From: a virus
Lineage: Duplodnaviria > Caudoviricetes
Direction: 5' to 3' (one strand)
Virus record (IMG/VR): IMGVR_UViG_3300021508_000029
Location: 1 to 61,503 of that record
DNA: 61,503 nucleotides
Shown: one piece after another, positions 1 to 61,503 of the stretch
How positions within the stretch are numbered: the first letter of the stretch is position 1
How the letters are laid out: each line of letters opens with the position of its first letter
Position numbers and translations under genes: made by a program
Notes under the pieces: model-generated
What the model was told of the DNA's origin: nothing
The model's database searches: none
Seen by the model: only the letters and a program-made list of their open reading frames with translations

Positions 1-136
1 GTACGTTTAATAGACCCTTAATAGACCCCCCATAGACCCTTAATAGACCCCCCATAAGTTTGGTTGTTTATTACGCGGGTAACCCATTAACGTGAACAAC
101 CCATGACAACCGTATCATTTATACATGATCATTCAC
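1..136. repeat. Terminal direct repeat / circular assembly overlap (copy 1)
   Basis: 1-136 equals 61368-61503 except position 127 (G) versus 61494 (C). Confidence 0.95.
11..54. repeat. Four 11-bp phased units starting with TAGACC (iteron-like)
   Basis: TAGAC starts at 11, 22, 33 and 44; units TAGACCCTTAA and TAGACCCCCCA alternate. Confidence 0.85.
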
Positions 137-280
137 CACACGACAAATTAGACCCATGGAAACACACATTTAACCCATCCCAAAACAAATTTACACACAA
201 CGTCAAAAACACACCCATTTCATTTATACGTATAAAAAGAGTAGCCGGACTTTCACCCCAAAACCCGTCCCCCGCCCATA

Positions 281-300
281 CCATCCATCCATCCATCCAT
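281..300. repeat. (CCAT)5 microsatellite just upstream of a promoter
   Basis: ccatccatccatccatccat read directly. Confidence 0.9.
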
Positions 301-308
301 ATAACATA

Positions 309-337
309 TTGACAATTGCCCGCCATCGTGTTACGGT
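309..337 (+). promoter_or_regulatory. Sigma70-type promoter
   Basis: TTGACA, 17 bp, TACGGT with extended TG; same layout as promoters at 3427, 7401 and 10440. Confidence 0.6.
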
Positions 338-381
338 TTCAATACACCAAACAAAACCAAACAAATATAGGAGAAAAGTAA

Positions 382-675
382 ATGGAAACAGTTCAATTCC
401 CCAGACTCAAAATAACCCTACCTGTGTTTATAAGCGTTTTAAACAAAACCAGGCGGGCTTACCCGAATACATGGCTTCAAGGCCAGGTTTGGGTAGACGG
501 AAAACACGTACAATTTAAAGTATATAAAACGTGGCTCCATGAGTACCGAGTAGGAAGTACACGCTGGGACACCACTTCCAACCAGACAGCTAAACAATTT
601 CAAATTAATTTACGCGCACCATTTAAGAAGAAGGAGAAAAAGGACGGAAAACTTACAGCTACTCAGATGGATTAA
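382..675 (+). CDS. Hypothetical early protein
   Basis: ORF with AGGAG RBS, downstream of a promoter. Confidence 0.7.
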   Translation: METVQFPRLKITLPVFISVLNKTRRAYPNTWLQGQVWVDGKHVQFKVYKTWLHEYRVGSTRWDTTSNQTAKQFQINLRAPFKKKEKKDGKLTATQMD

Positions 676-732
676 CCTGGACAAGTGGATTTGTAAATAA
701 AATCCACCCAGTAAACCCAAGAAGATAAGCAT

Positions 733-763
733 ATGTATGTTTGGTTTAAATCAATTCATACAT
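733..763. repeat. Dispersed palindromic element, copy 1 (core TTGGTTTAAATCAA at 741-754)
   Basis: ATGTATG-T-core-TT-CATACAT imperfect inverted repeat; related copies elsewhere. Confidence 0.85.
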
Positions 764-801
764 ACAATAACCTAAATATTTAACTATAGGACTAAAATCT
801 T

Positions 802-1179
802 ATGAAAATATCAAGCGTAATGAGCATAATCCTTAACACTTCTGGCCACATCCTTATCCTTAAAGACCGTCGGAAACGCTGGACATTAGCGGGAGGTCAA
901 ATTGATAAAAACGAATCCCCAGTCCAAGCCCTTTTGCGAGAAGTTAAAGAGGAAACCGGATTAAAAATCAAACTCCTTAAAAAGCTTTGGACATCCACCA
1001 AGAAGTATGGAAAGAAAAGTAAAAAACGAGCCAAGATATTTTTAAGTCTTATTTCTAAAAAGGCCATACGTAAACTTAAATTATCTTTCGAGCACCTTAA
1101 AGCCAAGTGGGTTAAGCCGAAAGTGGCTTTAGGTAAATTAATACCTCGCCATGCTAAAGCACTTAAAGCACTTTTGTAA
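802..1179 (+). CDS. Nudix hydrolase
   Basis: Complete Nudix box GGQIDKNESPVQALLREVKEETG. Confidence 0.92.
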   Translation: MKISSVMSIILNTSGHILILKDRRKRWTLAGGQIDKNESPVQALLREVKEETGLKIKLLKKLWTSTKKYGKKSKKRAKIFLSLISKKAIRKLKLSFEHLKAKWVKPKVALGKLIPRHAKALKALL

Positions 1180-1189
1180 GGAAAAGAAA

Positions 1190-1510
1190 ATGAGCAACAC
1201 AACCAACTGGTTAGATGATTTAACCACTTTACCAGATTTACGATCCAAACCCAAGCGGAAACCAAAAGCACCTAAACCCAAAAATCAGCTTAAACGCATT
1301 AAAGGAGAAACCCACCCATTTATCCCCATATCTCTTGAGCAATTTAATCTAAACCAGCCCCAAAACCAGCGTGGGTTTGGTGGGGATAGTATCTTACCCG
1401 TTTTCCGCAGATATCTTTCAAGAGAACTGGTTAAAGCCAAGTACAATCCTTCTCATATTTTGGGAATAAGCCCAGTATGGCCGGAACACCGAGAGCTAAA
1501 CTGGGTTTAA
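1190..1510 (+). CDS. Hypothetical basic protein
   Basis: Start moved to the ATG at 1190, after an AAGGA RBS. Confidence 0.6.
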   Translation: MSNTTNWLDDLTTLPDLRSKPKRKPKAPKPKNQLKRIKGETHPFIPISLEQFNLNQPQNQRGFGGDSILPVFRRYLSRELVKAKYNPSHILGISPVWPEHRELNWV

Positions 1511-1540
1511 CAGAAACATAAACATAAACTAGAGATTAAC

Positions 1541-1783
1541 ATGAGCAACTTAGTAAGCAAAAAGATTAAAACAACAGTAAGAATTGAAACTACCAAATAC
1601 CTAAGCTTAGATAAACAAGACATTATATGTGTATTAAAGGAGCTGAAATATATACCTGAAAGCGCTAGTAATATCACTGTTGAAATTACTATCCCAGGCG
1701 GTGGCGATTACTCTAATACAGTACTAGGTATAGATACATTAATACCATTGGAAGTTGCATTTAAAATTATAGAGGAACGCTAA
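1541..1783 (+). CDS. Hypothetical protein
   Basis: ORF in the operon with a GAG RBS. Confidence 0.7.
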   Translation: MSNLVSKKIKTTVRIETTKYLSLDKQDIICVLKELKYIPESASNITVEITIPGGGDYSNTVLGIDTLIPLEVAFKIIEER

Positions 1784-1959
1784 TGAGCTTATATGACTAT
1801 CAAAAATCAATCTTAATTAACTCAGAAGACTACCCATTCTACGCCCTAATCATGGTCGCCATGCGAAAGGCAGATGATGCTAATCTAGCCAAATTACATA
1901 CAGTCTTTCCAGAAATATACAACGAATTAAAAGCTCGGTACAATGCTCCAGGTGGGTAA
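1783..1959 (+). CDS. Small phage protein, 58 aa (not in ORF track)
   Basis: Hand-translated MSLYDYQKS...PFYALIMVAMRKADD...ARYNAPGG; TAATG coupling to the upstream gene. Confidence 0.75.
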   Translation: MSLYDYQKSILINSEDYPFYALIMVAMRKADDANLAKLHTVFPEIYNELKARYNAPGG

Positions 1960-1974
1960 TTAGAAACTGATTAA

Positions 1975-2024
1975 TTAAGCACACCTAATATACATTCCCA
2001 CGAGTGTATATTGCGAGTACTTAA
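1975..2024 (+). promoter_or_regulatory. Interrupted stem-loop, putative RNase III-type processing site
   Basis: TTAAGCAC/GTACTTAA outer stem and AATATACATT/GAGTGTATATT inner stem, upstream of a strong RBS. Confidence 0.5.
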
Positions 2025-2044
2025 ACATAACCCAAGGAGCTAAC

Positions 2045-2362
2045 ATGGAAAACCCTAACCAAAACCCTAACCAAAACCTAGTAGACCGACAAATATATTT
2101 TAACTTATCTATTTCCGAACTAGCCGAATGTAATGTAGATTATCTAACACCGGGCAAACTTTATACCATAATAGAAAAAGATGATACCGGCTTAACTTAT
2201 ATATTAGCAGATGACGGATATAAAATCACTGCCCCAATAGATGTTACTTCAGCTCACTTTGACTTTAAAACTAAGTGGCAATTAGTAGAAGAAGAAGGAG
2301 AAGATGAAGAAGACACAGAGTACACAGAAGAAGATAAGATAGTAAACAATATAATAATATAA
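2045..2362 (+). CDS. Hypothetical protein with acidic C-terminus
   Basis: AAGGAG RBS; NPNQ tandem repeat at the N-terminus. Confidence 0.75.
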   Translation: MENPNQNPNQNLVDRQIYFNLSISELAECNVDYLTPGKLYTIIEKDDTGLTYILADDGYKITAPIDVTSAHFDFKTKWQLVEEEGEDEEDTEYTEEDKIVNNIII

Positions 2363-2373
2363 GAAGATATTCA

Positions 2374-2610
2374 ATGACCGTCAAAACATATAAAGGGTCA
2401 ACCGGCTTAAAAGTCGGAGACCCAGTACACTACCAACCCCGATACATTCCAGATAATGAGTTTGTAAATGGAATAGTAAAAGAAATCCCGACTCATACAC
2501 AAACCGCAGTCCAAGTAGTATATAACTGTAACAACGACTGGCTTAACTATACTAATTATACAAGCGAATTAACCTTTTTACTCTACTTAAAACCTGGATG
2601 GAGAACTTAA
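2374..2610 (+). CDS. Hypothetical protein (SH3/Tudor-like, LKVGDPVHY)
   Basis: ORF in the operon; fold guessed from sequence pattern only. Confidence 0.65.
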   Translation: MTVKTYKGSTGLKVGDPVHYQPRYIPDNEFVNGIVKEIPTHTQTAVQVVYNCNNDWLNYTNYTSELTFLLYLKPGWRT

Positions 2611-2612
2611 CA

Positions 2613-2804
2613 ATGATAAGATTCAACCCTAAAGAATTAATTAACGATCTTCTAGCTGAGGGATTTACCCATTCCGCAGCCCTAGCCAAAGCTAAAGAAG
2701 AAAGCATAAAAAGACGTGATAAAAAGAACCTATTAGTCAGTATTATAACTAGAAACAATAGCTTAATGGACAGAGCTAAAATAATACCCAAAATATTTAC
2801 TTAA
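2613..2804 (+). CDS. Hypothetical protein
   Basis: ATG at 2613 after GGAG. Confidence 0.6.
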   Translation: MIRFNPKELINDLLAEGFTHSAALAKAKEESIKRRDKKNLLVSIITRNNSLMDRAKIIPKIFT

Positions 2805-2815
2805 AGGAAAATCCA

Positions 2816-3109
2816 ATGGATAATTATAAACAACGCTCTATGTATATAAATTATATAGCTAAAGGAATCCGGTTTACTTTAAAAGAAACCGGATTAAAAC
2901 AACTTCCAGACTCAACAATAATTATATTATTCTCTAAATATCATCTTTTAGCTGGTGAAAGTCAAATTTTAGGGCTACCTATATTTATATCAAATATAAA
3001 TACATCTTATGACTTTGGTTTAGGTTTTAATATAAAAGAAATAAACCCAAACTATAAATTATTGGAAGCATTTAACGAGTTCTTAGACCTGTATAGTTTG
3101 GAAGAATAA
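2816..3109 (+). CDS. Hypothetical protein
   Basis: AAGGA RBS. Confidence 0.7.
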   Translation: MDNYKQRSMYINYIAKGIRFTLKETGLKQLPDSTIIILFSKYHLLAGESQILGLPIFISNINTSYDFGLGFNIKEINPNYKLLEAFNEFLDLYSLEE

Positions 3110-3114
3110 ACAAC

Positions 3115-3396
3115 ATGATAAATAATCAAGTCACTTGTTATTGTTCAGCTTACAATTTTCCACATAGAATTGGTGGAGGTATCTGTAATGGAACTGAATG
3201 GGCTGAATCATATAACCTATACATTACAAAAGCATGTAATAATTGCAATTGTTTAAGTAATGATTCTTGTTCTGTAGCGTCTGGTCAAGAAAGTTATCAA
3301 GAGTGTGAAGGCTATATAGATTTTTTACATTATAATAACAAAACAAAACTACCTACAACTGAAGACGAAGTACTCCAACAATACGAGACCCGTTAA
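3115..3396 (+). CDS. Cys-rich, putative metal-binding protein
   Basis: CxC...FPHR...C followed by CxxCxC...C...C. Confidence 0.7.
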   Translation: MINNQVTCYCSAYNFPHRIGGGICNGTEWAESYNLYITKACNNCNCLSNDSCSVASGQESYQECEGYIDFLHYNNKTKLPTTEDEVLQQYETR

Positions 3397-3426
3397 TTCC
3401 TATCTAAAACCCACCATCATAGCCCA

Positions 3427-3455
3427 TTGACAACACCATATAAATATGTTATCGT
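3427..3455 (+). promoter_or_regulatory. Sigma70-type promoter
   Basis: TTGACA, 17 bp, TATCGT with extended TG. Confidence 0.75.
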
Positions 3456-3499
3456 GGGCGTACATTATATAAACAACATTCAACCAAAAAGGATTTAAA

Positions 3500-3736
3500 A
3501 TGACTGAACAACCCGAAACACCTTTTACCCAGGCCGAGCAACTAATTAATATATTCAATGCTTTTAAATTACCTGTTGCCCACGTTAAAAAGTTCCTTGA
3601 TGATGAAATAAACCAAAAGATACATAAAGTAACCAAGGTTAATGATGAAGCATACAAATTTAACGATGGATCATTTATAACCATATATATGAATCATTAC
3701 AGCACTTTAAGCGCGACTTTTGATATGGATTTATAA
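3500..3736 (+). CDS. Hypothetical protein
   Basis: AAGGA RBS, downstream of a promoter. Confidence 0.7.
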   Translation: MTEQPETPFTQAEQLINIFNAFKLPVAHVKKFLDDEINQKIHKVTKVNDEAYKFNDGSFITIYMNHYSTLSATFDMDL

Positions 3737-3745
3737 ACCATTTAT

Positions 3746-3776
3746 ATGTACGTTTTGGTTTAATCAATTCATACAT
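3746..3776. repeat. Dispersed palindromic element, copy 2 (13-bp core TTGGTTTAATCAA)
   Basis: ATGTACG...CATACAT flanks as in copy 1. Confidence 0.85.
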
Positions 3777-3798
3777 ACACAACCCTAACAGGATTAAT

Positions 3799-4071
3799 AT
3801 GAAAAGTTTACGCTCACCCGCCCTTAGTCAAGTTAAATTAGAAAGAATAAAAGAAGCTCGCAAAATATTAGAGCTTAACCAAATCGACTGGACTGAGCGC
3901 ACCTCAGCAACACACTTTATCCTCCACCTTACAGACCTAGTTAAAGAAGATGTAAGTTTTTGGCCAACAACAGGCCGGTTTTATTCTAAAGCCCATAATT
4001 ATAAAGGTCGTGGATTAAATAACCTGATAAAGTTTATTAACAAATATTATCCAATAAGCAAGGAATCTTAA
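3799..4071 (+). CDS. Hypothetical protein (FWPTTGRF...GRGLNNLI pattern)
   Basis: AGGA RBS; ORF in the operon. Confidence 0.7.
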   Translation: MKSLRSPALSQVKLERIKEARKILELNQIDWTERTSATHFILHLTDLVKEDVSFWPTTGRFYSKAHNYKGRGLNNLIKFINKYYPISKES

Positions 4072-4072
4072 C

Positions 4073-4519
4073 ATGAAGCTTAAACTTACCTCTTCTGTAC
4101 TTTACGAAGTCGCCAAACCCGTCCCTCGAAACGAAGACATAACCGAATTATACAAGGATATGCTTACCTTAATGAAGGCTCATAAAGGTATTGGTTTAGC
4201 CGCTCCACAAGTCGGAGTATCTAAACGGCTCATAGTGTTCCGTTTAGGCTCAGTATCTTGTATACTTATCAACCCTATAATAACTAAACGTAAATTAGGT
4301 AAAACAAGAAGCATGGAAGGTTGTTTATCTTTCCCACAAACCTTAGGTAGCCAAGGTAAACGAGTTCAAATATCCCGTGATAAACAAATAACAGTCACAG
4401 GCTTTAACCAATATTGGAAACCCGTAAAACTTAAACTTTACGGGCTGGATTCTTGTGTAGTCCAGCACGAAATAGACCACCTAAACGGTGTAACAATAAT
4501 TAAACCAGAGGAAACCTAA
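4073..4519 (+). CDS. def: Peptide deformylase
   Basis: All three PDF motifs: GIGLAAPQVG, EGCLS, QHEIDHLNG. Confidence 0.96.
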   Translation: MKLKLTSSVLYEVAKPVPRNEDITELYKDMLTLMKAHKGIGLAAPQVGVSKRLIVFRLGSVSCILINPIITKRKLGKTRSMEGCLSFPQTLGSQGKRVQISRDKQITVTGFNQYWKPVKLKLYGLDSCVVQHEIDHLNGVTIIKPEET

Positions 4520-4520
4520 C

Positions 4521-5999
4521 ATGGAGCTTACTCCACAACAAACAAACTTTATCGAAACCGCGCAGGGTTCTGAGTCAATTGCTCTCCGTGCACGTGCAGG
4601 TACGGGAAAAACTTTTTCCCTCCGTGAGTGGGCAACCAAATCCCGCAAAGGCGGTATGGCTACTTCTTTTTCCAAGTCCACCGTTCAGGAGCTTGCAAAA
4701 AAGATGCCACCCAAGTTCCAGTCCAAAACCCTCCACGGTCTTGGTTATCAAGCAATCCGAAAGTCCGGCAAATATAAAGAGCTTGATACATCTAAAGTAT
4801 TCAACATAACCAAACAATATTGTCAGGATTTAGATCTCCCTTACGAAATTCAAGACCCAATACGTAAATTGGTTGCTTTAGCCAAATCCTTTGGAATCCA
4901 ACCAGACTCTGCAGGTCCAGATGGGCTTACGCCTGATGAATACCAAACGTGGGAGAACATTGCTGAACAATTTGATATAGAGCTTAGTGACTCGATATAC
5001 GAATCATCTCGTAACACCCTTCATAGGTCTAATCAAGTAGCTTTAAAGGATGGGGTTATCGACTTTGATGATATGCTTTATATATCTCTTCTTTATCCTC
5101 ACCGTTTTCCTAAATTCCCTGTTATCTTAGCTGATGAGGTTCAAGACTTTAACTCCCTCCAGCATCTAATGCTTCGTCGCTGCCTTTTACCTAACGGTCG
5201 CATAATTGGAGCAGGAGATGATCGCCAAGCAATCTACGCATTTCGAGGGGCTTTAGCCAATTCTTACAACGAACTTGTATCTAGTTTTTCCATGACTGAA
5301 CTTCCTCTCACAGCATCATTTCGTTGCCCGCGCGCAGTAGTTTTAGAAGCCCAGAGATATGTTCCTGATATTGAGCCGGTAGCTTCAGCTATAGAAGGTT
5401 CGGTTATCCATGCAGAAAGTATAGATCTTCTCGACATTCCATCTACAGTCCTCTGCCGAAATAATGCACCATTAATAACTCTTGCCCTCTCTCTCCTAGT
5501 CTCTGGCCGGACAGTTGAAGTGGCTGGACAAAATATAGGAAAAGGTCTTATCCAGCTTACCAAGCGGATAACTAAAAAGAATCTTAAATCTGCCGAATTC
5601 CTTGATCGCTTGGATAAATGGAAAGAACGGGAGATTATCAAATTCCCACGTAGAAAGGCTCGTATAACTGATAAGTTCCTTGCAATCCGAGCATTAACCC
5701 TCCACCATAAAGACCTTGAAGGAGTCCAAAAACACCTCCTTAAACTTTATCCAAATCCTTCAGCCAAAAACTACAAACCTGCTGAAGTCCACCTTACTAC
5801 TATCCACCGCAGTAAGGGTAAGGAGTGGCCTAAGGTTATGTTTCTCGATCCTCAGCTTCTCCCTTCCAAATTCGCCAAACAACCTTTCGAGCTTCTTCAG
5901 GAAGATAACTTGGCTTATGTGGGAATAACCCGCGCACAAGAAGAGCTTACTTATTGCGCATCTACAAACATCAACGGTATGGAAGTAGATGAATTTTAA
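4521..5999 (+). CDS. UvrD/Rep-like superfamily 1 helicase
   Basis: ARAGTGKT, DEVQD, GDDRQAIYAFRGA, SFRCP, TIHRSKGKEW, YVGITRA. Confidence 0.93.
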   Translation: MELTPQQTNFIETAQGSESIALRARAGTGKTFSLREWATKSRKGGMATSFSKSTVQELAKKMPPKFQSKTLHGLGYQAIRKSGKYKELDTSKVFNITKQYCQDLDLPYEIQDPIRKLVALAKSFGIQPDSAGPDGLTPDEYQTWENIAEQFDIELSDSIYESSRNTLHRSNQVALKDGVIDFDDMLYISLLYPHRFPKFPVILADEVQDFNSLQHLMLRRCLLPNGRIIGAGDDRQAIYAFRGALANSYNELVSSFSMTELPLTASFRCPRAVVLEAQRYVPDIEPVASAIEGSVIHAESIDLLDIPSTVLCRNNAPLITLALSLLVSGRTVEVAGQNIGKGLIQLTKRITKKNLKSAEFLDRLDKWKEREIIKFPRRKARITDKFLAIRALTLHHKDLEGVQKHLLKLYPNPSAKNYKPAEVHLTTIHRSKGKEWPKVMFLDPQLLPSKFAKQPFELLQEDNLAYVGITRAQEELTYCASTNINGMEVDEF

Positions 6000-6009
6000 A
6001 GGAAATAAC

Positions 6010-6096
6010 ATGAACGGGCTAATAAACAAAGCCACCACTGCCTTGGCTTATATTATAGGTAGTCTTGCAATGATTATAATGGGAGAACCAGACTAA
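6010..6096 (+). CDS. 28-aa hydrophobic peptide (not in ORF track)
   Basis: AAGGA RBS; MNGLINKATTALAYIIGSLAMIIMGEPD; TAATG coupling to the next gene. Confidence 0.55.
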   Translation: MNGLINKATTALAYIIGSLAMIIMGEPD

Positions 6097-6326
6097 TGAA
6101 TAATGTAAATGTATTTTTCCAAGGCGTTATATTTGATTGTGAGATTGAATGTGATGATGACCTAGGTTGTTACGCAATGAATGCTATTGTTGACGGCCAT
6201 GATTGGTTTGACAGCTTTAACCTTCTAACAGAAGAAAAGTTCAACATTAAAGTACAAGTTGCGTTACGGGTGCAAAAAGCCGAAAACAACCTTGAAAGAT
6301 TATTATCAGATAGAAATAAATTCTAA
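6096..6326 (+). CDS. Hypothetical protein
   Basis: GGAG RBS, coupled start. Confidence 0.65.
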   Translation: MNNVNVFFQGVIFDCEIECDDDLGCYAMNAIVDGHDWFDSFNLLTEEKFNIKVQVALRVQKAENNLERLLSDRNKF

Positions 6327-6339
6327 AGGAGATTTTAAA

Positions 6340-6780
6340 ATGATTGATTTTAAAAAAGAAGAAAAAAGATTTTATCAAATACAACTTATCAAATCTGCCC
6401 TCGCGGATTTTCGGGCTTATGACGTAATCCGACAAGCCCATATTGACTTAATGTATCACTTTGGTGTATTTTTTATTCCAACTCAAAAAGTCTCTTTAAA
6501 TGAGATATTTAAAGTAAAGGTTCTAATTGACAGTACAGGAATAGGCTACCAGCAACCATATGAGAAAATAGCTCATCTAGCTACTGACTTATGGCTAAAT
6601 AACCAAATTCAAGCAAAGTTTACAAAAGAGTATACTTTCCAAGACATATCTTTTAGAATAAGCGACTATCTTGCAGCTCCTATTCCTGAAGAAGAAATGC
6701 TTATGCTTGAACTCCTTGGTAAAGTTGATATACAAGTTACCACTAGCACAACTACTAAATCAGTTTTTTGTTCGACTTAA
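6340..6780 (+). CDS. Hypothetical protein
   Basis: Start moved to the ATG at 6340, after AAGGAG. Confidence 0.7.
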   Translation: MIDFKKEEKRFYQIQLIKSALADFRAYDVIRQAHIDLMYHFGVFFIPTQKVSLNEIFKVKVLIDSTGIGYQQPYEKIAHLATDLWLNNQIQAKFTKEYTFQDISFRISDYLAAPIPEEEMLMLELLGKVDIQVTTSTTTKSVFCST

Positions 6781-6816
6781 CCCTCATTAATTCAATTTCT
6801 TTTTAAGGAAACCAAA

Positions 6817-7356
6817 ATGCCATTAACACCTCAGCAAGAAATGGAAATTTATCCGCTTTTAGATGCTGCTTTAGAACTTCAAGTAGGTAAAGCCGTCCTT
6901 CATAATTGCACTCGCCAAAGAGCAAATTATCTTACGCGAGTAATTCAAGGTCTTCGTTATAATTTAGCAATAGAATCTATGATAACTTACGACACCACAA
7001 GCCCCTTTTATGGTTTAGGTGTGTATGCAAATATCTGGGCAGAAGCACATGATCGTGGGCTACTTATAACAACGTTAGCTAAACCAACTGAAACTATAAT
7101 GTGGAAGATAATCCGTTGTCGTGCAACACAAAAGCCGCAACGACTCGAAACATCTAAAGCCGCAGCTAATCAATGCCTTTTACGTGCGAAAAAGAGACAC
7201 CCAAAACTTATGGGCTCACTTTGGCTTACTACAGATCCACTTACAGTTTATTGCGCAAAAAAGGAAAAAGAACAAATAATTGTAGATATTGATATAGACC
7301 CAGCAGGAGAGATAAAATCACCTACACAAGAGGACGAGGCAAAAGCCCAAACATAG
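6817..7356 (+). CDS. Hypothetical protein
   Basis: AAGGA RBS; 179 aa. Confidence 0.75.
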   Translation: MPLTPQQEMEIYPLLDAALELQVGKAVLHNCTRQRANYLTRVIQGLRYNLAIESMITYDTTSPFYGLGVYANIWAEAHDRGLLITTLAKPTETIMWKIIRCRATQKPQRLETSKAAANQCLLRAKKRHPKLMGSLWLTTDPLTVYCAKKEKEQIIVDIDIDPAGEIKSPTQEDEAKAQT

Positions 7357-7400
7357 TATTAATATTTGAAATAAATATTAAAAATAAATCATATAGATTG

Positions 7401-7429
7401 TTGACAATACCGTATAAACATGTTATCAT
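7401..7429 (+). promoter_or_regulatory. Sigma70-type promoter
   Basis: TTGACA, 17 bp, TATCAT with extended TG and an AT-rich upstream region. Confidence 0.8.
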
Positions 7430-7487
7430 GTATTTTCAATGATAAACATCATTTTAAACGACCAACCAACCAAATAAAGGAAATAAC

Positions 7488-8162
7488 ATGATAATTACAG
7501 ATACAGTCCTAACCCGCCAGCGTATCATTCAGGAAAAAGCTTATGTTGCCGTAGGTATTACTGATATGGCTTTTAATATCCCTCAGCCATTCTTGCCTGG
7601 TATGTTTGAAGCCCTTCGTGATGAACTTGGAATTGATCCCGTAGGCTTGGCTCGGCAAGTGAATCAGGTTTATGCAGAAAACCTTGCAAATAATATGGCG
7701 AGTCGAATTAAAAAAGCAGCTGGTAAAGAAGATGTTGATCTTCCCACACAGGCCGATATGGATGAATTAGCTTTATCTTATGATTTCTCTGTTCGTACAG
7801 CAACAGCAGCCTTTGGTTCTACTTTTGATAAAATCTTTCACCGTATTGCATCTGGTTTCATTCGTAAGCTTCTTAAAAAGAAAGGCTATCAGGATACTCC
7901 AGCACCCGTTATGGTGGCTAAGAAAAATGCTGAAACTACAGAAGAAGGGCAAATCAGCTTTGAAGATTTTGAGGTTGAAGTAATTCGACTTACTGAAGGT
8001 GAGGGTCCTTGGAGTGAAAAAGACGCATTTATCAGCTTACGTAATGCACTTAAAGAAGAAGCAACTGCCGAAGAAGAGCGCATCCGTAATAGCGAACAAG
8101 AAACTGAAGATAAACTGGCTAATATTGACCTAGGGGGCGAACCTACTGGTGAAGATATGTAA
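7488..8162 (+). CDS. Putative DNA-binding phage protein with acidic tail
   Basis: Own promoter and terminator; NQVYAENLANN motif; function inferred. Confidence 0.6.
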   Translation: MIITDTVLTRQRIIQEKAYVAVGITDMAFNIPQPFLPGMFEALRDELGIDPVGLARQVNQVYAENLANNMASRIKKAAGKEDVDLPTQADMDELALSYDFSVRTATAAFGSTFDKIFHRIASGFIRKLLKKKGYQDTPAPVMVAKKNAETTEEGQISFEDFEVEVIRLTEGEGPWSEKDAFISLRNALKEEATAEEERIRNSEQETEDKLANIDLGGEPTGEDM

Positions 8163-8192
8163 AATTAATATCTATAAGTAATAAGTAATAAG

Positions 8193-8216
8193 AAAGGGAG
8201 CATTAGCTCCCTTTTT
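8193..8216 (+). terminator. Rho-independent terminator
   Basis: AAAGGGAGC-ATTA-GCTCCCTTTTT. Confidence 0.85.
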
Positions 8217-8247
8217 CAGTAATACACACTTTAACTAAGGACTTCAA

Positions 8248-8553
8248 ATGGCTCGTAAAAAATTAAAGGATGTGAATGCCCGGACAATCCGAGTACATAT
8301 TCCTACATACAATCATATTCTTGAGTTCTTTTCTCGCTCACCTTCAGGTATCTGTGGCTCTGATGCTATCCGTCAAGTCCTTATCCACTTTGGCAAATAT
8401 TGTAAAGATCAAATGGATGCAGGTCGTGTAGCAAGTTCAAAAGATCTTCGTGCAGCCGAAGAAATGGTTTTTAAAGCAATGGGGAAAAAAGATGGAAATT
8501 CAATTACAGGAACAAAGCCAGAAGCCGAATCAGAACCAGAACTCAAACTCTGA
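8248..8553 (+). CDS. Putative ribbon-helix-helix regulator
   Basis: RTIRVH beta-ribbon pattern, then two helices ending SDAIRQVL. Confidence 0.5.
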   Translation: MARKKLKDVNARTIRVHIPTYNHILEFFSRSPSGICGSDAIRQVLIHFGKYCKDQMDAGRVASSKDLRAAEEMVFKAMGKKDGNSITGTKPEAESEPELKL

Positions 8554-8779
8554 TCAAAACTTACCAGACCACACAGTAACCTTAAATGAGTTACTTGCTA
8601 GTGCTGCAGCTGAGTGGACTCCTGAACACCGGCTTGCACTCATAAGTGCTCTTCGTGACCAACGCGAACGGTGGAATGAGGAACAAGCTAAGGGCTCTCG
8701 CAAACGGGTTACAGCCAAGCAGATTAAAACCAAACCTAAAGGCCGAATTAATCTTGCTCTTGAAGGACTGCAGTTATAA
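8492..8779 (+). CDS. Hypothetical protein
   Basis: ATG at 8492 after GGGGA; overlaps the previous gene. Confidence 0.6.
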   Translation: MEIQLQEQSQKPNQNQNSNSDQNLPDHTVTLNELLASAAAEWTPEHRLALISALRDQRERWNEEQAKGSRKRVTAKQIKTKPKGRINLALEGLQL

Positions 8780-8855
8780 AGATAAGCTTGAACAACTTTT
8801 ATCCTATGCAACTGAACATCGTTGTACCCGTATATTAGCTGATGGAGATTATTAA

Positions 8856-9056
8856 ATGAGTAAATATACTATAGAAGAATTAGAGATAATCGAAGAAGCA
8901 CTAGACATTTGTTACTGCCCTCGTATAGCTAATAAAGATAATGATTTTTATTTTGTAGATGCTGAAGATTCCATAAATGAAGAAATATCAAAAACAATTA
9001 TTAAATTAAACAAATTAAAATCAGCTCAATCAATATTATCAAGCCTAAGAGGTTAG
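8856..9056 (+). CDS. Hypothetical protein
   Basis: GGAG RBS. Confidence 0.65.
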   Translation: MSKYTIEELEIIEEALDICYCPRIANKDNDFYFVDAEDSINEEISKTIIKLNKLKSAQSILSSLRG

Positions 9057-9057
9057 T

Positions 9058-10053
9058 ATGCAATATTATAATATATTTAAAGACACACTAACCTCCACTT
9101 CATCTCCCGATCTCGTCCCTATCGGCATACCCACTCATGACGGAGATAACTCCTCATTCAAAGATGGAGTCCAGTTTGCATGGGATGCTACATCTATTTC
9201 CATATTTAAAACATGCCCTTATAAATACAAACTGGTTATGATAGATGGTTGGAATGCTAAAGTAATTCCACCTCCTTTAGCGTTTGGAATTTATATGCAT
9301 GTAGTATTCCAAACCTGGCACAGGCTCGACGCAGAACCATCAATATCCAAAGATGAAGCTTTCCTTCGTTGTGTAAAGCTTGCTGGTATGTTAGGTGAAA
9401 AGCTCCCTAATGGCGATAACGCTCGCCGTAAAGAGCAACTTGTGCGGGCTACCGTTTGGTATCTTGAGCAATTCTGGGATGATCAAGCCAAAACAGTAAT
9501 CTTATCTAATGGCAAACCCGCTGTTGAATACTCATTTACTCTTCCATTCTTCACCCAAGACGGTTTAGATACCTACCTCTGTGGTCATATAGATAGATTC
9601 GCAAAATGGCAAGGTCGCGTTCTTGCTCAAGATTACAAAACAACTAAATATGGGCTTGATCAAAGGTTTATTAGCAAATTCAAACCTCACACTCAATTCC
9701 CACTTTACACAGCAGCTTCACATATTATAGCTGCCAAGACTCAAGAAGTCCCAGCAACAGATGGAATCCTTCTTGACGGAATCCAGCTTGGTGTAAACTT
9801 TAATCGCTTCATGAGATATATTGTCCCATACTCACCAGAAGAGATTCAAGAATATCTCAAGGGTTTAAAGTATTGGATTAAACAGGCCATGACTACAAGC
9901 CAAGAGGGATATTTCCCTATGAACGAAGAGTCTTGTGAAAAATATGGGGGTTGTCAATTTAAGGATATATGTTCAAAACCGAAAGCTAGACACGAGCAGT
10001 ATCTTAAAGGTAACTTCACTAAACGTACATGGGATCCTCTAAGGGAGAGATAA
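9058..10053 (+). CDS. PD-(D/E)XK exonuclease (RecB/AddB/Cas4-like, four Cys)
   Basis: CPYKY; GHID...QDYKT; C-terminal CEKYGGCQFKDIC. Confidence 0.88.
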   Translation: MQYYNIFKDTLTSTSSPDLVPIGIPTHDGDNSSFKDGVQFAWDATSISIFKTCPYKYKLVMIDGWNAKVIPPPLAFGIYMHVVFQTWHRLDAEPSISKDEAFLRCVKLAGMLGEKLPNGDNARRKEQLVRATVWYLEQFWDDQAKTVILSNGKPAVEYSFTLPFFTQDGLDTYLCGHIDRFAKWQGRVLAQDYKTTKYGLDQRFISKFKPHTQFPLYTAASHIIAAKTQEVPATDGILLDGIQLGVNFNRFMRYIVPYSPEEIQEYLKGLKYWIKQAMTTSQEGYFPMNEESCEKYGGCQFKDICSKPKARHEQYLKGNFTKRTWDPLRER

Positions 10054-10055
10054 AG

Positions 10056-10226
10056 ATGGAAAATGAAGAATTATACGAGATGGAATTACATGAAGAGAAG
10101 CAAGTAACTCTTGGTCTTTATGTTATTCGTGTACCTGGAGGTTGGATTTATAGATCTGAAGCTTCAAATAATGATAATTGGACTATATCAACTACTTTTA
10201 TTCCTTTTAATAATGAATTCCAATAA
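10056..10226 (+). CDS. Small hypothetical protein (RVPGGWIY motif)
   Basis: Start moved to the ATG at 10056, after GGGAG. Confidence 0.65.
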   Translation: MENEELYEMELHEEKQVTLGLYVIRVPGGWIYRSEASNNDNWTISTTFIPFNNEFQ

Positions 10227-10439
10227 TAAGAAATCCCAAAGCGTTCAAGGTAAACTGGGCATAGCCCACCCTATAATAAAACTTGAGGTTGAAAAACGAC
10301 TATCTTTATACAGGGCTTTAATTAAAGATAATTTTAAACATGTTCACTGTTTACCAAAGGACAATAAATGATAATATCTAACGAACGATTTACACCTAGG
10401 TATATTATAAGCGGCTATGTAAATAAACATCATAGCATA

Positions 10440-10468
10440 TTGACAACACGTTATGTTTATGTTACCAT
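10440..10468 (+). promoter_or_regulatory. Sigma70-type promoter
   Basis: TTGACA, 17 bp, TACCAT with extended TG. Confidence 0.75.
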
Positions 10469-10512
10469 TGGTGCGTAAATAAATATCAACCAAAATACGT
10501 ATAAGGATAACT

Positions 10513-10809
10513 ATGAATTTATACTTAATAAGCCAAGAAGTAAACACTGACTGGGATACTTTTAGTTCTGCCGTTGTTATAGCTGAATCAGAAGAAGAAG
10601 CCAGAAAAATACACCCTTGTGGTATAACTTTAGAGCAACGTGTAAAAGAGGCAGTTAATAAGGACCTCGTAAAAAAATGGTTTTATGATAATTGGACAAC
10701 GCCTGATAACGTAACAGCTATATTCTTAGGGGTTTATACAGGTGAACAATTAAAACTCACTGAAGTTTTTGATAATAAAATTATTTGTGCAAATTTCAAC
10801 GCAGGCTAA
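10513..10809 (+). CDS. Hypothetical phage protein (AESEEEA motif)
   Basis: AAGGA RBS, downstream of a promoter. Confidence 0.75.
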   Translation: MNLYLISQEVNTDWDTFSSAVVIAESEEEARKIHPCGITLEQRVKEAVNKDLVKKWFYDNWTTPDNVTAIFLGVYTGEQLKLTEVFDNKIICANFNAG

Positions 10810-10891
10810 ACAGCTTAATATTTAAAAAGAATAAGATTATGTTAGAAGAAAAATTAAAATTAGTAAAAAAAAAAATAAAGGAAATAATCTA

Positions 10892-11776
10892 ATGCCAATA
10901 TTAACAACTTCCAGTGAGCCAGCATTTATAAAAATGCTATTCCTTGCTTATTCTGGTGAAGGTAAATCTACCGCAATGGTTCCACTTTCAATCCCCGGTT
11001 ATCATGATAACCCAGGATATGAACTTAGGTGGCTTGATTTCGACGGTAAGGCTGAAGAGGTTATCCGTTCTATTTTAGCCCGCCTCTTATATAAAAAAGA
11101 AATCACACAAGATCAGCATGACAAGGCTCTCGCTAACAATGACGTATGTTCTTGTGTAGAAAGGACTGGAATTGTATCTGTGCGTGAGGGTAAAAAGACA
11201 ATTAAAAAGGTGGGTGTTTCAGGAACCGCAACTGCATGGAATAAGGCGGTCAAGCAAGTTGAGTTATGGAATAAAACATTTTCATCTAAAACAATACTTA
11301 TAGTTGATTCCCTTACTTATGCAAGTAAAGCAATTGTAAATGCCTCTCAGGATCTTAATGGGAAGCTTAACCAAGCCCTCGACTGGCGCGATTATCAAGG
11401 ACCTCAGCAAATAGTTGAAAATTTAATGACCCTATGTGCTGACCTCCCTACTCATGCTATAGTAACTGGCCACCAAGACCCATTAGAACTTTACAAGGCC
11501 ACTGATAAAATAGATGACAAAGGCCAACCAGTCGAAGACCTTATAGATACCCTTATGGTTCCTATATCAATTGGTCGAGCTGGTCGTATGAAGCTTCCAG
11601 CTCGCATGAACCATCTTCTTATAGCCTCTTCTGATGGTCGAGGCGCTGCTACACGTAGGTATATATTCACCGAGTCTCGCGTTGGTGTAGTAGCAAAAAC
11701 TCCTTTCTATGGATTATGTAAACCTAAATACCCTATCGAATACGGCCTTGTAGAGTATTTTAAATTACAAAAGTAA
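10892..11776 (+). CDS. Sak4-like (AAA_24, RecA-fold) ATPase/recombinase
   Basis: Walker A YSGEGKST, Walker B LIVDSLT, VTGH; neighbours an exonuclease and a putative SSB. Confidence 0.8.
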   Translation: MPILTTSSEPAFIKMLFLAYSGEGKSTAMVPLSIPGYHDNPGYELRWLDFDGKAEEVIRSILARLLYKKEITQDQHDKALANNDVCSCVERTGIVSVREGKKTIKKVGVSGTATAWNKAVKQVELWNKTFSSKTILIVDSLTYASKAIVNASQDLNGKLNQALDWRDYQGPQQIVENLMTLCADLPTHAIVTGHQDPLELYKATDKIDDKGQPVEDLIDTLMVPISIGRAGRMKLPARMNHLLIASSDGRGAATRRYIFTESRVGVVAKTPFYGLCKPKYPIEYGLVEYFKLQK

Positions 11777-11834
11777 AAGGTAATCATGTTGCTGGTTTGA
11801 TTTAAACCAAACACCAATATGATTACTTTTACTT
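11771..11834. repeat. Dispersed palindromic element, copy 3, inside a ~64-bp hairpin
   Basis: AAGTAAAAGGTAATCATGTTG...TTGATTTAAACCAA (11797-11810)...CAATATGATTACTTTTACTT. Confidence 0.85.
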
Positions 11835-11837
11835 AAT

Positions 11838-11905
11838 CGTGCTTAGAGGTTGGGATACTACACGTTAAATGAAATCGCTCACCAAGTAAGCCATAAAGGG
11901 CTTAC
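11838..11905 (+). ncRNA. Putative leader pseudoknot plus hairpin upstream of the SSB-like gene
   Basis: CGTG/CACG and TAG/CTA stem; loop GGTTGGGAT can pair with downstream ATCGCTCACC; GTAAGCC/GGCTTAC hairpin follows. Confidence 0.35.
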
Positions 11906-11946
11906 ACTTAAATTATAGTTTAAATGATAAATAAAGGATAAACCCT

Positions 11947-12540
11947 ATGTCTAATGTAGCAGAGTTATTAAAAGTAAATGTTAGTGAGTTCAAGACCCCA
12001 CCCCGCTTTCCAGAAGGAAATTACATCATGGTAATTGCATCTTATGCAATGCTTCCTTTTAGCTGGAAAACAAGCCAAACTTTCGGCCTGGCCTTTGTAC
12101 CGAAAATCCACGCTGTATCTTGTGTTGAAGCTGATGATGATTCTAATCCAGAACTTCAGGCCGAACAACAAGCAGCTTTGGATAAATTTGGCGACTGGAT
12201 TAATAAAGAGTTTGAATTTGCTTATACTGAAAAAGAAAGCCAAATGCGAATGGCTGCTGTATCTCAAGTCAATTTCCCTCTTATCGAAACAGCTGATGAT
12301 CATGAAGAAGCTTTAGGTATTTTGGAAAAATTTGCATGGCGTTTTTACCTAAACGAAGATGATGTCGAAAGTGGTTTTGTTGTTGATGCGCTCGGCTTAT
12401 CTTTCCCGGCTGGCACTCCTTTAGGTGAAGTTTTGGAAGCCACAGTTGATCAACAGTTCATGGCACAAATTGCGTATGAGCCTAATCAAGATCCATCCCG
12501 CCCACCTAACCTAGTTATCGACAGCGTAACTTGTGTTTAA
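11947..12540 (+). CDS. Putative single-stranded DNA-binding protein
   Basis: Follows the Sak4-like gene; PPRFPEGNY...I start typical of phage OB-fold SSBs; acidic. Confidence 0.55.
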   Translation: MSNVAELLKVNVSEFKTPPRFPEGNYIMVIASYAMLPFSWKTSQTFGLAFVPKIHAVSCVEADDDSNPELQAEQQAALDKFGDWINKEFEFAYTEKESQMRMAAVSQVNFPLIETADDHEEALGILEKFAWRFYLNEDDVESGFVVDALGLSFPAGTPLGEVLEATVDQQFMAQIAYEPNQDPSRPPNLVIDSVTCV

Positions 12541-12577
12541 ATAGCTAATCTTCAAGTTTAAAAAGCCAATTTGGTTT

Positions 12578-12617
12578 CACTATGTAAATTTACTCTCCTT
12601 ATTTGCATAGTGTTTTT
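12578..12617 (+). terminator. Terminator-like hairpin
   Basis: CACTATGTAAAT / ATTTGCATAGTG followed by TTTTT. Confidence 0.7.
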
Positions 12618-12656
12618 ATTAACAAGGAAAACTTTAAACTTTCAAAGGAAACTTAA

Positions 12657-14207
12657 ATGTTCTCAAATCGTATAGTCCAAGTTCTTACAGACGATATTCT
12701 AATCGACCGCCCAAACCGGCAACGTAGTGATTTAACACCTGAAGCAGTTATAAGTCTTGCTTATTCAATAGCAAAAAATCAATGGATTTCTCCTATTTTA
12801 ATTAATGAAGAAACTAATCACATTGTTGCTGGCGAACGTAGACTTACTGCAGTAAAAGTGCTTCATAGCTGTATTAATGGGGATTATTCAATATTCTCCA
12901 AACCAGACGAAGCCAGAGCCAAATTAGCTCACATATGTTCTTGTAAGGTTGATTCTTGGAAAGGGTGGACAAAGATACCATCTCAATTAGGAAAAAACCT
13001 AACCGAGCAAGAACTTGTTGTTTTTGAATTCATCGAAAATGCACAACGAAGTGATCTTAAATGGCAGGATAGAGCTAAGGCAATATATACTATTCATGCT
13101 CATGGCCTGGTTACAGAAAAGAAATGGAACAATCAACAAACAGGAGTCCTTGTAGGCCTTGATCATTCAAGCGTGGCTAAATGTTTGAAATTATGGAGAT
13201 TCATGATAGCGGCTGAAGTTGAAAAAAACACTAAATTAAAATTAATTATCACTGAAGCACCTACTTTACAATCCGCGCTTCAAACAATTGACCGGCATAT
13301 TTCTCGTAGACAAGATGATGTTGTATCTTTAACCTCGACAGCAATTGCACCTAAACCCAAAAATACAAAAGATATATCATCTAAACCCGGTCCAGCTATT
13401 GGAGTAGCACCTGTAATTGGTGGGGATATACCTGAGCTTGATGAAGATTTAAACGAGTATAATGAAGATGATAATCTTGAACTTTCTTCTCTCGGTAAAC
13501 AGCTTATTTTAAACCAAGACTTTAACTCGTGGGCAGAAAATTACGCTGGTCAACCTTTTAACTTTATTCATTGTGATTTCCCTTATGGTATTAATTTTAA
13601 TAAGGGTGTTTATGGCAATACGGTAAATTCTAAAATAACAAATGATTATTTAGATAGTCCAGATGTATATTGGGATTTATTAAATATTTTAGCCAAGCAT
13701 CAAGATAAATTAATTGCACCATCTGCTCATATAATGTTTTGGTTTTCGCAAAATCAGCGTAAAGAAACTGAAGATTTTTTCAACACAAACTTTAAAAAGT
13801 GTTTGGTTCAATCACATTTAATGATATGGCATTTTAGTGAAAATTCTGGAATTATTCCAGATTCTCAAAGATATGGAGTTCGTACTTACGAAACGGCTAT
13901 GTTAATTACTTTTGGTGATCGGTTTATAGTTGAGGCTAAATCATTATGTTTTGAAAGTTCGGCTGAGCGAAAAACACGTGTTCACCGTAGCCAAAAACCG
14001 CTTGCCGTTCTTAATCATTTCTTTAGAATGTTTGTAGATGATTCAAGCCGAGTTCTTGACCCGACAGCTGGTTCAGGAACAAGCCTAGTAGCCTCACATA
14101 ACTTAGAAGCAGAAGAGATTGTCGGACTCGAAATGCAAGAAGAAACGTATAAAACTGCTGTTAAATTTATTGATGAAGAACTAAGTAAAGAAGATATTAT
14201 ACTATAG
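12657..14207 (+). CDS. ParB-like N-terminal domain plus HTH, fused to an amino-DNA methyltransferase (beta-class motif order)
   Basis: RQR...ISPILI...IVAGERRLTA...ENAQRSDL; HTH QQTGVLVGLDHSSVAKCL; MTase HCDFPYG, HRSQKP, VLDPTAGSGTS. Confidence 0.88.
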   Translation: MFSNRIVQVLTDDILIDRPNRQRSDLTPEAVISLAYSIAKNQWISPILINEETNHIVAGERRLTAVKVLHSCINGDYSIFSKPDEARAKLAHICSCKVDSWKGWTKIPSQLGKNLTEQELVVFEFIENAQRSDLKWQDRAKAIYTIHAHGLVTEKKWNNQQTGVLVGLDHSSVAKCLKLWRFMIAAEVEKNTKLKLIITEAPTLQSALQTIDRHISRRQDDVVSLTSTAIAPKPKNTKDISSKPGPAIGVAPVIGGDIPELDEDLNEYNEDDNLELSSLGKQLILNQDFNSWAENYAGQPFNFIHCDFPYGINFNKGVYGNTVNSKITNDYLDSPDVYWDLLNILAKHQDKLIAPSAHIMFWFSQNQRKETEDFFNTNFKKCLVQSHLMIWHFSENSGIIPDSQRYGVRTYETAMLITFGDRFIVEAKSLCFESSAERKTRVHRSQKPLAVLNHFFRMFVDDSSRVLDPTAGSGTSLVASHNLEAEEIVGLEMQEETYKTAVKFIDEELSKEDIIL

Positions 14208-14216
14208 GAAACTATC

Positions 14217-14399
14217 ATGAGTACGGATTACACAAGTTTATAAAGAAGTAATAGACAACATAAACGTGATGAAGTTGTAGAGTTTAATAAAGCTTATCTC
14301 GAAAGTAAAGAACCTAAAGTTAAAAATAAAGTAAAGAAGACAAATCAGAAAGTAGCACAAACATTAGCAATGATGGCAGCTTTAAACTACCTTAAATAA
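14217..14399 (+). pseudogene. Small ORF interrupted by an in-frame TAA at codon 9
   Basis: AGGA RBS and ATG; the frame stays open for 51 codons after TAA 14241-14243 and fills the intergenic gap. Confidence 0.45.
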
Positions 14400-14418
14400 C
14401 CCTCAAAGGAGATCCAAA

Positions 14419-15033
14419 ATGTTATTAGCAATTGTTGATACTGAAACAACTGGTATAATCGGTAAAGACTATACAAAGATTACTAATCCTCACATAGCCT
14501 CTATAACCGTTATCATATACAACACAGACGCCTCCCGTGTTCAAGCTAGCTTCAACACAATGATTTTGCCTGATGATTGGGAGATGCCACCTGGAGCCGA
14601 AGCTGTCAACGGCCTTGCTACAGAAACCCTTTTAACTTACGGCATTCCAATTAAAGATGCTATGAAAGTAGTAGGTTTACTTCTTGAACCTGCTGATTTA
14701 TTTATAGCCCACAACGCTATTTTTGACATCCGTATGGTAGCCTCAGAATTTTATCGTAGTGATTTACTTGACGAGTTAGATATTCTTCTCGGCAAAGAAT
14801 CTTTCTGCACCATGAAAGAGAGTAAGCACATTGTTCAGGCTAAGAATAAAAATGGTGGGCTTAAAAACCCTAAACTTACTGAGGCTTATGAATTCTTTTT
14901 CGAGAAACCGCTTGATAACTCTCACTCAGCTAATGCGGATACAGTAGCTTGTTTAGAAATATACTTAGCACTTCAGCACTTCAGCTTATATAAAGAAGTT
15001 GATATAAGCTCTGACGATGATGTAAACCTTTAA
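14419..15033 (+). CDS. DnaQ-like (DEDDh) 3'-5' exonuclease
   Basis: DTETTG, AHNAIFD, HSANAD. Confidence 0.92.
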   Translation: MLLAIVDTETTGIIGKDYTKITNPHIASITVIIYNTDASRVQASFNTMILPDDWEMPPGAEAVNGLATETLLTYGIPIKDAMKVVGLLLEPADLFIAHNAIFDIRMVASEFYRSDLLDELDILLGKESFCTMKESKHIVQAKNKNGGLKNPKLTEAYEFFFEKPLDNSHSANADTVACLEIYLALQHFSLYKEVDISSDDDVNL

Positions 15034-15043
15034 GGAAAATAAA

Positions 15044-15979
15044 ATGGTATTACCAACTTGTCCAATAAAACCCATGCTTGCTTGCTCATCTATGATCCTT
15101 ACAGATGATAACTATGATAGAATATCTTATCCTGTAATAGCATCTACTAAGCTTGATGGGTGGCGCTCGATTATAGACAAAAACAGTAACCCTTTAAGCC
15201 GGTCAGGTAAATCTATTCCTAACCTGTTCACTCATAAGGAAATTCAGTCTGCCGGTCTGGTCGGGTGGGATGGAGAAATTCTTGCCTCCAGTCCTACTGA
15301 TCCTAATGCTATGCAGAAAGCTCAATCAGCATTTTCTTCCATTTATGGTGAGCCAGATTTCACCTACCACATATTTGATAATTGGACAAGGCAAACCCAG
15401 TCCTTTAAAGAATATTGGGACTTGTTACAAAGTATAAATTTTAAATTTCCTGAGTGGGTTAAGCTTATTCCTCAAATTACCATAACTTCCCCTGAAGAAC
15501 TTGCTGACTTCGTAAAACATACAACTGATATGGGTTACGAAGGTGCAGTTATCCGCTCACCTTCCTCCCCTTATAAACACGGTCGGTCAACTTGGAAACA
15601 AGAGTGGATGCTCAAGGCTAAACCATATACATACGAGGAAGGAATGATTATATCCCTTAACGAGCGTATGATTAACTTTAATCCTAAAACCCGTGATGAA
15701 CTCGGCTTTTCTAAACGGTCAACTCACAGGGGTGGGAAAGTTCCAGGAGATACCCTTGGCTCATTCAATATCCGAAACAAAGATGGTTTAATCTTTTCTA
15801 TAGGAACAGGCCACCTTAACGAACCCGAGCGTTTAAAGGTTTGGAATGATCGGGATACTTGTGATACATGGGTAGGCAAACTTATTACGTTTAAACACTT
15901 CGCACAAAGTGGAGTTCGAGATAAACCAAGACACGGTCAATTTGTAAGTCTCCGTTCTATAGAAGATTTATCCATATGA
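15044..15979 (+). CDS. ATP-dependent DNA ligase
   Basis: KLDGWR, WDGEI, YHIFD, EGAVIR, LKAKP and a C-terminal OB domain. Confidence 0.93.
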   Translation: MVLPTCPIKPMLACSSMILTDDNYDRISYPVIASTKLDGWRSIIDKNSNPLSRSGKSIPNLFTHKEIQSAGLVGWDGEILASSPTDPNAMQKAQSAFSSIYGEPDFTYHIFDNWTRQTQSFKEYWDLLQSINFKFPEWVKLIPQITITSPEELADFVKHTTDMGYEGAVIRSPSSPYKHGRSTWKQEWMLKAKPYTYEEGMIISLNERMINFNPKTRDELGFSKRSTHRGGKVPGDTLGSFNIRNKDGLIFSIGTGHLNEPERLKVWNDRDTCDTWVGKLITFKHFAQSGVRDKPRHGQFVSLRSIEDLSI

Positions 15980-16242
15980 GCAAATTACGACAAAAACAAT
16001 CTCGTCTTGAATCTTCTATAGAGGTTAGTGTTAATATCTTCTCCGGCTTTATTATATCTTATCTTGTATGGATTTATATTGTTCCTATAATATGGCCGGA
16101 GCATACTTCATCTCATGGTGTTGCTTTTGGAATCACAGTTCTTTTTACTATATCTTCAATTATTCGATCTTATATTTGGCGTAGGTTTTTTGAGAATGAG
16201 CTACATCGGTTTATTCATAAATTTTTAAGCATATATAAATAA
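15976..16242 (+). CDS. Small two-TM membrane protein
   Basis: Two hydrophobic segments; RSYIWRRFF. Confidence 0.75.
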   Translation: MSKLRQKQSRLESSIEVSVNIFSGFIISYLVWIYIVPIIWPEHTSSHGVAFGITVLFTISSIIRSYIWRRFFENELHRFIHKFLSIYK

Positions 16243-16254
16243 GGAAAAATTAAT

Positions 16255-16674
16255 ATGGAACAAGATATTAAAGCCAGCAACGAGTTACAGACTATGTTTG
16301 TAGATTTATTTAGCACTAAAATTAAAGAGCAAGTAAATAAAACAACTAATAAAAATTATTCTTTTAAAGTAGCTACTTTTTTAGATATTAATTTCCAAAA
16401 AATAATGGATGATCTATCTTACGCGGATCCTCTTCGGATTGTTAAAGTCGGAGATGAATTATTCACTGTTGTCCACCATACTATTTTTGATAAATACATG
16501 CACTCTCTAAGCCCTAAAGTAAATCTTCTTAAATTTATTGCAGGTGAAGAGGCATTTATTAAAGCTAATGAAATTAAACACCTTATTACAGATATTCAAT
16601 TAATTAAACAGTCTCAATGGGTGCCTAGTACTTATAAACCCTTTCAAGTTGAAGTTATTAAAGTTAAGGTATAA
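16255..16674 (+). CDS. Hypothetical protein
   Basis: AAGGA RBS. Confidence 0.7.
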   Translation: MEQDIKASNELQTMFVDLFSTKIKEQVNKTTNKNYSFKVATFLDINFQKIMDDLSYADPLRIVKVGDELFTVVHHTIFDKYMHSLSPKVNLLKFIAGEEAFIKANEIKHLITDIQLIKQSQWVPSTYKPFQVEVIKVKV

Positions 16675-16688
16675 AGGAAGGAAAAGTA

Positions 16689-16904
16689 ATGAGTAAAATA
16701 AAAACTATAATTATTGTAACTAATCAAGGCGTCTCTACCCGCTCAGTCGGTGATGTTATAAACGGTATGCTTGTAGATAGAATAGTTGATCAATCAATAG
16801 AATTTGAATCTTCAATAGATTTTGTTTACGACGGATATACTGTAGAGGATAAGTTAATTTTTCAACTTATAAATCTACCTGTTGAAATCTTATATGACAA
16901 CTAG
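16689..16904 (+). CDS. Hypothetical protein
   Basis: AAGGA RBS. Confidence 0.7.
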   Translation: MSKIKTIIIVTNQGVSTRSVGDVINGMLVDRIVDQSIEFESSIDFVYDGYTVEDKLIFQLINLPVEILYDN

Positions 16905-17976
16905 TATAGTATTTATAAGCGACAAGTGGGGGTTTGATGAATCACTTTTCCAAACTCCATTTGTAGGTACAGCTGGTCAAGAGTTCTCCCGTATGTTAGC
17001 TCAGGCCGGATTTGGAAATAAAAGCCTTCCTTATAACTTCACATCTGCTATCCGCATGATGAATTATTGGGGCAAGTATAATTTTATATTCCTTAGTGTA
17101 TTCAATGAGCGTCCAGAAGATAATAATGTTGAATCATTTTATGCTCACCCAAAAGACAAAGTACCCCTTGACCGTAAACTTCCTCCCAGAAGGGTAGGCA
17201 CAAGTAATCTTTATTGCCGGGACGAGTACGCTTATCATGTATACGAATTGCATAAAAGGCTTGAGCAACTTAAACCTAATGTAATTGTAGCTCTTGGTAA
17301 CACGGCTCTCTGGGCGCTCCGTATCCCGCCCTCCATAGGTAAACTTCGTGGTAACGTGATTCAGTCTAAATGGGGGAAAGTTGTTCCAACTTATCATCCA
17401 TCTATGATTTTACGGAATTGGAGCAATCGTACAATTTCTCTCCTTGACCTTAATAAAGCAAGGCGGGAAAGTAAGAGTCCGAATATCTCCACACCGGATA
17501 GAATTATCTGGACTGAACCTACACTTGAAGATTTATACTTGTGGTGGGAAGAGCATGGGAGTAAGGCGAAACTTTTGGCTATTGATATTGAAACAGTCCG
17601 GCAAACTCAAGTTGCAGAAATAGGATTTGCATCTTCTCCCACTATGGCTCTACATATTCCTTTCGTATACAAGGATAATGGGAAATATATCTCTTGGTGG
17701 AAAACACCTGAGGAAGAACTTAAAGCATGGAACTTTGTAGAGATGGTATGTCGCTCAAGTGTTTTTAAAATCGGCCAGAACGTATGCCAGTATGATGTTT
17801 ATTTTATGATGCGAGCTTTAGGAATACCTATTATGAATATTACTGAAGACACTATGACACTTGCCCATAGCTGGCAACCGGAATTAGAAAAGAGTTTAGG
17901 TTTCCTTGGTAGCTTATTCTTGAATGAAAAAGCTTGGAAAAGTCTACGCTCTCACAGTGATAAAGAAGAATTTTAA
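16894..17976 (+). CDS. UDG-fold domain fused to the first part of a PolA 3'-5' exonuclease (split polymerase, part 1)
   Basis: PFVGTAG, PNVIVALGNTAL, PTYHPS (family 4 UDG fold); IDIET (ExoI), GQN..YD (ExoII), DTM; ExoIII absent. Confidence 0.85.
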   Translation: MTTSIVFISDKWGFDESLFQTPFVGTAGQEFSRMLAQAGFGNKSLPYNFTSAIRMMNYWGKYNFIFLSVFNERPEDNNVESFYAHPKDKVPLDRKLPPRRVGTSNLYCRDEYAYHVYELHKRLEQLKPNVIVALGNTALWALRIPPSIGKLRGNVIQSKWGKVVPTYHPSMILRNWSNRTISLLDLNKARRESKSPNISTPDRIIWTEPTLEDLYLWWEEHGSKAKLLAIDIETVRQTQVAEIGFASSPTMALHIPFVYKDNGKYISWWKTPEEELKAWNFVEMVCRSSVFKIGQNVCQYDVYFMMRALGIPIMNITEDTMTLAHSWQPELEKSLGFLGSLFLNEKAWKSLRSHSDKEEF

Positions 17977-17977
17977 A

Positions 17978-18355
17978 ATGACTAAACTAGAGAAAGCTCA
18001 AAGCCTTTTAGATATACAATGTTCAAAAGGTAATTATGATGTAAATGAATATATGCGAGGTATGGCTAATGGAATGAAAGTTCTTATGGCCGTGTTCGAT
18101 GATAAGGAACCTGAATTTATAGATAAACCTGATAACCTTGTTCCAGAAGCGTTAAATATATTAAGACAAGCAATGGAGGATAAATCAGAAGGTGAACTTT
18201 ATCACGGCTGGGTATGTAATATAAAATGGATTGTTTATGATACTATAAAACAAAACAATTTACTTATGAATACCGAAGAAGATTTAACATTACAAGAAGC
18301 CTGTAAAACTGGTGCCAAAACATTTTTAAATAGATTACTTAAAGAAGAAAAATAA
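17978..18355 (+). CDS. Hypothetical protein
   Basis: ATG at 17978, directly after the previous stop. Confidence 0.7.
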   Translation: MTKLEKAQSLLDIQCSKGNYDVNEYMRGMANGMKVLMAVFDDKEPEFIDKPDNLVPEALNILRQAMEDKSEGELYHGWVCNIKWIVYDTIKQNNLLMNTEEDLTLQEACKTGAKTFLNRLLKEEK

Positions 18356-18376
18356 TTATAACAAGGAAAACTTAAA

Positions 18377-18595
18377 ATGACTAAACGTAAAACACATAAA
18401 ACTCGCCAGACCCTTAAGCAAAAAGAAGCCTGTAAACATAACTGGGTTGTATTCCGCCTTCACGGTGTGATAGAACTTATGGGCTGTGATAGTATATTGG
18501 ATTATTCTGAGGATGTACAAAGCCAAGCTAAAGTAATTAAACAAAATTTAAAAGACTTACTTGCTACGGTTAAAGAAGAAAATGCGAATAGGTAA
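18377..18595 (+). CDS. Hypothetical protein
   Basis: AAGGA RBS. Confidence 0.65.
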   Translation: MTKRKTHKTRQTLKQKEACKHNWVVFRLHGVIELMGCDSILDYSEDVQSQAKVIKQNLKDLLATVKEENANR

Positions 18596-18647
18596 AGCAG
18601 TTAGGTAATGTACAGTATAATATAGGGCGAAGAAATAACCTGTTATA

Positions 18648-18660
18648 AATCAATGAGTTA
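18648..18660 (+). promoter_or_regulatory. IHF consensus site
   Basis: AATCAATGAGTTA matches WATCAANNNNTTR. Confidence 0.5.
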
Positions 18661-18689
18661 CCACAGTCGAAATACATACATATTATTTA

Positions 18690-18719
18690 TTGTATCATTC
18701 ATATATTTAATGTTATAAT
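18690..18719 (+). promoter_or_regulatory. Sigma70-type promoter
   Basis: TTGTAT, 18 bp, TATAAT with extended TG. Confidence 0.6.
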
Positions 18720-18751
18720 ACACGTATGATAAATAATATAGGATAATCGGC

Positions 18752-19264
18752 ATGACGAAACACTACGAATTTAATGAGAATGATTCTTTTGCTATACAAC
18801 CTGGATATATAGCAAGGATTCATCAAAGAGGAAAATTTATGGGAACGTTCAGTTTTATTTATCACCATGCTATCCAAGAAGCAGTATTAAGAACTAAAGA
18901 TTCCTTTAAAACACTTGGATATCTAATGGGTTCAATAACTTTAGAGAATATAATATATACTGATATTCCAACTCTAGCTATAAAACTTAATATATCTAAA
19001 GTATCTATACAAAGACATTTACATATATTACGTGATGAAGGTTTATTAATTCCCCATGAAGATGAAAGACTTAACGCGCGCTCAATTTCTCGTTATCGTA
19101 TATGCCCTTTCTTGGGTTGGAAAGGAACAGCTAAAGCATTAGAAAAATATCTTTCCACCCTTCCTATTAGTCATCCATTTTGGGAATACGCTGATCCTGA
19201 ATTTGTTTCTACACTTAAAGAGGAAATTCAGAAAGAAAAATATCAACAAAATATATCCCTATAG
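18752..19264 (+). CDS. Winged-HTH protein, RepL-like
   Basis: LAIKLNISKVSIQRHLHILRDEGLLI HTH, then YRICPFLGWKG (Y..nP...wkG wing pattern). Confidence 0.65.
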   Translation: MTKHYEFNENDSFAIQPGYIARIHQRGKFMGTFSFIYHHAIQEAVLRTKDSFKTLGYLMGSITLENIIYTDIPTLAIKLNISKVSIQRHLHILRDEGLLIPHEDERLNARSISRYRICPFLGWKGTAKALEKYLSTLPISHPFWEYADPEFVSTLKEEIQKEKYQQNISL

Positions 19265-19272
19265 GTTTCCCA

Positions 19273-21093
19273 ATGCGAATCATTAATACAGCTAAAGATA
19301 ACCCAGCAATTCTTGATACCCTCGGTCGCCTCGCTTTCTATAGTGGTATGGATAATCTCACTCTTTTCGAAATCCGAGATGGTCTATCCGAGCTTATGGA
19401 TTCCAATCGTTGGGCAACTTATAGGTTCGAGATGGAACTTCAAGCTGCTCTTCTCGAAATGTCCTTCAATGGTATCCATGTAGATCAACCAGCTCGCAGA
19501 AGTATGACTCAAGAGTTTACAAAAACAGTTACCAACCTTACCAGTCTTCTTAACGAGATGCTTGAAGCTATAGGTTATTTCAATTACTACACCCGTATGG
19601 CTATGCACGAATTTTCAGTTCAAACAGATATTGAATATACTTCTTTACCTTGTACATGGGATGAATGGAAAGATTGTTCAATCCAATGGCGTAGGGAAAT
19701 TAAACTTATTGCTGGTGATCACCTTATCCCATATCACAAGGCGCTTAAGTTAGGGGCTATCTTTAATCCTAATTCACCTGCTCAGAAACTTAAATTATTC
19801 TATCATTTTTTTGGCTCACCAGATAACTCAGTTGCCGAGCCTTATTTCTATTCCCCACCCTGGCTAAAAACAAAAGGTATTAAGGAGCATAAAAGTAGAA
19901 AGGTTGATGGAACCTACGGACCGACTACAGATCGATCCGCTATGGAAAAGATTATTAAAGCGTCTTCCAAGGGTGAGGCTCATGCTTCTTATTGGGCAGC
20001 ACCTTTTGCTCATATTTGCCTGGACATTGCTGACCTTACCAAGTCTCTTGGCTTCCTTAAATGTAAACTTGATAATGGAATGTTTCGAGCCAGCTTTGGT
20101 GTGGTAACTGAAACCGGTCGATTAAATTCTCGACAAAACGCTATGGGGTTTGGGAGCAATGCACAAAACATAACCCCTAAGCTCCGTCACATATTTATAG
20201 CTCCTAAAGGTTGGAAACTAGGTGCCCCTGATTTTGGGCAGATAGAATCTCGAATAGTTGCTGCTATATGTTTTCGTTTATTCGGAGCTAAAAATTACCT
20301 TGCTGCAGGTGAAAGCGGAGATCAACATTCCCTTAGTGCCTCAATGGTATGGGATGATCTTCCCTGGCCCGAAGATTTTACAATTCAATGGGCAATTAAA
20401 CACGGCGCATTCCCTAAAGACATGCTCAAGGCTGCAAGAAAATTGGCTGATCAAACATTCTACAGGGGTAAGAGTAGGCGAGATTTAAGTAAAACTCTTA
20501 CTCATGGTTCAAGTTATCTTGGTAAGCCACGTCAAATGTCAATCCAGTCTCATGTTGAATTACCTTTAGTTACTCACTTTCAAGAAAGATTTTTCGAAGC
20601 TTTTCCAGAAATTCCTCAATGGCATGATTGGGTAGCTGAACAACTCCAAACTACAGGTGAGATAACAACTATGTTAGGTAGAAGTCGTAGGTTTTTTGAC
20701 CGTCCTAATGATGATGCCACCTTACGTAAAGCAGTTGCTTATGAGCCTCAAAGTGTTGCCGGAGATTATACTAACCAAGCCCTTTTAAAAATAGTTAAAG
20801 CATCCAAGAAAAACCTACCCGTAAAAGTATTCCTTCAGAAACATGATGAAATTGGTTTTAGGTTTCTTGAGAAGGATGAAGAAAAAGTATGCGCAATTGT
20901 ACAGGAGCTTATGGAACAAGAACTAGAGATAGTATCCCCCTCTGGTGAAATCCGAAAATGGGTTGTGCCAGTTGATATGGAGTCAGGCTGGAACTTGGGT
21001 TTTAAATCTAAAACTAATCCTGACGGACTTGGCCACCCAGACTCCTCACGGGTAAGAACACAATCTGAGCATTGGGCTAATTGGAAAATATAA
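19273..21093 (+). CDS. Family A DNA polymerase catalytic subunit (split polymerase, part 2)
   Basis: N-terminal YSGMD (ExoIII), TETGRLNS, motif A DFGQIESR, motif B RDLSKTLTHGSSY, motif C QKHDEI. Confidence 0.93.
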   Translation: MRIINTAKDNPAILDTLGRLAFYSGMDNLTLFEIRDGLSELMDSNRWATYRFEMELQAALLEMSFNGIHVDQPARRSMTQEFTKTVTNLTSLLNEMLEAIGYFNYYTRMAMHEFSVQTDIEYTSLPCTWDEWKDCSIQWRREIKLIAGDHLIPYHKALKLGAIFNPNSPAQKLKLFYHFFGSPDNSVAEPYFYSPPWLKTKGIKEHKSRKVDGTYGPTTDRSAMEKIIKASSKGEAHASYWAAPFAHICLDIADLTKSLGFLKCKLDNGMFRASFGVVTETGRLNSRQNAMGFGSNAQNITPKLRHIFIAPKGWKLGAPDFGQIESRIVAAICFRLFGAKNYLAAGESGDQHSLSASMVWDDLPWPEDFTIQWAIKHGAFPKDMLKAARKLADQTFYRGKSRRDLSKTLTHGSSYLGKPRQMSIQSHVELPLVTHFQERFFEAFPEIPQWHDWVAEQLQTTGEITTMLGRSRRFFDRPNDDATLRKAVAYEPQSVAGDYTNQALLKIVKASKKNLPVKVFLQKHDEIGFRFLEKDEEKVCAIVQELMEQELEIVSPSGEIRKWVVPVDMESGWNLGFKSKTNPDGLGHPDSSRVRTQSEHWANWKI

Positions 21094-21095
21094 TT

Positions 21096-21326
21096 ATGAA
21101 AATAAACTTAGATATACGAGATTTAGAAAGGGGAAGGTATATGATACTTATTCTTAGTGCACAAATTATCTGCAAGACAATAAAGTATGCTAACAACCAC
21201 ACCCAAGCTATGGAAATAGCAGATAAATATGAGCAAGTAGGTTGTATCTGTGTAATAACCCGAGTATTAAATAACACTTTAGGTAAACTAGATAAACAGA
21301 CTTATAATAAATTAATAGAGAAATAA
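21096..21326 (+). CDS. Hypothetical protein
   Basis: ATG at 21096. Confidence 0.55.
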   Translation: MKINLDIRDLERGRYMILILSAQIICKTIKYANNHTQAMEIADKYEQVGCICVITRVLNNTLGKLDKQTYNKLIEK

Positions 21327-21506
21327 ATGAAAACTGTATTCCCTGATTTACCATTTAACACTGACCGTATTTTTACTCGAGGGATTACTCATGAAGGTTG
21401 TGTGATATGGATACCAGTAAGTAAAAACAATGATGTTAAGAAAGAACAAAAAATATTACAAAAATTTTTAGATGAACAACCAATGCCTACTAAGACAGTA
21501 TCATGA
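21327..21506 (+). CDS. Hypothetical protein, 59 aa (not in ORF track)
   Basis: Fills the gap exactly; ATGA overlap with the next gene. Confidence 0.55.
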   Translation: MKTVFPDLPFNTDRIFTRGITHEGCVIWIPVSKNNDVKKEQKILQKFLDEQPMPTKTVS

Positions 21507-21892
21507 ATAACACAGAATACCTAAGACAGCGCCTACTTAGTGACGTACATGAACCTGTAAATGGTGAGTGGTGCTTATCATTTGGAAAGCAACGAGATAA
21601 GGAATTATTTGGCATAGCTTTACCGTTCCTTATTAACCATGCCCGTCCACGACTTCTTATGGGTGCATTCCGTTATGATAACACTAAAGGAATCTCTCAT
21701 GCTGAACGAGCAAGGCAAGGATTAAGTCCTACTTTTATAACTAAGCTTAAAGAAAAAATTGAATTATATGAACAAGACGGTAATCAAGAATACCTTGTAG
21801 ATGTGTTTAATTATTTACTTCTTGAAATCGCTGATCCAGTCCACCCTAACGCACATTTTGAATCTACAGAAAGAAAGGAAATTAAACAATGA
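21503..21892 (+). CDS. All-alpha protein, possibly related to MazG-like nucleotide pyrophosphatases
   Basis: RLLMGAFRY...GNQEYLVDVFNYLLLE acidic helix; family assignment is an inference. Confidence 0.45.
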   Translation: MNNTEYLRQRLLSDVHEPVNGEWCLSFGKQRDKELFGIALPFLINHARPRLLMGAFRYDNTKGISHAERARQGLSPTFITKLKEKIELYEQDGNQEYLVDVFNYLLLEIADPVHPNAHFESTERKEIKQ

Positions 21893-22035
21893 GCTTTGAT
21901 GAAGTACCAGAAAATAAAATAGAATGTTATCCTTGTCCAGTTTGTGATACAGGTAATTTCTGTGAAACTAAAAAGGAATACTGGGAATGCGATAACTGTG
22001 ATTTTACGTTAGATAAACGAGAAAAGAAAGATTAA
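21889..22035 (+). CDS. Zinc-ribbon protein, 48 aa (not in ORF track)
   Basis: AAGGA RBS; CPVC...WECDNC. Confidence 0.75.
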   Translation: MSFDEVPENKIECYPCPVCDTGNFCETKKEYWECDNCDFTLDKREKKD

Positions 22036-22040
22036 GCAAT

Positions 22041-22077
22041 CATACACACGAATTGATTTAAACCAAACACCAACACA
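22041..22077. repeat. Dispersed palindromic element, copy 4 (TTGATTTAAACCAA at 22053-22066)
   Basis: Core plus the ACACCAA right flank shared with copy 3. Confidence 0.85.
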
Positions 22078-22103
22078 TTAACCTTTAACTTATAAGTAAT
22101 AAT

Positions 22104-23354
22104 ATGCCAACATTACCTCGTGTATCTGATGACTTCCTTGATCAATGGGAAAGCTATTCTGAATATCTTCCATCACCTAAATTATTCAAACGTTGGGGAG
22201 GTTTATTTTTAGTAAGCGCAGCTTTAGCCCGTAGGTGCTGGGCTGTTACTGACCCTACATTTCCACCATTATTCCCTAACCTATTCGTTTTACTCGTAGG
22301 CCCGCCTGGTTGTGGAAAAGATATTATAGTAAATAAGGTGGCCAAGTTACTTACATCAGTCAAAGATGATATGCAACAAGGTTCAGGCTTTCGGCTCTCT
22401 GGTCGTTCTGTATCCGCAAAAGGTATTATTGATCTTATGGCTGATGAAGATTCAGAATTCTCATATAGATATACTGAAGATGGAAAGAAAAGAATAGGCA
22501 AGTTTCATTCTGTAACAGCTTGTATACCAGAGCTTGGAACTTTTCTTCCAGCTTATGATCCACAACTTGTAGCTTTTCTTAACGAGCTTTATAATTGTAA
22601 TGATTTATTCGAGGAACAAATTCGTGGGCGTGGGTCAGATTCAACAACCAAGATAATTAATCCGCATCTTACAATGCTTCTTGGTACACAACCGACTACA
22701 CTTTCGGAGACTTTTCCTGAACAAGCTTTTCGTATGGGATTCTTTTCTCGAACCAACATAGTACATACAAGAGAAATTTTCCTTACAAAGTTATATGACC
22801 GCGCACGACCTAACAAGGAACTTCTTTTTCCACAGCTTGCTACAGATCTTAAAAGTATATCCAGTATGCAAGGAAAATTTAAAACAACTAAAGCATTTGA
22901 AGAGGCAATAAGTGACTTCCATATAATCAATCCGAAAAAGATAAGTCATTCCAGATTCGATGATTATAACACAAGGAGAAGTCTTCACCTTCATAAGCTT
23001 GCAATGATATGCTCAGCAAGTGAGAGTAATAAAATGTTAATAGAAATGAAGCATTTCGAGCGAGCACAAGAGTTTCTTTATGAAGCTGAAGATGCTGCTC
23101 CGAGTGTGTTTAGTGAGCTAACAACATCTAATGGATTCTCTCATACAGTCGAACAAGTTCTTGAAAGCTCGAAAGGTAGAAGTATAATCCCACACCAGCA
23201 ACTTGAACGTACCCTACGCAGAACGCATAAGCCATATGAAGTAGGTATGATAATTAAAAGTATGATTAGCGCAGGAGACTTAACAGAAATACCGACTAAA
23301 GTTGGATTGCCCAAATATAAAATTAGCCGAAAGGCTGAAGCAAGCTTACACTAA
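22104..23354 (+). CDS. P-loop NTPase, DUF3987-like putative replicative helicase
   Basis: PNLFVLLVGPPGCGKD Walker A, PELGTF, LLGTQP, GFFSR arginine finger, winged-helix-like C-terminus. Confidence 0.78.
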   Translation: MPTLPRVSDDFLDQWESYSEYLPSPKLFKRWGGLFLVSAALARRCWAVTDPTFPPLFPNLFVLLVGPPGCGKDIIVNKVAKLLTSVKDDMQQGSGFRLSGRSVSAKGIIDLMADEDSEFSYRYTEDGKKRIGKFHSVTACIPELGTFLPAYDPQLVAFLNELYNCNDLFEEQIRGRGSDSTTKIINPHLTMLLGTQPTTLSETFPEQAFRMGFFSRTNIVHTREIFLTKLYDRARPNKELLFPQLATDLKSISSMQGKFKTTKAFEEAISDFHIINPKKISHSRFDDYNTRRSLHLHKLAMICSASESNKMLIEMKHFERAQEFLYEAEDAAPSVFSELTTSNGFSHTVEQVLESSKGRSIIPHQQLERTLRRTHKPYEVGMIIKSMISAGDLTEIPTKVGLPKYKISRKAEASLH

Positions 23355-23371
23355 AACAATAGGAGAAATAA

Positions 23372-23485
23372 ATGTTTAAACTAAAACCACTAGTCCGAGC
23401 TGTAAGATATTCAATTTATTACCAACTAGTAAATCAATTTAAAAAAGAACGTTTAACCAAAAAGGAAACCCACCATGTTACTTAG
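23372..23485 (+). CDS. 37-aa basic peptide (not in ORF track)
   Basis: AGGAG RBS; overlaps the dcd start. Confidence 0.5.
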   Translation: MFKLKPLVRAVRYSIYYQLVNQFKKERLTKKETHHVT

Positions 23486-24053
23486 TCATCACGCTTTACA
23501 CCATATTGTAAAATCCGGCATACTTGAAAATGCTAAAATCGAAAACATTAACCCAGCGTCAATTGACGTATGTCTTGGGAATACAATTTTAAAAGAGAAA
23601 CCACCGAAAGCACAACCAACTGCAATTAAGGATATGGGACTTATAACTGCTACAGATTTACAAGCTAAAGAATCTATTAACTTTCAAACACTTAATTTAG
23701 ATGATGATGAAATATATCTTCTTAAACCCGGCGAGTTTATTCTTGCCCAAACTATAGAAGTATTCAATTTTCCTAATCATATTGCAGGTGAATTCCGGCT
23801 TAAATCTACAGCCGCTAGAAACGGACTTGATCAGTCTTTAGCAGTATGGTTAGACCCTGGTTGGAATGGCAGTGTTCTTACAATAGAACTTAAAAATATA
23901 TCCCTTTATCATACTCTCGTTCTTCGACCAGGAATGAAAATAGGGCAGGTTATTTTTTATCAATGTTTCCCTGTACCGGATGAAGCAAGTTATGCAAAGG
24001 TCGGGCAGTATAATAATGATAAAACAACTCAAGCTGGGAAGGAGCTTAAGTAG
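23475..24053 (+). CDS. dcd: dCTP deaminase
   Basis: INPASIDVCLG, LKPGEFILAQTIE, KSTAARNG, LDPGWNG..LTIEL, IGQVIF, Y..VGQY. Confidence 0.92.
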   Translation: MLLSHHALHHIVKSGILENAKIENINPASIDVCLGNTILKEKPPKAQPTAIKDMGLITATDLQAKESINFQTLNLDDDEIYLLKPGEFILAQTIEVFNFPNHIAGEFRLKSTAARNGLDQSLAVWLDPGWNGSVLTIELKNISLYHTLVLRPGMKIGQVIFYQCFPVPDEASYAKVGQYNNDKTTQAGKELK

Positions 24054-24095
24054 TTTAATGTATGCAGGTATTAATTAAAGAGCTTAAAACCTCCT

Positions 24096-27000
24096 CTAGT
24101 CCCTAACTCTTTTATTCCAAACTCCATTGAATCTTCTCCTAACTGAGGAGATTCTTTCTTCCAACGTTTTCTCAGTCTTATCATCTCCTCTAGCTCTTGC
24201 TGCATTTAATCTAACCCTCAAACTTCTTAACTGCCTTTCCGTATCTTTAACCTGGCTACTCATTCGAAGCACCTCCTTATACTCTTCTTTAGCTTTCTTC
24301 TGTTTATCCAAATCTTTTGTCTCGCCTCTTCCATATTCCTTAATAGCTTTCTCAGCACTTGCTACCTCTTTCACCCTATCATAATACTTTTGTGTATTCA
24401 TTCGGTCACTTGGTACAGCTGCAAACTGACTAAGAATAGGTATGTTTTTAGTTTTAATCTCATCTTCACTTAACGTGCTAGGTAGTCCACTTACACTAGT
24501 CATAAACTTTAACAGCCCAGCACCAAAGAAATTAACTGTATTTTGAAAGGTACTTGGACTTATGTCTGCCCAACCAGAATGTGCTATATCTCCACCGGTA
24601 GCTTCATTTAAAGTTCTTGACAAACCCTTATATATCTCTGGAGTATTTCGCCATGCAAGTTCAGCATCAGGTTTACTTCCTGCTCCAGGAAAATTAATAG
24701 GCCGTAATGGGTTGCCTGCAAAATTTTTATTTTCCACCACTTGTATAATAGGATCAAGTGCGGTGGGTGATATACCTTGTGCGAATGAGCCCCCACCCAA
24801 GGGGTTAAATGTATTTAATAACATAGTGATGGTATCCACACCTGTATCAGCTGCTGTCCGTATACCAGCGGCATTTTCACTTAACATCCCGCCCATACGC
24901 CATACCACATTATAAACCCAGGGAGCGGGGATTTTAACGAATTCCCCACCGATTTTAATGGGTAGAATAATGTTTCGTTCTTTCTCATATACTGGTATTT
25001 TATCCCATTCACTTACCCCCTCTTCATCATCATCTCCAATTGCCCGTCCAAGGGCATCGAATGTTGCGGACATTGCAATTGTACCAGCCACCATACCCAC
25101 AAGCTTTTTAGACTTCATCATATTTTTTATAACTTGTGCATTGCCTTGTACAGTCGCATTAAAGAATAAATAAAACATACCCATGCTAGATGAGTTAAAT
25201 CCCTTCCTCGTAAAGTTTGTTGTAAGATCTTTTGCAATTCTAGCTGCTTTAACATCTCCAACTTCTTTATACAAGGCTTCAAAAGTAGCCAGTCTCATAA
25301 TGTTTTCCACAATGATATTAGCTTTTTCAATATTATTGGCCATTTTAACTATTGTCTTTACTCCGGGTGTTCCTTCAATTTTAACTTTAGCATCAAAACT
25401 TTTTATACTTGTATCCATCTCCCGTAAGGATTCAACAAATGAAATCCGACCTCCAGCTTTTTCCCATCGTTCTACCATCTGCACATTCAAGTTTGCTGGG
25501 TCTCTATTTCCTTTCCAGTACACATCCATAAGGGCTTTAAATGTTTTACCATAGCTACCTATAATTTCTTTTGTATGGCTTTCAGCTTCACTCGCTTGCA
25601 TGTTATATACAGCAGTTAATGGATCACGAATAAGATTAGCCATTAAGAAAGCCGGGCTAGCACTCACCGCAGTAAACCTTACGATACTATTAACCCACCC
25701 AAAAACCTTACTTACAGATCCATGCTGTTGTGCGCCTAACTTATTGACTGCGGCAGCAAATACTGTAGCTCGCTCATTCTGCTCGATAGGACTAATAATT
25801 AATCTTTTACCTTTCCGAATAAGTCTTATATCCGTAGGGTTTAAATTAGATGTTTTCTTTTTCTTAACAAAACCTAATTCATCTGTAGCCGCTTGTGTAG
25901 TATCATTTCCTACAGTAAACCACTCTTTCCAGTTTAATTCGTTTTCCTTAATCTGCTCATATAAAAAATTATTAGCTAAATTCTTTTGTGCCGTTGCAGC
26001 TGCTGCATGTGCACGAGCTAATGTATTTTGAATTACATGAACTGGTTTACTTGCATTAGCTGATCCATATCTTACACTAATTCCTTTTGAAGGTCCGAAT
26101 CCCTTTTGATTTAGAAAGTCAAATGTTTTTTCATAGTCAAAAGCTTCTCGCCTTAAAGGTGCGTAATGTGGTTTATCCTTTATCATTGCAAGCTGTTCAG
26201 CTTGAGTAATATTCCCGCCTTCTTCAAGTAAATCTAATTGATGCTTAGTAAGTTGATCAAACACTGTAGCAATTTCATCTATTTTAGTGTTGTTCAAATG
26301 CCGATTATATATTTCTTCTGCATCAGGAGCATTAGCTGTATTAACTAATCCTTCTCCTTTTATAAACATACCTGAAGCATGTTGTTTGAATAACTGCCAT
26401 TCACTTGAAATACTAGTCTCATCCTTACCTTCTTCTATTCTTTCATGTTGAAAATATTCTTCCATTAAAGCATACATCCGTATTTGAGCTTCTTTGTTAT
26501 CTTTACCCTCTAGAATTTTATCTCGCTTCTCCTTTACCTCGTCTTGTTTTTCTTTAGTCAATCTAGGGAGTAAGCGGTTTATAAACTCATGTGAAGCTCG
26601 TTCAGACATATCCAAGTTTGCATTATCAAGGAAGATACTTCTAGCTGCTATCCAGTCGTTAACTTCTTCGAGTTTTATTCCTGATTCATCTACAAGTTTT
26701 ACTAATGGCTCAACAAATCTACGATTAATCTCGTCTATCTTAGTTGCCCGTTTAGATTCTGCAAGGTCAAATACGTCTTTAATTCCTTCATCCTTTTTCT
26801 CGATTGTGGCAAATGAATCTATAAACTTAACATACCAAGTTTGAAAAGTACCAAGTTCGTACTGCTCTCTAGGGTTGTCTTCCTTTGCATACATAGCCCT
26901 ACGGAAATCATCAGGCGAATCAAATATAGTTGACTGGAGAGAATCAGATAAATCAGTTGTACCAATAATGGGCTTAAGTGCTTGTTTATCTACATAAAGA

Positions 27001-30000
27001 TTATCTGCCAAGTTCGCCAAGTCGCCTTTAATATCTCCGGCTTTACTTTGTAGCTTGTTAATTATCTCTACATCATCCTCGTTAAAAATAACATAGTTAT
27101 AATTGCCTTCTCCTGCTTTCCTACTTGAACTGTCTAAATATTTATTACCTCGAATACCTATTTCCAATAGCTCATTAGATACTCGTCTTTGGCTATCTGA
27201 TTTATCTATAAGCCAACCATCTAAATTTTTAACTGCATAAAACTTACTTAATTCATTATAGAACTTATTCCCTGTCATCTCGTCCGTAATATACGAGCCC
27301 ATACCTGAATTAATAATAGCATTTTTAACATAATCTGATTGTTCAGTTAATGGCTTAGTCCAATCAAGATATTGATCCTGTTCCGGCTTAAGGTCTACTT
27401 CATAAAGATTACCTTTAGTTCCATCTTCCTTTAACTTATCTCTATACCATTGTCCAACACCTTTATCATCTGCAAAATATAAACCATGTCCTTGAGCTTG
27501 AGCACCTTCACCTGTGCCAATTTTTTCCATCAAAAACTTATCAATATCATGAGGTGTACCGTGAAAGGCTCTACTAAATAACTTCTGTTCATCACCTACA
27601 AAGTCTATAAATTGTTTACTTACTCTACCTTCAAGCCCTTGAGTTAAACCCCTATACAATAACCTTTCAATTTCATTTGCTTTCTTAGGGTCATTTACTA
27701 ATTGTTCAGCCTCCCTTAGCACATTCATACCTTGTGCATTAACATCTGAAATAGTTTTTGCCAGTTTTCTAGCTTGGTTAAGTATTGGAAAGTCAACAAG
27801 ATTGGTTGAAGCTTCAAACCCTCTCCAGCCTTCTTTATCTTGAGCCAACCAATCAAGCTCTTTGAGCAAAGCTGGTTTAAGTGAGTTTATATTTGTATTA
27901 TCTAACTCACTTGATAAATAGATTGTATCTCCTTGAGTATGAGCTTTATCTAATCCCATATATTTAAACTCAACTTTTTGACCCTTTAATTCAGAGTCAT
28001 TATCAAACAATATATTTGACTCCAAAACATCACTAAGCGTTTTTACTTCTCCTTTACTCACTCCTTCTTTAACTTGAATGTCTTGCTCAAGCTTCGATCC
28101 GACTCTAGGCGCACCCAAACGATCAAGCTCCTTAGCCAGGTTCAAACTATTCCCTACAGCCATGTGTGCATATTCAACTGCAAGTTCGGGTGTAAGTTGG
28201 AAATCAATCCCAACTGCTCTAGCCGCTCGACCAATTGAAGTCTCCCTAAACTTAGCTTTAAGTGTATCAGTCATTCTACGAGATAACCCGCTCTGCTGGT
28301 TTGATTCTTGAGAGAGCTGGATATACCAAGCAGCCAGTTCTTCCTTAGCTTGAAAATTAAGCTTATTAGGAACTTTCTCTTTTCCAAATAATTTTTCTTT
28401 AGCCGCTTGTGCAACCTTATTTCCTGCCTCAGCTTGCTTAAGTATATCCTTATTAAACCCTTCTAGTTTCCCGCCCAGAAGTCGATCAAGCCCTGAGTGA
28501 GAACTCTCATGCAAAATAACACTCGCAACATTATCACCTTCGACTTGTGAGCCACCATAGATATTAAAAACTCCTCTATTTAAATCAAACTCTCCTTGTG
28601 CATTATCAGTACTTGCTTCGTTAGTAAAATTTAAAATCCCTGCTTGTTCAAGCTTATCTACAGTTTTTGGGTCTATAAACTTCCTTGCTTCCTCACGCAT
28701 CTGGTCGCTGGTTTTAGCTACAAGGTTTACATCTTTACCTTCAAACCTAGATTGTGTTCCACCTTCTGAGGCTAGGAAATCTAAATCAAGATCTTTACCT
28801 TTAACCTGTTTTTCTTGCCACAGTCCTTCAGAATCTTTAAACCATTTAGGATTATCAACTAAACCTCGGGCTAGTGCTTGCCCTTCAGTTAGCTCAAGCC
28901 CGGTTTGTTTTTTCCCTTGTGGGTTTGTTTTAATAATCCACCCATTATCTTTCTCAACCACCTCAGCATTAGCAAGACCTTCCCTGCCCATAGCAGCTTC
29001 AGCAGCACGAGGTGATTTAAACACTTCTGTATCTTTTTCCGTAGTTACTGTCCCTTCCACAAACGAACCTTGGCCTTTACGCTCAGCTTCTAATCTAGAT
29101 TCTGTTTCTAAGTTAACCTCTTGTTTTTTACGTACAGTATTACCTTTATTATCTTGACCATAAGTAATTGCCTCTTCCTTAATCTCGTCTTGCTTTTCAA
29201 ATAATTCTGCATTAGTATCATCTAAATATACTAACTCACCTTTGTCTCTAGTATATTGATAATCATCTACATCCTGATAAATAATTTCTCCTTGTTTATT
29301 TTTACCTACCTCAACATCAGCCTCTGCTACTTTAGTTAAGGGTTCCACAACATCTGGCTCTATAGCTTTAGGCTGTGTAATAATAGGCTCGACAACAGGA
29401 TCAACAACCGAACTGGCTTCCTCTATAATTTCTGGTTCGGCTACAGATTCTTGTTGGTTAATTACTTCTTCAGGCTTTTTACCTACAACCTGTTTTAGAT
29501 CTATATCTGATTTTGGTTCTTGCTTCGGGCTAGCTAAGGTCCCAAGTCCACCTCCAGCTACTCCACCAACTAGCCCACCAGCAACTATTGCATTTTGAAC
29601 CTGACTCCAATCCTCGTCACTCAAGTCCGCAAACATTGGATCTTCTTTAGCCCAGCGTACTCCAGCAATATTAACTAACTGCTGCATCCCTTCTGTAAGC
29701 CCTTCAACTCCAGCACCCAAACTACCTGCCTTAGCAGCTCGACCACTAAGCTCTAGAGCCAAATTGCGTAAAATTTTATCTCCTTTAATAACCTTTCGTA
29801 TACTCTTTTTAGCTACATCTCCAGCACCAAGGCTCTTGGCCACCTTATAAAGTGGAAGAAATTCTAATGCACCGCTTAATCCGCCTATCCCGGTAGCCGC
29901 CCATTTAGCCCTTTCAGGATCAGCACCTTCTTCGATTGCTTCTCCGAAAGCTGCTCCGCCCTCATACCCCGCACCCGTTGCAAAACCACCTACAACTTCA

Positions 30001-30551
30001 CCACGTGTAAGTATTTTCTTAACTTCAGCTGTAGCCTTATCTTTAACCCCTTGAGTTACTTGCCGACCAACAAGATTCTTACCTACCTCAGTTCCTAAAA
30101 TATCTTTAGTAGCTGAACCTATTGCTTTTTTAGCTACCTGTCTACCAACAATACCACCAACACCTAAAGCTGCTAAGTTTGGAAGCCCCTTACCCAATTG
30201 ATAACCTACAAAGTCACCGACACTTCCAGTCTCTCCTATGTCTTCAAACTTAGAAACCTTTGGAGCTTGTTGCCCAAAAGTAGCTTCCTCCATATTCCTT
30301 TTATAAACATCTAACCCATATTCGCTTGCTGGTTCAAGATACTTCTCCCCAAAGTTATCAGGAGTTACTGACTTTAAATGTTGTGCTCCTAGTGCAAGTA
30401 GTCCACCACCTATTGCTTGGCTTTCATCTCCAAACGCACGAACACCTTTACCGAATTCAGACATCTCAGGACGTAAGTCCACCTTCCTATTCGGGTCATA
30501 AGGTTCATTTGCATATTTATCATAGGGATTAAGTGCTAGTTGGTTAGCCAT
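24096..30551 (-). CDS. Large polyvalent internal virion/ejection protein (zincin peptidase-like, ART-like and LPD38-like domains)
   Basis: Gly/Ala-rich N-terminus; VILHESSHSGL (HExxH); AFHGTPH...IGTGEGAQAQGHGLYFA...NYVIF; C-terminal WDKIPVYEKERN...KIPAP...ENKNFAGNP. Confidence 0.8.
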   Translation of the reverse strand: MANQLALNPYDKYANEPYDPNRKVDLRPEMSEFGKGVRAFGDESQAIGGGLLALGAQHLKSVTPDNFGEKYLEPASEYGLDVYKRNMEEATFGQQAPKVSKFEDIGETGSVGDFVGYQLGKGLPNLAALGVGGIVGRQVAKKAIGSATKDILGTEVGKNLVGRQVTQGVKDKATAEVKKILTRGEVVGGFATGAGYEGGAAFGEAIEEGADPERAKWAATGIGGLSGALEFLPLYKVAKSLGAGDVAKKSIRKVIKGDKILRNLALELSGRAAKAGSLGAGVEGLTEGMQQLVNIAGVRWAKEDPMFADLSDEDWSQVQNAIVAGGLVGGVAGGGLGTLASPKQEPKSDIDLKQVVGKKPEEVINQQESVAEPEIIEEASSVVDPVVEPIITQPKAIEPDVVEPLTKVAEADVEVGKNKQGEIIYQDVDDYQYTRDKGELVYLDDTNAELFEKQDEIKEEAITYGQDNKGNTVRKKQEVNLETESRLEAERKGQGSFVEGTVTTEKDTEVFKSPRAAEAAMGREGLANAEVVEKDNGWIIKTNPQGKKQTGLELTEGQALARGLVDNPKWFKDSEGLWQEKQVKGKDLDLDFLASEGGTQSRFEGKDVNLVAKTSDQMREEARKFIDPKTVDKLEQAGILNFTNEASTDNAQGEFDLNRGVFNIYGGSQVEGDNVASVILHESSHSGLDRLLGGKLEGFNKDILKQAEAGNKVAQAAKEKLFGKEKVPNKLNFQAKEELAAWYIQLSQESNQQSGLSRRMTDTLKAKFRETSIGRAARAVGIDFQLTPELAVEYAHMAVGNSLNLAKELDRLGAPRVGSKLEQDIQVKEGVSKGEVKTLSDVLESNILFDNDSELKGQKVEFKYMGLDKAHTQGDTIYLSSELDNTNINSLKPALLKELDWLAQDKEGWRGFEASTNLVDFPILNQARKLAKTISDVNAQGMNVLREAEQLVNDPKKANEIERLLYRGLTQGLEGRVSKQFIDFVGDEQKLFSRAFHGTPHDIDKFLMEKIGTGEGAQAQGHGLYFADDKGVGQWYRDKLKEDGTKGNLYEVDLKPEQDQYLDWTKPLTEQSDYVKNAIINSGMGSYITDEMTGNKFYNELSKFYAVKNLDGWLIDKSDSQRRVSNELLEIGIRGNKYLDSSSRKAGEGNYNYVIFNEDDVEIINKLQSKAGDIKGDLANLADNLYVDKQALKPIIGTTDLSDSLQSTIFDSPDDFRRAMYAKEDNPREQYELGTFQTWYVKFIDSFATIEKKDEGIKDVFDLAESKRATKIDEINRRFVEPLVKLVDESGIKLEEVNDWIAARSIFLDNANLDMSERASHEFINRLLPRLTKEKQDEVKEKRDKILEGKDNKEAQIRMYALMEEYFQHERIEEGKDETSISSEWQLFKQHASGMFIKGEGLVNTANAPDAEEIYNRHLNNTKIDEIATVFDQLTKHQLDLLEEGGNITQAEQLAMIKDKPHYAPLRREAFDYEKTFDFLNQKGFGPSKGISVRYGSANASKPVHVIQNTLARAHAAAATAQKNLANNFLYEQIKENELNWKEWFTVGNDTTQAATDELGFVKKKKTSNLNPTDIRLIRKGKRLIISPIEQNERATVFAAAVNKLGAQQHGSVSKVFGWVNSIVRFTAVSASPAFLMANLIRDPLTAVYNMQASEAESHTKEIIGSYGKTFKALMDVYWKGNRDPANLNVQMVERWEKAGGRISFVESLREMDTSIKSFDAKVKIEGTPGVKTIVKMANNIEKANIIVENIMRLATFEALYKEVGDVKAARIAKDLTTNFTRKGFNSSSMGMFYLFFNATVQGNAQVIKNMMKSKKLVGMVAGTIAMSATFDALGRAIGDDDEEGVSEWDKIPVYEKERNIILPIKIGGEFVKIPAPWVYNVVWRMGGMLSENAAGIRTAADTGVDTITMLLNTFNPLGGGSFAQGISPTALDPIIQVVENKNFAGNPLRPINFPGAGSKPDAELAWRNTPEIYKGLSRTLNEATGGDIAHSGWADISPSTFQNTVNFFGAGLLKFMTSVSGLPSTLSEDEIKTKNIPILSQFAAVPSDRMNTQKYYDRVKEVASAEKAIKEYGRGETKDLDKQKKAKEEYKEVLRMSSQVKDTERQLRSLRVRLNAARARGDDKTEKTLEERISSVRRRFNGVWNKRVRD

Positions 30552-30562
30552 TGGTAGTCCTT

Positions 30563-30600
30563 CATATGTACGATTGGTTTAAATCAATTTGTATTTACGT
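30563..30600. repeat. Dispersed palindromic element, copy 5 (TTGGTTTAAATCAA at 30574-30587)
   Basis: Just upstream of the polyvalent gene RBS. Confidence 0.85.
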
Positions 30601-30810
30601 TTTCTTATTAATTTTAACAAGCTCACGTAAGGGCACCTGCCCAGTTTCTCTCGGTATCTTTCTTTGTTGCCCGTGTCCACGAGCAATAGCACCTGTATTC
30701 ATAGCTTCTGAAGATGAACGGGTATCCCCTCCAGTTACTAGCATCGGTGCTTTTGCATAAGTCTTATTAAACTTGTCAACAAGAGATCTAGCTTTATCTA
30801 GATTGTTCAT
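30595..30810 (-). CDS. Hypothetical protein
   Basis: AGGA RBS; overlaps the upstream gene. Confidence 0.55.
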   Translation of the reverse strand: MNNLDKARSLVDKFNKTYAKAPMLVTGGDTRSSSEAMNTGAIARGHGQQRKIPRETGQVPLRELVKINKKT

Positions 30811-31909
30811 GTCTAATCCTATTCTTTAAAAGACTTATAATTTCTGGAGAATTTTTACTAAAATCAGCATCTGGATTATCTGATTTTAACTTAGTAAGTT
30901 CTTCAGTTAATAAAGATTGAATATCCGTAAAAGGTATGCCAGTTGCACTTGCTTGATCATATACTTCTTGACCCACCTCTGGAGATAGTCCAGGAAAACC
31001 CCTTAAACTAAAATCTTGACTAAATTCTTTACCTTGCTTTTGTGCAGCTATTTGGTCACTTAAACTAGGTCCTTTTACTTCTTCAGCCCTTTTTATATTA
31101 TTTACGTTTCTACCCCTCGCAATAGGTCTAGGTCTAGTAGGAGCCTTATTAGAACTAAACTGACTTTGAGGTACTTGTTGTTCGCTAGTATATTTCTTAT
31201 CAAATGCACGCTCAAATGCAGAACCCCCACCGATACCTACACCCTTACCCGGACGTGCTATAGTATTAGCAGCTCCAAACGTGGGGTTAGCGCCTGAGCT
31301 AAATTTACCTTGCTCAGAGTCCTCTATAAACTGCATACGTCTTGCTTGGATGGCCTCAGCTTCTGCTCGTCTTTTCTGCATCCGTGGATCATTATCTGAA
31401 ATATACCCACTTTGCTTTAAATAAGAGTTAATATTACTATCATTAAATTCACCATCTTCAGTATAAGTTGATCTCGCTAGCTCACGATCTTTACCTATCG
31501 TATCAGCCCCAGTAGGTAATTCTTGCTCTGATTGTGGTCTTGTAGGTGAAGGTATTACCTCTTGCCCCTCAGGTGTTTGTTCAGGTCTTATAGGTAATTG
31601 CTTAGCTTGAGCTGCTTGGTATTTACTAGATGGTAATTCAAGATTAGAAGATTGAATTAAACTAGCAGGAGGTACGAAGTCTTGGGGTTCTCTTCCACTA
31701 AAAGCATCAGCTACCATTCCAGCACCTTGACCTAATACTTGTTGACCAAATTGAAAAGGTAATGCTTTTTTATTTATAAATTTTCTTGCAAAATCGCCTG
31801 CTGTATTAGCAACGCCTACAGCAGTATCTGCTGCCTTAATTGAAGTTGGTAATTCTCGAAGTGGCAATTTATCCTCTTTAATTTTACTTGTGCGTAATGA
31901 AATTCCCAT
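30794..31909 (-). CDS. Putative internal virion protein
   Basis: Q/G/A-rich and low-complexity; precedes the polyvalent gene. Confidence 0.6.
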   Translation of the reverse strand: MGISLRTSKIKEDKLPLRELPTSIKAADTAVGVANTAGDFARKFINKKALPFQFGQQVLGQGAGMVADAFSGREPQDFVPPASLIQSSNLELPSSKYQAAQAKQLPIRPEQTPEGQEVIPSPTRPQSEQELPTGADTIGKDRELARSTYTEDGEFNDSNINSYLKQSGYISDNDPRMQKRRAEAEAIQARRMQFIEDSEQGKFSSGANPTFGAANTIARPGKGVGIGGGSAFERAFDKKYTSEQQVPQSQFSSNKAPTRPRPIARGRNVNNIKRAEEVKGPSLSDQIAAQKQGKEFSQDFSLRGFPGLSPEVGQEVYDQASATGIPFTDIQSLLTEELTKLKSDNPDADFSKNSPEIISLLKNRIRHEQSR

Positions 31910-31935
31910 TATAACATCCTCTTATATTTAATTAT

Positions 31936-33774
31936 TTAAAGTGATCCTGAATTACTTGCACTATCACTCATAGTCATTCCAATATTAACAGCTGCCATTG
32001 CTGAACCTGCATAGGCTCCGTTAATACTAGCTACAGAATCTAGTCCTTGCTGTATAATACCAGCGACTGCCAGGGCATTTTTAGCATTAGTTTGTGCATT
32101 AGCTATATTCACTTGCGTAGTCTGATTCGCCAGTGATACATCAGCCTGGTATTTAGATGCTTGAGCTTGTATACTAATTTTTTCACTTTCCATTCCAGTA
32201 TTATATACTTTTGTCTTACTGTCAAAAACTGAAACTTCACCTTGTAGGTGTTTTAAATCAGAATCTAGTTCAACAATAAAACCCTGTATCCGTGTGTTAT
32301 ACTCTTCCAGCTTAAGCTTATTAATAGATATATCAACTTGCGTATTAATTGACTCAGCATCTACCTGAGTAGCATACGCTTGTACGGTGCTAGCAAACGC
32401 ACTAACATTAGTACCGAATATCTCTGCTTCAATCTTGGCACCTTGCATGGCAGTAGAATACGCATCATATTGAGAGGTTATAGCTTTTATCTTTTCGCTA
32501 AATACTTCCACGTTGCTACGATGTGCGTCTATTTTAGCAGAATCCACTTCAACACCCAACTTAATACCTTGGAGTATTGCGTTATATCGGTCAATCTCAA
32601 TATTCAAAGCTTCAATACGAGACACGTATATTTGAACCTGTTGCTGATTAAGCTCTCCTATAACCTTTTGACCTTCAAGCTCCATCTTATATAATTCTAA
32701 ATCAGCAAGTTCAGCTTTTAACTCAGCTTCAAAAATTTGAATCTCAGCCAAGTACATCTGAACTTGTGCATTATAAAATGAAATGTCTGCATTGAATACA
32801 GATATAGCAAGTTCTGAAGCAAACTTAGTAGCCTCCAGTAATCTTGATACAGTAGCTTGGTGCCATGACCCACGTAAATTTTCTAATGCTATTCCTTGTT
32901 GTACTGCAAATTTTAAATTTTCAATTTCTAAAGTCGATTGTTGAATAGCTATATCCCGTGCACGGCTTACTGCGCTGGATTGTAACTCTTGTCTAACTTC
33001 CTGTACTTGAGCTACCTGTATTCCTTGAGGCAGTTGAAATCCCCGGCTAGACCATTCTTCATTGATTTCAGTAATTTGTTTAATAGCAGCTCTATTTTCT
33101 TTATCATTTTCCTTTGCCCATATCGCTTCCCAAACAATATCAGGTATTCCCGTGCCACCACTAAAATATTTACTTACCTGAACTTCAATCTCACTTAACG
33201 TCTGGGATGTATAAGGATCCTCTTGCCAATTGAAATTAGTACTAGGTTTTGTTAAATTCCCTGCATTAGGCTTAGTTACATTAAGAGTAGGTATAGTTAT
33301 AACAGGAGCCGTGGGTAAGTTTATAGCCCACTCTTTAGGGTCTGCTATAGTCTTCAAAATAGGTGCACCAGGTATGACAACATCTTGAACAATAGGAGCT
33401 TCGCCAGGTTCTTTAGGAAGTACTGGATTAGGTCGTACTGGTAAATTAGGTGCAGTTGCTACAGGTGCAGTTCCCGTAAACTTAGGAATCACTGACTTGT
33501 TGACAGTGTTCAAATTTAAACGCGGTACACTATACCCTGGTGGTGAGAAATTATAAGCCCACACTGGTTTATCATCTGGTACATTATACGTAATATTGCC
33601 TTTAACATTACCTGGTGCAGCTGAACCAGCTGGAAATACAGGCCTATCTTTATTCATATCATATAGTGCAGTACGTGCTTCTGCTATCGCTGTCCAAGCT
33701 CTCGCTTCAAAACTATTTACCGTACCAGGTACTTCTTGTGCCGCGCCTGTTGTTACTACTAAGTTATCACTCAC
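31936..33774 (-). CDS. Virion protein with a Pro-rich region and long coiled coil
   Basis: GGTGIP...AIW...SRGFQLPQG followed by heptad repeats. Confidence 0.65.
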   Translation of the reverse strand: MSDNLVVTTGAAQEVPGTVNSFEARAWTAIAEARTALYDMNKDRPVFPAGSAAPGNVKGNITYNVPDDKPVWAYNFSPPGYSVPRLNLNTVNKSVIPKFTGTAPVATAPNLPVRPNPVLPKEPGEAPIVQDVVIPGAPILKTIADPKEWAINLPTAPVITIPTLNVTKPNAGNLTKPSTNFNWQEDPYTSQTLSEIEVQVSKYFSGGTGIPDIVWEAIWAKENDKENRAAIKQITEINEEWSSRGFQLPQGIQVAQVQEVRQELQSSAVSRARDIAIQQSTLEIENLKFAVQQGIALENLRGSWHQATVSRLLEATKFASELAISVFNADISFYNAQVQMYLAEIQIFEAELKAELADLELYKMELEGQKVIGELNQQQVQIYVSRIEALNIEIDRYNAILQGIKLGVEVDSAKIDAHRSNVEVFSEKIKAITSQYDAYSTAMQGAKIEAEIFGTNVSAFASTVQAYATQVDAESINTQVDISINKLKLEEYNTRIQGFIVELDSDLKHLQGEVSVFDSKTKVYNTGMESEKISIQAQASKYQADVSLANQTTQVNIANAQTNAKNALAVAGIIQQGLDSVASINGAYAGSAMAAVNIGMTMSDSASNSGSL

Positions 33775-33777
33775 TGT

Positions 33778-36417
33778 TTATACTCCTATAAATACATTTC
33801 TGTGGGTACTAGATAGTGTTTGCCCAACAAACCCATCCGGATCTGCTGCATCTGCGCCTGGATCTAAATCAATAATTCCTAGCTGAGTTAAATCATTTTG
33901 AACAATAATATAATGCCATCCATCTTTTAACCAGATCCCGTCCCCTGGAGGCTGTATTGTGCCCGGTTTATAGGCAGCTAGATTTAATGCACTTCGTGAC
34001 GTAATAAGAAAATCTTCATTTACCGAAACAATTGTTACAGATTGAGTATCATATGTTTTTGCCACTTGGTTTAACATGACATCACCAGTGAAAGATAATT
34101 CATAATAGGGTACGTTAAAATGGCCCACCACCTCTGAGGTTACAGCTGCAAACCTTGATACACTAGTAACATATTTATTCTCACTTACATATAACGTTTT
34201 CCCTAAAGCATTATATATAATATCAAGTGCTGATGATCCTGATCCTGTATCGAATAAACAACCTATTTTAAACTTAATGTGCTGATAGGGTACATAATCC
34301 CCAACGATTACACTGCTAATATCATAGCATTCATTTTCAAATATTCCCCCATTATTATAAACTTCAGTCCATATATCAGTAGGTACATATGGGCTAAGTG
34401 CCTGAACAGATGGACTCCATTGAGGATTATTATCTGTAACATTACTGGAATATGTTGTAGGATATGAACCATTACCTTTCAATAATTCACGAACACCTAA
34501 CGATTGACCTATGTACCACACTTTCTGATACAGTGTAAAACTTATAGTTTCTGTGCTTGATATATTAGTTACTGTGTTCCGCATTATTGTATTGGCAGTA
34601 TAAGTATATGAATAATCATATTCTACATGTAAATGCTCAAAAGAATATAACCTGTTCTCAACGTCTACTACAGCAGGTAATATATTATTAATTACTGCGT
34701 TTGATATATCTTTATTATTTTCTTGATCCTTTGTATAGGTATTAAGAGCTGCAGTACCATTATAATCACGCTCCGCTGTATAACTAAATTCTGTATTAAG
34801 TTTACAATTTTGTAATGCTTGTTCATCTATTATTATACCAAATGAATCATAAAATATAATCCTGTAATCACCTAAATTGTTAATAGTAATTTCAGTATAA
34901 CTTGTCATTAAATCAGTCGGGAATAAAGGTGCAGGTTGATGCTGATTTGATACGCCAGTGAATATATCTTCATGGTATGGTGCTGTTCCATATGCTCTTA
35001 GTTTAAATAAATTTCGTACACCCTTATGGTATCCCGCAGTTAATGTAAAATTAATATCGAATGTTTCAGTCTTTAATGTCTTAGCCCCATTTACACCTAA
35101 TATTTTATAACGATCCCTTGTTGAATTAGTTGTTGTAGCGGGAGTTAGTGGATTTCCTGATTTACTTGTATTACGTATAAACGTATCATATATATCTTCA
35201 CCCGGAGCTAAAGGTGTATGTGAAATATTACCTAAAAAAGTTTGTTGAGCTTCTATCTCAGTATATGTAAACACTTCACTGTCTGTAGGGTCTTTCAATG
35301 AGGATCTATCTATAGTCAATTCAATTACTCTTACCACGTTTCCACGTGATCCACGCATAGGTGTATATGTATAATCAAAATCAGGATCGCCTTCTTTTTT
35401 AATTATACTCTGACGTAAAATAAACATCCCCCGAATAATATCAGCATCTTTATCAATATACGTATCCCAATAAACCTGTTGAGTAATACCCATGTATTGA
35501 AGCCATAAAGGGTCACCATTATATGGTATCCCCTTAAAGCTCGATATATCTATTGAAATATTTGCTATCTCAACTGAACCACTAATATCACCGTGAGTAA
35601 AACACTTAGATATTGCTAACCTATGTAACCTTAGTGTAATATGGCTTGGGGATTCTCCAAGTGATACATCATAATCCCATTTAACGTTTTCATCTATAGT
35701 GACTTTATATGTAATAGGTGAATGAAATCTATTCACTGTTACATTGCCTACTATATCTGCTTCAGATGACAGTTTATATTCTAATGAATTCTCAATCTCG
35801 ATTGCACCTATTGAATTTTCCGCATTAGCTAAATTTTGAACAATACTTAAATGTGTGGTATGAGTATAAAGATTAGAAAAATCTATATTATATTTATCAT
35901 ACGCCAAACTCACACTTACATCTTTGTTATTATATAGGGTATAATGTGAATATACAGGCTCGTACGGAACAATATTATTAGGATCTTTTGTATCTAAATA
36001 ATGATATGGGTAAGAAATAAAAGAAGGAATATAAAACCCATCAGTTGCTTCATAGTCATCACTCTGTAAAAATGGTTCAAATTGGATAGGATTAAGCTCA
36101 GTATTAAGTCTATATAAATTAACACCGTTATTTCCTAAATGATGACTATTAGTATTTAAAAAATATATACCAGGAGGTAACATTATACACACTTGCCCGC
36201 CTGGAGCAAATATGCGAGCCATCCACATACCCTCAACTCGAATACCTTCTATCTTACTCCCGTCACTGAAGATATATCTATTTCTAAACTTAGCCTTTGA
36301 TTGGGACAGTTGATTCCACATACCTAATAGTGCACGAGCTTTAGGTATTAATTTTTGAGCAGCCTCTGTATTTCCGAATAGTTCAAAACGACTAACTCCC
36401 GTATATCGAGAGGTCAT
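33778..36417 (-). CDS. Large beta-rich putative tail protein
   Basis: 879 aa, Y/T/N-rich, in the tail module. Confidence 0.65.
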   Translation of the reverse strand: MTSRYTGVSRFELFGNTEAAQKLIPKARALLGMWNQLSQSKAKFRNRYIFSDGSKIEGIRVEGMWMARIFAPGGQVCIMLPPGIYFLNTNSHHLGNNGVNLYRLNTELNPIQFEPFLQSDDYEATDGFYIPSFISYPYHYLDTKDPNNIVPYEPVYSHYTLYNNKDVSVSLAYDKYNIDFSNLYTHTTHLSIVQNLANAENSIGAIEIENSLEYKLSSEADIVGNVTVNRFHSPITYKVTIDENVKWDYDVSLGESPSHITLRLHRLAISKCFTHGDISGSVEIANISIDISSFKGIPYNGDPLWLQYMGITQQVYWDTYIDKDADIIRGMFILRQSIIKKEGDPDFDYTYTPMRGSRGNVVRVIELTIDRSSLKDPTDSEVFTYTEIEAQQTFLGNISHTPLAPGEDIYDTFIRNTSKSGNPLTPATTTNSTRDRYKILGVNGAKTLKTETFDINFTLTAGYHKGVRNLFKLRAYGTAPYHEDIFTGVSNQHQPAPLFPTDLMTSYTEITINNLGDYRIIFYDSFGIIIDEQALQNCKLNTEFSYTAERDYNGTAALNTYTKDQENNKDISNAVINNILPAVVDVENRLYSFEHLHVEYDYSYTYTANTIMRNTVTNISSTETISFTLYQKVWYIGQSLGVRELLKGNGSYPTTYSSNVTDNNPQWSPSVQALSPYVPTDIWTEVYNNGGIFENECYDISSVIVGDYVPYQHIKFKIGCLFDTGSGSSALDIIYNALGKTLYVSENKYVTSVSRFAAVTSEVVGHFNVPYYELSFTGDVMLNQVAKTYDTQSVTIVSVNEDFLITSRSALNLAAYKPGTIQPPGDGIWLKDGWHYIIVQNDLTQLGIIDLDPGADAADPDGFVGQTLSSTHRNVFIGV

Positions 36418-37550
36418 TGTATTCTGCGCTTTAGTAAGAGTGGTAGTACTTCCATAGACTCTATATCAAATTTTTCGCCATCAATCTCATTACTTAACTC
36501 AAACTGCCAATATTTAGCCTTTGTTCCTTTAGCTAATTTAACTCTAGCAGTATCTACTGCCCCATTGGTAGCTTTTACCTTATACCAAATTTCTTTTTTT
36601 ATCCCATGATTAGTCGTAATAGTGTTAAGCATTAATTCCCCTGTACTAGTAACACCCAAATACGCATATGGTACTTGCTTATGTAAAGCCGAGCCAAAGT
36701 CTAACAAGCCGGTTTTAATTGACGCTGTAATCTTACCTCCATTATCAGTATCCCCTTCATCTAATAAATACAAACCATCAGAAGCAATCGCATATGGATA
36801 TGAAAACGAGTTAAAATTATAATTAGTATATTCAGATATTCCACCTGATTGAGTATTAAGAACATAAGTAATAAACTGTTCACCATCTATAGCAAGAGCA
36901 CCTAAAAAATTAAGTTTCGCTTCAATTATACTTTTTAATATTGCGTAACTACTTACCTCAGCTTTAAAAGCAATGCTACTATCAAGTAATACAGTGAATG
37001 ATAAACTACCAATATTAGCCGCAAACGCAATATTACTTATTAACTTATTATAGGCTTCTAATTTAGAATTAAGTTCTCCAGACAGGGCCATTGAGCTTAA
37101 GAGAGTTAGAGAAATCCCAGCACTTATAGCATCTACTAATACCAAGGCAGATGCTACTATATTTAAAAATTCACCTGATGGAATAGCTACTGCGTTAAGC
37201 TTGAAACTAGAAGCTATATAATTAATCTTATTCAGAGTACCCTGTACATCTGCCGAATACTTAATTGAGTTGTTAATAAACTCTTCTTTCAAATTATATA
37301 ACGAACTATTCAATAACATTAGTGCATTATTAACAGAGGTTATATGTAAATTTGAATCAACTGAACTATTTAAATTTATAATAGAATACAGCCTTACAAG
37401 GGTATCTATTTCCTCCAAACTTGTATTAAGTAACAAAGTACTACTCACAGTGTCAGTAAAACTATACTGCCCAAGCGCATACTCTTTGTTTATCTGAGCA
37501 TAATCCTGCTGATTAATGAAATTAGTAAATGTTACTTGTTGAATATACAT
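36414..37550 (-). CDS. Putative tail/structural protein
   Basis: C-terminal YTNYNFNSF...IKTGLLDFG...GTKAKYWQF domain. Confidence 0.65.
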   Translation of the reverse strand: MYIQQVTFTNFINQQDYAQINKEYALGQYSFTDTVSSTLLLNTSLEEIDTLVRLYSIINLNSSVDSNLHITSVNNALMLLNSSLYNLKEEFINNSIKYSADVQGTLNKINYIASSFKLNAVAIPSGEFLNIVASALVLVDAISAGISLTLLSSMALSGELNSKLEAYNKLISNIAFAANIGSLSFTVLLDSSIAFKAEVSSYAILKSIIEAKLNFLGALAIDGEQFITYVLNTQSGGISEYTNYNFNSFSYPYAIASDGLYLLDEGDTDNGGKITASIKTGLLDFGSALHKQVPYAYLGVTSTGELMLNTITTNHGIKKEIWYKVKATNGAVDTARVKLAKGTKAKYWQFELSNEIDGEKFDIESMEVLPLLLKRRIQ

Positions 37551-37553
37551 AAC

Positions 37554-38333
37554 TTAACCTGCTACTTGAGCATTATCATCACGTAAAAAAGTCATAGCAT
37601 ATACACCGTTGGATATTAACCTAGCTTCAATCCACAGAGTAGATCTAACTTCTACTAAATCAAAGCCAGTACCGTGAGGCGCTATCGCCATCATGTGTGT
37701 GGACGTAGCGGCGGGTTGATCTGAACAATCTGTATACAGGGCTTGACCATTAACTTTTATACCTACACTACTTAGTAAATCAAAACGCCCGCCATCAAGA
37801 GATTGATAATCAGCGTGTACAATTATGCTAAAAAACACATCAGCCGAATAATCAACTTCAGCTAAATCAGTTGCATTAGGTAATACTATTTCTAATGCAC
37901 CTCCAGAAGCCAAACCTACTCTATCCAGTGTTATTCTGTGGTGTTGTTTAGTAATATCAAGAGCTATAGATTGTGTAGTACCGTCTCCCACAAATGTATA
38001 ATTTGCAAAATCCGTAGAAACCGGACCACTACTTCCACCGCCACCGCCACCACCTAGTGACCAGCCTGTAGCATCTGTAATATGCACTGCCGTATACGGT
38101 ACTTCAGACCCGAGAGTAACATCTATATACATATCACCTATTGCTGATGGTGTTGATACAGGCGCTCCAGTACCAGACGTAATTGCAGGGTTACGCTTCC
38201 AGTCTCCTACTGTAGTAGTACCTACCGATTCCCATGTTACACCCGTAGCCGTATTAACAAAATGGTGTCCTAGTCCTGTAGGGGTTGTTGCAGGGTCACT
38301 TGCCCCTGTAAATATGTGTTGAATATCTGCCAT
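37554..38333 (-). CDS. Putative tail fiber protein
   Basis: Repeated G..P...P...G..(F/Y)..T units and a poly-Gly hinge. Confidence 0.6.
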   Translation of the reverse strand: MADIQHIFTGASDPATTPTGLGHHFVNTATGVTWESVGTTTVGDWKRNPAITSGTGAPVSTPSAIGDMYIDVTLGSEVPYTAVHITDATGWSLGGGGGGGSSGPVSTDFANYTFVGDGTTQSIALDITKQHHRITLDRVGLASGGALEIVLPNATDLAEVDYSADVFFSIIVHADYQSLDGGRFDLLSSVGIKVNGQALYTDCSDQPAATSTHMMAIAPHGTGFDLVEVRSTLWIEARLISNGVYAMTFLRDDNAQVAG

Positions 38334-38342
38334 GTTAATTCC

Positions 38343-39038
38343 TTAATATATTATATTACCAAATTCGTCAGTAAGCGGATTCCCGCTTGGATCAGTTAAA
38401 CTATCACTAGATGCAATGACCAGGTGATTCCCAAATTGATCTGTTAATGGGTCATCTAACTCATTAATTAAAGAACTGTAATGAACACTTGCTCCTAATC
38501 TATACCATGAAAATTTAAAATTAGATTCTAGTCCTGAGTGTTCAATATCTTCATCGTTATTCTTTGCGCCATTAATATATAGCCTGAATATACCACTTAC
38601 AATCTCAATAAAAATAAATGTTTTCACACCTACTTTTACTTCAATACTACTTGTTAATGTGGTATTATCTATATCTACTTTTATGCGATCATCTTTAAAA
38701 TAGACCTTAATGTTTTGATATACATCATCCGAACGTCCCACCTCTAAAATAGTTTCACCATCAAACTCAGCTTTAAACCAAACCCGGATAGAACGTAGAT
38801 TTGTATTAGATGCTATTTCACCATGGGTATGAGCAGTGTTGACATATCTAGCACTATTAGATTCACCATTAACAATACTAGGTTTACTTCCGCTTACAGC
38901 TGCATCATGGATATTTATAAACGTTTCTGGGGTATTGCGAATAACCTCAACCACACCAGGAATTACTTCATGCAGAGGTAAATGCACCAGTATTGATGAA
39001 GCATGTTCTGCAATAATTTCATCCTGGTAAGCACCCAT
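38343..39038 (-). CDS. LamG/concanavalin-like domain protein
   Basis: LVHLPLHE, SIRVWFK, RLYING; C-terminal LTD..GN repeats. Confidence 0.6.
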   Translation of the reverse strand: MGAYQDEIIAEHASSILVHLPLHEVIPGVVEVIRNTPETFINIHDAAVSGSKPSIVNGESNSARYVNTAHTHGEIASNTNLRSIRVWFKAEFDGETILEVGRSDDVYQNIKVYFKDDRIKVDIDNTTLTSSIEVKVGVKTFIFIEIVSGIFRLYINGAKNNDEDIEHSGLESNFKFSWYRLGASVHYSSLINELDDPLTDQFGNHLVIASSDSLTDPSGNPLTDEFGNIIY

Positions 39039-39042
39039 TATA

Positions 39043-39624
39043 TTAAACTCCTACCTCAGCGGATAAAATATAGCCTACCTTATAAACGTCATTTGTTTCT
39101 ACTGCTCGTGGTGATGGAAAATTAGTATTAGCTACTATTGTATTACTTGCAGTATCACCTGAACCATCCTTGAGGATAGCGTCAATTATAAATGCACCAT
39201 ATACTGTGCCATCTGCTGTAATATCATAACTGACTTCAAACCCTGCATCACTTAAAGTAATAGTAGCTGGTCGAGTAGCTAAAGCTTGCGGAGCCCACTT
39301 AGGTCGATTGGTTCCGTTCCCAGCGACTGTATAAGTTTCAAACTCATTACTTACTGTATGTATACCTGCTGAGCCTGTATCATCTGCCTTATCCAATACA
39401 TTAGGTATTCGATTTGCGGTACCTAAACCGATATAGAAATCAGGAATAGGAGTCGGTGCCCCAGGTAAAAATGAAGCAAAGGCACAATTGAGAGCATAAA
39501 TTAAACCCTCATTCATAAACGAGTTGTGATGCTCAACTTCTTCGATTACCTTACCATTACGGATTAATGTAGTTTTAAATATACCGCCATATTTAACGGT
39601 AGATATTGGGTGATTAGTGCTCAT
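39043..39624 (-). CDS. Putative tail structural protein
   Basis: HNSFMNEGL, FYIGLG, TVYGAF, FPSPRAV pattern. Confidence 0.65.
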   Translation of the reverse strand: MSTNHPISTVKYGGIFKTTLIRNGKVIEEVEHHNSFMNEGLIYALNCAFASFLPGAPTPIPDFYIGLGTANRIPNVLDKADDTGSAGIHTVSNEFETYTVAGNGTNRPKWAPQALATRPATITLSDAGFEVSYDITADGTVYGAFIIDAILKDGSGDTASNTIVANTNFPSPRAVETNDVYKVGYILSAEVGV

Positions 39625-39636
39625 ACTATACTGCTC

Positions 39637-40896
39637 CTAAAGAATTATTATACCATTTCTGATTAATTGAGACGTGACAGCAGTACCTATACCAAAGCTA
39701 GAAACTGTACCACCTGATGAAAAATTACTTACTACTTGTTTAATGCCTTCTTTTTCCTTATACAAGGAAATACCTCTTACTAGTTGATCTCGTAATGCGA
39801 GCCTATTTTCAGTGAGTAATTTAAGCTCACCAGAAAGCAAGCCAACCACAGCGCCCTTAGTAGAATACCAAAAACCTACATTCTTATCAAACCCTAATCC
39901 AAATGAATCGCCTGATAAAGTAAGTCCTGTACCTTCTATACCGTCATCCTCAGATACAAGAGTTTGTATAAACTCTTTAGGTTCTCTTCCAGATAAAAAA
40001 TAAGTATTACCTGCCACAACAAATATCCCGTTATCTACAGGTTGTACAATTTTAATTTTACTAGGAAATTGAAAGAAATCTTTACTTGTCTTTTTTAACC
40101 CGTATCTGAATGGCTGACTAAACCATAAAACATTATCATGAGCACAATACATCCTACCATTATATTGCCGAATTATGTGCCCTCCAGGTAAGGGTGACAT
40201 GAACTGAGTTTCTAATATTTGTTGAGATTTACGAGAGTCAATTATCGTATAACTTGTAATACCATTTAAGACAGTACCATTCTTGTAAAGTTGCTCACCA
40301 TTTTGAGTAGATACATACACGTGGACATTATACCCTTCAGGATGAACAGGTATATTAGCACACAGTATACCAGATCCATCTTGGGCATTTATAGTACTAG
40401 CTAATAATGCTCCACCTATTTCCCCGGTTATACTATCAACAAAACAAATTGCAACTTGATAAGTACCTGCTGCCAGTTTACCAGTTACTAAACCTAGAAT
40501 CGGATTACCTGCTGGAGTAGGTAATCCCCATCTGCCATTACCCACTATTCTATTATTTACACCATCTGAATAATAAAATTTACCTAAGATAGTTTCCCAA
40601 GCTAAAAACTTATCGGGATGTAAACCCACAGCTATAGTATTAGCTGTCACTCCATCCCATTGTTTTAATTCATCGCCCTCTACAAAATAAGATTTATATA
40701 ACGAATGAAGTGCTTTAACACCTGCATATACTTTTGCATATCCTTTACGCGAACGGACATTACCCTCTTTAGTTAAATCCACATTAGAGGCAGAACGGGC
40801 AGAACCTTCAGGCAAATCAGTTTCAGGAGAAACAGTATTAATACCTAATGGAAATTTATCTAAATGTAATATATCATGTGGCATATTATTATCCAA
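39637..40896 (-). CDS. Tail tubular/stabilization-like protein
   Basis: GINTV...ASNVDL..EG....RKGY start typical of podovirus nozzle proteins; beta-rich. Confidence 0.65.
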   Translation of the reverse strand: MDNNMPHDILHLDKFPLGINTVSPETDLPEGSARSASNVDLTKEGNVRSRKGYAKVYAGVKALHSLYKSYFVEGDELKQWDGVTANTIAVGLHPDKFLAWETILGKFYYSDGVNNRIVGNGRWGLPTPAGNPILGLVTGKLAAGTYQVAICFVDSITGEIGGALLASTINAQDGSGILCANIPVHPEGYNVHVYVSTQNGEQLYKNGTVLNGITSYTIIDSRKSQQILETQFMSPLPGGHIIRQYNGRMYCAHDNVLWFSQPFRYGLKKTSKDFFQFPSKIKIVQPVDNGIFVVAGNTYFLSGREPKEFIQTLVSEDDGIEGTGLTLSGDSFGLGFDKNVGFWYSTKGAVVGLLSGELKLLTENRLALRDQLVRGISLYKEKEGIKQVVSNFSSGGTVSSFGIGTAVTSQLIRNGIIIL

Positions 40897-41239
40897 TAGG
40901 TTCTTTAACTTGAAAAGTTATTCTATTTGAATACCACTTACCAGAAGGCATAGTAAGTCTTAACTGAGCCTTCCACTTACCGGCTTGATCTAAATCAGTT
41001 GCAACAGTTAAATAATGAACTAATAAATCTGCTCCATCTGTTAAAAATTTAACATCTGGAGTAGTTTTTACTAAAACAGTATCATCAGGCTTAAGAAATG
41101 TCAATTCAAAAAATGTAACAGTACTAACATCAACAAGTTTTTCTGAGTAACCATACGTATCAGAATTATCACACTCTTTTATTAAAAATTCAATACTTGT
41201 ACCTACATCACCCATGAATAAATTAGCAACACACAGCAT
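40889..41239 (-). CDS. BppU-like Ig-fold structural protein
   Basis: GDVGT...KPDDT...DLDQAGKWKAQ pattern. Confidence 0.6.
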   Translation of the reverse strand: MLCVANLFMGDVGTSIEFLIKECDNSDTYGYSEKLVDVSTVTFFELTFLKPDDTVLVKTTPDVKFLTDGADLLVHYLTVATDLDQAGKWKAQLRLTMPSGKWYSNRITFQVKEPIG

Positions 41240-43935
41240 TATAATTTAACCTTTTCTCTTAGTGTTCTTTTAATTAATAAATTAAATTTAATATTATCCT
41301 TAAATAAAACTAATAAATTATCTAACCTTAAACTAGTATCTAATTCTGTTATAATATTTATAGATTTAATCTTTACAAGATTAATATTAAAAGATAAATC
41401 TGATTCTATAACTTGATTTATTATAACTATTTTACTCGTAGAGCTTATTACCGGTAAGCTAATATTATCTTCAGCTACTATTCCTATAGATTTAATTTTC
41501 AATTGATTAATAGCAAAAACAATATCATTTTCTTGGACTAATTCTATAGTATTATTATCTTTTTTTACTACAGGATTAACTGTATCAATTTCAACAGATT
41601 GATTAATATATCCAATTTTAATAGCGGATATTGGTAGAGATAAATCTATCTCTGAATCAAAAGAAATTCCTTTACTTTTACCTACAGTAACAAATAAACT
41701 ATTATCAACTTCATCTATAATTGATATAGATTTATCTTTACTAGACGTTATTGATAAGCTACTATCTGATTCTTCTAAAATCCCTATTGTAGTATTATTA
41801 GCTAATATTACTCCTAAAGATTCATCAAGTTCTAAAGTTACTCCAACTTCTTTAGTTTTCTTAATAGAAGTACTTAATAAGCTATCGATCTCTTGAACTA
41901 ATTCTATAGTTTTTATTTTATTAACAGAAGAGTTTAAAGCTATATCTAACTCTTGATTTATGGGTATATTTTTTGTTTTTACTTTATCAATAGAAAAGTT
42001 AATATCATTTTCAACAACTAATCCTATGTCGATTGTACTGGAAACTAATGGAGCTGGTACGCCAGTTAAATATCTTACACGCTCCGACCCACCAAAATCA
42101 ATATATCTTAATTCGTCCTGCGTATAGTCTAAACCCTCATACTCACTTAGTCCATTTTGTAACGCCTCACCCCAAACGACCACACCATCTGATACTCGCA
42201 ATATAAATAAAATACCAGTTTTATTCATTATATACAGAAATCCGTTTCTATATGATGCGCCCTGAGCGTTGATAATTTTATATGAAGACGTTATCTGTTC
42301 TACGAAGTTAAAATTTAAATCATAAACTCGCACATACGTCCCATCTGTAAAATTGACAACATAAACACGATTATTAGGTCCGTCAACCGCAACACCTGCT
42401 ACTCCTACAGAGTCGGCTACTACAACATGGGATATGTAACTTAAATCACCAGCATCATATTTTACTAACGCTTTATCTGTATTTCCTGCGGAGTCATGGC
42501 AGGCCGTATATAATACCCCATCATAATACGCGCCATCATTTACATGCTGAGGTGAGCCAGGCAAACTTGCAAAAGGCGTGCTATTTGTTGCAGCTACAGT
42601 CCAACTGGCATCATCATTTCTTTTCTCGATTTTCGTTGTATCAAAAATATAATGAAACGTTCCATCAGTAGCATAACCCTGACCAGCAACCGGCAGGATG
42701 GGGCTTTGAAACGACTGCGTTAGTGTGGCTGTTGCATTTAAAGTACCACTTCTTGATAAGGATTTTACACCCATCAAGTCATATTCATCGTTAGGAGTTA
42801 GTCCAAATAGCGGATAATAACTAACTAGATTTCCAGGCGATATATCAACAACTAAATTTTCAAGCGTATCTAAATCTGCATTAACAGAGGCATTATATTT
42901 TTGCGCATCTGTAACACTAAGCGCTGCATTCCATATTGCAATATGACCTATTTCACACTCAGCCTCTTGCCCCGGTGATGTTGATTTTCCAATTAATAAT
43001 TCTGTGCTAGTTCCGCCATTATTAGCCGTGGAGTATGTAAAATCGCCTTCATCTACACCATCAATAATAAATTTCAGGGACTTAGTTGACACGTCACGAA
43101 CGATCATAACAGTCTGATTAATACCAGTTACAGTGACTATAATATCAGTATCAATTCTTTCGTTGTCACCACCACTATGCTCAAAGAAATATGACCAGTA
43201 TGATGTCCCACCATTATTCCTGATACCGAGACTGTATAATGTATCAGTGGCTACGCTCTCACCATCTGCAGTCTGCATAATCATCCAATCAGCAGCGTTA
43301 TTAGGTGGGAGAGACACCACTTTTATCTTGGCGGCTATAGTTAAATCACTGGTGATTTGGTGTTCAACTGTTGTCACAGAGCCATTTAAAAAAGCCGTTG
43401 TTCCTGAGAAATCAATACCGACGCTAGAAGTATCTGGTAGCACTGGTAATGAAAGTGGAAAGCCGGTATTAGTCTCAGTAGTAAGATTTATCTTCTTAGA
43501 TTTACTAGAAGTTACAGATAAACTTATGACATCTTCAACTACAAGATTTATTTCTTCTCCCACTAATAATGGGATAGTAAAGCTAATATCATTTTCAATA
43601 GTAAGATTTATTTGCTTTGTTTTAAGTGGCTGCACAAGCAAATTAGATTCATTTTCAACTACTAATCCTATATCAACTCCAATGGGAGTACCTGAAGAAA
43701 CTAAAGATTCAGCCTCTAGGATATAAAATGTACCTGGTGTTTTAAGCTGATAGTGCTTTGTGGTTTTTGATATAGATAAAAAATAAAAAGGATGATTGTT
43801 CTTCTTGTCGTTTTGATGTTGTGGCTGATTAGTATCTAAGATTAGATTACTTTTTTCAATAACGAAATTAAACGAAGGCGTATAGCCTTCACCTAATACA
43901 AAATCATTATTATTATTAAATATAAAATCAGCCAT
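41239..43935 (-). CDS. Putative receptor-binding protein: LamG plus beta-propeller module between degenerate repeats
   Basis: LTIAAKIK...FIIDG...IGHIAIWNAALS (LamG); AGQG, NDG, AQG and YEG blade motifs; I.LV.E.D repeats on both sides. Confidence 0.7.
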   Translation of the reverse strand: MADFIFNNNNDFVLGEGYTPSFNFVIEKSNLILDTNQPQHQNDKKNNHPFYFLSISKTTKHYQLKTPGTFYILEAESLVSSGTPIGVDIGLVVENESNLLVQPLKTKQINLTIENDISFTIPLLVGEEINLVVEDVISLSVTSSKSKKINLTTETNTGFPLSLPVLPDTSSVGIDFSGTTAFLNGSVTTVEHQITSDLTIAAKIKVVSLPPNNAADWMIMQTADGESVATDTLYSLGIRNNGGTSYWSYFFEHSGGDNERIDTDIIVTVTGINQTVMIVRDVSTKSLKFIIDGVDEGDFTYSTANNGGTSTELLIGKSTSPGQEAECEIGHIAIWNAALSVTDAQKYNASVNADLDTLENLVVDISPGNLVSYYPLFGLTPNDEYDLMGVKSLSRSGTLNATATLTQSFQSPILPVAGQGYATDGTFHYIFDTTKIEKRNDDASWTVAATNSTPFASLPGSPQHVNDGAYYDGVLYTACHDSAGNTDKALVKYDAGDLSYISHVVVADSVGVAGVAVDGPNNRVYVVNFTDGTYVRVYDLNFNFVEQITSSYKIINAQGASYRNGFLYIMNKTGILFILRVSDGVVVWGEALQNGLSEYEGLDYTQDELRYIDFGGSERVRYLTGVPAPLVSSTIDIGLVVENDINFSIDKVKTKNIPINQELDIALNSSVNKIKTIELVQEIDSLLSTSIKKTKEVGVTLELDESLGVILANNTTIGILEESDSSLSITSSKDKSISIIDEVDNSLFVTVGKSKGISFDSEIDLSLPISAIKIGYINQSVEIDTVNPVVKKDNNTIELVQENDIVFAINQLKIKSIGIVAEDNISLPVISSTSKIVIINQVIESDLSFNINLVKIKSINIITELDTSLRLDNLLVLFKDNIKFNLLIKRTLREKVKL

Positions 43936-43948
43936 AGAACAAAGTTCC

Positions 43949-45319
43949 TTATACTGAAACGGTTGGAATTAGTGGACTTTGTGTAACGGGGGTAATCAAC
44001 CGCTCTACACGCTGCCATGTCACAGTACCATCAACAACCGTACCGCCCACACCGACAGGCCATACAGGTTCAGTTACCCCCGTTCCTCCTGCGATTGTTA
44101 CGATGTAATAATATGGTGAAGTTATCGGATCTGTAGGAAACACCATTGTACCAAGGTCAACATTTAACAGACTCGCCTGCCACATATCACCTTGCTTTGC
44201 AGATATTGTCACGGTAACAGGGTCGGGAGTAGGTACACCAACTGAAAAACTAGCACCTGTAAATTCAACAATGTTAAGAACAGATCCGGTTTTTAAATCA
44301 GCAACTGTTGCCAACCAGGTATCAGCGACAAGAGATTCGTCAATTGTCCCATTTACTTCATACACGAGATTGTAAAGTCCATCACAGCCTGTAATACTAT
44401 ACATAGATTCATCAATTTCAACAGATTGATTTGACAGATTATAATAAAGAATTGATGGAAACCCCGCATTAACACCGACCACAACATCATCAGAAACCCA
44501 TGTAACATCATTCCAATTACCAGTTGTTATATACTGCGTACCAGGGTTAAAAGCAGGTACAGCTACACGGCTCCAATCAGACGTATCATAAACAATTGGT
44601 TCGGACACTGAGCTAGTTGAACCTGACACGACAGCAAGTCTTGTGGATGAATTATTAAACCTAACTGCATAAGTGGCAACTGTCGGTTTAACAGGTATTG
44701 TCACAAGGCTCCAATCAGACGTATCATAAACGTATATGAAAGGTGAAGCAAGACAGGCCATCGCAAGAAATGCACCGTCAGGACTAAAATGACAGGACAC
44801 AGCATCGTTTACAGGAACTGTCGAAGGATTCGGGATAACACTCCAGTCCGCTGTATTATATAATACTATATGTGGAGCTATCTTACCTGTTAACACCGCA
44901 ATTGATCCGTCAGGACTAATATCACAACCATATGTAACAAACCCTGGGAGCACTGTCGGATTTGCCAACTTATCAAACGTTATTGCATCGTAAATTGCAA
45001 TTTTATCTGCGGCACTCACAGCACACAGCATTATACTATCTGAAAATGATATGTCTTGCACTGTACTACCTGCAGTAGTCATAAGTTTAGATACCCAAAT
45101 ATCTTCTTCAATATTAACAACAGCAATATAAGGTGAGGACACGCTTCTAGCTAAATGTTTACCATCTCGTGAAAATCTAACAGTAGCACCAGGCGAACTA
45201 TACAATAATGAAACATCGCCTTTATGCTTGTGCGCTTTTGTAATAGGATCGATTATTTGTACTGATGGTCGAGAAGAACTAATTATAGCCAACGACCCGT
45301 TTTTATTATATTTACTCAT
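43949..45319 (-). CDS. WD40/YVTN-like beta-propeller virion protein with a C-terminal carbohydrate-binding-like motif
   Basis: FSRDG, ISPDG, FSPDG and YDTSDWS repeats; EPVWP...TVVDGTVTW. Confidence 0.75.
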   Translation of the reverse strand: MSKYNKNGSLAIISSSRPSVQIIDPITKAHKHKGDVSLLYSSPGATVRFSRDGKHLARSVSSPYIAVVNIEEDIWVSKLMTTAGSTVQDISFSDSIMLCAVSAADKIAIYDAITFDKLANPTVLPGFVTYGCDISPDGSIAVLTGKIAPHIVLYNTADWSVIPNPSTVPVNDAVSCHFSPDGAFLAMACLASPFIYVYDTSDWSLVTIPVKPTVATYAVRFNNSSTRLAVVSGSTSSVSEPIVYDTSDWSRVAVPAFNPGTQYITTGNWNDVTWVSDDVVVGVNAGFPSILYYNLSNQSVEIDESMYSITGCDGLYNLVYEVNGTIDESLVADTWLATVADLKTGSVLNIVEFTGASFSVGVPTPDPVTVTISAKQGDMWQASLLNVDLGTMVFPTDPITSPYYYIVTIAGGTGVTEPVWPVGVGGTVVDGTVTWQRVERLITPVTQSPLIPTVSV

Positions 45320-45350
45320 AACTCACCTTATGCAGTTAACTATTTTAGAA

Positions 45351-45824
45351 TTACTGTGCTCTATAAAAACCGGCGACATTCAACTGGACTTCTATATCAG
45401 ACCCATCAGGAGTTACAGTAAAATCATAATACGTCAATGGTATTAAATTAGCATCAGTTCCAGAAGTAGTGTCAGGATTATAACAAATAACGAAACCACC
45501 CCAACTATCCCCAGCTAAAATAGTTGTCCAAGAAGGATTATTAAAATCTAAATCCGTCCTATCATTTACATGATCAGGGGCTAAAACTACTAAATCTGCA
45601 TCAGTTAATTCAATTCGTGCATAATTAGTATTAGTCACTTCATTAGTAGTACCCGCTAACAATGCGGCTACTGTTTCTTTTTTTCTAAGAACTACATCAG
45701 TCTCTAGCCCAGCTGTAGTTAATATTAATAATGTTAAAGCCGAGTTTGTTCCATCATTAGTTTGAACTCTATTATAGAATTCAGCGACTCTACCCTTTGC
45801 AATATTAAATACGAAATCGGTCAT
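45351..45824 (-). CDS. Putative structural protein
   Basis: AGGAG RBS; TNYARI...PDGSDI pattern. Confidence 0.65.
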   Translation of the reverse strand: MTDFVFNIAKGRVAEFYNRVQTNDGTNSALTLLILTTAGLETDVVLRKKETVAALLAGTTNEVTNTNYARIELTDADLVVLAPDHVNDRTDLDFNNPSWTTILAGDSWGGFVICYNPDTTSGTDANLIPLTYYDFTVTPDGSDIEVQLNVAGFYRAQ

Positions 45825-45911
45825 TTTACTTCTCCTAAATTTCTATAATTTCTTATAGTTTAATGAAATCGTGAATAAAAATTCACTATTAATTATAATA
45901 CTAAATCATAT

Positions 45912-46253
45912 TTACCATCTTACTTTTTCTAATCGACTATCAACATGAACACCCCAAGAATATAAGCCTAACCCAAGCGTATCAGGGTATAGCTTATCTA
46001 AATGATGATGCAGTGCTTTTGGATCATCTGTTGGTACATCCATTGCGCGACCTATTAAATGTTGTGAATTCTTTCCTCCACCTACTGCGCTATTATGAGC
46101 AGGACATCTACATGCCGAATTAGGTGTAAATGCACCAATAAAGTCCCGTGCAACTTCTGCCAGTGTAAGTAACTCACAATCTACTGTATTAAAACCACAG
46201 CCGCATTTACAAGCGAATTCACTACGCGAAAAATGCTGGGATAACTTACTCAC
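45912..46253 (-). CDS. Peptidase M15 family endolysin
   Basis: HFSRSEFACKCGCG, SACRCPAHN, SQHLIGRAMD, VHVD. Confidence 0.9.
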   Translation of the reverse strand: MSKLSQHFSRSEFACKCGCGFNTVDCELLTLAEVARDFIGAFTPNSACRCPAHNSAVGGGKNSQHLIGRAMDVPTDDPKALHHHLDKLYPDTLGLGLYSWGVHVDSRLEKVRW

Positions 46254-46783
46254 GGTACAGCCCTTAGTAAAATTCGCTCCATTATTCGTCCTATTTTTTT
46301 GCTAATATATTCGGACTCTTCCCTAAGTTGTAAAATATTATATTCCATCGAATTTTTATTAGAAATATAAGCATAACTTGCAACTGAGACTATCACTGTG
46401 ATTAATGTTAATGCCAAACTTATATGCGATCTTAAGCTAGCTTTTAACTCTGTTTTTATTTCTGCTGCACTTTTAGCAATATATTCAATACCTTTCGACT
46501 CAACAACTCGTAAATCTTTCCACAACTTATCAGCAGAAGCTGTTATCGCACGATCTCTTTCGTGAGGTTCCTTTGCTATTTGCAAGTGAATTTCATTGAC
46601 AGTTGATTGTATACTATTCAGCGTTTGAGCTTCTGACGCTTTTCCGTCAAACTGTCCCTCCATTTTTGAAATAAAAACAGACAATGTTTTATCTAATATA
46701 GCTGTTTGTGTAGCCATTATAGATAAGTCTTTTCTCAAACTTATATGGCTTTCTTCAAGAATTTCAAATCGTTTTTCACTCAT
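46250..46783 (-). CDS. Coiled-coil membrane protein (holin- or spanin-like candidate)
   Basis: Single TM helix near the C-terminus; adjacent to the endolysin. Confidence 0.55.
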   Translation of the reverse strand: MSEKRFEILEESHISLRKDLSIMATQTAILDKTLSVFISKMEGQFDGKASEAQTLNSIQSTVNEIHLQIAKEPHERDRAITASADKLWKDLRVVESKGIEYIAKSAAEIKTELKASLRSHISLALTLITVIVSVASYAYISNKNSMEYNILQLREESEYISKKIGRIMERILLRAVP

Positions 46784-46793
46784 TACAAAAAAC

Positions 46794-47405
46794 CTATGGA
46801 GTAACGATAATAACTTCTGGCTTGACTACAGACGGTCTTACTACAGACGGCTTTACTATCACAGGCTCAGATACAGCGTTATGACTGTCAATTGTATCAT
46901 GCCTGTCAGTTGTTGCACCTGTTGTAGTGTTAGTACGAGTGTCAGTATCTGACGACGTTGAAGTCAGGTCTCCGTCGCCGGTATTAGTATATGTTTGATT
47001 CGTATTTCCACCACCTGCGGCATTAAACGCTTCATGTGCGGCATATCCAATCACACCAAACTGCATAATGTCCGGCACAACACTTACACCAGCTTCAAAC
47101 ATTCTTGCATTGGCTTCATGAGCACCAACAAAATGATTAATCTTGGGCATTTCTGGCAGCCTACTTGGATCAAATATATCAAGAGAGCACCCGGATGTAC
47201 AAACAAGCGAATGAGACGGCTTGCTAGCTAGCCATCGATGATAATCAATTACTTTATTCTGCCGCATTGTTTCATACCGCATTGCTTCCACATCATACTT
47301 TGATGTCTCTGCACACCCCGATATATTACTTAACACTATCGCAAAGCATAACAATGCCGTTGCCACAATTACCAATTCACCTAAAAATTCAAAAAAACTT
47401 TTCAT
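46794..47405 (-). CDS. Lipoprotein
   Basis: Signal peptide with lipobox ISG-C; Thr-rich tail; V(K/R)PSV repeats. Confidence 0.7.
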   Translation of the reverse strand: MKSFFEFLGELVIVATALLCFAIVLSNISGCAETSKYDVEAMRYETMRQNKVIDYHRWLASKPSHSLVCTSGCSLDIFDPSRLPEMPKINHFVGAHEANARMFEAGVSVVPDIMQFGVIGYAAHEAFNAAGGGNTNQTYTNTGDGDLTSTSSDTDTRTNTTTGATTDRHDTIDSHNAVSEPVIVKPSVVRPSVVKPEVIIVTP

Positions 47406-47418
47406 ATTATTGCGCCTG

Positions 47419-47874
47419 TTATTTTTTAATAAAAAACCGTTTCAGTTTCTGAATCCAAGTCTCGTTTAACGCTGGAATTTTAGTACCAGCGGGAAGAATA
47501 AAGCCGCGCTCTATAGCATAAGTCACAGTGCCTTCCCGCTCTACACCAGTGATATATTTTGCAGCTCGTTGGTTACGTAGCCAAACCATAAGCTCATTCT
47601 GAGACTCGGCAACTATAATTTTCTTTAGATTGTCATCAAACCGTTCGTTAGCATCAAGTAAGTCCTGGAATGTTTTTGCAAGTTTCCATTCAATATCATG
47701 GATTATACATGCTGCTATAATTATAACAAAATACATTGTGTCAGGAAACTTTATACCTCCCTTAGCACCACAACCATTAGCGTATTGAATGCCTCTTTTA
47801 AGTTGGTGGTATTTAAGGCATGAGTCGAGCAGGTATATATTAACATCGCCCCAGAATTCTTCAAAGTTTTGCAT
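47419..47874 (-). CDS. Phospholipase A2-like protein
   Basis: NGCG...ACIIHD...ANERF pattern resembling prokaryotic PLA2. Confidence 0.5.
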   Translation of the reverse strand: MQNFEEFWGDVNIYLLDSCLKYHQLKRGIQYANGCGAKGGIKFPDTMYFVIIIAACIIHDIEWKLAKTFQDLLDANERFDDNLKKIIVAESQNELMVWLRNQRAAKYITGVEREGTVTYAIERGFILPAGTKIPALNETWIQKLKRFFIKK

Positions 47875-47898
47875 TAATAAAACCTAATTTACTTAGTG

Positions 47899-48636
47899 TT
47901 ACGTGTTGGTGGTTTGATTTAAACCAATTATATTGTTTTTTCCCTGTATAAAAAGAACCCCAGGAGGCAAATCTAATCGTCTTTCTTGTCTGCGTAATTC
48001 AGTTTGTAATTGTATCTTAGCTCTATCTAAAATTAAATGCCACTTAGTAAGGGATTCTAAAGATTTTTGTGGATCATATACATCTGCATCCTGAATCCCA
48101 TATAAGTGTACAAGAGCACCAATAATTAAATCATTATGATATTGAATAGCAATCTCAGGATTTTGAATTAAAGTAAGCTCAACTGGTAATCGGTATCGTT
48201 CTAAGGTTATTGTACCAGAAACGTTAGGAAAAGGAACTAATCGAGATGTAAGTGCACCTAAATCAGTACTTAAAAACTTAGGTGTGCCAGTTTGGTTTCT
48301 CCAATTAGAAAATCTTGAACTACTTTCACCTCCATTAAGTGAAAAATAACCATAATCAAGCTCATGCTGTGTGACTACTTTTAATAAAATAGAATCGTAC
48401 AAAGCTGCTTTAACCCAAACAGTGCCTTCAGGCAAAATAATATATGGATCATTTTGAGTAGCAACTACAGAAGTTAATCCATCGAAAATACATAAAGTTT
48501 CTGCAGCAAAATCATTTTGTGCTCTAGATAGAGCTCGTAAACAATCTATATCTGAAACCAAATATGGTGTTACAGTGTCATCAAAAGTTATACGAAGTAA
48601 AGCGAGTAATTCGATTGTAGTCATAATAATGGACAT
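47899..48636 (-). CDS. Head-tail adaptor-like protein
   Basis: DDTVTPYL.SD...AQNDF...GTPKF...PEI..QYH pattern. Confidence 0.65.
   Translation of the reverse strand: MSIIMTTIELLALLRITFDDTVTPYLVSDIDCLRALSRAQNDFAAETLCIFDGLTSVVATQNDPYIILPEGTVWVKAALYDSILLKVVTQHELDYGYFSLNGGESSSRFSNWRNQTGTPKFLSTDLGALTSRLVPFPNVSGTITLERYRLPVELTLIQNPEIAIQYHNDLIIGALVHLYGIQDADVYDPQKSLESLTKWHLILDRAKIQLQTELRRQERRLDLPPGVLFIQGKNNIIGLNQTTNT
47901..47930. repeat. Dispersed palindromic element, copy 6 (TTGATTTAAACCAA at 47914-47927)
   Basis: Shares ACGTGTTGGTGGTTTGATTTAA with copy 8; overlaps the last codons of a CDS. Confidence 0.85.
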
Positions 48637-49268
48637 GCACCTATTGTAGTATCAAGATACCTATTTGCAAAAGAACGACTTAAACTAGGAAGTAAAGTAG
48701 CAACTTGAGTATTCATTAACAATGCTTCTTTAGTTTCCGGCCTAAGCGCACTAGCAGATTTCATCGCTTCCAAAAGAACTATCTCATGAAATTCTTCTAC
48801 CCATATAGGCTCATCATTTAAACTATCAAACTCTGCAGGTATAATCCAATAATCTGCATAGATATTCCATACTTTATCAGGTATAGGCTCAACTTTCCAT
48901 TTAAAAGGGGGAGTATGAATAAGAAATAAAGGTGTTTGAGGCTTAATAACAGCTGTTGATTGTTCAACTACCCAATCTTTATACTCTTTAATACACAAAG
49001 GTAATCGTTGAGTAAAGCCGTCTTCAATCATAAAAATCGAATCTGGATTAACATAACCAACGCCAGCTTTAGTATAATCTTCTTTTCCAATTACAGTCTG
49101 AAAAAACAACCCACGTTTATGAAAAAATCTCCATTGAGTAGACTTACGCTGTATACCCATATACGCGCCTTGAAGTAGGAGGTAAAGTTGGTCAGTTGAA
49201 ATTTGATAAGGCTCAGTTATGTCATTTAAAGAAACACGTAACCGCCTTATCATTTCATTTACTATCAC
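48621..49268 (-). CDS. Head-tail adaptor-like protein
   Basis: WRFF...PIPDKV...DEPIW.EEFHEI pattern. Confidence 0.65.
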   Translation of the reverse strand: MIVNEMIRRLRVSLNDITEPYQISTDQLYLLLQGAYMGIQRKSTQWRFFHKRGLFFQTVIGKEDYTKAGVGYVNPDSIFMIEDGFTQRLPLCIKEYKDWVVEQSTAVIKPQTPLFLIHTPPFKWKVEPIPDKVWNIYADYWIIPAEFDSLNDEPIWVEEFHEIVLLEAMKSASALRPETKEALLMNTQVATLLPSLSRSFANRYLDTTIGACPLL

Positions 49269-49723
49269 AAAAATTGATCCTTAATAGAATCATACCATAC
49301 AGCACCTTTAGGGTTCTTATCCCGCCACTGATGGGGATAACGTAAAATACGACTCATACGATCAACATCTGAAGTTGAACCGTCAGAGTTTTTACGGAAA
49401 GAAAAGTTCCAAGCTTCCTTTTTAGACTTGGCCAGAATTTCCAAAACAAAACGAGGTACAATTTTCCATTGACCACGCATAAGAAAATACGATTTCCCAT
49501 TAACTTTAATATCAACAAGCTGGGTAGTATCATTTGTATTTTGAGATTCGAGAACAAGCACTTCAACTGGCTCGTGCATGAAAGCCAAATCTTTAGCATA
49601 AGCTAGAGACTCTGGTCCTTCAAGAATTTGGACGGCATCTTCAAGCGGTTCAGATTCATGGCGAGAAGTATTAACCGCCTTTTCGGGCTCAACTGTCTTA
49701 CTTTTACCTTGTTGTGTTGGCAT
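49265..49723 (-). CDS. Conserved head-module protein
   Basis: VNGKSY...RGQ...VPRFVLEIL. Confidence 0.7.
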   Translation of the reverse strand: MPTQQGKSKTVEPEKAVNTSRHESEPLEDAVQILEGPESLAYAKDLAFMHEPVEVLVLESQNTNDTTQLVDIKVNGKSYFLMRGQWKIVPRFVLEILAKSKKEAWNFSFRKNSDGSTSDVDRMSRILRYPHQWRDKNPKGAVWYDSIKDQFL

Positions 49724-49777
49724 AGAGGGTTTTCCTTAATTATTTATAATTTAACTTTAGTAGTTATCTCATATAAT

Positions 49778-49832
49778 AAAATACGCCAACTGATATGAGG
49801 TCAGTATTCAGGAGCTACCTTAGACGTATTTA
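49778..49832 (-). ncRNA. Putative three-way-junction structured RNA / terminator
   Basis: Minus strand: AAATACGTC.A/TGGCGTATTT closing stem, AGG-TAGCT-CCT hairpin and ACTGA-CCTCATA-TCAGT hairpin. Confidence 0.45.
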
Positions 49833-49850
49833 TTCTTTAATAGCCTAGGC

Positions 49851-50201
49851 TTAAGCCCACGCCTCCCAAAAAACATCATCATCAGGAGTCTCAAGTCCAG
49901 CAATAGATACATCAACTGCAAAACCCTTTGCATCATCAGTTACTGTAATACCTGTTGCAGCATAAGTCGTAACTCCGGTTGCAATCGTAACAAGACCTTT
50001 AGCATTTGAGCCACCATCTAGATCGGGATTTACAATCTGAAGCGCGCTAATTCGGTCAGTCAGATTGGTTACACGAACATATGTAGGAGCAAAACCTAAA
50101 ACCACCACAAAATCAGCTGCCACGCGAGTTCCGGTTCTTGAACCAGACAAATAACGAACACCCTCTTGAATAGGGTTAATTTTTTTATTTACAAGAGCCA
50201 T
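49851..50201 (-). CDS. Putative capsid decoration/minor head protein
   Basis: Directly after the MCP; LGFAPTYVRV motif. Confidence 0.6.
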   Translation of the reverse strand: MALVNKKINPIQEGVRYLSGSRTGTRVAADFVVVLGFAPTYVRVTNLTDRISALQIVNPDLDGGSNAKGLVTIATGVTTYAATGITVTDDAKGFAVDVSIAGLETPDDDVFWEAWA

Positions 50202-50225
50202 TTTAATTATCCTTAGTTATTTTAT

Positions 50226-50264
50226 ATAATAAAATACGAACAAGCTTAGCACCTATTCGTATTT
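50226..50264 (-). terminator. Terminator after the major capsid gene
   Basis: Minus strand AAATACGAATAG...TTGTTCGTATTT followed by a T-rich tail. Confidence 0.6.
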
Positions 50265-50271
50265 ATTTTTT

Positions 50272-50310
50272 CGTATTGCCGAATTGATTAAACCAAAACG
50301 TACTTACGTT
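50272..50310. repeat. Dispersed palindromic element, copy 7 (TTGATTAAACCAA at 50284-50296)
   Basis: Reverse complement of the copy 2 core; directly after the MCP stop. Confidence 0.8.
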
Positions 50311-50313
50311 TGC

Positions 50314-51390
50314 TTACTCTTCTGTTCCTACATATGCAATAGCCATCCACGCATCATTTAAGATCGCTTGAGCTTGCCACGTTTGAGCAGCTACATAGCC
50401 ACGTTGACCGAGAGGGTCAATTTTAGACTTTTCAGCAGGTGGGAAGTGTCCTGTTTCTACAGAATTCTTACCACGCAAAGCAACCTGACCGAACGCATCG
50501 CCAGCCATTTTACCTCGACCAATAATAACCAAAGGATAAACATCAATATTTGTGGCATCATCCGCTTTAGGTGCGCCTGCAGGAACCCAAGTACCGACGG
50601 CTGCACCCTCACTTGGCTTATAAGTTAGAATAGGATTAACAATAATACGGAAACGGCCAATAGCACCAATTTCATAATCAGGGTCAAGTGGAACAGCACT
50701 TCCATAATCCTGGATTTTAGTAAATCCATCCATATTCTCGAAAGTCTTTTCCATATCGGTATGGCAATATACAGGCCAAGACGCGGCAACAGACTGCATA
50801 CCATAAGCTAAACCAGACTTAAGCATTTTGTTAATTGTAATACCATGAGAACCCAAAATAGATCGAGATATATCTTGAAACATACTTTTAGTAGGTGGGC
50901 CATTAACTGTAGCTACATTAGTACCCGTACCACCAAAGAACTGATTAGTACAAGATTTAAGTTCACCATAGACCATCATCTCACGACACAAGGCAATCCG
51001 AGCCGCTGCTTGATCTTCCATTTCAGCCGGTACACTTTGACCCTCTTCATGTACATATTTTAACTTATCTGTATAGGAATATAAACAAGCAATTTGTTGT
51101 AACACAGCACTTAAGGTTGTCCATGTAATTGAGTCTGGTGTGGGTGTTACACCTTCCTGGATCAAGTGCTTGTTAATAAAAGCGGTATCACCGCCGGCTG
51201 CCATCCATTGATTATCTACCCCACCGTAAGGCAGAAAGCGCATCCACTCAATAAGTTCAGACTTATTTTGTGGCATTTGCTCCATAGTTCCCAATTTTGA
51301 CAACATTTCCTGCGCTTGCGCTTTCGCTAACACACGCCCTTTAAACTTTTCATGACGACCAGCTTGGCTCGTATAAGATTGACCTGACAT
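50314..51390 (-). CDS. Major capsid protein, N4-gp56-like family
   Basis: MPQNKS, EGVTP, EIGAIGRFR, DPLGQRGY; position after the scaffold. Confidence 0.88.
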   Translation of the reverse strand: MSGQSYTSQAGRHEKFKGRVLAKAQAQEMLSKLGTMEQMPQNKSELIEWMRFLPYGGVDNQWMAAGGDTAFINKHLIQEGVTPTPDSITWTTLSAVLQQIACLYSYTDKLKYVHEEGQSVPAEMEDQAAARIALCREMMVYGELKSCTNQFFGGTGTNVATVNGPPTKSMFQDISRSILGSHGITINKMLKSGLAYGMQSVAASWPVYCHTDMEKTFENMDGFTKIQDYGSAVPLDPDYEIGAIGRFRIIVNPILTYKPSEGAAVGTWVPAGAPKADDATNIDVYPLVIIGRGKMAGDAFGQVALRGKNSVETGHFPPAEKSKIDPLGQRGYVAAQTWQAQAILNDAWMAIAYVGTEE

Positions 51391-51396
51391 ACCTAC

Positions 51397-52218
51397 TTAC
51401 CTCTTTAAACTTTCAAATGCTTCATTAAATCCACTAGCTAAAGCTTCATCAAGTGTAGCTTGTTTAGGCTGTGGTGTTTTTCGATGCTGGCTTGTAGGCA
51501 CCTGCCCATTAACAAGTCGATCTGTTTTACCTTGGGACGTATCAGCACGTCCCTTGTTTTTCTTCTGTTCCCAATGTTCAAAAGAACGTAGGGCATTAAT
51601 ATAAGGAGCACCAAAGGAGAGTAAAGATTGTTGAGTCTGGTATCCTTGTTGAGAATACCAACCAATAAAATCTTTATGGCGTTGACCTTCGGGTGTAAAT
51701 TTTCCATCTTGAACAGGTGGAATAATCTCAGCCAATGTTTCAGGAGAGTAAGCGGACATAACAAGTTGCTCACCTGCCCAATCTTTCATTTTTCCATTCG
51801 CATCATCAAAGTAAGGTCGGAGAGTAGTCTCATCCATTGCCGAAACTTTAAACGCATCCTGGAGAAGTGGGACTAGAACATCGGCCAGCTTAGGGTCGTA
51901 AGCCTCTAATCCCTTTGTTAATTTATCTACATCAAAAGATGATTGTGTTGGAGTAGCTTTTTCCATATTAGCTACACGCTGGGTTAGGTCATTAACCCCA
52001 CCATTGAAGCGAGACTCCAAACCATTAAGCTGCCCGGGAAAATCACTTACTTGAGTTAATCGATCATATACATCATCTTCAGATAAGTCACGAAGATAAG
52101 GAGGGATAGATTCTTCGGTAATAGGGTTACCGTCTTCATCTAGTTGAGCTTCGGCAGCCTCTTCAATATCGCCCCCATTTAAAAGCTCATTTATATCGTT
52201 TTCATTTTCTACTGACAT
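51397..52218 (-). CDS. Putative scaffolding protein
   Basis: Acidic N-terminus; ends ASGFNEAF; sits between portal and MCP. Confidence 0.7.
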   Translation of the reverse strand: MSVENENDINELLNGGDIEEAAEAQLDEDGNPITEESIPPYLRDLSEDDVYDRLTQVSDFPGQLNGLESRFNGGVNDLTQRVANMEKATPTQSSFDVDKLTKGLEAYDPKLADVLVPLLQDAFKVSAMDETTLRPYFDDANGKMKDWAGEQLVMSAYSPETLAEIIPPVQDGKFTPEGQRHKDFIGWYSQQGYQTQQSLLSFGAPYINALRSFEHWEQKKNKGRADTSQGKTDRLVNGQVPTSQHRKTPQPKQATLDEALASGFNEAFESLKR

Positions 52219-52481
52219 TTTGTTACCTTTTTAAGTTGGTTAGTTAGATTAAGTAACTCAACTCTGCGACCCCTAAGTAATTCAGTAGTTATTACATCTT
52301 TTCCTGGTGTAGCTGTAAGTGTTGCAATAACTATACCACGTTCTGTAAGCAATTGCAACAGCTTGTTAAGATGAATATACTTACCTATACCGGGGTGGTT
52401 TCCTATACAAAAACTAAGAGCCTCCTCTGTGTAAGGATCTAATTCAGGTAATTGAGTTGAGTCTTGAGTTAAAGGTTTCAT
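52209..52481 (-). CDS. Hypothetical head-module protein
   Basis: TELLRGRRVEL; follows the portal gene. Confidence 0.65.
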   Translation of the reverse strand: MKPLTQDSTQLPELDPYTEEALSFCIGNHPGIGKYIHLNKLLQLLTERGIVIATLTATPGKDVITTELLRGRRVELLNLTNQLKKVTKCQ

Positions 52482-52482
52482 A

Positions 52483-54669
52483 TTATAATCCTAAAGTATC
52501 TAATGCACTATCTACATCTATAGCACTATCTACATCTATAGGAGCTGGTTTAGGAGCCTCTAATTGGGGGGCAGTTTGACCTTGTCCTTCATTTAATATT
52601 TCAGGCGCTTTAACAGTTCCCTCAGGTTGCTTACTAATAAGGCCTTGCATAACTTTAACTTGTGCATTAAGAAGTTCAGCTGCTTTAGCTTGCTCTGAGG
52701 CCATCTTATTAAAGTCGTCTTCAAGTGCAAGTTTAAGTGTGTCTACCTGTTTCTTCAAATCAGCCTTATAAACTTCAGCTTGTGCCTCTATTTGCGCCAC
52801 AACTATACGAGGGTCAGGTTCCTTCTCGGCTTCCTGAAGCTGTTCAAGCTCCTCCTCTGTCATGGCTAAGGCCTCTGCATCAATCTGAAAACCCTCCAAA
52901 TACATATCCATCCACTTTTTAGGCGACAGACCAAAAATAGGTTGAAGTGTTTTATCTCCTATTTGGAGTAGAGCTTGTTGTTGAAGCTCACGCACAATAA
53001 GCGCAGATGACCCGAGTGGTTCAACAACTGCATCCCCCTTAACTTCATTAGGCCCATAAAGCTGTGACCACTCGTAAAAAGCAGTCATCATTGGGTAGCA
53101 AGTTTTATCATCCCACTCCTTGATTACCAAACGTAAGTTAGTAGTTGCGTTACTCATAAGCTGTTGACTAACACCTACAGCGTTAGTAGCAGCTTGACCC
53201 TGAAGAAGAAGGCTTAACCCAGTTGTATCCTCAGCCATCTTGATCCAATATTGGATAACAGGCATTATCTCATTTAGGTAATTAGGAAACTCTAAAAATG
53301 ATAATGCATCTTTAGCTTCTCTAACCGCTTCTTGTCCTGGGAGTGAAGACTTAATTTTCCACCTTTTATATGGTCGCATCTCCCAATTTTCACCTTCAAC
53401 AGGTTCGATAACATCATCAAGCTCAAGAACCTGAGGGCCGACTGAGTATCCCATATTATCCATAAGCGCACGGACAGATGAATCCAAACCTCTTTGGGAT
53501 GTTTCTATTATTTCTGGAACACCAATACCGGCCCATGAATTATCTCTAGGCTCCCAAGTCAAAACCCAGTAAGGAAGTATAGGGGTTTCTAACCAGAAAG
53601 CTTCAGACTTGATAATATGATCATTACATAAAGTAGTTACTTGAAAACCGAAAGACTTAGTTTCATCCTTTATTTTACATTCAAGAGTTCCTGTCCGTAG
53701 CCAAAGCTCAAAAGAATCACTAGATTTATTTGTTCCTTTTTCGTTCTTCTTCTCAGGTGATTTCGGACCTTCATCTATACAAAGGATAATTTGTTCACTA
53801 TCATAAGAAGAGTCTTTTTTATACTCTTTAAGCTGGGTTTTAGTAACTTCAGGCACACGCTCGTAAAAGTAATTACCATTTTGAATATCAGTCCCACACT
53901 CAGCATCTGGATAACAATTTTCCACCTTAATATTTTCGATATGAGGAGTAAACTCAAGCAGAGTGCGAAGAGTGTTTTGAAGGTATATACCCACACTCGG
54001 ATCATCTACAGCTGTAGGAAGTTGGTCAAGAAGGATTTCTATATCTTTAGATAATTTACGTGCTTTAGGAAACGGCCCTTTAATAATACCTGTACCAACT
54101 TTACCGGCTTCTATAATTTGTTTCCGAACCGCATAAGACCAGTTAGATTCCTTAAGCCAATCCTTAATAAGTTTAGTTGCCTTTCCGAGTGCCTCCTTAT
54201 TTACATCTTCAGTTACAGTTAACCGTGCATTAAGCTCCGGAGTAAGCTTAGGTAAGACCTCCATTACTGTAGGGAAATCTTTAAGAATTGATCGAAGTAT
54301 TTCTATATCAGAAACCGGAGTTTGTTTAAACTCAAATGGAAGCTTATTAGTTGGGAGGAGTATGTCAGCTACTCTAGCCGTACCTGCATTTGTATAAGGT
54401 CGAGTTATGTTGACAACTACAGTCGAACCCCTGGAGGATGAGCAAGATGAGTCAGAAGCTGTTAATGCGGAATCGAGTGTCTCACCCTTTTCCATCCCAG
54501 ATAAGGAGCCAGAACTTGTATCACTTATCCCCTGATACTGCTTACGAGCCTTAGACCAAATGGAATCTAAACCTTGCCGTTTACGAGCCTGAATTGATGC
54601 TGTTCGTTCTTTACAGAGCTGAGCTTCAAGTTGCTTAAGTTTTTCTTCTTCTAGATCTAAAATAGTCAT
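52483..54669 (-). CDS. Portal protein
   Basis: Follows TerL; VNITRP, GTGIIKGP, WAGIGVPE, DNMGYS.GPQ, AEDTTG...QGQ; start set at MTILD. Confidence 0.85.
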   Translation of the reverse strand: MTILDLEEEKLKQLEAQLCKERTASIQARKRQGLDSIWSKARKQYQGISDTSSGSLSGMEKGETLDSALTASDSSCSSSRGSTVVVNITRPYTNAGTARVADILLPTNKLPFEFKQTPVSDIEILRSILKDFPTVMEVLPKLTPELNARLTVTEDVNKEALGKATKLIKDWLKESNWSYAVRKQIIEAGKVGTGIIKGPFPKARKLSKDIEILLDQLPTAVDDPSVGIYLQNTLRTLLEFTPHIENIKVENCYPDAECGTDIQNGNYFYERVPEVTKTQLKEYKKDSSYDSEQIILCIDEGPKSPEKKNEKGTNKSSDSFELWLRTGTLECKIKDETKSFGFQVTTLCNDHIIKSEAFWLETPILPYWVLTWEPRDNSWAGIGVPEIIETSQRGLDSSVRALMDNMGYSVGPQVLELDDVIEPVEGENWEMRPYKRWKIKSSLPGQEAVREAKDALSFLEFPNYLNEIMPVIQYWIKMAEDTTGLSLLLQGQAATNAVGVSQQLMSNATTNLRLVIKEWDDKTCYPMMTAFYEWSQLYGPNEVKGDAVVEPLGSSALIVRELQQQALLQIGDKTLQPIFGLSPKKWMDMYLEGFQIDAEALAMTEEELEQLQEAEKEPDPRIVVAQIEAQAEVYKADLKKQVDTLKLALEDDFNKMASEQAKAAELLNAQVKVMQGLISKQPEGTVKAPEILNEGQGQTAPQLEAPKPAPIDVDSAIDVDSALDTLGL

Positions 54670-54767
54670 TATCAATTTAACCTTTAACTTATTCAATACT
54701 TTAAAAAACTATATCCAATATCCAATATATTTAGCACCTGTATGTCCTTGCTCATTATACATACAAA

Positions 54768-56387
54768 TTAATATCCTAATACAACGTCTTTAGGTCGCCA
54801 ACCTGAGTTCTTCTTACCGAACATAAACATAGCAGAAGTTTCAACTGCTCCAATAGGTTTAAACCTAGTCGGCGCAAACGTAAGCATAAAAGCATCCCAC
54901 CGGTCAGGAGACCTTGAGGCCGCTTTCTCCATCCTGGACTTACCAATAGCAAAACGAGATCGATAATCATCCTTACTCTCGATTAAAAGTAGCCCACCCT
55001 TATATGTTGCTTGAATAGCAGTTGCCTGCGCTATAAACTGTTGATCATTCGGTAAAACACATTCAGTATCATTAACATAATCATAAGCTTGAGCATGAAG
55101 GAAAGCACGAAGATTATAATGCTTACCATCTTTAAGCTTTGCGCCTGTGTGGAGAGCAGCCACAATAGAGGCATACGGGCCATATTTGAGCTGATCAGCA
55201 CACGAACCACCCGGCCCATCCCGCTCAATAGATATAAGATCTACTGGTCCGGTAAGAAGAAGCTGGCTTACTCGACGCTCGATAACCGCAGCAAGTTGAA
55301 CTCCATCAAGTTTAGAATACGCCTCAGGTGGAAGATTAATTCTACCCCTTCGAGGCCATAGAATAATTTCATCATTACCTTGCCCGGCTGCATCAACACC
55401 AAGCTTCCACGGAACTGAATCCGGCTGTTCAACCTTACTTACTTTACGCCGGGTAGCTATAGTAATTGCTTCCCCATCCATAAATGTATTAGCGGCTGAG
55501 GCGTTGTAATTACGGTCAACCTGAGAAGCCAGAGTAGTTGGGAGGAGTTCACGCTTCTGCTTTTTATACCAGGGCTCTTCTTCAGGCTCAAGATTTGGAT
55601 TAAGCCGTTTACGCGGATCATCTTTCCAATCAAATATAAATATCTGATTTGTAGGAAGAAAGTGACGAAGCCGATAAAATAAGTTTCCAGGGCCATTAAC
55701 TGTAGATACATATATTCGGCAATCTGTATTTGCACTAAGCGCGCTTTCTGCCATATCCGGGTGTTCAAGGTGGGCAAACTCATCTACGAAGTAAATACCA
55801 GCTCGACCGCCCCGACCAATTTCATCTCCAATCTCACCTTTAATTACCGCCTTGTTTCCGGGGTTAGGAACCACCATGGACTTACGCCCAGCTTTATGAT
55901 TGGGTGGAAGGAAGTCTATAGGAAGATGGTCAATAAATGTTCTTGCTTTCCAGAAAATAGAATCTGGATCAGCGTCCCCATTATCCACAAGTTCCTTTTT
56001 ACGTGAGCCAAAGCCCACAACCGCATGAGGGTAGAATAACCATATACACACACCAACGGCCACACTAAGCCAAGTGAATCCAACCTCACGAGACTTTTCA
56101 GCTAAACCCCGGTTGCCTTCGATATATAAGTTTTGACACCAATCAACATACTCAATCTGTTTAGGGAAAAGAATAAAGGGGGCATATTTTTGGTCAGCCT
56201 TTCTAGGGTCAAAAGTAATTCCCCAATCAGATATAAAAGCTGCCCAATTATTTTTATAATATTCTTTTAATCCTGGAAGTGCCTTTGGGTTTTCACGCAA
56301 GCGACTAAGAGCTTCTGTACGAAAAGTTAAAATTGGCTCGTAATCCGGACTACTCCAATCTATATCATAAATATCAGATTCATCCAT
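54768..56387 (-). CDS. terL: Terminase large subunit
   Basis: EKSREVGFTW (Walker A), FVDEFAH (Walker B), VSTVNG, LGVDAAGQGND and SPDRWDA nuclease motifs. Confidence 0.93.
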   Translation of the reverse strand: MDESDIYDIDWSSPDYEPILTFRTEALSRLRENPKALPGLKEYYKNNWAAFISDWGITFDPRKADQKYAPFILFPKQIEYVDWCQNLYIEGNRGLAEKSREVGFTWLSVAVGVCIWLFYPHAVVGFGSRKKELVDNGDADPDSIFWKARTFIDHLPIDFLPPNHKAGRKSMVVPNPGNKAVIKGEIGDEIGRGGRAGIYFVDEFAHLEHPDMAESALSANTDCRIYVSTVNGPGNLFYRLRHFLPTNQIFIFDWKDDPRKRLNPNLEPEEEPWYKKQKRELLPTTLASQVDRNYNASAANTFMDGEAITIATRRKVSKVEQPDSVPWKLGVDAAGQGNDEIILWPRRGRINLPPEAYSKLDGVQLAAVIERRVSQLLLTGPVDLISIERDGPGGSCADQLKYGPYASIVAALHTGAKLKDGKHYNLRAFLHAQAYDYVNDTECVLPNDQQFIAQATAIQATYKGGLLLIESKDDYRSRFAIGKSRMEKAASRSPDRWDAFMLTFAPTRFKPIGAVETSAMFMFGKKNSGWRPKDVVLGY

Positions 56388-57058
56388 TATATAATCTCAA
56401 CATCATCAATAATACGGAATAGTTGAGATGGTCCAGGCTTAGATCCAGGTGCAGGTCCAGTTAGTAATGAGTCCTCTTTAACATCTATATCTATTACTCC
56501 TTTGATAGTTGAGTTTTGTTTTTTAATAATAGATAAATATATATCTAATGGATCAACATCACCGTCAAAATCCTTACCCGCAGATACAGCGCCAGTTACT
56601 TCTGCATGAAGAAGGATTTCTTTCCTGTCATTAAAGAATTGAACTCCAGGCGAACCTATTGCCTCTTCAGGATCAAAATCTGGAATATTCTTTAGCATAA
56701 ATAAAGGACCAGCAGCATTACCAGTGCCTATCATTTGTTCGTAACCGTGGGATATAGCTGTCATACAGCAAGATATAGTATGACGAAGCTCTGGTACTCG
56801 TTGGCCTAATCGGATTAACGAAGTCGGCCCGGGGAGTCCAACGGCTAAGCAGAAACCTGTAATTGTAGCCCGCATATCTACATCCACACACTCGGAAAAA
56901 TAAAGATTTGCTTTATCTTTAAACTTACTTATAGATTCAATTGGTTTAATAGATGCTGGGCTACGTAGCCACTCTGGGGTTACGTTTGGAACTTCATTAA
57001 CACCCTTAGTTAAACTAGATAGACTAACCGCACCATCAATTAGATTCTTAATTGCCAT
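56387..57058 (-). CDS. Putative terminase small subunit
   Basis: Directly upstream of terL; YF..C...TITGFCLAVG...GPLFMLKN pattern. Confidence 0.7.
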   Translation of the reverse strand: MAIKNLIDGAVSLSSLTKGVNEVPNVTPEWLRSPASIKPIESISKFKDKANLYFSECVDVDMRATITGFCLAVGLPGPTSLIRLGQRVPELRHTISCCMTAISHGYEQMIGTGNAAGPLFMLKNIPDFDPEEAIGSPGVQFFNDRKEILLHAEVTGAVSAGKDFDGDVDPLDIYLSIIKKQNSTIKGVIDIDVKEDSLLTGPAPGSKPGPSQLFRIIDDVEII

Positions 57059-57540
57059 ACCGAGTCCTGTTTAATGTCACGGAAGTTATGGATGATTTTA
57101 TCTTTAGGAGTTTCCGAAGTTAGGTTATGGCAAATAGTACAAGAAGTTATGGATTTATATCCGAGCTTCTTAAGGAGTTTAGTGTATAATTCGCGCTGAT
57201 CAAAGGTGTCTGTATAAGTATATTTAACCTCGATAAGGATAGAAGTTCCATATAAAGAGATAAGTACGAAATCTGGTTGAGCAAAAAATTTATTGTTATA
57301 TTTTATCCATTTATGAGAAGCAAGTTCAAATCCTTCAAGATTTGTAAGGGCAATTAGTTCTTTTTCAACCCTTTTCTCATAACGAATACCTATTGTTTGA
57401 GCAGGTGAATTCTTTTTATCTATTTTAACAAACCCAGGAGTATCTACCCATTGCACGCTTTTGATTAAGTTATCTGGTTTTCTGGGTTTAGTTAAAATAA
57501 TATGATTAGCCGGTTTAAAGGCTTCTGTCATAAAACTCAT
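57040..57540 (-). CDS. PD-(D/E)XK nuclease (possible resolvase)
   Basis: YE...QPDF...IEVK...Q..LY. Confidence 0.7.
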   Translation of the reverse strand: MSFMTEAFKPANHIILTKPRKPDNLIKSVQWVDTPGFVKIDKKNSPAQTIGIRYEKRVEKELIALTNLEGFELASHKWIKYNNKFFAQPDFVLISLYGTSILIEVKYTYTDTFDQRELYTKLLKKLGYKSITSCTICHNLTSETPKDKIIHNFRDIKQDSVWQLRI

Positions 57541-57698
57541 AATTTAACCTTACTCTTATTCTGCATCTCTTTAACAGCCGGGGAAGAATTTAAAATTGGG
57601 TTATCTATCTGTGTAGTTAATTGATTAAGCATATCAGCTAATATGGGAGCCCGGCTAGGTAAAGAACTCGAATTATTAAGTAGTATTTTTGTTTCCAT
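57537..57698 (-). CDS. 53-aa hypothetical, first gene of the late operon (not in ORF track)
   Basis: ATGA overlap with the next gene; weak RBS. Confidence 0.4.
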   Translation of the reverse strand: METKILLNNSSSLPSRAPILADMLNQLTTQIDNPILNSSPAVKEMQNKSKVKL

Positions 57699-57734
57699 AG
57701 TATTCTGGTCTGGTCCGCGGTTTGGGTATATGTC

Positions 57735-57763
57735 AATATAACATAAGATATGGATTATTGCAA
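57735..57763 (-). promoter_or_regulatory. Candidate late-operon promoter
   Basis: Minus strand TTGCAA, 17 bp, TATATT with extended TG. Confidence 0.5.
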
Positions 57764-58059
57764 CACAATAACTTATAAACAGCGCAATCTTATACGGGGC
57801 ATCGGTTTCGGGCAGTTTGAAAAGCTGCTATATAGAGTCAACGTATGTACAAAACCCTTTGTATAAACTTTTTCATTATTTAATTTACATAGTTAGAGTG
57901 GGTCTCGATTATTTGGTATAAATAATTTTGAGCTGATGGACAATAGTACTACCAGCTACGAAATAAAGAACACCCAGGGGTCTTTCATATATATAAAAAG
58001 AGCAAGAAAACGAGGTCAGCTTACCCAGTATGGGGCTTTGAGTACGGATTAAGTGGCAC

Positions 58060-58113
58060 GGGATTTCGTGGGCAAGCTGTGCGGGATTTCGTGCCTTTGT
58101 GTGGGATTTCGTG
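58060..58113. repeat. Three direct repeats of GGGATTTCGTG
   Basis: At 58060, 58083 and 58103. Confidence 0.9.
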
Positions 58114-58178
58114 GGCACTAAGTAATCGTGTTGATTGTATATTGCCCCATACCCTTGTGCCACGCCAGAGCTGTTTGT

Positions 58179-58194
58179 TGGCACAAGCTGTGCA
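58179..58194 (+). promoter_or_regulatory. Sigma54-like -24/-12 motif
   Basis: TGGCAC-AAGCT-GTGCA. Confidence 0.45.
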
Positions 58195-58249
58195 TATATA
58201 TTATCATGTCCAGGATTAAACGTATTGATACATTAAATACAAATAACTC

Positions 58250-58277
58250 TTGACATACACGTTTAATGTGATAAGCT
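58250..58277 (+). promoter_or_regulatory. Sigma70-type early promoter
   Basis: TTGACA, 16 bp, TAAGCT with TG and an AT-rich upstream region. Confidence 0.65.
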
Positions 58278-58305
58278 GTATACATTGAACAAAACAAGTA
58301 TATAA

Positions 58306-58345
58306 ACGTGTTGGTGGTTTGATTTAATCAATACGTACATATGAT
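58306..58345. repeat. Dispersed palindromic element, copy 8 (TTGATTTAATCAA at 58319-58331)
   Basis: Read directly; just downstream of the early promoter. Confidence 0.8.
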
Positions 58346-58394
58346 TACATTATATATATGTGAACGCTCTTTAACAATTCGGGTATTAAAAAAG

Positions 58395-58438
58395 AATCAC
58401 ATGTATGTTTGGTTTTTAAACCAATCATATGTATGATT
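58395..58438. repeat. Dispersed palindromic element, copy 9 (TTGGTTTTTAAACCAA at 58409-58424)
   Basis: AATCACATGTATG...CATATGTATGATT flanks. Confidence 0.8.
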
Positions 58439-58480
58439 GCTTTATATCTCTCCCAGTAACGCACTTGTGGTTTGAGTGTG

Positions 58481-58693
58481 TTATTGTAAGCAGTCTTAAT
58501 TGACTTGGAGAAAATTATGAAAAAAGAAATTGATTATTGTGCTGGCGGTATTTATTTATCTGTCCAAGGTACAAATTTGTGTGAATATTATGATAATAGT
58601 TATTGGACGGCTGTAGAAGCTGTTATCCATTTTGAACAATATGTTAAATTTTACACCCTTTAATTAATCAAAACATAAGACTGCTTACAATAA
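58481..58693. repeat. Perfect 18-bp inverted repeat pair enclosing a small ORF
   Basis: TTATTGTAAGCAGTCTTA (58481-58498) and TAAGACTGCTTACAATAA (58676-58693). Confidence 0.9.
58517..58663 (+). CDS. 48-aa early protein (not in ORF track)
   Basis: GGAG RBS; MKKEIDYCAGGIYLSVQGTNLCEYY... Confidence 0.65.
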   Translation: MKKEIDYCAGGIYLSVQGTNLCEYYDNSYWTAVEAVIHFEQYVKFYTL

Positions 58694-58730
58694 TCTAGTA
58701 TTTTGCTGGGTTATAAATGGAGATATAAAA

Positions 58731-58994
58731 ATGAATCAAGAACAACTTAATAAACTTGTACAAAGTAAAATTAGCATAACTGAAGCTGATATAATAATTG
58801 TACACTTCGATCCCGAATACAAAGCCATTAAAGTTGATATTCAATGGGAGGGCTTTGCGGATTTTGAAACAGAAGCTGAAATGCAAAACGCGGTTGAAGA
58901 ACGTGCAATTATGGGTTCAATTGCTTTCATGGATGAGCATTCTGGTGAAAGCATAACAGCATATGCAATGAATTGGACAGCAGAAAAGGAGTAA
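58731..58994 (+). CDS. Acidic early protein
   Basis: GGAGATATAAAAATG RBS. Confidence 0.8.
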   Translation: MNQEQLNKLVQSKISITEADIIIVHFDPEYKAIKVDIQWEGFADFETEAEMQNAVEERAIMGSIAFMDEHSGESITAYAMNWTAEKE

Positions 58995-59071
58995 TCCCCA
59001 GAGAGGACTTTAACAAGTCCTTTCGCGGAATTATTTATATCAAGTAATTCATTTAAATTGGAGATATAAAA

Positions 59072-59308
59072 ATGAGTAAACACACCGTAAAAATTGGGTC
59101 AAACTCGATTGAATTTGATGATGCTGTATTCGATAAAAAAGTAATAGATTATCTTATTCAATTGGGCTTAACGCATCTTATGCACTCAAGATTCCAAGCA
59201 GCTAAACGGGGTAAAAACCTCAACCAAGCCGAAATAGATTTTATGTTTAAACGATGTGCTAAAAGAATACAAAATTTAAAGGTAGAACAAAAATCGGTTA
59301 TAAGCTAA
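59072..59308 (+). CDS. Early protein, short paralog of 59735-60232
   Basis: Shared RBS; similarity seen by eye. Confidence 0.8.
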   Translation: MSKHTVKIGSNSIEFDDAVFDKKVIDYLIQLGLTHLMHSRFQAAKRGKNLNQAEIDFMFKRCAKRIQNLKVEQKSVIS

Positions 59309-59387
59309 GTAACGCCAGAATATATCTTTATAAAAAGGGTATATTCGGAGTTATTTATTTGGAATAACTTAAATTGGAGATATAAAA

Positions 59388-59654
59388 ATGAGTCACCTTG
59401 CACATGAATTTGTATCAGAAGCAGATATATTTAATGCCGTTGAAAGTCAAATTTTAAGCGAAATACCTGAAATTAATATTAATTTATCAGTGAAATTTAT
59501 TTGTAAAAACAAACAAATACAATTTATTGATGAAGATAATAATATTAATTGTACTGCAGTGTATCACGAGTGGGCTGAAGAAGTATGGATAATTACAGAA
59601 TATGTAAATAAATGTTCAATCGGCAAGTTTACTTTTAAATTGCTTATTGAATAA
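59388..59654 (+). CDS. Early hypothetical protein
   Basis: Shared RBS. Confidence 0.8.
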   Translation: MSHLAHEFVSEADIFNAVESQILSEIPEININLSVKFICKNKQIQFIDEDNNINCTAVYHEWAEEVWIITEYVNKCSIGKFTFKLLIE

Positions 59655-59734
59655 TAAGACCCACATAAGATATCTTTATAAAAAGGGTATCTTGTGAGTA
59701 TCTTATTGTGAGATATTGTAATGGAGATATAAAA

Positions 59735-60232
59735 ATGAGTAAATTTACTGTAACAAGTCACGGAACCAAGTTTGATTTTGATACCGAAACTGGAGACTGG
59801 ACAGATGAGGTTATTCTTGCCCATGCAAAGCAAGGAATTAAAATCCGGCTTGACCGTTCAAGTGCCTCATTGACTAAAAAAGATGGTTCAACTGACCAAG
59901 ACCGTTTGAATTGTGCCATGAAAGTGGCTAAATCCATCCAGAGTGGTGAAATGCCTAAATCTGGTGGCGGTGGAAGTCGTTTAACAATTAAAGATCGGGC
60001 TTTAAAAGCCGCTCTGTTGGTTAAGTTAAGCTTTGAAAAGAAAGAAACCATAAGCGAGGCTTTGGAACGGTATACCAAGGCCATTGCTGAAGGACAGAAA
60101 AAGGACTTTGAGCCAGAAATGGTTGAAAAAGTAAAAGCAGCTTTGGAAAATACCCCAGTTTACAAGAACATGATTGAATTGGAAGAAAGCAAGCTGGTTA
60201 AAACAGATGATATGGGAGATTTAAGTTTATAA
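59735..60232 (+). CDS. Early protein
   Basis: Start moved to the ATG at 59735, after the shared RBS. Confidence 0.85.
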   Translation: MSKFTVTSHGTKFDFDTETGDWTDEVILAHAKQGIKIRLDRSSASLTKKDGSTDQDRLNCAMKVAKSIQSGEMPKSGGGGSRLTIKDRALKAALLVKLSFEKKETISEALERYTKAIAEGQKKDFEPEMVEKVKAALENTPVYKNMIELEESKLVKTDDMGDLSL

Positions 60233-60309
60233 AATAAGGAGTAACACTTAAGACTCATTAGAAATAGTGGGTCTTGTGGGTTATTTTGACCCATTAACAG
60301 GAGATATAA

Positions 60310-60429
60310 ATGGACATTAAAGAAGTATTATTGAATATTATAGATGATATTGGTATATTTGCATGGCTCGGACTATCTAAAGAGGAGCAAAACAGATTAA
60401 TCTCTATTGAAATATACGGAGATATATAA
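60310..60429 (+). CDS. 39-aa early peptide (not in ORF track)
   Basis: AGGAGATATAAATG RBS; followed by a terminator. Confidence 0.7.
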   Translation: MDIKEVLLNIIDDIGIFAWLGLSKEEQNRLISIEIYGDI

Positions 60430-60434
60430 AAGAT

Positions 60435-60471
60435 AAAAAAGACCAGTTATCACAAGGTGGCTGGTCTTTTT
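60435..60471. terminator. Probably bidirectional rho-independent terminator
   Basis: AAAAAAGACCAGTTATC-ACAA-GGTGGCTGGTCTTTTT. Confidence 0.85.
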
Positions 60472-60476
60472 ACGTA

Positions 60477-60492
60477 TGTTCCACGTGGAACT
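60477..60492. promoter_or_regulatory. parS: Chromosomal-type parS site
   Basis: TGTTCCACGTGGAACT; perfect 14-bp palindrome, 15/16 match to TGTTNCACGTGNAACA. Confidence 0.75.
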
Positions 60493-60617
60493 ATAAGTAA
60501 ATACGTTTCCCTCCTTTAATTCGTTTAAAATTCTTACCAAGCCAGGGCTTATATAGCAATATCGGATGAATATACTTTCCTACATTATGTAAATTTACCG
60601 TAGCCAAAAGGTTGCTC

Positions 60618-60858
60618 TATGCAAAACCCATGCCAAGCCTAGATAACCCATTGATTTTATCCACACCCAATTATCTATGCACAACCCATGCCAACATTTA
60701 AACCCATAAAAACACAGCAAAACTTGCCCCAAAAACCCGCTTATGCAAAACCCATGCCAAAACAAAAGCTGGTCATTTCTTAACCATAATTGCCCTTAAC
60801 AATACGTTACCAGTGAAAAACACCTCCAAAAAACCACGTTATGCAAAACCCATGCCAA
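60618..60858 (-). promoter_or_regulatory. Array of four sigma54 -24/-12 motifs
   Basis: TATGCA(A/C)AACCCATGCCAA at 60618, 60676, 60742 and 60840; minus strand TTGGCAT-GGGTT-(T/G)TGCATA. Confidence 0.75.
60644..60665. promoter_or_regulatory. IHF consensus site abutting a perfect DnaA box
   Basis: Minus strand AATCAATGGGTTA (60644-60656); TTATCCACA (60657-60665). Confidence 0.55.
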
Positions 60859-60864
60859 AGAAGC

Positions 60865-60877
60865 TAAGTTATTGATT
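60865..60877 (-). promoter_or_regulatory. IHF consensus site
   Basis: Minus strand AATCAATAACTTA. Confidence 0.55.
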
Positions 60878-60934
60878 CTAGGGGTTATTCGTACATACAT
60901 ATTCTTAACCACTTTCCAAATATTTACAGATAAA

Positions 60935-60972
60935 CATACATATGTTTGGTTTAAATCAATTCATACATACGT
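60935..60972. repeat. Dispersed palindromic element, copy 10 (TTGGTTTAAATCAA at 60946-60959)
   Basis: TATGTTTGGTTTAAATCAATTCATACATAC is identical to copy 1. Confidence 0.9.
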
Positions 60973-61014
60973 TTTAACTACCATTTTTTACGTGTAGTTA
61001 AGCATTTTGTAGGT

Positions 61015-61421
61015 AAACGTATGTATCTTAAACGTACCACAGGTCTACCAAAACGTACCACAGGTCTACCACAGGTCTACCACCCGTCTAGCACCCGTCT
61101 ACCGCTACCCACCAAACGTACCAAAACAGGATCTCACGTAAAGAAATACGTTTCCCTCCCCTTCCTATAATAGGGATTTGAGGAATACGAAAAGCTCTAT
61201 AATAAAATATATATATATATATATATAAGAGAAGAAAGACTCTTCTTTTTCTCACCTATTTAAAATATATATATATACACATATATACATACCTATCCAC
61301 TTTAAAATATATCTATATAAACCTGGCTCAAACGTATTCACGTTATCCACCCCCAGATCTCACATTGGTACGTTTAATAGACCCTTAATAGACCCCCCAT
61401 AGACCCTTAATAGACCCCCCA
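61015..61421. other. Putative replication origin
   Basis: Phased GTCTA array (61043-61101), AT-rich centre with (AT)n tracts, inverted phased TAGAC array (61378-61415), repeated AAACGTA heptamers. Confidence 0.55.
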
Positions 61422-61503
61422 TAAGTTTGGTTGTTTATTACGCGGGTAACCCATTAACGTGAACAACCCATGACAACCGTATCATTTATACATCATCATT
61501 CAC
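61368..61503. repeat. Terminal direct repeat / circular assembly overlap (copy 2)
   Basis: Matches 1-136. Confidence 0.95.

Follow-up and report, generated by a model that had tools for sequence, protein, structure and literature searches.

[quoted passage not shown] In a lytic-looking phage family of about 60 kb, the gene is a core member of the replication module, whereas parS-like sites are distributed patchily among the records that carry it. Because the enzyme persists in close relatives that lack the site, the fusion and parS are probably not an obligate pair. The window, as used below, is the whole stretch of 61,503 nucleotides that was analyzed (IMG/VR virus record IMGVR_UViG_3300021508_000029). 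The overall explanation that we rank best, and hold tentatively, is a core phage ParB-MTase whose core activity is independent of parS, with parS as an accessory element.

Architecture and Conservation of the Fusion

A preliminary description of the window had read ParB GERR and ENxxRxDL motifs, an HTH, a linker, and an amino-MTase in this gene, an architecture on which the open reading frame, Pfam, AF2, and Foldseek agreed (Table 1). The N6_N4_Mtase family (PF01555) matched residues 334–502 at 41.1 bits, above the gathering score (cut-off 26.7). ParB_N (PF02195) matched residues 10–68 with an E value of 5.1e-5 and 23.7 bits (23.2 bits in a second run), which is below the gathering cut-off of 26.3; the precomputed annotation of the protein collection assigns PF02195 (PF02195.27) to the fusion. 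PHROG matches were to the MTase PHROG 498 and to ParB-like PHROGs. The AF2 model had a pLDDT of 81.4, with confident domains at residues 1–220 and 276–512 and disorder at 221–275. This 55-residue linker, described earlier as proline-rich and acidic, proved to be proline-rich first and acidic thereafter, and its length varies across the alignment of relatives.

Table 1. Positions of the fusion gene, its domains and motifs, and the features around the parS-like site in the window.
Feature	Coordinates	Strand	Basis
ParB(NTD+HTH)-linker-MTase fusion gene, 516 aa	12657..14207	+	ORF, Pfam, PHROG, AF2, Foldseek
ParB/Srx N-terminal NTP-binding domain then ParB-type HTH domain, residues 1–220	12657..13316	+	PDB sequence matches, Foldseek, pLDDT mostly >85
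Box II GERR (G59-E60-R61-R62)	12831..12842	+	Translation, alignment
Box III ENAQRSDL (E127–L134; ENxxRxDL)	13035..13058	+	Translation; aligns to IENLQREEL of Noc
HTH: helix 159–166, turn G167-L-D169, recognition helix from H170	13131..13223	+	DSSP of model, Noc HTH alignment
Disordered linker, Pro-rich then acidic, residues 221–275	13317..13481	+	pLDDT 33–36
Beta-class N6/N4 amino-MTase domain, residues 276–516, predicted homodimer	13482..14204	+	Pfam PF01555, PDB, Foldseek
Motif IV variant DFPY (D307-F308-P309-Y310)	13575..13586	+	Same in 28/28 sequences
Motif I DPTAGSGT (SAM binding; D468-P-T470-A-G472-S473)	14058..14081	+	Aligns to DPFMGSGT of 5hek
p174, 165–174-aa gene	59735..60232	+	Alignments of orthologues
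Intrinsic terminator hairpin, 15-bp stem and U tract, ends small-gene operon	60437..60475	+	−28.1 kcal/mol, z −5.64
parS-like palindrome TGTTCCACGTGGAACT, junction of early operon and repeat-rich non-coding region	60477..60492		Pattern scan, syntenic sites

Foldseek aligned the N half over about 220 columns to solved ParB structures comprising the N-terminal and DNA-binding domains (NTD and DBD), namely, those of M. xanthus and C. crescentus ParB, Noc, and B. subtilis ParB (7bnk, 1.2e-6; 7bm8, 2.1e-6; 7ol9; 7nfu, TMt 0.55; 6sdk). Sequence matches in the PDB were to Noc (7ng0, 1e-4) and to the Spo0J proteins of H. pylori (4umk, 1.7e-4) and T. thermophilus (1vz0). The nearest solved relatives belong to the parS/NBS-binding clade of Noc, Spo0J, and ParB, which counts against a parS-independent reading. 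Relative to ParB, the fusion has a 33-residue insertion after Box II (residues 70–102). Canonical ParBs carry an N-terminal ParA-activating peptide; the first strand of the model spans residues 2–10, with no such peptide before it.

The C half matched beta-class MTases by fold (8urk, 5hfj, 1g60, and 6pbd) and 5hek by sequence (1.6e-5), and the N4-cytosine MTases 8s9m and 1boo matched it likewise by fold. The canonical form of motif IV is (D/S)PP(Y/F) and that of motif I is FxGxG-type. In the fusion, motif I follows motif IV toward the C terminus, as in the beta class, and motif IV reads DFPY, with F for the P at the second position of DPPY, in 28/28 sequences, as the preliminary description had read it in the translation of the window. 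In the alignment of 28 relatives from which conservation was read, G59, R62, E127, N128, L134, and D307–Y310 were invariant, as were D468, T470, G472, and S473 of motif I, and E60, R61, and R131 were each at least 90% conserved. According to the residue roles given in the available part of PMC13229309, the G of Box I that contacts cytosine corresponds to Q42 of the fusion. The accessible text of PMC12704722 states that NTP specificity is not predictable from sequence or AlphaFold3.

A homodimer of the MTase domain was predicted with an ipSAE of 0.76, compared with 0.00 for the best of three controls. Its interface comprised residues 364–433 and 458, with contact agreement of at least 96% and pLDDT of at least 84. 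Of 30 solved homo-pairs, 20 scored as high as this mark, as did 1 of 23 single chains, and the pass may reflect likeness, because related MTase structures have already been solved. If the MTase does dimerize, the protein would therefore have a ParB-like ring topology, as a clamp would need. The predicted C-terminal dimer, together with the long linker, would reproduce the ParB ring and gives new, model-based support for a clamp.

Genomic Context and Distribution

The fusion is surrounded by genes for a PD-(D/E)XK-type exonuclease, an AAA_24 ATPase, an RNase_T exonuclease, a ligase, a UDG domain, polymerase A, and a primase. The earlier statement that no ParA is encoded held: neither PF01656 nor PF13614 had a match in the 97%-complete record, while controls were detected in 14/14 genomes. 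No tyrosine integrase was found in the record. A partition function for the fusion was rejected because ParA, a tyrosine integrase, and the N-terminal peptide are all lacking. The canonical ParABS traits absent here also include the ParB C-terminal domain (replaced by the MTase), the N-terminal peptide, and the occurrence of parS in all members.

Relatives of the fusion were numerous: of 7999 candidates scored, 1189 proteins reached E ≤ 1e-3, and at least 13 contigs of 59–72 kb carry near-family fusions. A relative was encoded in 572 of the 598 IMG/VR stretches matching the pattern, and Atlas clusters with both ParB_N and N6_N4_Mtase were 96–100% viral. The fusion belongs to a large viral class of ParB_N-N6_N4_MTase fusions that has already been reported (PMC12704722), and what is available of that paper agrees with the preliminary description that such fusions are known in phages and poorly characterized. 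GenBank phages included no close relative, with 15 MTase-only protein matches and no DNA match, and a single-protein IMG/VR scan returned no relative. The near-family contigs in the metagenome scan were short. The GTDB scan yielded eight loci, among which only two were full-length distant relatives, on MAG contigs. It contained no host clue, and the record contained no tRNAs.

A parS-Like Site at the Early/Origin Junction

The preliminary description had reported a canonical parS at 60477–60492. The site, TGTTCCACGTGGAACT, is real, but "canonical" is slightly generous, as it differs from TGTTNCACGTGNAACA at one position and from the consensus used in that description at two. At one mismatch, TGTTNCACGTGNAACA had one match in the window against 0.02 expected, and 2 of 100 shuffles reached one match. 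A chance origin was ruled out on this low expectation and because relatives have syntenic sites. The terminator that closes the small-gene operon ends 1–2 nt before the site, and the order gene–terminator–parS recurs in record G003. A repeat-rich, origin-like region lies beside the parS-like sites. In a palindromic k-mer scan of the window, GTAAATTTAC was the only GC-containing 10-mer with three copies (12584, 59739, and 60589; raw copy count). In our reading, the site at this junction of the early and origin regions is genuine and selected, but accessory.

The gene p174 had no Pfam or PHROG match. Its orthologues adjoin parS-like sites in 3/5 of the records that have it, and p174 was dropped as a parS partner since adjacency held in only these three. 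An IMG/VR scan anchored on p174 found only G003 and G029.

The setting of these sites also bears on a regulatory role. Working like KorB, BisD, or VirB, the ParB arms might bind the junction sites as operators and thereby set the early-to-middle switch or the firing of the origin, with the MTase serving mainly as a dimerization module, with or without an epigenetic mark. Transcription-regulating ParB-like CTP clamps, HerB included, are described in the parts of the literature available. The site in the window is directly followed by TATAAG, together with a motif repeated 645 nt away, one site in G029 is immediately next to a TATAAT, about 30 nt ahead of the start of p174, and in the more distant record of L366 a site lies between a TATAAG and the ribosome-binding site of a gene. 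However, these promoter-like hexamers are mere consensus matches (16 in the scan against 17.3 expected), and the fusion is conserved where no site is present. The sequence also suggests an active enzyme because the MTase catalytic motifs are invariant. We regard this regulatory role as improbable.

Distribution of parS Relative to the Fusion

Among the eight near-family records that cover the junction, four have parS-like sites (window, G003, G004, and G029) and four have none there (G005, G044, G032, and the record of L360). The preliminary description proposed that the fusion could load at parS or at a dispersed palindrome and spread methylation in cis over phage DNA, for self-specific protection from restriction. 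Spelled out, the model has a dimer whose HTH would bring it to the phage parS, where it would close as an NTP-dependent clamp and then slide, with the tethered MTase methylating in cis. That description named a lack of parS in relatives with the fusion as evidence against its model. Such a lack was found in part. The site is present in three of the five records that have both the fusion and a covered junction (window, G003, and G004) and missing in two (G005 and G044), where no site was detected at ≤2 mismatches; these two records are rated 35% and 34% complete, so a site may lie outside the sequenced part. At ≤1 mismatch, parS occurred in 0/23 distant fusion-bearing phage records, compared with 0/26 for the reversed-pattern control. 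Nor was a substitute found in common. Within 10 kb on either side of the fusion in 40 distant loci, no 12-mer palindrome was present in three or more loci and no 16-mer half-site in more than two, which removed the idea of another palindrome common to the distant relatives in that region. This want of a common palindrome speaks against loading at parS, as do the gaps in both the close and the distant records.

On the other side, the syntenic sites of the four junctions, adjoining the origin-like region, fit loading at parS, as do the conserved GERR and ENxxR motifs, the fold of a ParB NTD plus DBD, and the ring topology predicted from the MTase dimer and linker. Of 50 IMG/VR records that are 10 kb or longer and contain a perfect parS, one encoded ParB_N and 49 did not. 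The combination in the window, G003, and G004 is unusual because ParB_N is so rare among these parS-bearing viral records, though the preliminary description had itself selected for this co-occurrence. HTH and site types also correspond, loosely: type 1 goes with CACGTG-centered sites (window and G003); the two sites of G004 (type 2) combine half-sites of the parS and NBS types; and G005 (type 3) lacks parS but carries a different palindrome of 23–29 bp in three copies. Each type is represented by one or two records, and G044 (type 2) has no site. Elsewhere, the G005 palindrome was found only in L335 (1/338 loci), and it is absent from the window.

HTH Residues at the parS-Reading Positions

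The residues of the HTH argue further against loading at parS. Aligned through Noc and in Caulobacter numbering, G167-L168-D169-H170 ... K175-C176 of the fusion stand at ParB G170-K171-S172-R173 ... N178-T179, so that the parS-contact positions read G, L, D, H ... K, C rather than G, K, S, R ... N, T. None of K171, S172, R173, and N178 is kept (L168, D169, H170, and K175), and the equivalent of G170, G167, is. In the available part of PMC7383237, R173 is invariable in parS-specific ParB variants. Furthermore, the accessible text of PMC12704722 names no N6N4-MTase fusion among the 11 of its 28 purified proteins that bound NTP. The fusion may possibly bind parS in the parS-bearing members, but its link to parS is weak. 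With the sites missing from 2/5 close and 23/23 distant fusion records, most HTH readers replaced, and a precedent in phi29 for reading by the host, the dependence on parS proposed earlier was not supported. We consider loading of the fusion at the phage parS unlikely as a general account. A version limited to the parS-bearing members is similarly doubtful; in it, an NTP-gated sliding clamp closed by the MTase would load at parS by the origin-like repeats and methylate processively in cis, and other members would use different palindromes such as that of G005.

The fusion could also be directed at the host, loading at chromosomal parS or co-assembling with host ParB and methylating or disturbing the host origin region during takeover, with the phage site incidental or a decoy. 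In favor of this, the phage sites agree with the chromosomal parS consensus, which is near-universal, and the N half has its closest relatives in chromosomal ParB and Noc. Against this, the parS readers are not conserved in the HTH, the fusion lies among replication genes and not in the early operon, and nothing directly favoring a host target was found. We regard such a role as very improbable.

Proposed Function

The explanation that we tentatively prefer, with core activity independent of parS, would work as follows. The protein would be a DNA amino-methyltransferase, most likely N6-adenine, although N4-cytosine enzymes match it by fold as well. A dimeric beta-class MTase would take the place of the ParB C-terminal dimerization domain, and the flexible linker, about 55 residues long, would connect each MTase to an arm of ParB type, made up of the NTP-binding domain and the HTH. 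We infer that the dimer methylates newly replicated phage DNA, by which progeny could resist restriction, and the ParB arms may hold the enzyme on DNA as a tether or clamp gated by NTP. This core methylation activity would need no canonical parS. The most likely reader of the phage parS would be the chromosomal ParB of the host, assumed to be present, as in phi29, whose five parS sites are bound by host Spo0J (PMC2731898, in the part available). Reading by the host is plausible because of this precedent, because 49/50 perfect-parS records lack ParB_N, and because ParA was absent from 5/5 multi-site parS-bearing records tested.

According to the accessible text of PMC12704722, ParB-fold/MTase fusions are among the commonest phage ParB-like proteins, and function is shown there for none. 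The near family offers a test bed, combining a full ParB NTD and HTH with a predicted ring-closing MTase dimer in genomes with and without parS. Should methylation or loading depend on parS, clamp-delivered DNA modification would be established, and the fusion, if the sliding-clamp reading is true, would be the first enzyme for which delivery along DNA by a ParB-type clamp is shown. If they are parS-independent, the ParB arms would serve an enzyme without a centromere-like site, and the phage parS would add to phi29, the example documented so far, another lytic phage that borrows the ParB of its host.

Comparison with Known Systems

The closest counterparts are the PF02195+PF01555 fusions of PMC12704722 (PNAS 2025), the available part of which states that ParB_N-N6_N4_MTase fusions occur frequently in phages and prophages and gives their role as "perhaps in anti-defense". 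They share with the present protein the Pfam pair, its order, the viral origin, and the lack of ParA. The complete ParB-type HTH and 55-residue linker resolved here, the predicted MTase dimer, and the parS-like sites in half of the near family are not among the features stated in that part. A lead to M.EcoGIX and M.BceJIII was dropped, as PMC7736820, so far as available, describes no ParB domain in them.

Chromosomal ParB/Spo0J and Noc resemble the fusion in NTD fold, GERR, ENxxR, HTH position, and NTD-DBD arrangement, and in a topology of two arms joined by a dimerizing C-terminal module, the dimer being a prediction here. Unlike them, the fusion lacks the ParB C-terminal domain, the N-terminal ParA-activating peptide, and a ParA gene, and it has K171, S172, R173, and N178 replaced and the insertion after Box II. 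The beta-class N6-adenine MTases M.BceJIV, M1.HpyAVI, M.MboIIA, and CcrM share its fold (Foldseek E 2e-10 to 4e-8) and the order of motif IV then motif I, whereas DFPY in place of DPPY (28/28) and the fused ParB arms set it apart.

Phi29, as described in the accessible source, is likewise a lytic phage genome with chromosomal-type parS and no ParA/ParB partition operon, but it has five sites and no ParB-like gene, compared with one or two sites and a phage ParB-like protein here. Finally, the phage ParB-like activators of T-dioxygenases (PMC13229309, available part) also couple a ParB fold to a post-replicative DNA-modifying enzyme. In that system, the proteins are separate, the ParB has no DNA-binding domain, and NTP-motif mutants are still active, whereas in the present protein the ParB fold is fused to the enzyme and carries an HTH.

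Domain structure and genomic setting of the fusion

The window record (61,503 bp) is classed as linear in IMG/VR, with a completeness rating of 97%. One of its genes had been read in the preliminary description as a fusion of a ParB domain, a helix-turn-helix (HTH) and an amino-methyltransferase (MTase) with DFPY replacing DPPY. In Pfam searches, N6_N4_Mtase matched residues 334-502 at 41.1 bits (cut-off 26.7), and ParB_N matched residues 10-68 at 23.7 bits, slightly under its cut-off of 26.3 (E 5.1e-5). PHROG matches comprised a DNA methyltransferase family (phrog_498, 1.3e-18) and several ParB-like partition families. An AlphaFold2 model with an input alignment of 28 sequences had a mean pLDDT of 81.4, with confident domains at residues 1-220 and 276-512 and disorder in segment 221-275 and loop 313-329. 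Using Foldseek, the two halves matched PDB structures separately. The N half matched ParB of M. xanthus (7bnk, 1.2e-6), C. crescentus (7bm8) and B. subtilis (6sdk) and Noc (7ol9, 7nfu) over ~220 aligned columns covering the NTP-binding and HTH domains. The C half matched beta-class amino-MTases (M.BceJIV 8urk at 2.1e-10; also M1.HpyAVI 5hfj, MboIIA, CcrM and RsrI) and the N4-cytosine enzymes 8s9m and 1boo. PDB sequence searches agreed with Foldseek on both halves (N half, Noc 7ng0 at 1e-4 and H. pylori Spo0J 4umk at 1.7e-4; C half, adenine MTase 5hek at 1.6e-5). Across 28 relatives (36-78% identity), invariant positions were G59 and R62 (GERR) and E127 and N128 (ENxxR) in the ParB domain, and D307-F-P-Y310 (motif IV) and D468/T470/G472/S473 (motif I) in the MTase, where motif IV precedes motif I, the beta-class order. 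Domains, fold and motifs therefore confirm the description of the protein, DFPY included. A 33-residue insertion after GERR (Box II) holds the motif C-x-C-x-V-[DE]-S-W, of which C96, S100 and W101 were invariant in 14 sequences from close relatives; the motif was missing from the distant fusions in the 28-sequence alignment.

Two copies of residues 276-516 gave ipSAE values of 0.76, 0.75 and 0.76 (best control 0.00), with contact agreement of >=96% and pLDDT of >=84. Of 30 solved homo-pairs, 20 attained the ipSAE mark, as did 1 of 23 single chains. The predicted interface (364-433, 458) takes in the strongly conserved segment P401..A414. This score may reflect likeness to beta-class MTase structures that have already been solved. 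If the dimer is real, the fusion would have the layout of ParB, with a C-terminal dimer joining both chains and a long flexible linker connecting each MTase to an arm of HTH plus NTP gate; with such a layout, the predicted protein could therefore in principle entrap DNA.

The fusion gene sits within a replication and recombination block, on the strand opposite to the major head protein, portal and terminase genes. It was the sole ParB_N match in the record. As stated earlier, no ParA appears to be encoded, with PF01656 and PF13614 lacking a match in the window; searches of the window also found no tyrosine integrase and no tRNA. The UDG-domain and dCTP-deaminase-like genes raise the possibility that nucleotide metabolism or base content is unusual. 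The 2150-aa protein matches giant, function-unassigned PHROG families over its C-terminal 900 residues (phrog_14770, 7.8e-93), has an endolysin-like segment at residues 990-1173 and is probably a virion-associated giant protein.

Coordinates of features in the window and, where named, in related loci
Feature	Position	Strand	Remarks
Helicase	4521		replication block
Exonuclease	9058		replication block
AAA_24 ATPase	10892		replication block, before fusion
Fusion gene	12657-14207	+	516 aa
C-x-C-x-V-[DE]-S-W motif	12927-12962		residues 91-102
RNase_T-type exonuclease	14419		replication block, after fusion
ATP-dependent ligase	15044		replication block
UDG-superfamily domain protein	16882-17976		replication block, upstream of DNA polymerase
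DNA polymerase	19273		replication block
Primase	22104		replication block
dCTP-deaminase-like protein	23475-24053		replication block
2150-aa protein	24096-30551	-	
GGGATTTCGTG	58055-58113		three direct copies, 20-23-nt spacing, just upstream of early operon
Five small genes	58695-60444	+	identical initiation block (A/T)TGGAGATATAAAAATGA; block spacings 341, 316, 347 nt
Repeated intergenic hairpins	59316-59359, 59664-59707		in small-gene array
p174 gene	59735-60232	+	
parS-like site	60477-60492		TGTTCCACGTGGAACT
Origin-like non-coding kilobase	60494-61503		
AAATACGTTTCCCTCC	60499-60514, 61144-61159		flanks iterons on both sides
TATGCAAAACCCATGCCAA	60616-60858		four copies
AAACGTACCACAGGTCTACCA	61030-61082		three copies
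(TA)n tracts	61207-61227		
ATAGACCCTTAATAGACCCCCC	61377-61420		three copies
G004 sites	L083 1500-1550 (G004 54017-54064)		two sites
G005 palindrome	L335 4118-4140, 4467-4489; L361 8186		three copies
L366 site	7742-7757		GGTTCCACGTGAAACA

parS-like sites at the junction

The parS-like site belongs to the junction that separates the structural module from the helicase, and is 1 mismatch from TGTTNCACGTGNAACA. It was the one match in the window (0.02 expected), and one match was reached in 2 of 100 shuffles. A strong terminator hairpin (-28.1 kcal/mol, z -5.64), which closes the small-gene operon at 58.5-60.4 kb, ends 1-2 nt before the site, and a 1-kb non-coding stretch rich in direct repeats borders it. 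The small-gene region resembles an array of early-gene cassettes, and the origin-like stretch has ACGTTTCCCTCC in common with the junction of G005, a related virus record.

Relatives show selection on the site. The 63-kb record G003, which has terminal repeats, is 100% complete and encodes a fusion of 52% identity, carries a perfect match, TGTTTCACGTGAAACA, again in the order gene, terminator, site. In G004 (54 kb), a gap of 16 nt separates TGTTTCACGGGAAACA from TGTTTCACGGGAAATA, whose starts are 32 nt from each other. The 22-kb fragment G029, whose head protein shows 76% identity, has TGTTCCACGTGGAACA and TGTTTTACGTGAAACA 53 nt apart just upstream of the p174 orthologue. The reversed-pattern control gave no match at <=1 mismatch in 26 records. 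Locus L366 comes from a relative at greater distance, with 54% GC and a helicase of 42% identity. Its site, 2.2 kb upstream of that helicase, is placed like an operator, with TATAAG on one side and a gene's RBS and ATG on the other. In the window, G029 and L366, the sites abut -10-like hexamers, which suggests an operator or regulatory role, but such hexamers were not above chance (16 found, 17.3 expected), and we consider this role improbable.

Association of parS with the fusion

Window proteins and parS patterns were placed on related loci, using the conserved helicase as an anchor. Eight near-family records covered the junction; parS-like sites were present in the window, G003, G004 and G029, and no site at <=2 mismatches was found in G005, G044, G032 and the record of L360. 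Junction and fusion occurred on one record in five cases, three with parS and two (G005, G044) without. G044 is contiguous from portal through terminase, junction and helicase to fusion, and lacks a site. The G005 junction has an orthologue of the p174 gene, a terminator and non-coding DNA rich in repeats. In place of parS it holds a palindrome of 23-29 bp, TGTACAAATGATCC.GGATCATTTGTACA, in three copies, one just upstream of the helicase; this palindrome was not found in other fetched loci. By synteny, both records appear to lack the junction site, and these partial genomes (completeness 35% and 34%) may hold one elsewhere. Among 23 distant fusion-bearing phage records (31-36% identity, ~45-kb genomes), none had parS at <=1 mismatch. 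In 40 distant loci, no common palindrome was found within 10 kb of the fusion gene. Co-occurrence across relatives, the key check proposed earlier, thus held in three of five near records and failed in the other two and in all distant ones, a mixed to negative outcome. The mechanism proposed with it, in which the fusion loads at parS and methylates in cis as self-protection, seems to us unlikely.

According to PMC7383237, ParB touches parS through Q162, G170, K171, S172, N178 and R204, with specificity residues R173, T179, A184 and G201, and R173 is invariable in parS-specific variants. In a HMMER alignment to Noc, fusion residues G167-L168-D169-H170 and K175-C176 correspond to ParB G170-K171-S172-R173 and N178-T179, and glycine alone of the aligned reading positions is retained. 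HTH sequences of the near family fall into three types: GLDHS[ST]VAK (window and G003, whose sites are centred on CACGTG), GIH[RK]ATVTE (G004, with two mixed sites, and G044, with no site) and GISPSAVGRY (G005, without parS and with its own palindrome). Each G004 site joins a parS-type half, TGTTTCAC, to an NBS-type half, TATTTCCC/TGTTTCCC, as judged by the position that separates parS from the Noc-binding site in PMC7383237. The sequences hint that HTH and site types co-vary; each type is represented by one or two genomes, and one case is a clear exception.

Chromosomal-type parS also occurs in other viruses. At least 119 IMG/VR contigs carry a perfect TGTTYCACGTGRAACA, 80 of them among the matches listed, where ParB_N was encoded in 1 of 50 records of >=10 kb. 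Several contigs have 2-5 perfect sites (L213, L222, L241, L242, L243 and others), and one of the orphan-parS records, the 77-kb G070, has a completeness of 97%. Neither ParA nor ParB_N matched in L206, L213, L222, L241 or L261 (2-4 perfect sites). Viral chromosomal-type parS is therefore mostly without viral ParB, and such clusters may exploit host ParB. In lytic phi29, five parS sites are bound by host Spo0J and exploited for spore entrapment (PMC2731898).

Discussion

The best-supported reading, which we put at somewhat below even chance, is that the fusion would be a core DNA amino-MTase, predicted to be active, working in the replication module. Its ParB arms would tether or clamp the MTase to DNA with no need for canonical parS, and the parS-like site would be a genuine but accessory part of the junction, with host ParB as its likeliest reader. 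A host-directed role of the fusion itself is very improbable in our view.

A literature search, mostly outside subscription journals, returned no description of a ParB-MTase fusion with a cognate or co-resident parS. In a large protein collection, 1189 of 7999 scored candidates matched at E <=1e-3; among the 120 matches listed, most were full-length with both Pfam families, many on 59-72-kb contigs. Relatives were encoded in 572 of 598 pattern-matching IMG/VR stretches, and ESM Atlas neighbours were clusters of 424-460 aa with ParB_N and N6_N4_Mtase, 96-100% viral. In the part of PMC12704722 available, 28 of 50 chosen ParB-fold proteins were purified and 11 bound NTP, no N6N4-MTase fusion is named among these 11, and nucleotide specificity is considered not predictable. 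The same source reports that phage ParB-CTPase folds are often fused to N6N4 MTases, with a role "perhaps in anti-defense". Given this report and the abundance of relatives, the fusion gene is therefore a further member of an already known, uncharacterised class.

Follow-up and report, generated by a model that had tools for sequence, protein, structure and literature searches.

The 61,503-nt stretch of DNA analysed here (the window) represents a complete, circular phage genome; a second assembly reads straight across the junction of its ends, the non-coding region there is contiguous, and a 136-nt stretch containing four 11-nt ATAGACCC units (61377..61420, + strand) is repeated at window positions 1–136. 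On one side of this 1.3-kb non-coding region stands an intrinsic, bidirectional terminator (60436..60471; A-run, 16-bp stem, T-run) with a fold energy of −21.1 kcal/mol and a z-score of −7.4, which none of 200 shuffles equalled. On the minus strand, too, a U-run follows the hairpin; the element would close the early + strand operon and would stop leftward transcripts as well. At the far edge, a sigma-70-like promoter (TTGACA-N17-TACGGT, 309..337, + strand; a pattern match only) precedes the next + strand operon, the first gene of which starts at 382. The original prediction described positions 60477–60972 as a non-coding landing pad for host DNA-binding proteins, built of parS, sigma-54, IHF, DnaA and FNR-like sites beside an origin-like region. 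Every one of these motifs was found in its place, and the ORFs that overlap the stretch are at most 56 aa long (their ribosome-binding sites were looked at by eye only). Rfam gave 0 matches and no tRNAs were detected; nucleotide searches of the region against phage and plasmid collections returned no match.

The origin-like region begins with an inverted repeat, ATACATACGTTT ... AAACGTATGTAT (60963..61026; pair I11, 12-nt arms, 100% complementary); by eye, related inverted ACGT-rich repeats are present at the same place in the related loci L097, L116 and L131. It is followed by iteron-like repeats on the + strand (AAACGTACCACAGGTCTACCA, then GTCTACC units; 61030..61100, family D6) phased at 11 or 21 nt, which are part of a putative replication origin; in relatives this position is taken by repeats of the ACAACC type, likewise phased at 11 nt. 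A block conserved with L130 (GAAATACGTTTCCCTCC ... CTATAATAGGGATTTGAGGAATAC; 61139..61195, + strand) leads into an AT-rich (TA)n stretch (61195..61325; D5, I1–I9), a candidate DNA-unwinding element that the relatives also have in this position. A 17-nt word of the conserved origin block occurs in 11 viral contigs, none of them related.

Between the early-operon terminator and this conserved region, 60471–60930 is a lineage-specific insert or accessory module. In an alignment with L130 the insert is missing, and homology starts at the element at 60937–60972. A 21-nt repeat, TAAGTAAATACGTTTCCCTCC, at 60494..60514 (+ strand) duplicates 61139–61159 (family D7; the copies are 90% identical and separated by 645 nt); the two copies flank the inserted module together with the first origin-like elements, and the one at 61139–61159 has a counterpart in L130 while the one at 60494–60514 has none.

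The insert opens with a parS site of the chromosomal type, TGTTCCACGTGGAACT (60477..60492), which deviates in the last base only from TGTTNCACGTGNAACA, the universal consensus of the 16-bp parS palindrome, and the core of which is a perfect 14-bp palindrome. When up to two mismatches are allowed, 18 of 100 shuffled sequences give a match, and 3 of 200 with up to one mismatch; the relatives yielded four parS matches versus none in 20 shuffles. In every relative with parS the site is adjoined by the gene of a conserved 165–174-aa protein, encoded here at 59735..60232 (+ strand): a perfect site lies beside the homologous gene in L091/G001 and in L131, and two sites do so in L092/G002. Altogether, parS accompanies the 174-aa gene in four of the eight loci that have it, and the complete relative G001 contains a single parS, the one by this gene. 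The site is not in L097, L116, L129 and L130, of which L129 and L130 end close to the gene, nor is there a match with up to two mismatches in the fragmentary records G003, G004 and G006; G004 nonetheless encodes the ParB-methyltransferase described below. The 165–174-aa protein belongs to no Pfam or PHROG family, its confident AlphaFold model (pLDDT 84) resembles no fold in PDB or BFVD down to the E 0.001 cut-off, and none of its 36 homologs has a name; homologs at 79–81% identity are encoded on contigs of 63,949 nt (P0020) and 39,651 nt (P0027). The parS site is probably functional.

A candidate for the phage-encoded reader of parS is a 516-aa protein (12657..14207, + strand) in which an N-terminal ParB/Noc-like domain, recognisable by its GERR box and HTH region, is fused to an N6/N4 DNA methyltransferase (Pfam, PHROG). 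Sequence matches to Noc, Spo0J and ParB in PDB reached E 1.3e-4 with the single protein and 3.6e-8 with a profile of three homologs, and homologs of the fusion are encoded in G001 and G004; ParB_N was not found in the other parS-bearing record, G007, which is 79% complete. A 16-bp palindrome beside an origin-like region recalls the chromosomal parS sites for ParB (Spo0J), which cluster near oriC; here, however, the site is single, no ParA-type family or integrase was matched in the phage, and its only ParB-like protein is fused to a methyltransferase. The 516-aa protein has the same architecture as the fusions of a ParB-CTPase fold and an N6_N4-methyltransferase which, according to passages of a 2025 survey (PMC12704722), are frequent in phages and have no known role; the survey treats ParB as a CTP clamp that loads at parS. 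What differs is that the genome encoding the fusion also has a canonical parS, as seen for the window and for G001, a link that those passages do not make.

The remainder of the insert is dominated by four copies of TATGCA(A/C)AACCCATGCCAA at 60618, 60676, 60742 and 60840, a 21-nt direct-repeat family with irregular spacing (58, 66 and 98 nt). Read on the minus strand, the 19–21-nt repeat is TTGGCATGGGTTTTGCA and fits the −24/−12 consensus of RpoN. Sigma-54-dependent promoters are characterised by GG at −24 and GC at −12 within TGGCAC-N5-TTGCW; against TGGCAYN5TTGCW three copies are exact and one has a single mismatch, the exact ones having T for C at the sixth base of TGGCAC-N5-TTGCW. Site 1 (60616..60636, minus strand TTGGCATGGGTTTTGCATAGA) has a predicted start near 60609; site 2 (60674..60694) has the −12 element GTGCA with one mismatch; sites 3 (60740..60760) and 4 (60838..60858) match the consensus exactly, site 4 with a predicted start near 60831; and a decayed site, TGGGGCAAGTTTTGCT, with two mismatches lies at 60717..60732, all on the minus strand. 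With up to three mismatches, four matches were counted versus 0.01 expected, a number attained in none of 100 shuffles. The four copies are recent duplicates and therefore count as about one independent consensus match; a 21-mer is estimated to fit TGGCAYN5TTGCW by chance with a probability of ~1e-5. The sites share with well-studied sigma-54 promoters at which IHF assists enhancer looping (Pu, nifH, glnHp2, pspA) the GG and GC 10 nt apart, the T-tract before GC and, for two copies, an IHF-type match just upstream. They differ from these in that four to five copies stand in tandem, in a phage and next to an origin-like region, with no downstream gene, no recognisable enhancer or activator, and IHF matches as near as about −41. 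We lean slightly toward the view that the repeats bind sigma-54 polymerase.

The same repeats can be read in another way. The heptamer AACCCAT is part of the repeat but is found elsewhere too, on the + strand in every case, with 11 of its 21 genomic copies in the non-coding region, and relatives have A-tract/CCC boxes in this position and C/A-rich, CCCA-type boxes on both flanks of their origin-like cores; for these reasons the repeat could be the site of a phage protein. The copies would then be iterons or control repeats for a phage initiator or regulator with the core AACCCAT(G), and their likeness to sigma-54 promoters would be incidental. Direct repeats of 19–21 nt beside an origin-like region agree with this, as does the enrichment of a strand-specific heptamer, and many early ORFs are so far without known function; the ~20-nt direct repeats next to an AT-rich region in iteron origins and copy-control arrays of plasmids and phage P1 (oriR/incA) are comparable. 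However, a fit to the consensus as improbable by chance as estimated above is not accounted for, nor is the fact that the conserved block of 19 nt is just the span of a −24/−12 promoter core. Unlike in plasmids and P1, the repeat equals a host sigma-factor consensus, one which relatives have at other positions and which unrelated phages share. The spacing is irregular, L130 lacks the repeats, a scan of 60 ORFs revealed no initiator or Rep family, and the separate 11-nt-phased repeats fit an iteron-type origin better than the four 21-mers do. Iterons or control repeats are an improbable, though not negligible, explanation of the sites.

Two matches to the IHF consensus (WATCAANNNNTTR), both exact and on the minus strand, lie at the same offset from sigma-54-type sites: AATCAATGGGTTA (60644..60656) is centred at about −41 from the predicted start of site 1, and AATCAATAACTTA (60865..60877) at about −40 from that of site 4. 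The genome holds 8 such matches versus 6.85 expected, the 1.3-kb non-coding region 2 versus 0.12. They are to be regarded as borderline, and it counts against them that, with its centre at −41, IHF would reach into the footprint of the polymerase. The first one abuts the only exact DnaA box of the region, TTATCCACA (60657..60665, + strand), a combination (60644–60665) that recalls the DnaA boxes and IHF site of E. coli datA/DARS2; here, however, there is one exact box, which is not conserved, and genome-wide DnaA boxes are at chance level (3 versus 3.84 expected), so that this match is probably fortuitous. DnaA-like words with up to one mismatch number 7 versus 2.0 in the non-coding region, several of them by eye within the sigma-54 repeats. 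Origins of the DnaA-dependent, oriC-like kind have a group of several boxes adjoining an unwinding element; here the exact box is ~530 nt away from the AT-rich stretch. IHF and DnaA matches are missing in the non-coding regions of six of six relatives.

The FNR-like palindrome, TTGGTTTAAATCAA (60946–60959), is the core of an element at 60937..60972 and has one mismatch to TTGAT-N4-ATCAA, the consensus of FNR/CRP sites, which are placed at promoters. It is not a local feature but belongs to a set of six exact-type copies and one variant spread over the genome; the further ones, mostly located in short gaps between co-directional genes, are at 741, 11797, 22053, 30574, 47914 and 58409, and a degenerate copy lies near 3754. 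Since the 14-mer recurs genome-wide, an element specific to the phage is a better match for it than an FNR site of the host. It is this phage-wide element, too, that makes up the palindrome at about −122 of site 4.

These results bear on the proposal that the region resembles a chromosomal origin and serves as a landing pad of a general kind, on which ParB, sigma-54, IHF, DnaA and FNR would coat incoming DNA. Supported is that the stretch is a non-coding cis element composed of binding sites for host-type proteins and situated next to an origin-like region; it seems to recruit two specific host machineries, those that bind parS and sigma-54 sites. All five consensus matches are present, and IHF matches and DnaA-like words exceed expectation locally; of the sites claimed to be real, though, those for sigma-54 and parS stand above chance, whereas DnaA is at chance level, IHF is borderline and the FNR-like palindrome is phage-wide. 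Among relatives, parS is retained beside the 174-aa gene but IHF and DnaA are not. With DnaA, FNR and IHF unsupported, the likeness to a chromosomal origin comes down to an ori-proximal parS, and we hold the landing pad in its general form to be very improbable.

All sigma-54-type sites of the insert face leftward, toward parS and the bidirectional terminator. No transcription unit lies downstream of them; 130–390 nt of non-coding DNA precede the terminator, and no small minus-strand ORF with a ribosome site below them was convincing by eye. A structured small RNA from the minus strand was considered and rejected, the 179-nt RNA being no more structured than its shuffles (z −0.2). Phage T7, too, has promoters lined up in non-coding DNA near an origin (the early promoters A1–A3, and phi1.1A/B at the primary origin). 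These, however, are of the sigma-70 or phage-polymerase type and lead into genes or into the AT-rich region, and priming promoters at T7 and T4 origins point toward the AT-rich region; the sites described here are sigma-54-type and point away from it, which counts against the promoter reading. Leftward transcripts could alternatively serve the structural genes of the minus strand, whose operon begins at 57698, the sites being distant late promoters read through the terminator. The structural genes are indeed downstream on the same strand, the divergent region 57500–58560 contains no minus-strand sigma-54-like site at up to two mismatches, and L131 has a reverse-facing consensus site in its divergent region, pointing away from the 174-aa gene. 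But transcripts would have to pass a strong bidirectional terminator and ~2.7 kb of antisense early genes, and a sigma-70-like site is located directly upstream of 57698; late promoters at such a distance are very improbable.

Sigma-54-type sites are not confined to the insert. A further one, TGGCACAAGCTGTGCA, is located upstream of the early operon (58179..58194, + strand), beside three GGGATTTCGTG repeats (58060–58113); L129 has kept this block although the sequence on either side has diverged, and similar sites in the same orientation exist in L097, L116, L099, L107, L113 and L129. It counts against the site that it also reads as a sigma-70-like TTGGCA-N18-TATCAT. In 36 loci of relatives (357,620 nt) a relaxed pattern gave 11 matches versus 0.82 in shuffles (shuffle maximum 3), and in a scan of 33 of those loci seven of eight matches had the orientation of the early genes. 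Beyond the relatives, a sigma-54-type 17-mer of the window is found exactly in 82 viral contigs, which have no protein in common with the window at E 1e-5; 31 of the 82 carry 4–12 consensus sites within 500 bp, and 338 sites were counted in total versus 1.6 in shuffles. The extended sigma-54 consensus has T before TGGCA, G and a purine after it, and T before TTGC. At the positions left free by the search pattern, 179 distinct sites have T in 72% before TGGCA, G in 75% and then a purine in 81% after it, and T in 80% before TTGC; these free positions follow the extended consensus, which counts in favour of the sigma-54 assignment. In the 12 loci examined, the arrays are situated between divergent gene modules, and those of a single orientation point at a module of small genes; in other viral contigs the sites alternate in orientation every 21–26 bp. 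Two array-bearing records searched for an activator gave weak generic AAA+ matches or nothing, and a nucleotide search with a related array region gave no match.

A sigma-54 promoter needs an ATP-driven activator. The phage has no match to Sigma54_activat or Sigma54_DBD and no enhancer was recognised, which counts against the promoter reading. The sites might therefore be a decoy, holding sigma-54 polymerase or free sigma-54, together with ParB, without firing: replicating sites would drain scarce RpoN and thereby shut off sigma-54-dependent stress and repair operons, or closed complexes would form barriers beside the origin. This agrees with the absence of a downstream gene and of an encoded activator, with sites that are multiplied, near-ideal and endowed with a T-tract, and with the alternating sites of other contigs, which by estimate are too close for all of them to hold polymerase productively; sigma-54 holoenzyme, moreover, binds promoters in an inactive state (PMC4591121). 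On the other hand, single-orientation arrays in other phages point at genes, as working promoters would; titration needs no fixed place, yet the module sits exactly between terminator and origin; and the relatives do without it. We judge a decoy function to be rather unlikely.

The reading we prefer is that of a real accessory module consisting of a working parS and of sites for sigma-54 polymerase, for which we see a little less than an even chance. The sequences and their statistics, the way the sites face, the retention of parS in relatives, the lack of the module in one of them and the arrays of sigma-54-type sites in other phages were computed directly; from these we infer that sigma-54 polymerase, ParB and IHF bind, that the promoters fire and that the origin is affected. 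The parS behind the terminator would be the loading site for a CTP clamp of the ParB family, either host ParB or the phage's ParB/Noc-like-methyltransferase fusion. The four intact sites and the decayed one would be bound by host RNA polymerase with sigma-54 (RpoN), most likely as enhancer-dependent promoters, two of them with an IHF-type site at about −41. Short non-coding transcripts of ~140–400 nt would cross parS and stop at the bidirectional terminator; transcription would thereby clear parS and leave negative supercoils behind the polymerase, toward the origin, so that a host signal would bear on the state of both parS and the neighbouring origin. The complete chain, with promoters firing over parS, is doubtful.

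A wider scheme may be envisaged, in which phages of rpoN-bearing bacteria (this one and a large marine podovirus-like group) use near-ideal arrays to run or gate early transcription and to capture scarce RpoN polymerase, and in which parS loads the phage's own ParB-methyltransferase as a CTP-driven sliding clamp that methylates, and thereby protects, the genome outward from the origin; we put it forward as a speculation that is unlikely to hold in full. Were the arrays to work, early development of phages in many marine and vent bacteria would hinge on enhancer-binding-protein signalling, or else titration would be a means for phages to disable stress responses that depend on sigma-54. For a fusion class of unknown function, a concrete and testable role would in addition follow from the presence of both the fusion and a host-type parS that a lytic-looking phage has kept beside its origin. 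To our knowledge, sigma-54 promoters are not part of textbook phage gene control. In the literature searched, neither the array strategy nor the parS-methyltransferase strategy is described; there was no description of sigma-54 site arrays in phage genomes and nothing relevant on host-type parS in phages, and a sigma-54-type regulator gene in one phage is mentioned in a passage of PMC3391216.

Regarding the host, sigma-54 and parS are found in many phyla; a proteobacterial host, as originally suggested, is plausible from the TTGACA-type −35 boxes and from terminase relatives in phages of Proteobacteria. One match in a genome collection, to a 2.6-kb MAG contig labelled Undibacter, was too weak to name the host. 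Among the sequencing runs listed, the sequence was present in one DNA run and in no RNA run; that sole DNA run is a hydrothermal-vent metagenome and may be the source sample.

The non-coding segment 60471-60930 joins a parS site to an array of sigma-54-type repeats. A direct repeat of 19-21 nt is present at 60616, 60674, 60740, and 60838 (spacing 58, 66, and 98); its reverse complement reads TTGGCATGGGTT(T/G)TGCATA and fits TGGCAYN5TTGCW exactly in three of the four copies, the other copy differing at a single position. The original prediction described 60477-60972 as a landing pad of about 500 bp for host ParB, sigma-54, IHF, DnaA, and FNR-like factors; the position of every motif named in it was confirmed, as was the lack of a convincing ORF (those overlapping the region are all ≤56 aa), and the statistical weight of the motifs is very unequal. 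The sigma-54 motifs are well founded, with four matches versus 0.01 expected; the site called degenerate lies at 60717-60732 and has two mismatches to the same pattern. Each of the five reads from the minus strand and points left; downstream comes just 130-390 nt of non-coding DNA, followed by parS and by a strong hairpin with an A-run on one flank and a T-run on the other, at which termination should be expected in both directions.

The best reading of the repeats is that they would be sites for sigma-54 polymerase, that is, enhancer-dependent promoters giving rise to short non-coding transcripts which run across parS. At the two outer sites, IHF-type bends would fall near -41; two IHF matches occur in the non-coding region versus 0.12 expected, each 7-8 nt past a repeat copy, and genome-wide there is no enrichment (8 versus 6.85). 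Against promoters speaks that no gene lies downstream of the leftward sites, that no enhancer or activator for them is recognisable, that the RNA expected from them has no structure above that of shuffles (z -0.2), and that they face away from the AT-rich stretch; a rival is a decoy for RpoN and ParB, with the same binding but without firing. Also at odds with promoters, the four copies are a single duplication family and AACCCAT words are present outside the repeats as well; a phage protein could use the repeats as iterons. Were the leftward sites distant late promoters, a further rival, the strong terminator would stand in the way. No phage RNA polymerase was found among the ORFs scanned, and the window contains no integrase, ParA-type ATPase, sigma-54 DNA-binding domain, or sigma-54 activator domain.

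An exact 17-mer of the repeat is present in 82 viral contigs, which have no protein in common with the window at E 1e-5. Thirty-one of them carry 4-12 consensus sites within 500 bp (L010, L013, L057, L065, L071, and L087 are such loci), spanning 200-350 bp and often switching orientation every 21-26 bp; sites in the unrelated contigs total 338 versus 1.6 in shuffles, many of the array contigs being mutually related and thus not independent cases. All six array loci with scanned proteins are podovirus-like, and in one the polymerase shares about 50% identity with its counterpart in pelagiphage HTVC103P. In 12 of 12 examined loci the array occupies the divergent gap between a lysozyme-terminase module and a small-gene module, those of single orientation being directed at the small genes; a complete array-bearing record of 32.4 kb (G008) gave no Sigma54_activat match. 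The positions left free by the search pattern follow the extended sigma-54 consensus, and the motif class is therefore read, with confidence, as the RpoN promoter class. While parS and sigma-54 promoters are already known kinds of site, the multiplication of sigma-54 sites in phage non-coding regions appears to be a new use; no description of such arrays in phages was found in literature that included few subscription journals. A different arrangement is seen in L055 (2745-6564), a locus of the unrelated 83.7-kb record G007 (36% GC), where five sigma-54-type sites, all on one strand, each precede a plus-strand gene and are followed by a conserved block common to all five.

Relatives of the phage were collected by a terminase search, which gave 33 viral loci with a common structural module, and by a metagenome scan, which added L129, L130, and L131. 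In these 36 loci a slightly relaxed pattern yields 11 matches versus 0.82 in shuffles; in a scan of 33 of them, seven of eight matches are directed at early genes. After several of these matches comes a conserved GC-rich block, with a TTGACA-type promoter farther on. The counterpart in the window, at 58179, is kept in L129 although the flanks diverge; it lies in an early control region (58054-58277) downstream of three GGGATTTCGTG repeats and together with a TTGACA-N16-TAAGCT promoter at 58250. This site is ambiguous, since a sigma-70-like reading, TTGGCA-N18-TATCAT, fits it as well. At the equivalent place L129 has two TGTCATTAAATGACA palindromes flanked by two exact sigma-54 consensus sites.

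The parS site at 60477, TGTTCCACGTGGAACT, matches the consensus with one mismatch, a stringency at which 3 of 200 shuffled genomes yield a match. It is also conserved beside a homologous gene, that of a 174-aa protein (59708-60232, plus strand): L091, like the window, has parS right after the terminator of this gene, in L091 as a perfect site; two sites adjoin the gene in L092, and in L131 a single perfect palindromic site immediately precedes it. Relatives contain four matches in 357,620 nt versus none in 20 shuffles; parS adjoins the gene in four of the eight loci having it, two of the four negatives being truncated near it. In the complete relative G001 parS occurs exactly once, and no site was found at ≤2 mismatches in G003, G004, and G006, records 8-34% complete. 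Homologs of the 174-aa protein are encoded in some of the terminase-search loci and in L129, L130, and L131 (82, 60, and 43% identical). With homologs P0001-P0036 it makes up a conserved family of 165-184 aa that has an invariant glycine-rich linker; no fold match was obtained despite a confident model (pLDDT 84).

Its gene always adjoins an origin-like region, and parS wherever parS is present. In every relative where it is visible, a terminator comes next and then a non-coding region of common layout: an inverted ACGT-rich repeat, direct repeats phased at 11 nt, and a (TA)n stretch, after which the direct repeats recur inverted in several relatives. From this layout we read a putative replication origin; alternatively, it may be a packaging site. 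The alignment with L130 begins at about 60930, straight after that locus's own terminator; 60471-60930 is therefore without counterpart in L130 and is, judged by the alignment, a lineage-specific module. Together with the first origin elements, this module is bracketed by the two copies (60494 and 61139) of a 21-nt repeat. Here parS would serve as the loading site for a ParB-family clamp adjoining the origin, and transcription might, as pure inference, clear the site, with negative supercoils left on the side facing the origin.

The reader of parS may be host ParB or a 516-aa phage protein (12657-14207, plus strand) in which a ParB/Noc-like N-terminal domain is joined to an N6_N4 methyltransferase. 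Its matches to Noc, Spo0J, and ParB extend over the GERR-box domain and adjacent helix-turn-helix region, which are separated by a 33-aa insertion (E 1.3e-4 with the protein alone, 3.6e-8 with a profile of three sequences), and it has homologs in G001 (53% identity) and G004 (57%). A 2025 survey (PMC12704722) describes fusions of ParB-CTPase folds to such methyltransferases as common among phages, their role being unknown. G004 encodes the protein and lacks parS in its 21.7 kb; in G007 parS is present and no ParB_N gene was found in the 79% of the record that was covered. For a canonical parS, a place next to the origin in a lytic-looking phage encoding a ParB-methyltransferase would likewise be a new use; the same literature gave no description of it. 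In L055 of G007, parS (TGTTTCACGTGGAACA) adjoins two 17-nt direct repeats.

The window is an entire virus record (61,503 nt) and is estimated to be 97% complete. Positions 1-136 repeat 61368-61503 at 99% identity, and the record is classed as linear because of the one mismatch; another assembly, made from the one run that contains the sequence, joins 61503 directly to 137 and onward, which makes the genome circular or terminally redundant. The non-coding region (60430-61503, continuing 137-381) thus spans the junction, as do the plus-strand genes, which extend from 58505 to 24053. Among them are genes for a UvrD-type helicase, a PD-(D/E)XK nuclease, DNA ligase, primase, and a split family-A DNA polymerase (14419-15033, 16882-17976, 19273-21093) made up of an exonuclease gene, a uracil-DNA-glycosylase-like-domain gene, and the polymerase proper with other genes interspersed. 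Auxiliary genes encode a NUDIX hydrolase (802-1179), peptide deformylase (4073-4519), and dCTP deaminase (23475-24053). From 57698 down to 24096 the minus strand encodes the terminase, portal, capsid, and tail proteins. The structural operon closes with the gene for a 2151-aa polyvalent protein (24096-30551; LPD38 domain, weak ART-PolyVal match), probably a multi-domain protein delivered by the virion. Nucleotide searches found no close cultured phage; terminase relatives (34-42% identity) have mostly proteobacterial hosts.

As a five-factor structure the landing pad fails on DnaA and FNR, its parS and sigma-54 parts being retained. The DnaA box is a lone exact one, at chance level in the genome (3 versus 3.84 expected); seven near-matches are found in the non-coding region, several falling, by eye, within the sigma-54 repeats. 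The FNR-like palindrome is not local: the element to which it belongs, TTGGTTTAAATCAA or its mirror, has seven copies across the phage (741, 11797, 22053, 30574, 47914, 58409, and 60946, and about 3754), mainly in short intergenic gaps and often flanked by CATACATA-type words. This element could be a terminator, a processing hairpin, or an operator for a phage regulator. In L129 an element of this type forms a 35-nt perfect hairpin immediately past the 174-aa gene.

Follow-up and report, generated by a model that had tools for sequence, protein, structure and literature searches.

The window analysed here is the whole of an IMG/VR record of 61,503 bases, estimated to be 97% complete, and represents a near-complete 61.5-kb uncultured phage. 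Its sequence is contained in a single public run, a hydrothermal-vent metagenome from which it probably derives. Bases 1-136 repeat bases 61368-61503 with one mismatch, which leaves a unit genome of about 61.4 kb. Either a direct terminal repeat or an overlap from assembly could account for this, and IMG/VR classes the record as linear without end repeats despite this overlap of its ends. The plus strand from 103 to 24053 is devoted to replication, with a helicase, an exonuclease, a ligase, a split PolA-type polymerase, a primase, a dCTP deaminase-like protein and, at 12657-14207, a fusion of a ParB-like N-terminal domain to a DNA methylase. The minus strand from 24096 to 57540 forms a 33-kb structural operon that includes the large terminase, an SU10-type portal and a polyvalent protein of 2151 aa (24096-30551, minus strand); in this last protein an LPD38 domain is found, along with an ADP-ribosyltransferase (ART-PolyVal) match that stays below threshold. 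Small plus-strand early genes then make up a short operon at about 58518-60429, which is closed by a hairpin terminator and whose members have in common a conserved ribosome-site/start sequence. Within 58695-59782, four small early ORFs show a near-identical ribosome-site/start block, GGAGATATAAAAATGA, at distances of 316-347 nt, and in two of them the first codons are alike too, suggesting a tandem paralogue family. No close cultured phage was found (terminase searches gave less than 60% identity), a DNA search with 58000-61503 had no match in the phage collection, and a search for the host among bacterial genomes returned one short MAG contig only.

No credible gene lies from 60472 through the record end to about position 100. 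A non-coding, repeat-rich region of about 1.1 kb, close to the terminal overlap of the record, holds the feature of interest here: an array of four near-identical elements on the minus strand. The array is 340-430 nt from an AT-rich (TA)n tract and 0.65-0.9 kb from the terminal overlap, and the region as a whole has the appearance of an origin or a terminal region. Its other repeats include ACCACAGGTCTACC-type direct repeats (61030-61100), the (TA)n tract itself (61200-61290) and ATAGACCC units with an 11-nt period (61377-61420, equivalent to 10-53); ACGT-containing words (AAACGTA) are common in it. Priming of an origin was considered as the main role of the elements and was set aside because they face away from the (TA)n tract.

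The four elements are copies of TTGGCATGGGTT(T/G)TGCATA with starts at 60618, 60676, 60742 and 60840, which gives start-to-start spacings of 58, 66 and 98 nt. Site 1 (60618-60636), site 3 (60742-60760) and site 4 (60840-60858) all read TTGGCATGGGTTTTGCATA, and site 2 (60676-60694) reads TTGGCATGGGTTGTGCATA; this one change in 76 nt across the four 19-mers (75/76 identical) is located in the T-tract of the -12 element. The gap from GG to GC is exactly 10 nt in 4/4 copies. With up to three mismatches allowed, the window has exactly four matches, all on the minus strand, as compared with 0.04 expected from shuffled sequences, and none of 100 shuffles reached four. The coordinates and the GG-N10-GC spacing reported in a preliminary description of the locus, which took the elements for sigma-54-type -24/-12 sequences, were all reproduced. 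A 31-nt query around site 1 found only single matches in cultured phages, mostly in coding places.

The copies have partly similar surroundings. Sites 3 and 4 are 81% identical over 43 nt including the downstream flank (repeat family D4). At 61460-61477 on the minus strand, GTTGTCATGGGTTGTTCA (repeat family D6) represents a further copy, decayed to the point that GG and GC are both gone. These resemblances would fit a recent local duplication of one sigma-54-like site that left functionless copies behind. We consider this the least probable of all the explanations discussed below, and a very improbable one in absolute terms: the flanks have drifted to 63-81% identity while the 19-mers remain near-identical, which argues for selection on the 19-mer.

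The immediate surroundings contain several further putative protein-binding sites. The IHF consensus WATCAANNNNTTR has eight matches in the window vs. 6.85 expected, i.e., there is no window-wide enrichment. What is notable about these matches is that two of them have the same placement relative to the sites and are on the same strand: AATCAATGGGTTA (60644-60656, minus strand) is 7 nt upstream of site 1, and AATCAATAACTTA (60865-60877, minus strand) is 6 nt upstream of site 4, in agreement with the earlier remark that two of the elements have an IHF site just above them. Further up, about 75-95 nt upstream of site 4 and centred near -110, is a palindrome-containing 21-mer (AAACCAAACATATGTATGTTT and variants; 60932-60952, minus strand). 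This 21-mer has three matches in total where none is expected, the other two being at 58418-58438 (plus strand) and 727-747 (minus strand), and all three are in non-coding control regions; a weaker copy is seen at 58390-58410. The palindrome is probably the operator of some regulator, and on its position it is a candidate activator/operator site for site 4.

In the other direction, the sites point at a bidirectional intrinsic terminator (60435-60471, both strands), 152 nt downstream of site 1 and common to the plus-strand early operon, which lies beyond it in convergent orientation. The stem is formed by GACCAG (60441-60446) and CTGGTC (60461-60466), with an A-run at 60435-60440 and a T-run at 60467-71, and the minus-strand RNA folds into a hairpin followed by a U-run; a simple terminator scan did not list the hairpin because its loop exceeds the limit of the scan. 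The earlier picture of elements antisense to the early genes and aimed at a terminator about 150 bp away is therefore accurate. Between the terminator and site 1 is a parS-like palindrome, TGTTCCACGTGGAACT (60477-60492, both strands), so called by its likeness to TGTTNCACGTGNAACA, which we take to be the consensus of the chromosomal ParB site parS. Perfect parS-like copies occur in two of the terminase relatives described below (L017:6666 and L018:1063), and the palindrome is found again at L141:9653. A group of small podoviruses of about 11 kb has two to three copies per inverted terminal repeat (L068:252-309, 11475-11532), adjoining that group's sigma-54-like pairs; bases 1-33 of L068 presumably are sequencing-adapter sequence, so that the apparent end of this record is not a true genome end. 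Altogether 39 parS-like sites were counted in 2.04 Mb of fetched loci, vs. about one expected. The control region of the phage would thus appear to be a collection of putative sites for several host DNA-binding proteins (sigma-54, IHF, and whatever reads the parS-like palindrome).

There is no gene for the elements to drive, as had been noted at the outset: the minus-strand ORFs of at least 20 aa below the sites start with TTG or GTG and have no ribosome site. The claim that the phage encodes no enhancer-binding ATPase also stands, since Pfam searches of the record with PF00158 (bEBP AAA+) gave no match at E <= 1; the same was true of PF04552 (sigma-54 DNA-binding) and of PF04542 and PF04545 (sigma-70). 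The protein at 10892-11776 has a sub-threshold AAA_24 match, of the type of phage recombination ATPases rather than of activators. A phage sigma factor of the phiEco32/7-11 type, as presented in the relevant section of PMC4331800, was considered and dropped, given that the window has no sigma-70 domains. Based on the usual distance from -12 to +1, transcription from site 1 would start at about 60609 and yield an RNA of about 174-177 nt to the terminator, and sites 2, 3 and 4 would give RNAs of about 232, 298 and 396 nt. The predicted RNA of about 177 nt has no Rfam match at threshold (two sub-threshold matches only) and no extra structure over shuffled sequences (z -0.29), and none of the public RNA runs listed contains the locus.

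Are the four elements read by sigma-54? The published consensus, given as mrNrYTGGCACG-N4-TTGCWNNw in the section of PMC2725144 that deals with it, is matched by the 19-mer at 11/12 defined core positions, the exception being a T for C in TGGCAC. In the flank, the Y at -1 is present in 4/4 copies, and mrNr is complete in site 2 only. The main competing view is that the repeats are iterons or operators for a protein other than sigma-54, phage-encoded or not, with a role in replication, packaging or partition; on this view the 19-mer would be two TTKGCAT half-sites 11 nt apart and its likeness to a sigma-54 site a coincidence. Several features of the window speak for it. The whole 19-mer, spacer included, is conserved between diverged flanks; the decayed copy retains the spacer and has lost GG and GC; and the surroundings offer other repeat families, AT-rich (TA)n, a parS-like site and a nearby terminal overlap. 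In lambda cosB, repeated terminase sites are likewise combined with an IHF site. The chance of matching 11-12 defined sigma-54 positions is, however, only about 2e-7 per position, and the comparative evidence from relatives and from unrelated viruses goes against such a coincidence.

The relatives were collected through the terminase and comprise 74 loci (33 viral and 41 metagenomic, 644 kb, some of which duplicate one another). Perfect consensus sites number 11, where 0.3 are expected, and are spread over 9 of these loci; 11/11 are upstream of the terminase gene and 10/11 are on the early-gene strand. What these relatives conserve is TGGCAYG and TTGCW, with spacers that vary (GTTA, AAAA, AATA, GAAT, GTGT, GGGA and others). 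The point is seen best in the pair L023 and L042, which are 84% identical over the site region: each of their two orthologous sites has two spacer differences, and 0/24 consensus positions differ. The kinship of L023 to the present phage extends to a 174-aa gene homologous to window 59708-60232 (30% identity over 76 aa, E 1e-8). In the viral collection the 174-aa protein adjoining the array has no relative, and the NUDIX protein near the array has distant relatives only. The preliminary description had proposed that conservation limited to the -24/-12 bases would mark sigma-54 sites and that equal conservation of the spacer would mark iterons. The former was found in the relatives, whose spacers differ; inside the window, where the spacer is as conserved as the rest, the same reasoning points to iterons.

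In L023, L141, L246 and L262, the single or double site is followed, after 55-125 nt, by a near-consensus sigma-70 promoter and then the early genes. The window carries the same module: a fifth sigma-54-type site, TGGCACAAGCTGTGCA (58179-58194, plus strand), is 56 nt upstream of a sigma-70-like promoter at 58250-58277 (TTGACA-N16-TAAGCT) and of the plus-strand early genes. Because it matches the arrangement in the relatives, this plus-strand site, and not the array, is the family-conserved element. Just upstream of it, at 58055-58113, a direct repeat with GGGATTTCGTG at its end occurs three times at distances of 20-23 nt; the first copy starts with TGGCACG and lacks GC at -12. The four-copy array past the operon terminator, on the strand opposite to that of the relatives' sites, was seen only in this phage among the relatives examined. 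Of the metagenome contigs scanned, none had the window's 19-mer twice; a metagenome scan with the terminase found close relatives of 94% and 91% identity, on contigs of 1.2-1.9 kb that end short of the array.

A second comparison was made with unrelated viruses. The exact 19-mer is present in seven viral contigs (L001-L007), none of which has any protein match to the window ORFs. In two of them (L001 and L003), nine sites are arranged in 47-nt units on alternating strands; in two others (L004 and L006), five or six sites point forward and two point back, at intervals of about 35 nt. When the search was widened to two consensus sites 15-45 nt apart, such tandem pairs were found in at least 120 viral contigs vs. 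2 for a reversed-pattern control, which addresses a tandem-repeat artefact for the viral collection only; a 596-Gb prokaryote collection gave 65. In bacteria, plain tandem repeats can produce such pairs, as seen in genomes of Actinoplanes and Gracilibacillus that have no sigma-54 domain hit, and among five bacterial genomes checked for this domain, two of them chosen on suspicion of its absence, 2/5 had it and 3/5 did not. A Leptonemataceae MAG contig (L187, 3168-4600 and beyond) has a very large tandem array, with 86 co-oriented consensus sites at multiples of 21 nt in one 8-kb stretch. The number of sites per viral array ranges from 2 to 18; intervals of 25-37 nt are common, as are pairs placed face to face. 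At the upper end is an array in a 147-kb record (L099, 5660-6445), the largest encountered in a virus, which packs 18 sites into 800 nt in oppositely oriented blocks and has two smaller arrays nearby. No sites were found in two cultured small podoviruses with inverted terminal repeats, Salmonella phage astrithr and Vibrio phage K58 g2.

When the 126 array-bearing loci were grouped by the proteins that they share at distances of up to 4 kb from the array, 35 groups resulted and no family bridged them; the locus counts are not independent, since 71 of the 126 are one lineage. The largest groups have 71, 11 and 5 loci, and the window belongs to the group of 5. The existence of 35 groups without a shared neighbouring protein favours a common host factor over a common phage protein. 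It is also hard to reconcile with iterons in the usual sense, a repeat specific to one replicon and accompanied by its own binding protein, as the same 19-mer recurs in viruses with no protein in common with this one. The unselected flanks of 514 unique sites read A/A/A/G/T, with T at 0.69, and so follow the published mrNrY preference. Taking the relatives, the unrelated viruses and the independence of the groups together, sigma-54 is the best reader of the sites: the relatives keep only the -24/-12 bases and the unrelated viral arrays have variable spacers. With good but incomplete confidence, we infer that the four elements are real recognition sites for host sigma-54 (RpoN) holoenzyme. Binding by another protein in replication, packaging or partition is improbable by comparison, given the same evidence.

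By crude ORF calls, the gene that an intergenic array site faces runs in the same direction as the site in 248 cases and in the opposite direction in 95; the remaining sites are inside crude ORFs (164) or face contig ends (54). Larger viral records have their sites distributed over several kb, and a complete 94-kb genome has 13/14 of them within 16.5-19.6 kb. Enhancer-binding ATPases were found in 0/5 of the larger array-bearing viral records, so that, with the present phage, none was found in six records. Strong sigma-70-like promoters are beside the arrays in 23% of 264 outward flanks vs. 3.8% of 497 random windows, a contrast that is generous because random windows are mostly coding. Since such promoters adjoin them, the arrays are not sole promoters.

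Our leading reading, held tentatively and with somewhat less than even confidence, is that the array is a promoter cassette gated by a host activator, with a nested series of non-coding RNAs (about 174-396 nt) as its product. The sites would form a one-directional cassette in the non-coding, origin-like control region of the phage, with IHF-type bends just above sites 1 and 4 and the candidate regulator palindrome about 110 nt above the predicted start of site 4. Host sigma-54 holoenzyme would dock at the sites as closed complexes. Because the phage has no enhancer-binding ATPase, firing would require an active one from the host, and through this dependence the cassette would read host physiology. 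The output would be the four leftward RNAs described above, ending at the terminator common to the convergent early operon, and any read-through would be antisense to that operon. In its layout, from the palindrome through the IHF match near -40 to the -24/-12 sequence, site 4 resembles classical sigma-54 promoters, and site 1 with its approximately 170 nt and terminator has a layout like that of sigma-54-dependent small-RNA genes. The prevailing co-orientation of array sites with genes, and their spread over kilobases in the larger records, also fit promoters. Against this, searches for an activator gene came up empty here and in the five other array records, and no known activator site was recognised. 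The spacer is conserved in the window like the -24/-12 bases, no gene is downstream, a terminator is only 152 nt off, and the RNA has neither a significant fold nor an Rfam family. Plain promoters would be unusual at spacings of 25-37 nt, as face-to-face pairs or in groups of up to 18, all of which are seen in other viruses, and the four sites are on the strand opposite to that of the relatives' sites.

Promoters on this strand might have another purpose. The sites share their strand with the 33-kb structural operon (24096-57540) and are convergent with the early operon, and no phage sigma factor or RNA polymerase was found to drive the late genes. Anti-terminated leftward transcripts could silence the 2-kb early operon (58.5-60.4 kb) and enter the late operon at 57540, making the array an early-to-late switch. 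Such a switch is very unlikely, only slightly more credible than duplication remnants: a good terminator and 3 kb of antisense sequence intervene, sigma-70-like minus-strand promoters are nearer to the late operon (e.g., 57763-57735), the relatives' sites are on the early-gene strand, and no activator was found.

A more serious competitor of the promoter cassette, though still rather unlikely in our estimate, is that the sites never fire at all. Holoenzyme or free sigma-54 would be held in stable closed complexes, as a silent trap, sponge or roadblock, either to soak up scarce host sigma-54 and blunt its programmes, or to separate the early operon from the origin-like terminal region by a block of bound protein. 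The missing downstream gene, the close terminator and the missing activator speak for this reading, and four near-consensus, almost identical copies at spacings of 58, 66 and 98 nt permit simultaneous occupancy. The arrays of other viruses, with up to 18 sites, some face-to-face at 25-37 nt, resemble binding arrays more than promoters, and the neighbouring genes are already served by canonical sigma-70 promoters. Sigma-54 is scarce, with only about 100 copies per cell in E. coli. In the parts of PMC3844500 that bear on this question, holoenzyme sequestration is named as a possible role of non-promoter sigma-54 sites, and the sigma-54-dependent genes are said to include psp, rtcBA and a cas operon. 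However, a pure trap needs no fixed orientation, and for this reason the co-orientation of 248 vs. 95 sites with genes and the early-strand position of 10/11 sites in the relatives count against it. So does the promoter-like spread of sites over several kb in large viral records; a decoy has no obvious need for IHF sites; and no description of sigma-54 site arrays or decoys in phages was found as a precedent in open-access PMC and bioRxiv texts. The order in which we place the readings is thus the host-gated cassette, the trap or roadblock, iterons, the read-through late switch and duplication remnants. The guesses of the preliminary description (a sponge or roadblock, a source of primer or antisense RNAs, a sensor of host state) are not separable by this analysis, and its interpretation as a whole is partly supported.

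It is worth comparing the array with known systems, as sigma-54 promoters, IHF dependence and non-promoter sigma-54 sites are all known already. Enhancer-dependent sigma-54 promoters that work with IHF include Pu, nifH and glnHp2. They have the same GG-N10-GC spacing, YTGGCAYG-N4-TTGCW core, upstream IHF-type site and palindrome further up. Unlike them, the array has four tandem copies, no downstream gene and no activator gene, its IHF match near -40 is closer than usual, and its carrier is a lytic-type phage. Sigma-54-dependent small-RNA genes are represented by Qrr1-4. Another is glmY, as stated in the relevant part of PMC6075780. The array shares with these genes a sigma-54-type promoter, 100-200 nt of non-coding sequence and an intrinsic terminator, and differs in having no Rfam match, no significant fold, four nested starts and no known activator site.

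Tandem host-polymerase promoters are familiar from phage T7, where A1-A3 are early sigma-70 promoters that drive the early genes from near the genome end. The present sites are similar in being several strong putative promoters for host polymerase in tandem near what may be a genome end, but they are of the sigma-54 type and face a terminator. In E. coli and Salmonella, non-promoter and intragenic sigma-54 sites bind holoenzyme, according to the portions of PMC4591121 and PMC3844500 concerned with them. Those sites, too, have a strong consensus and no obvious gene to drive, and binding is predicted here; they are, as far as these portions describe them, single and chromosomal, whereas the sites here are clustered, intergenic and viral. 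A further parallel is the presence of CtrA sites in the genomes of alphaproteobacterial phages, used for sensing the state of the host according to the pertinent text of PMC9437464. As in those phages, so far as that text describes them, a control region has putative sites for a transcription factor which the host supplies and for which the phage has no gene of its own. The differences are that sigma-54 is a sigma factor dependent on an ATPase activator and that its putative sites are grouped in arrays.

The array would represent a new kind of system only if the trap reading holds. In its most far-reaching form, which we think unlikely and less probable than a trap at this one locus, the site clusters would be a widespread, convergently acquired, DNA-encoded sponge on replicating phage DNA that captures the cell's sigma-54 and shuts its stress, repair and defence programmes without any phage protein, and the array with its parS-like and IHF sites would be a landing pad.

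To our knowledge, sigma-54 transcription is thought always to require an ATPase activator, and we know of no phage described as relying on sigma-54, nor did one emerge from the open-access PMC and bioRxiv texts searched. Against this background, an odd repeat in the window is recast as a defined set of putative host-factor sites (sigma-54, IHF, parS-like). If the sites are indeed used, there are three ways in which this could come about. Many environmental phages may tap the activator signalling of the host and so read its nitrogen, membrane stress, motility or quorum state; phages may bypass the activator by some unconventional route; or the sites may serve as silent traps for holoenzyme. Any of the three would be a new mode of transcriptional interplay between phage and host. 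Given the similar clusters in many unrelated environmental viruses, phages seem to use host sigma-54 in a way for which we found no description.
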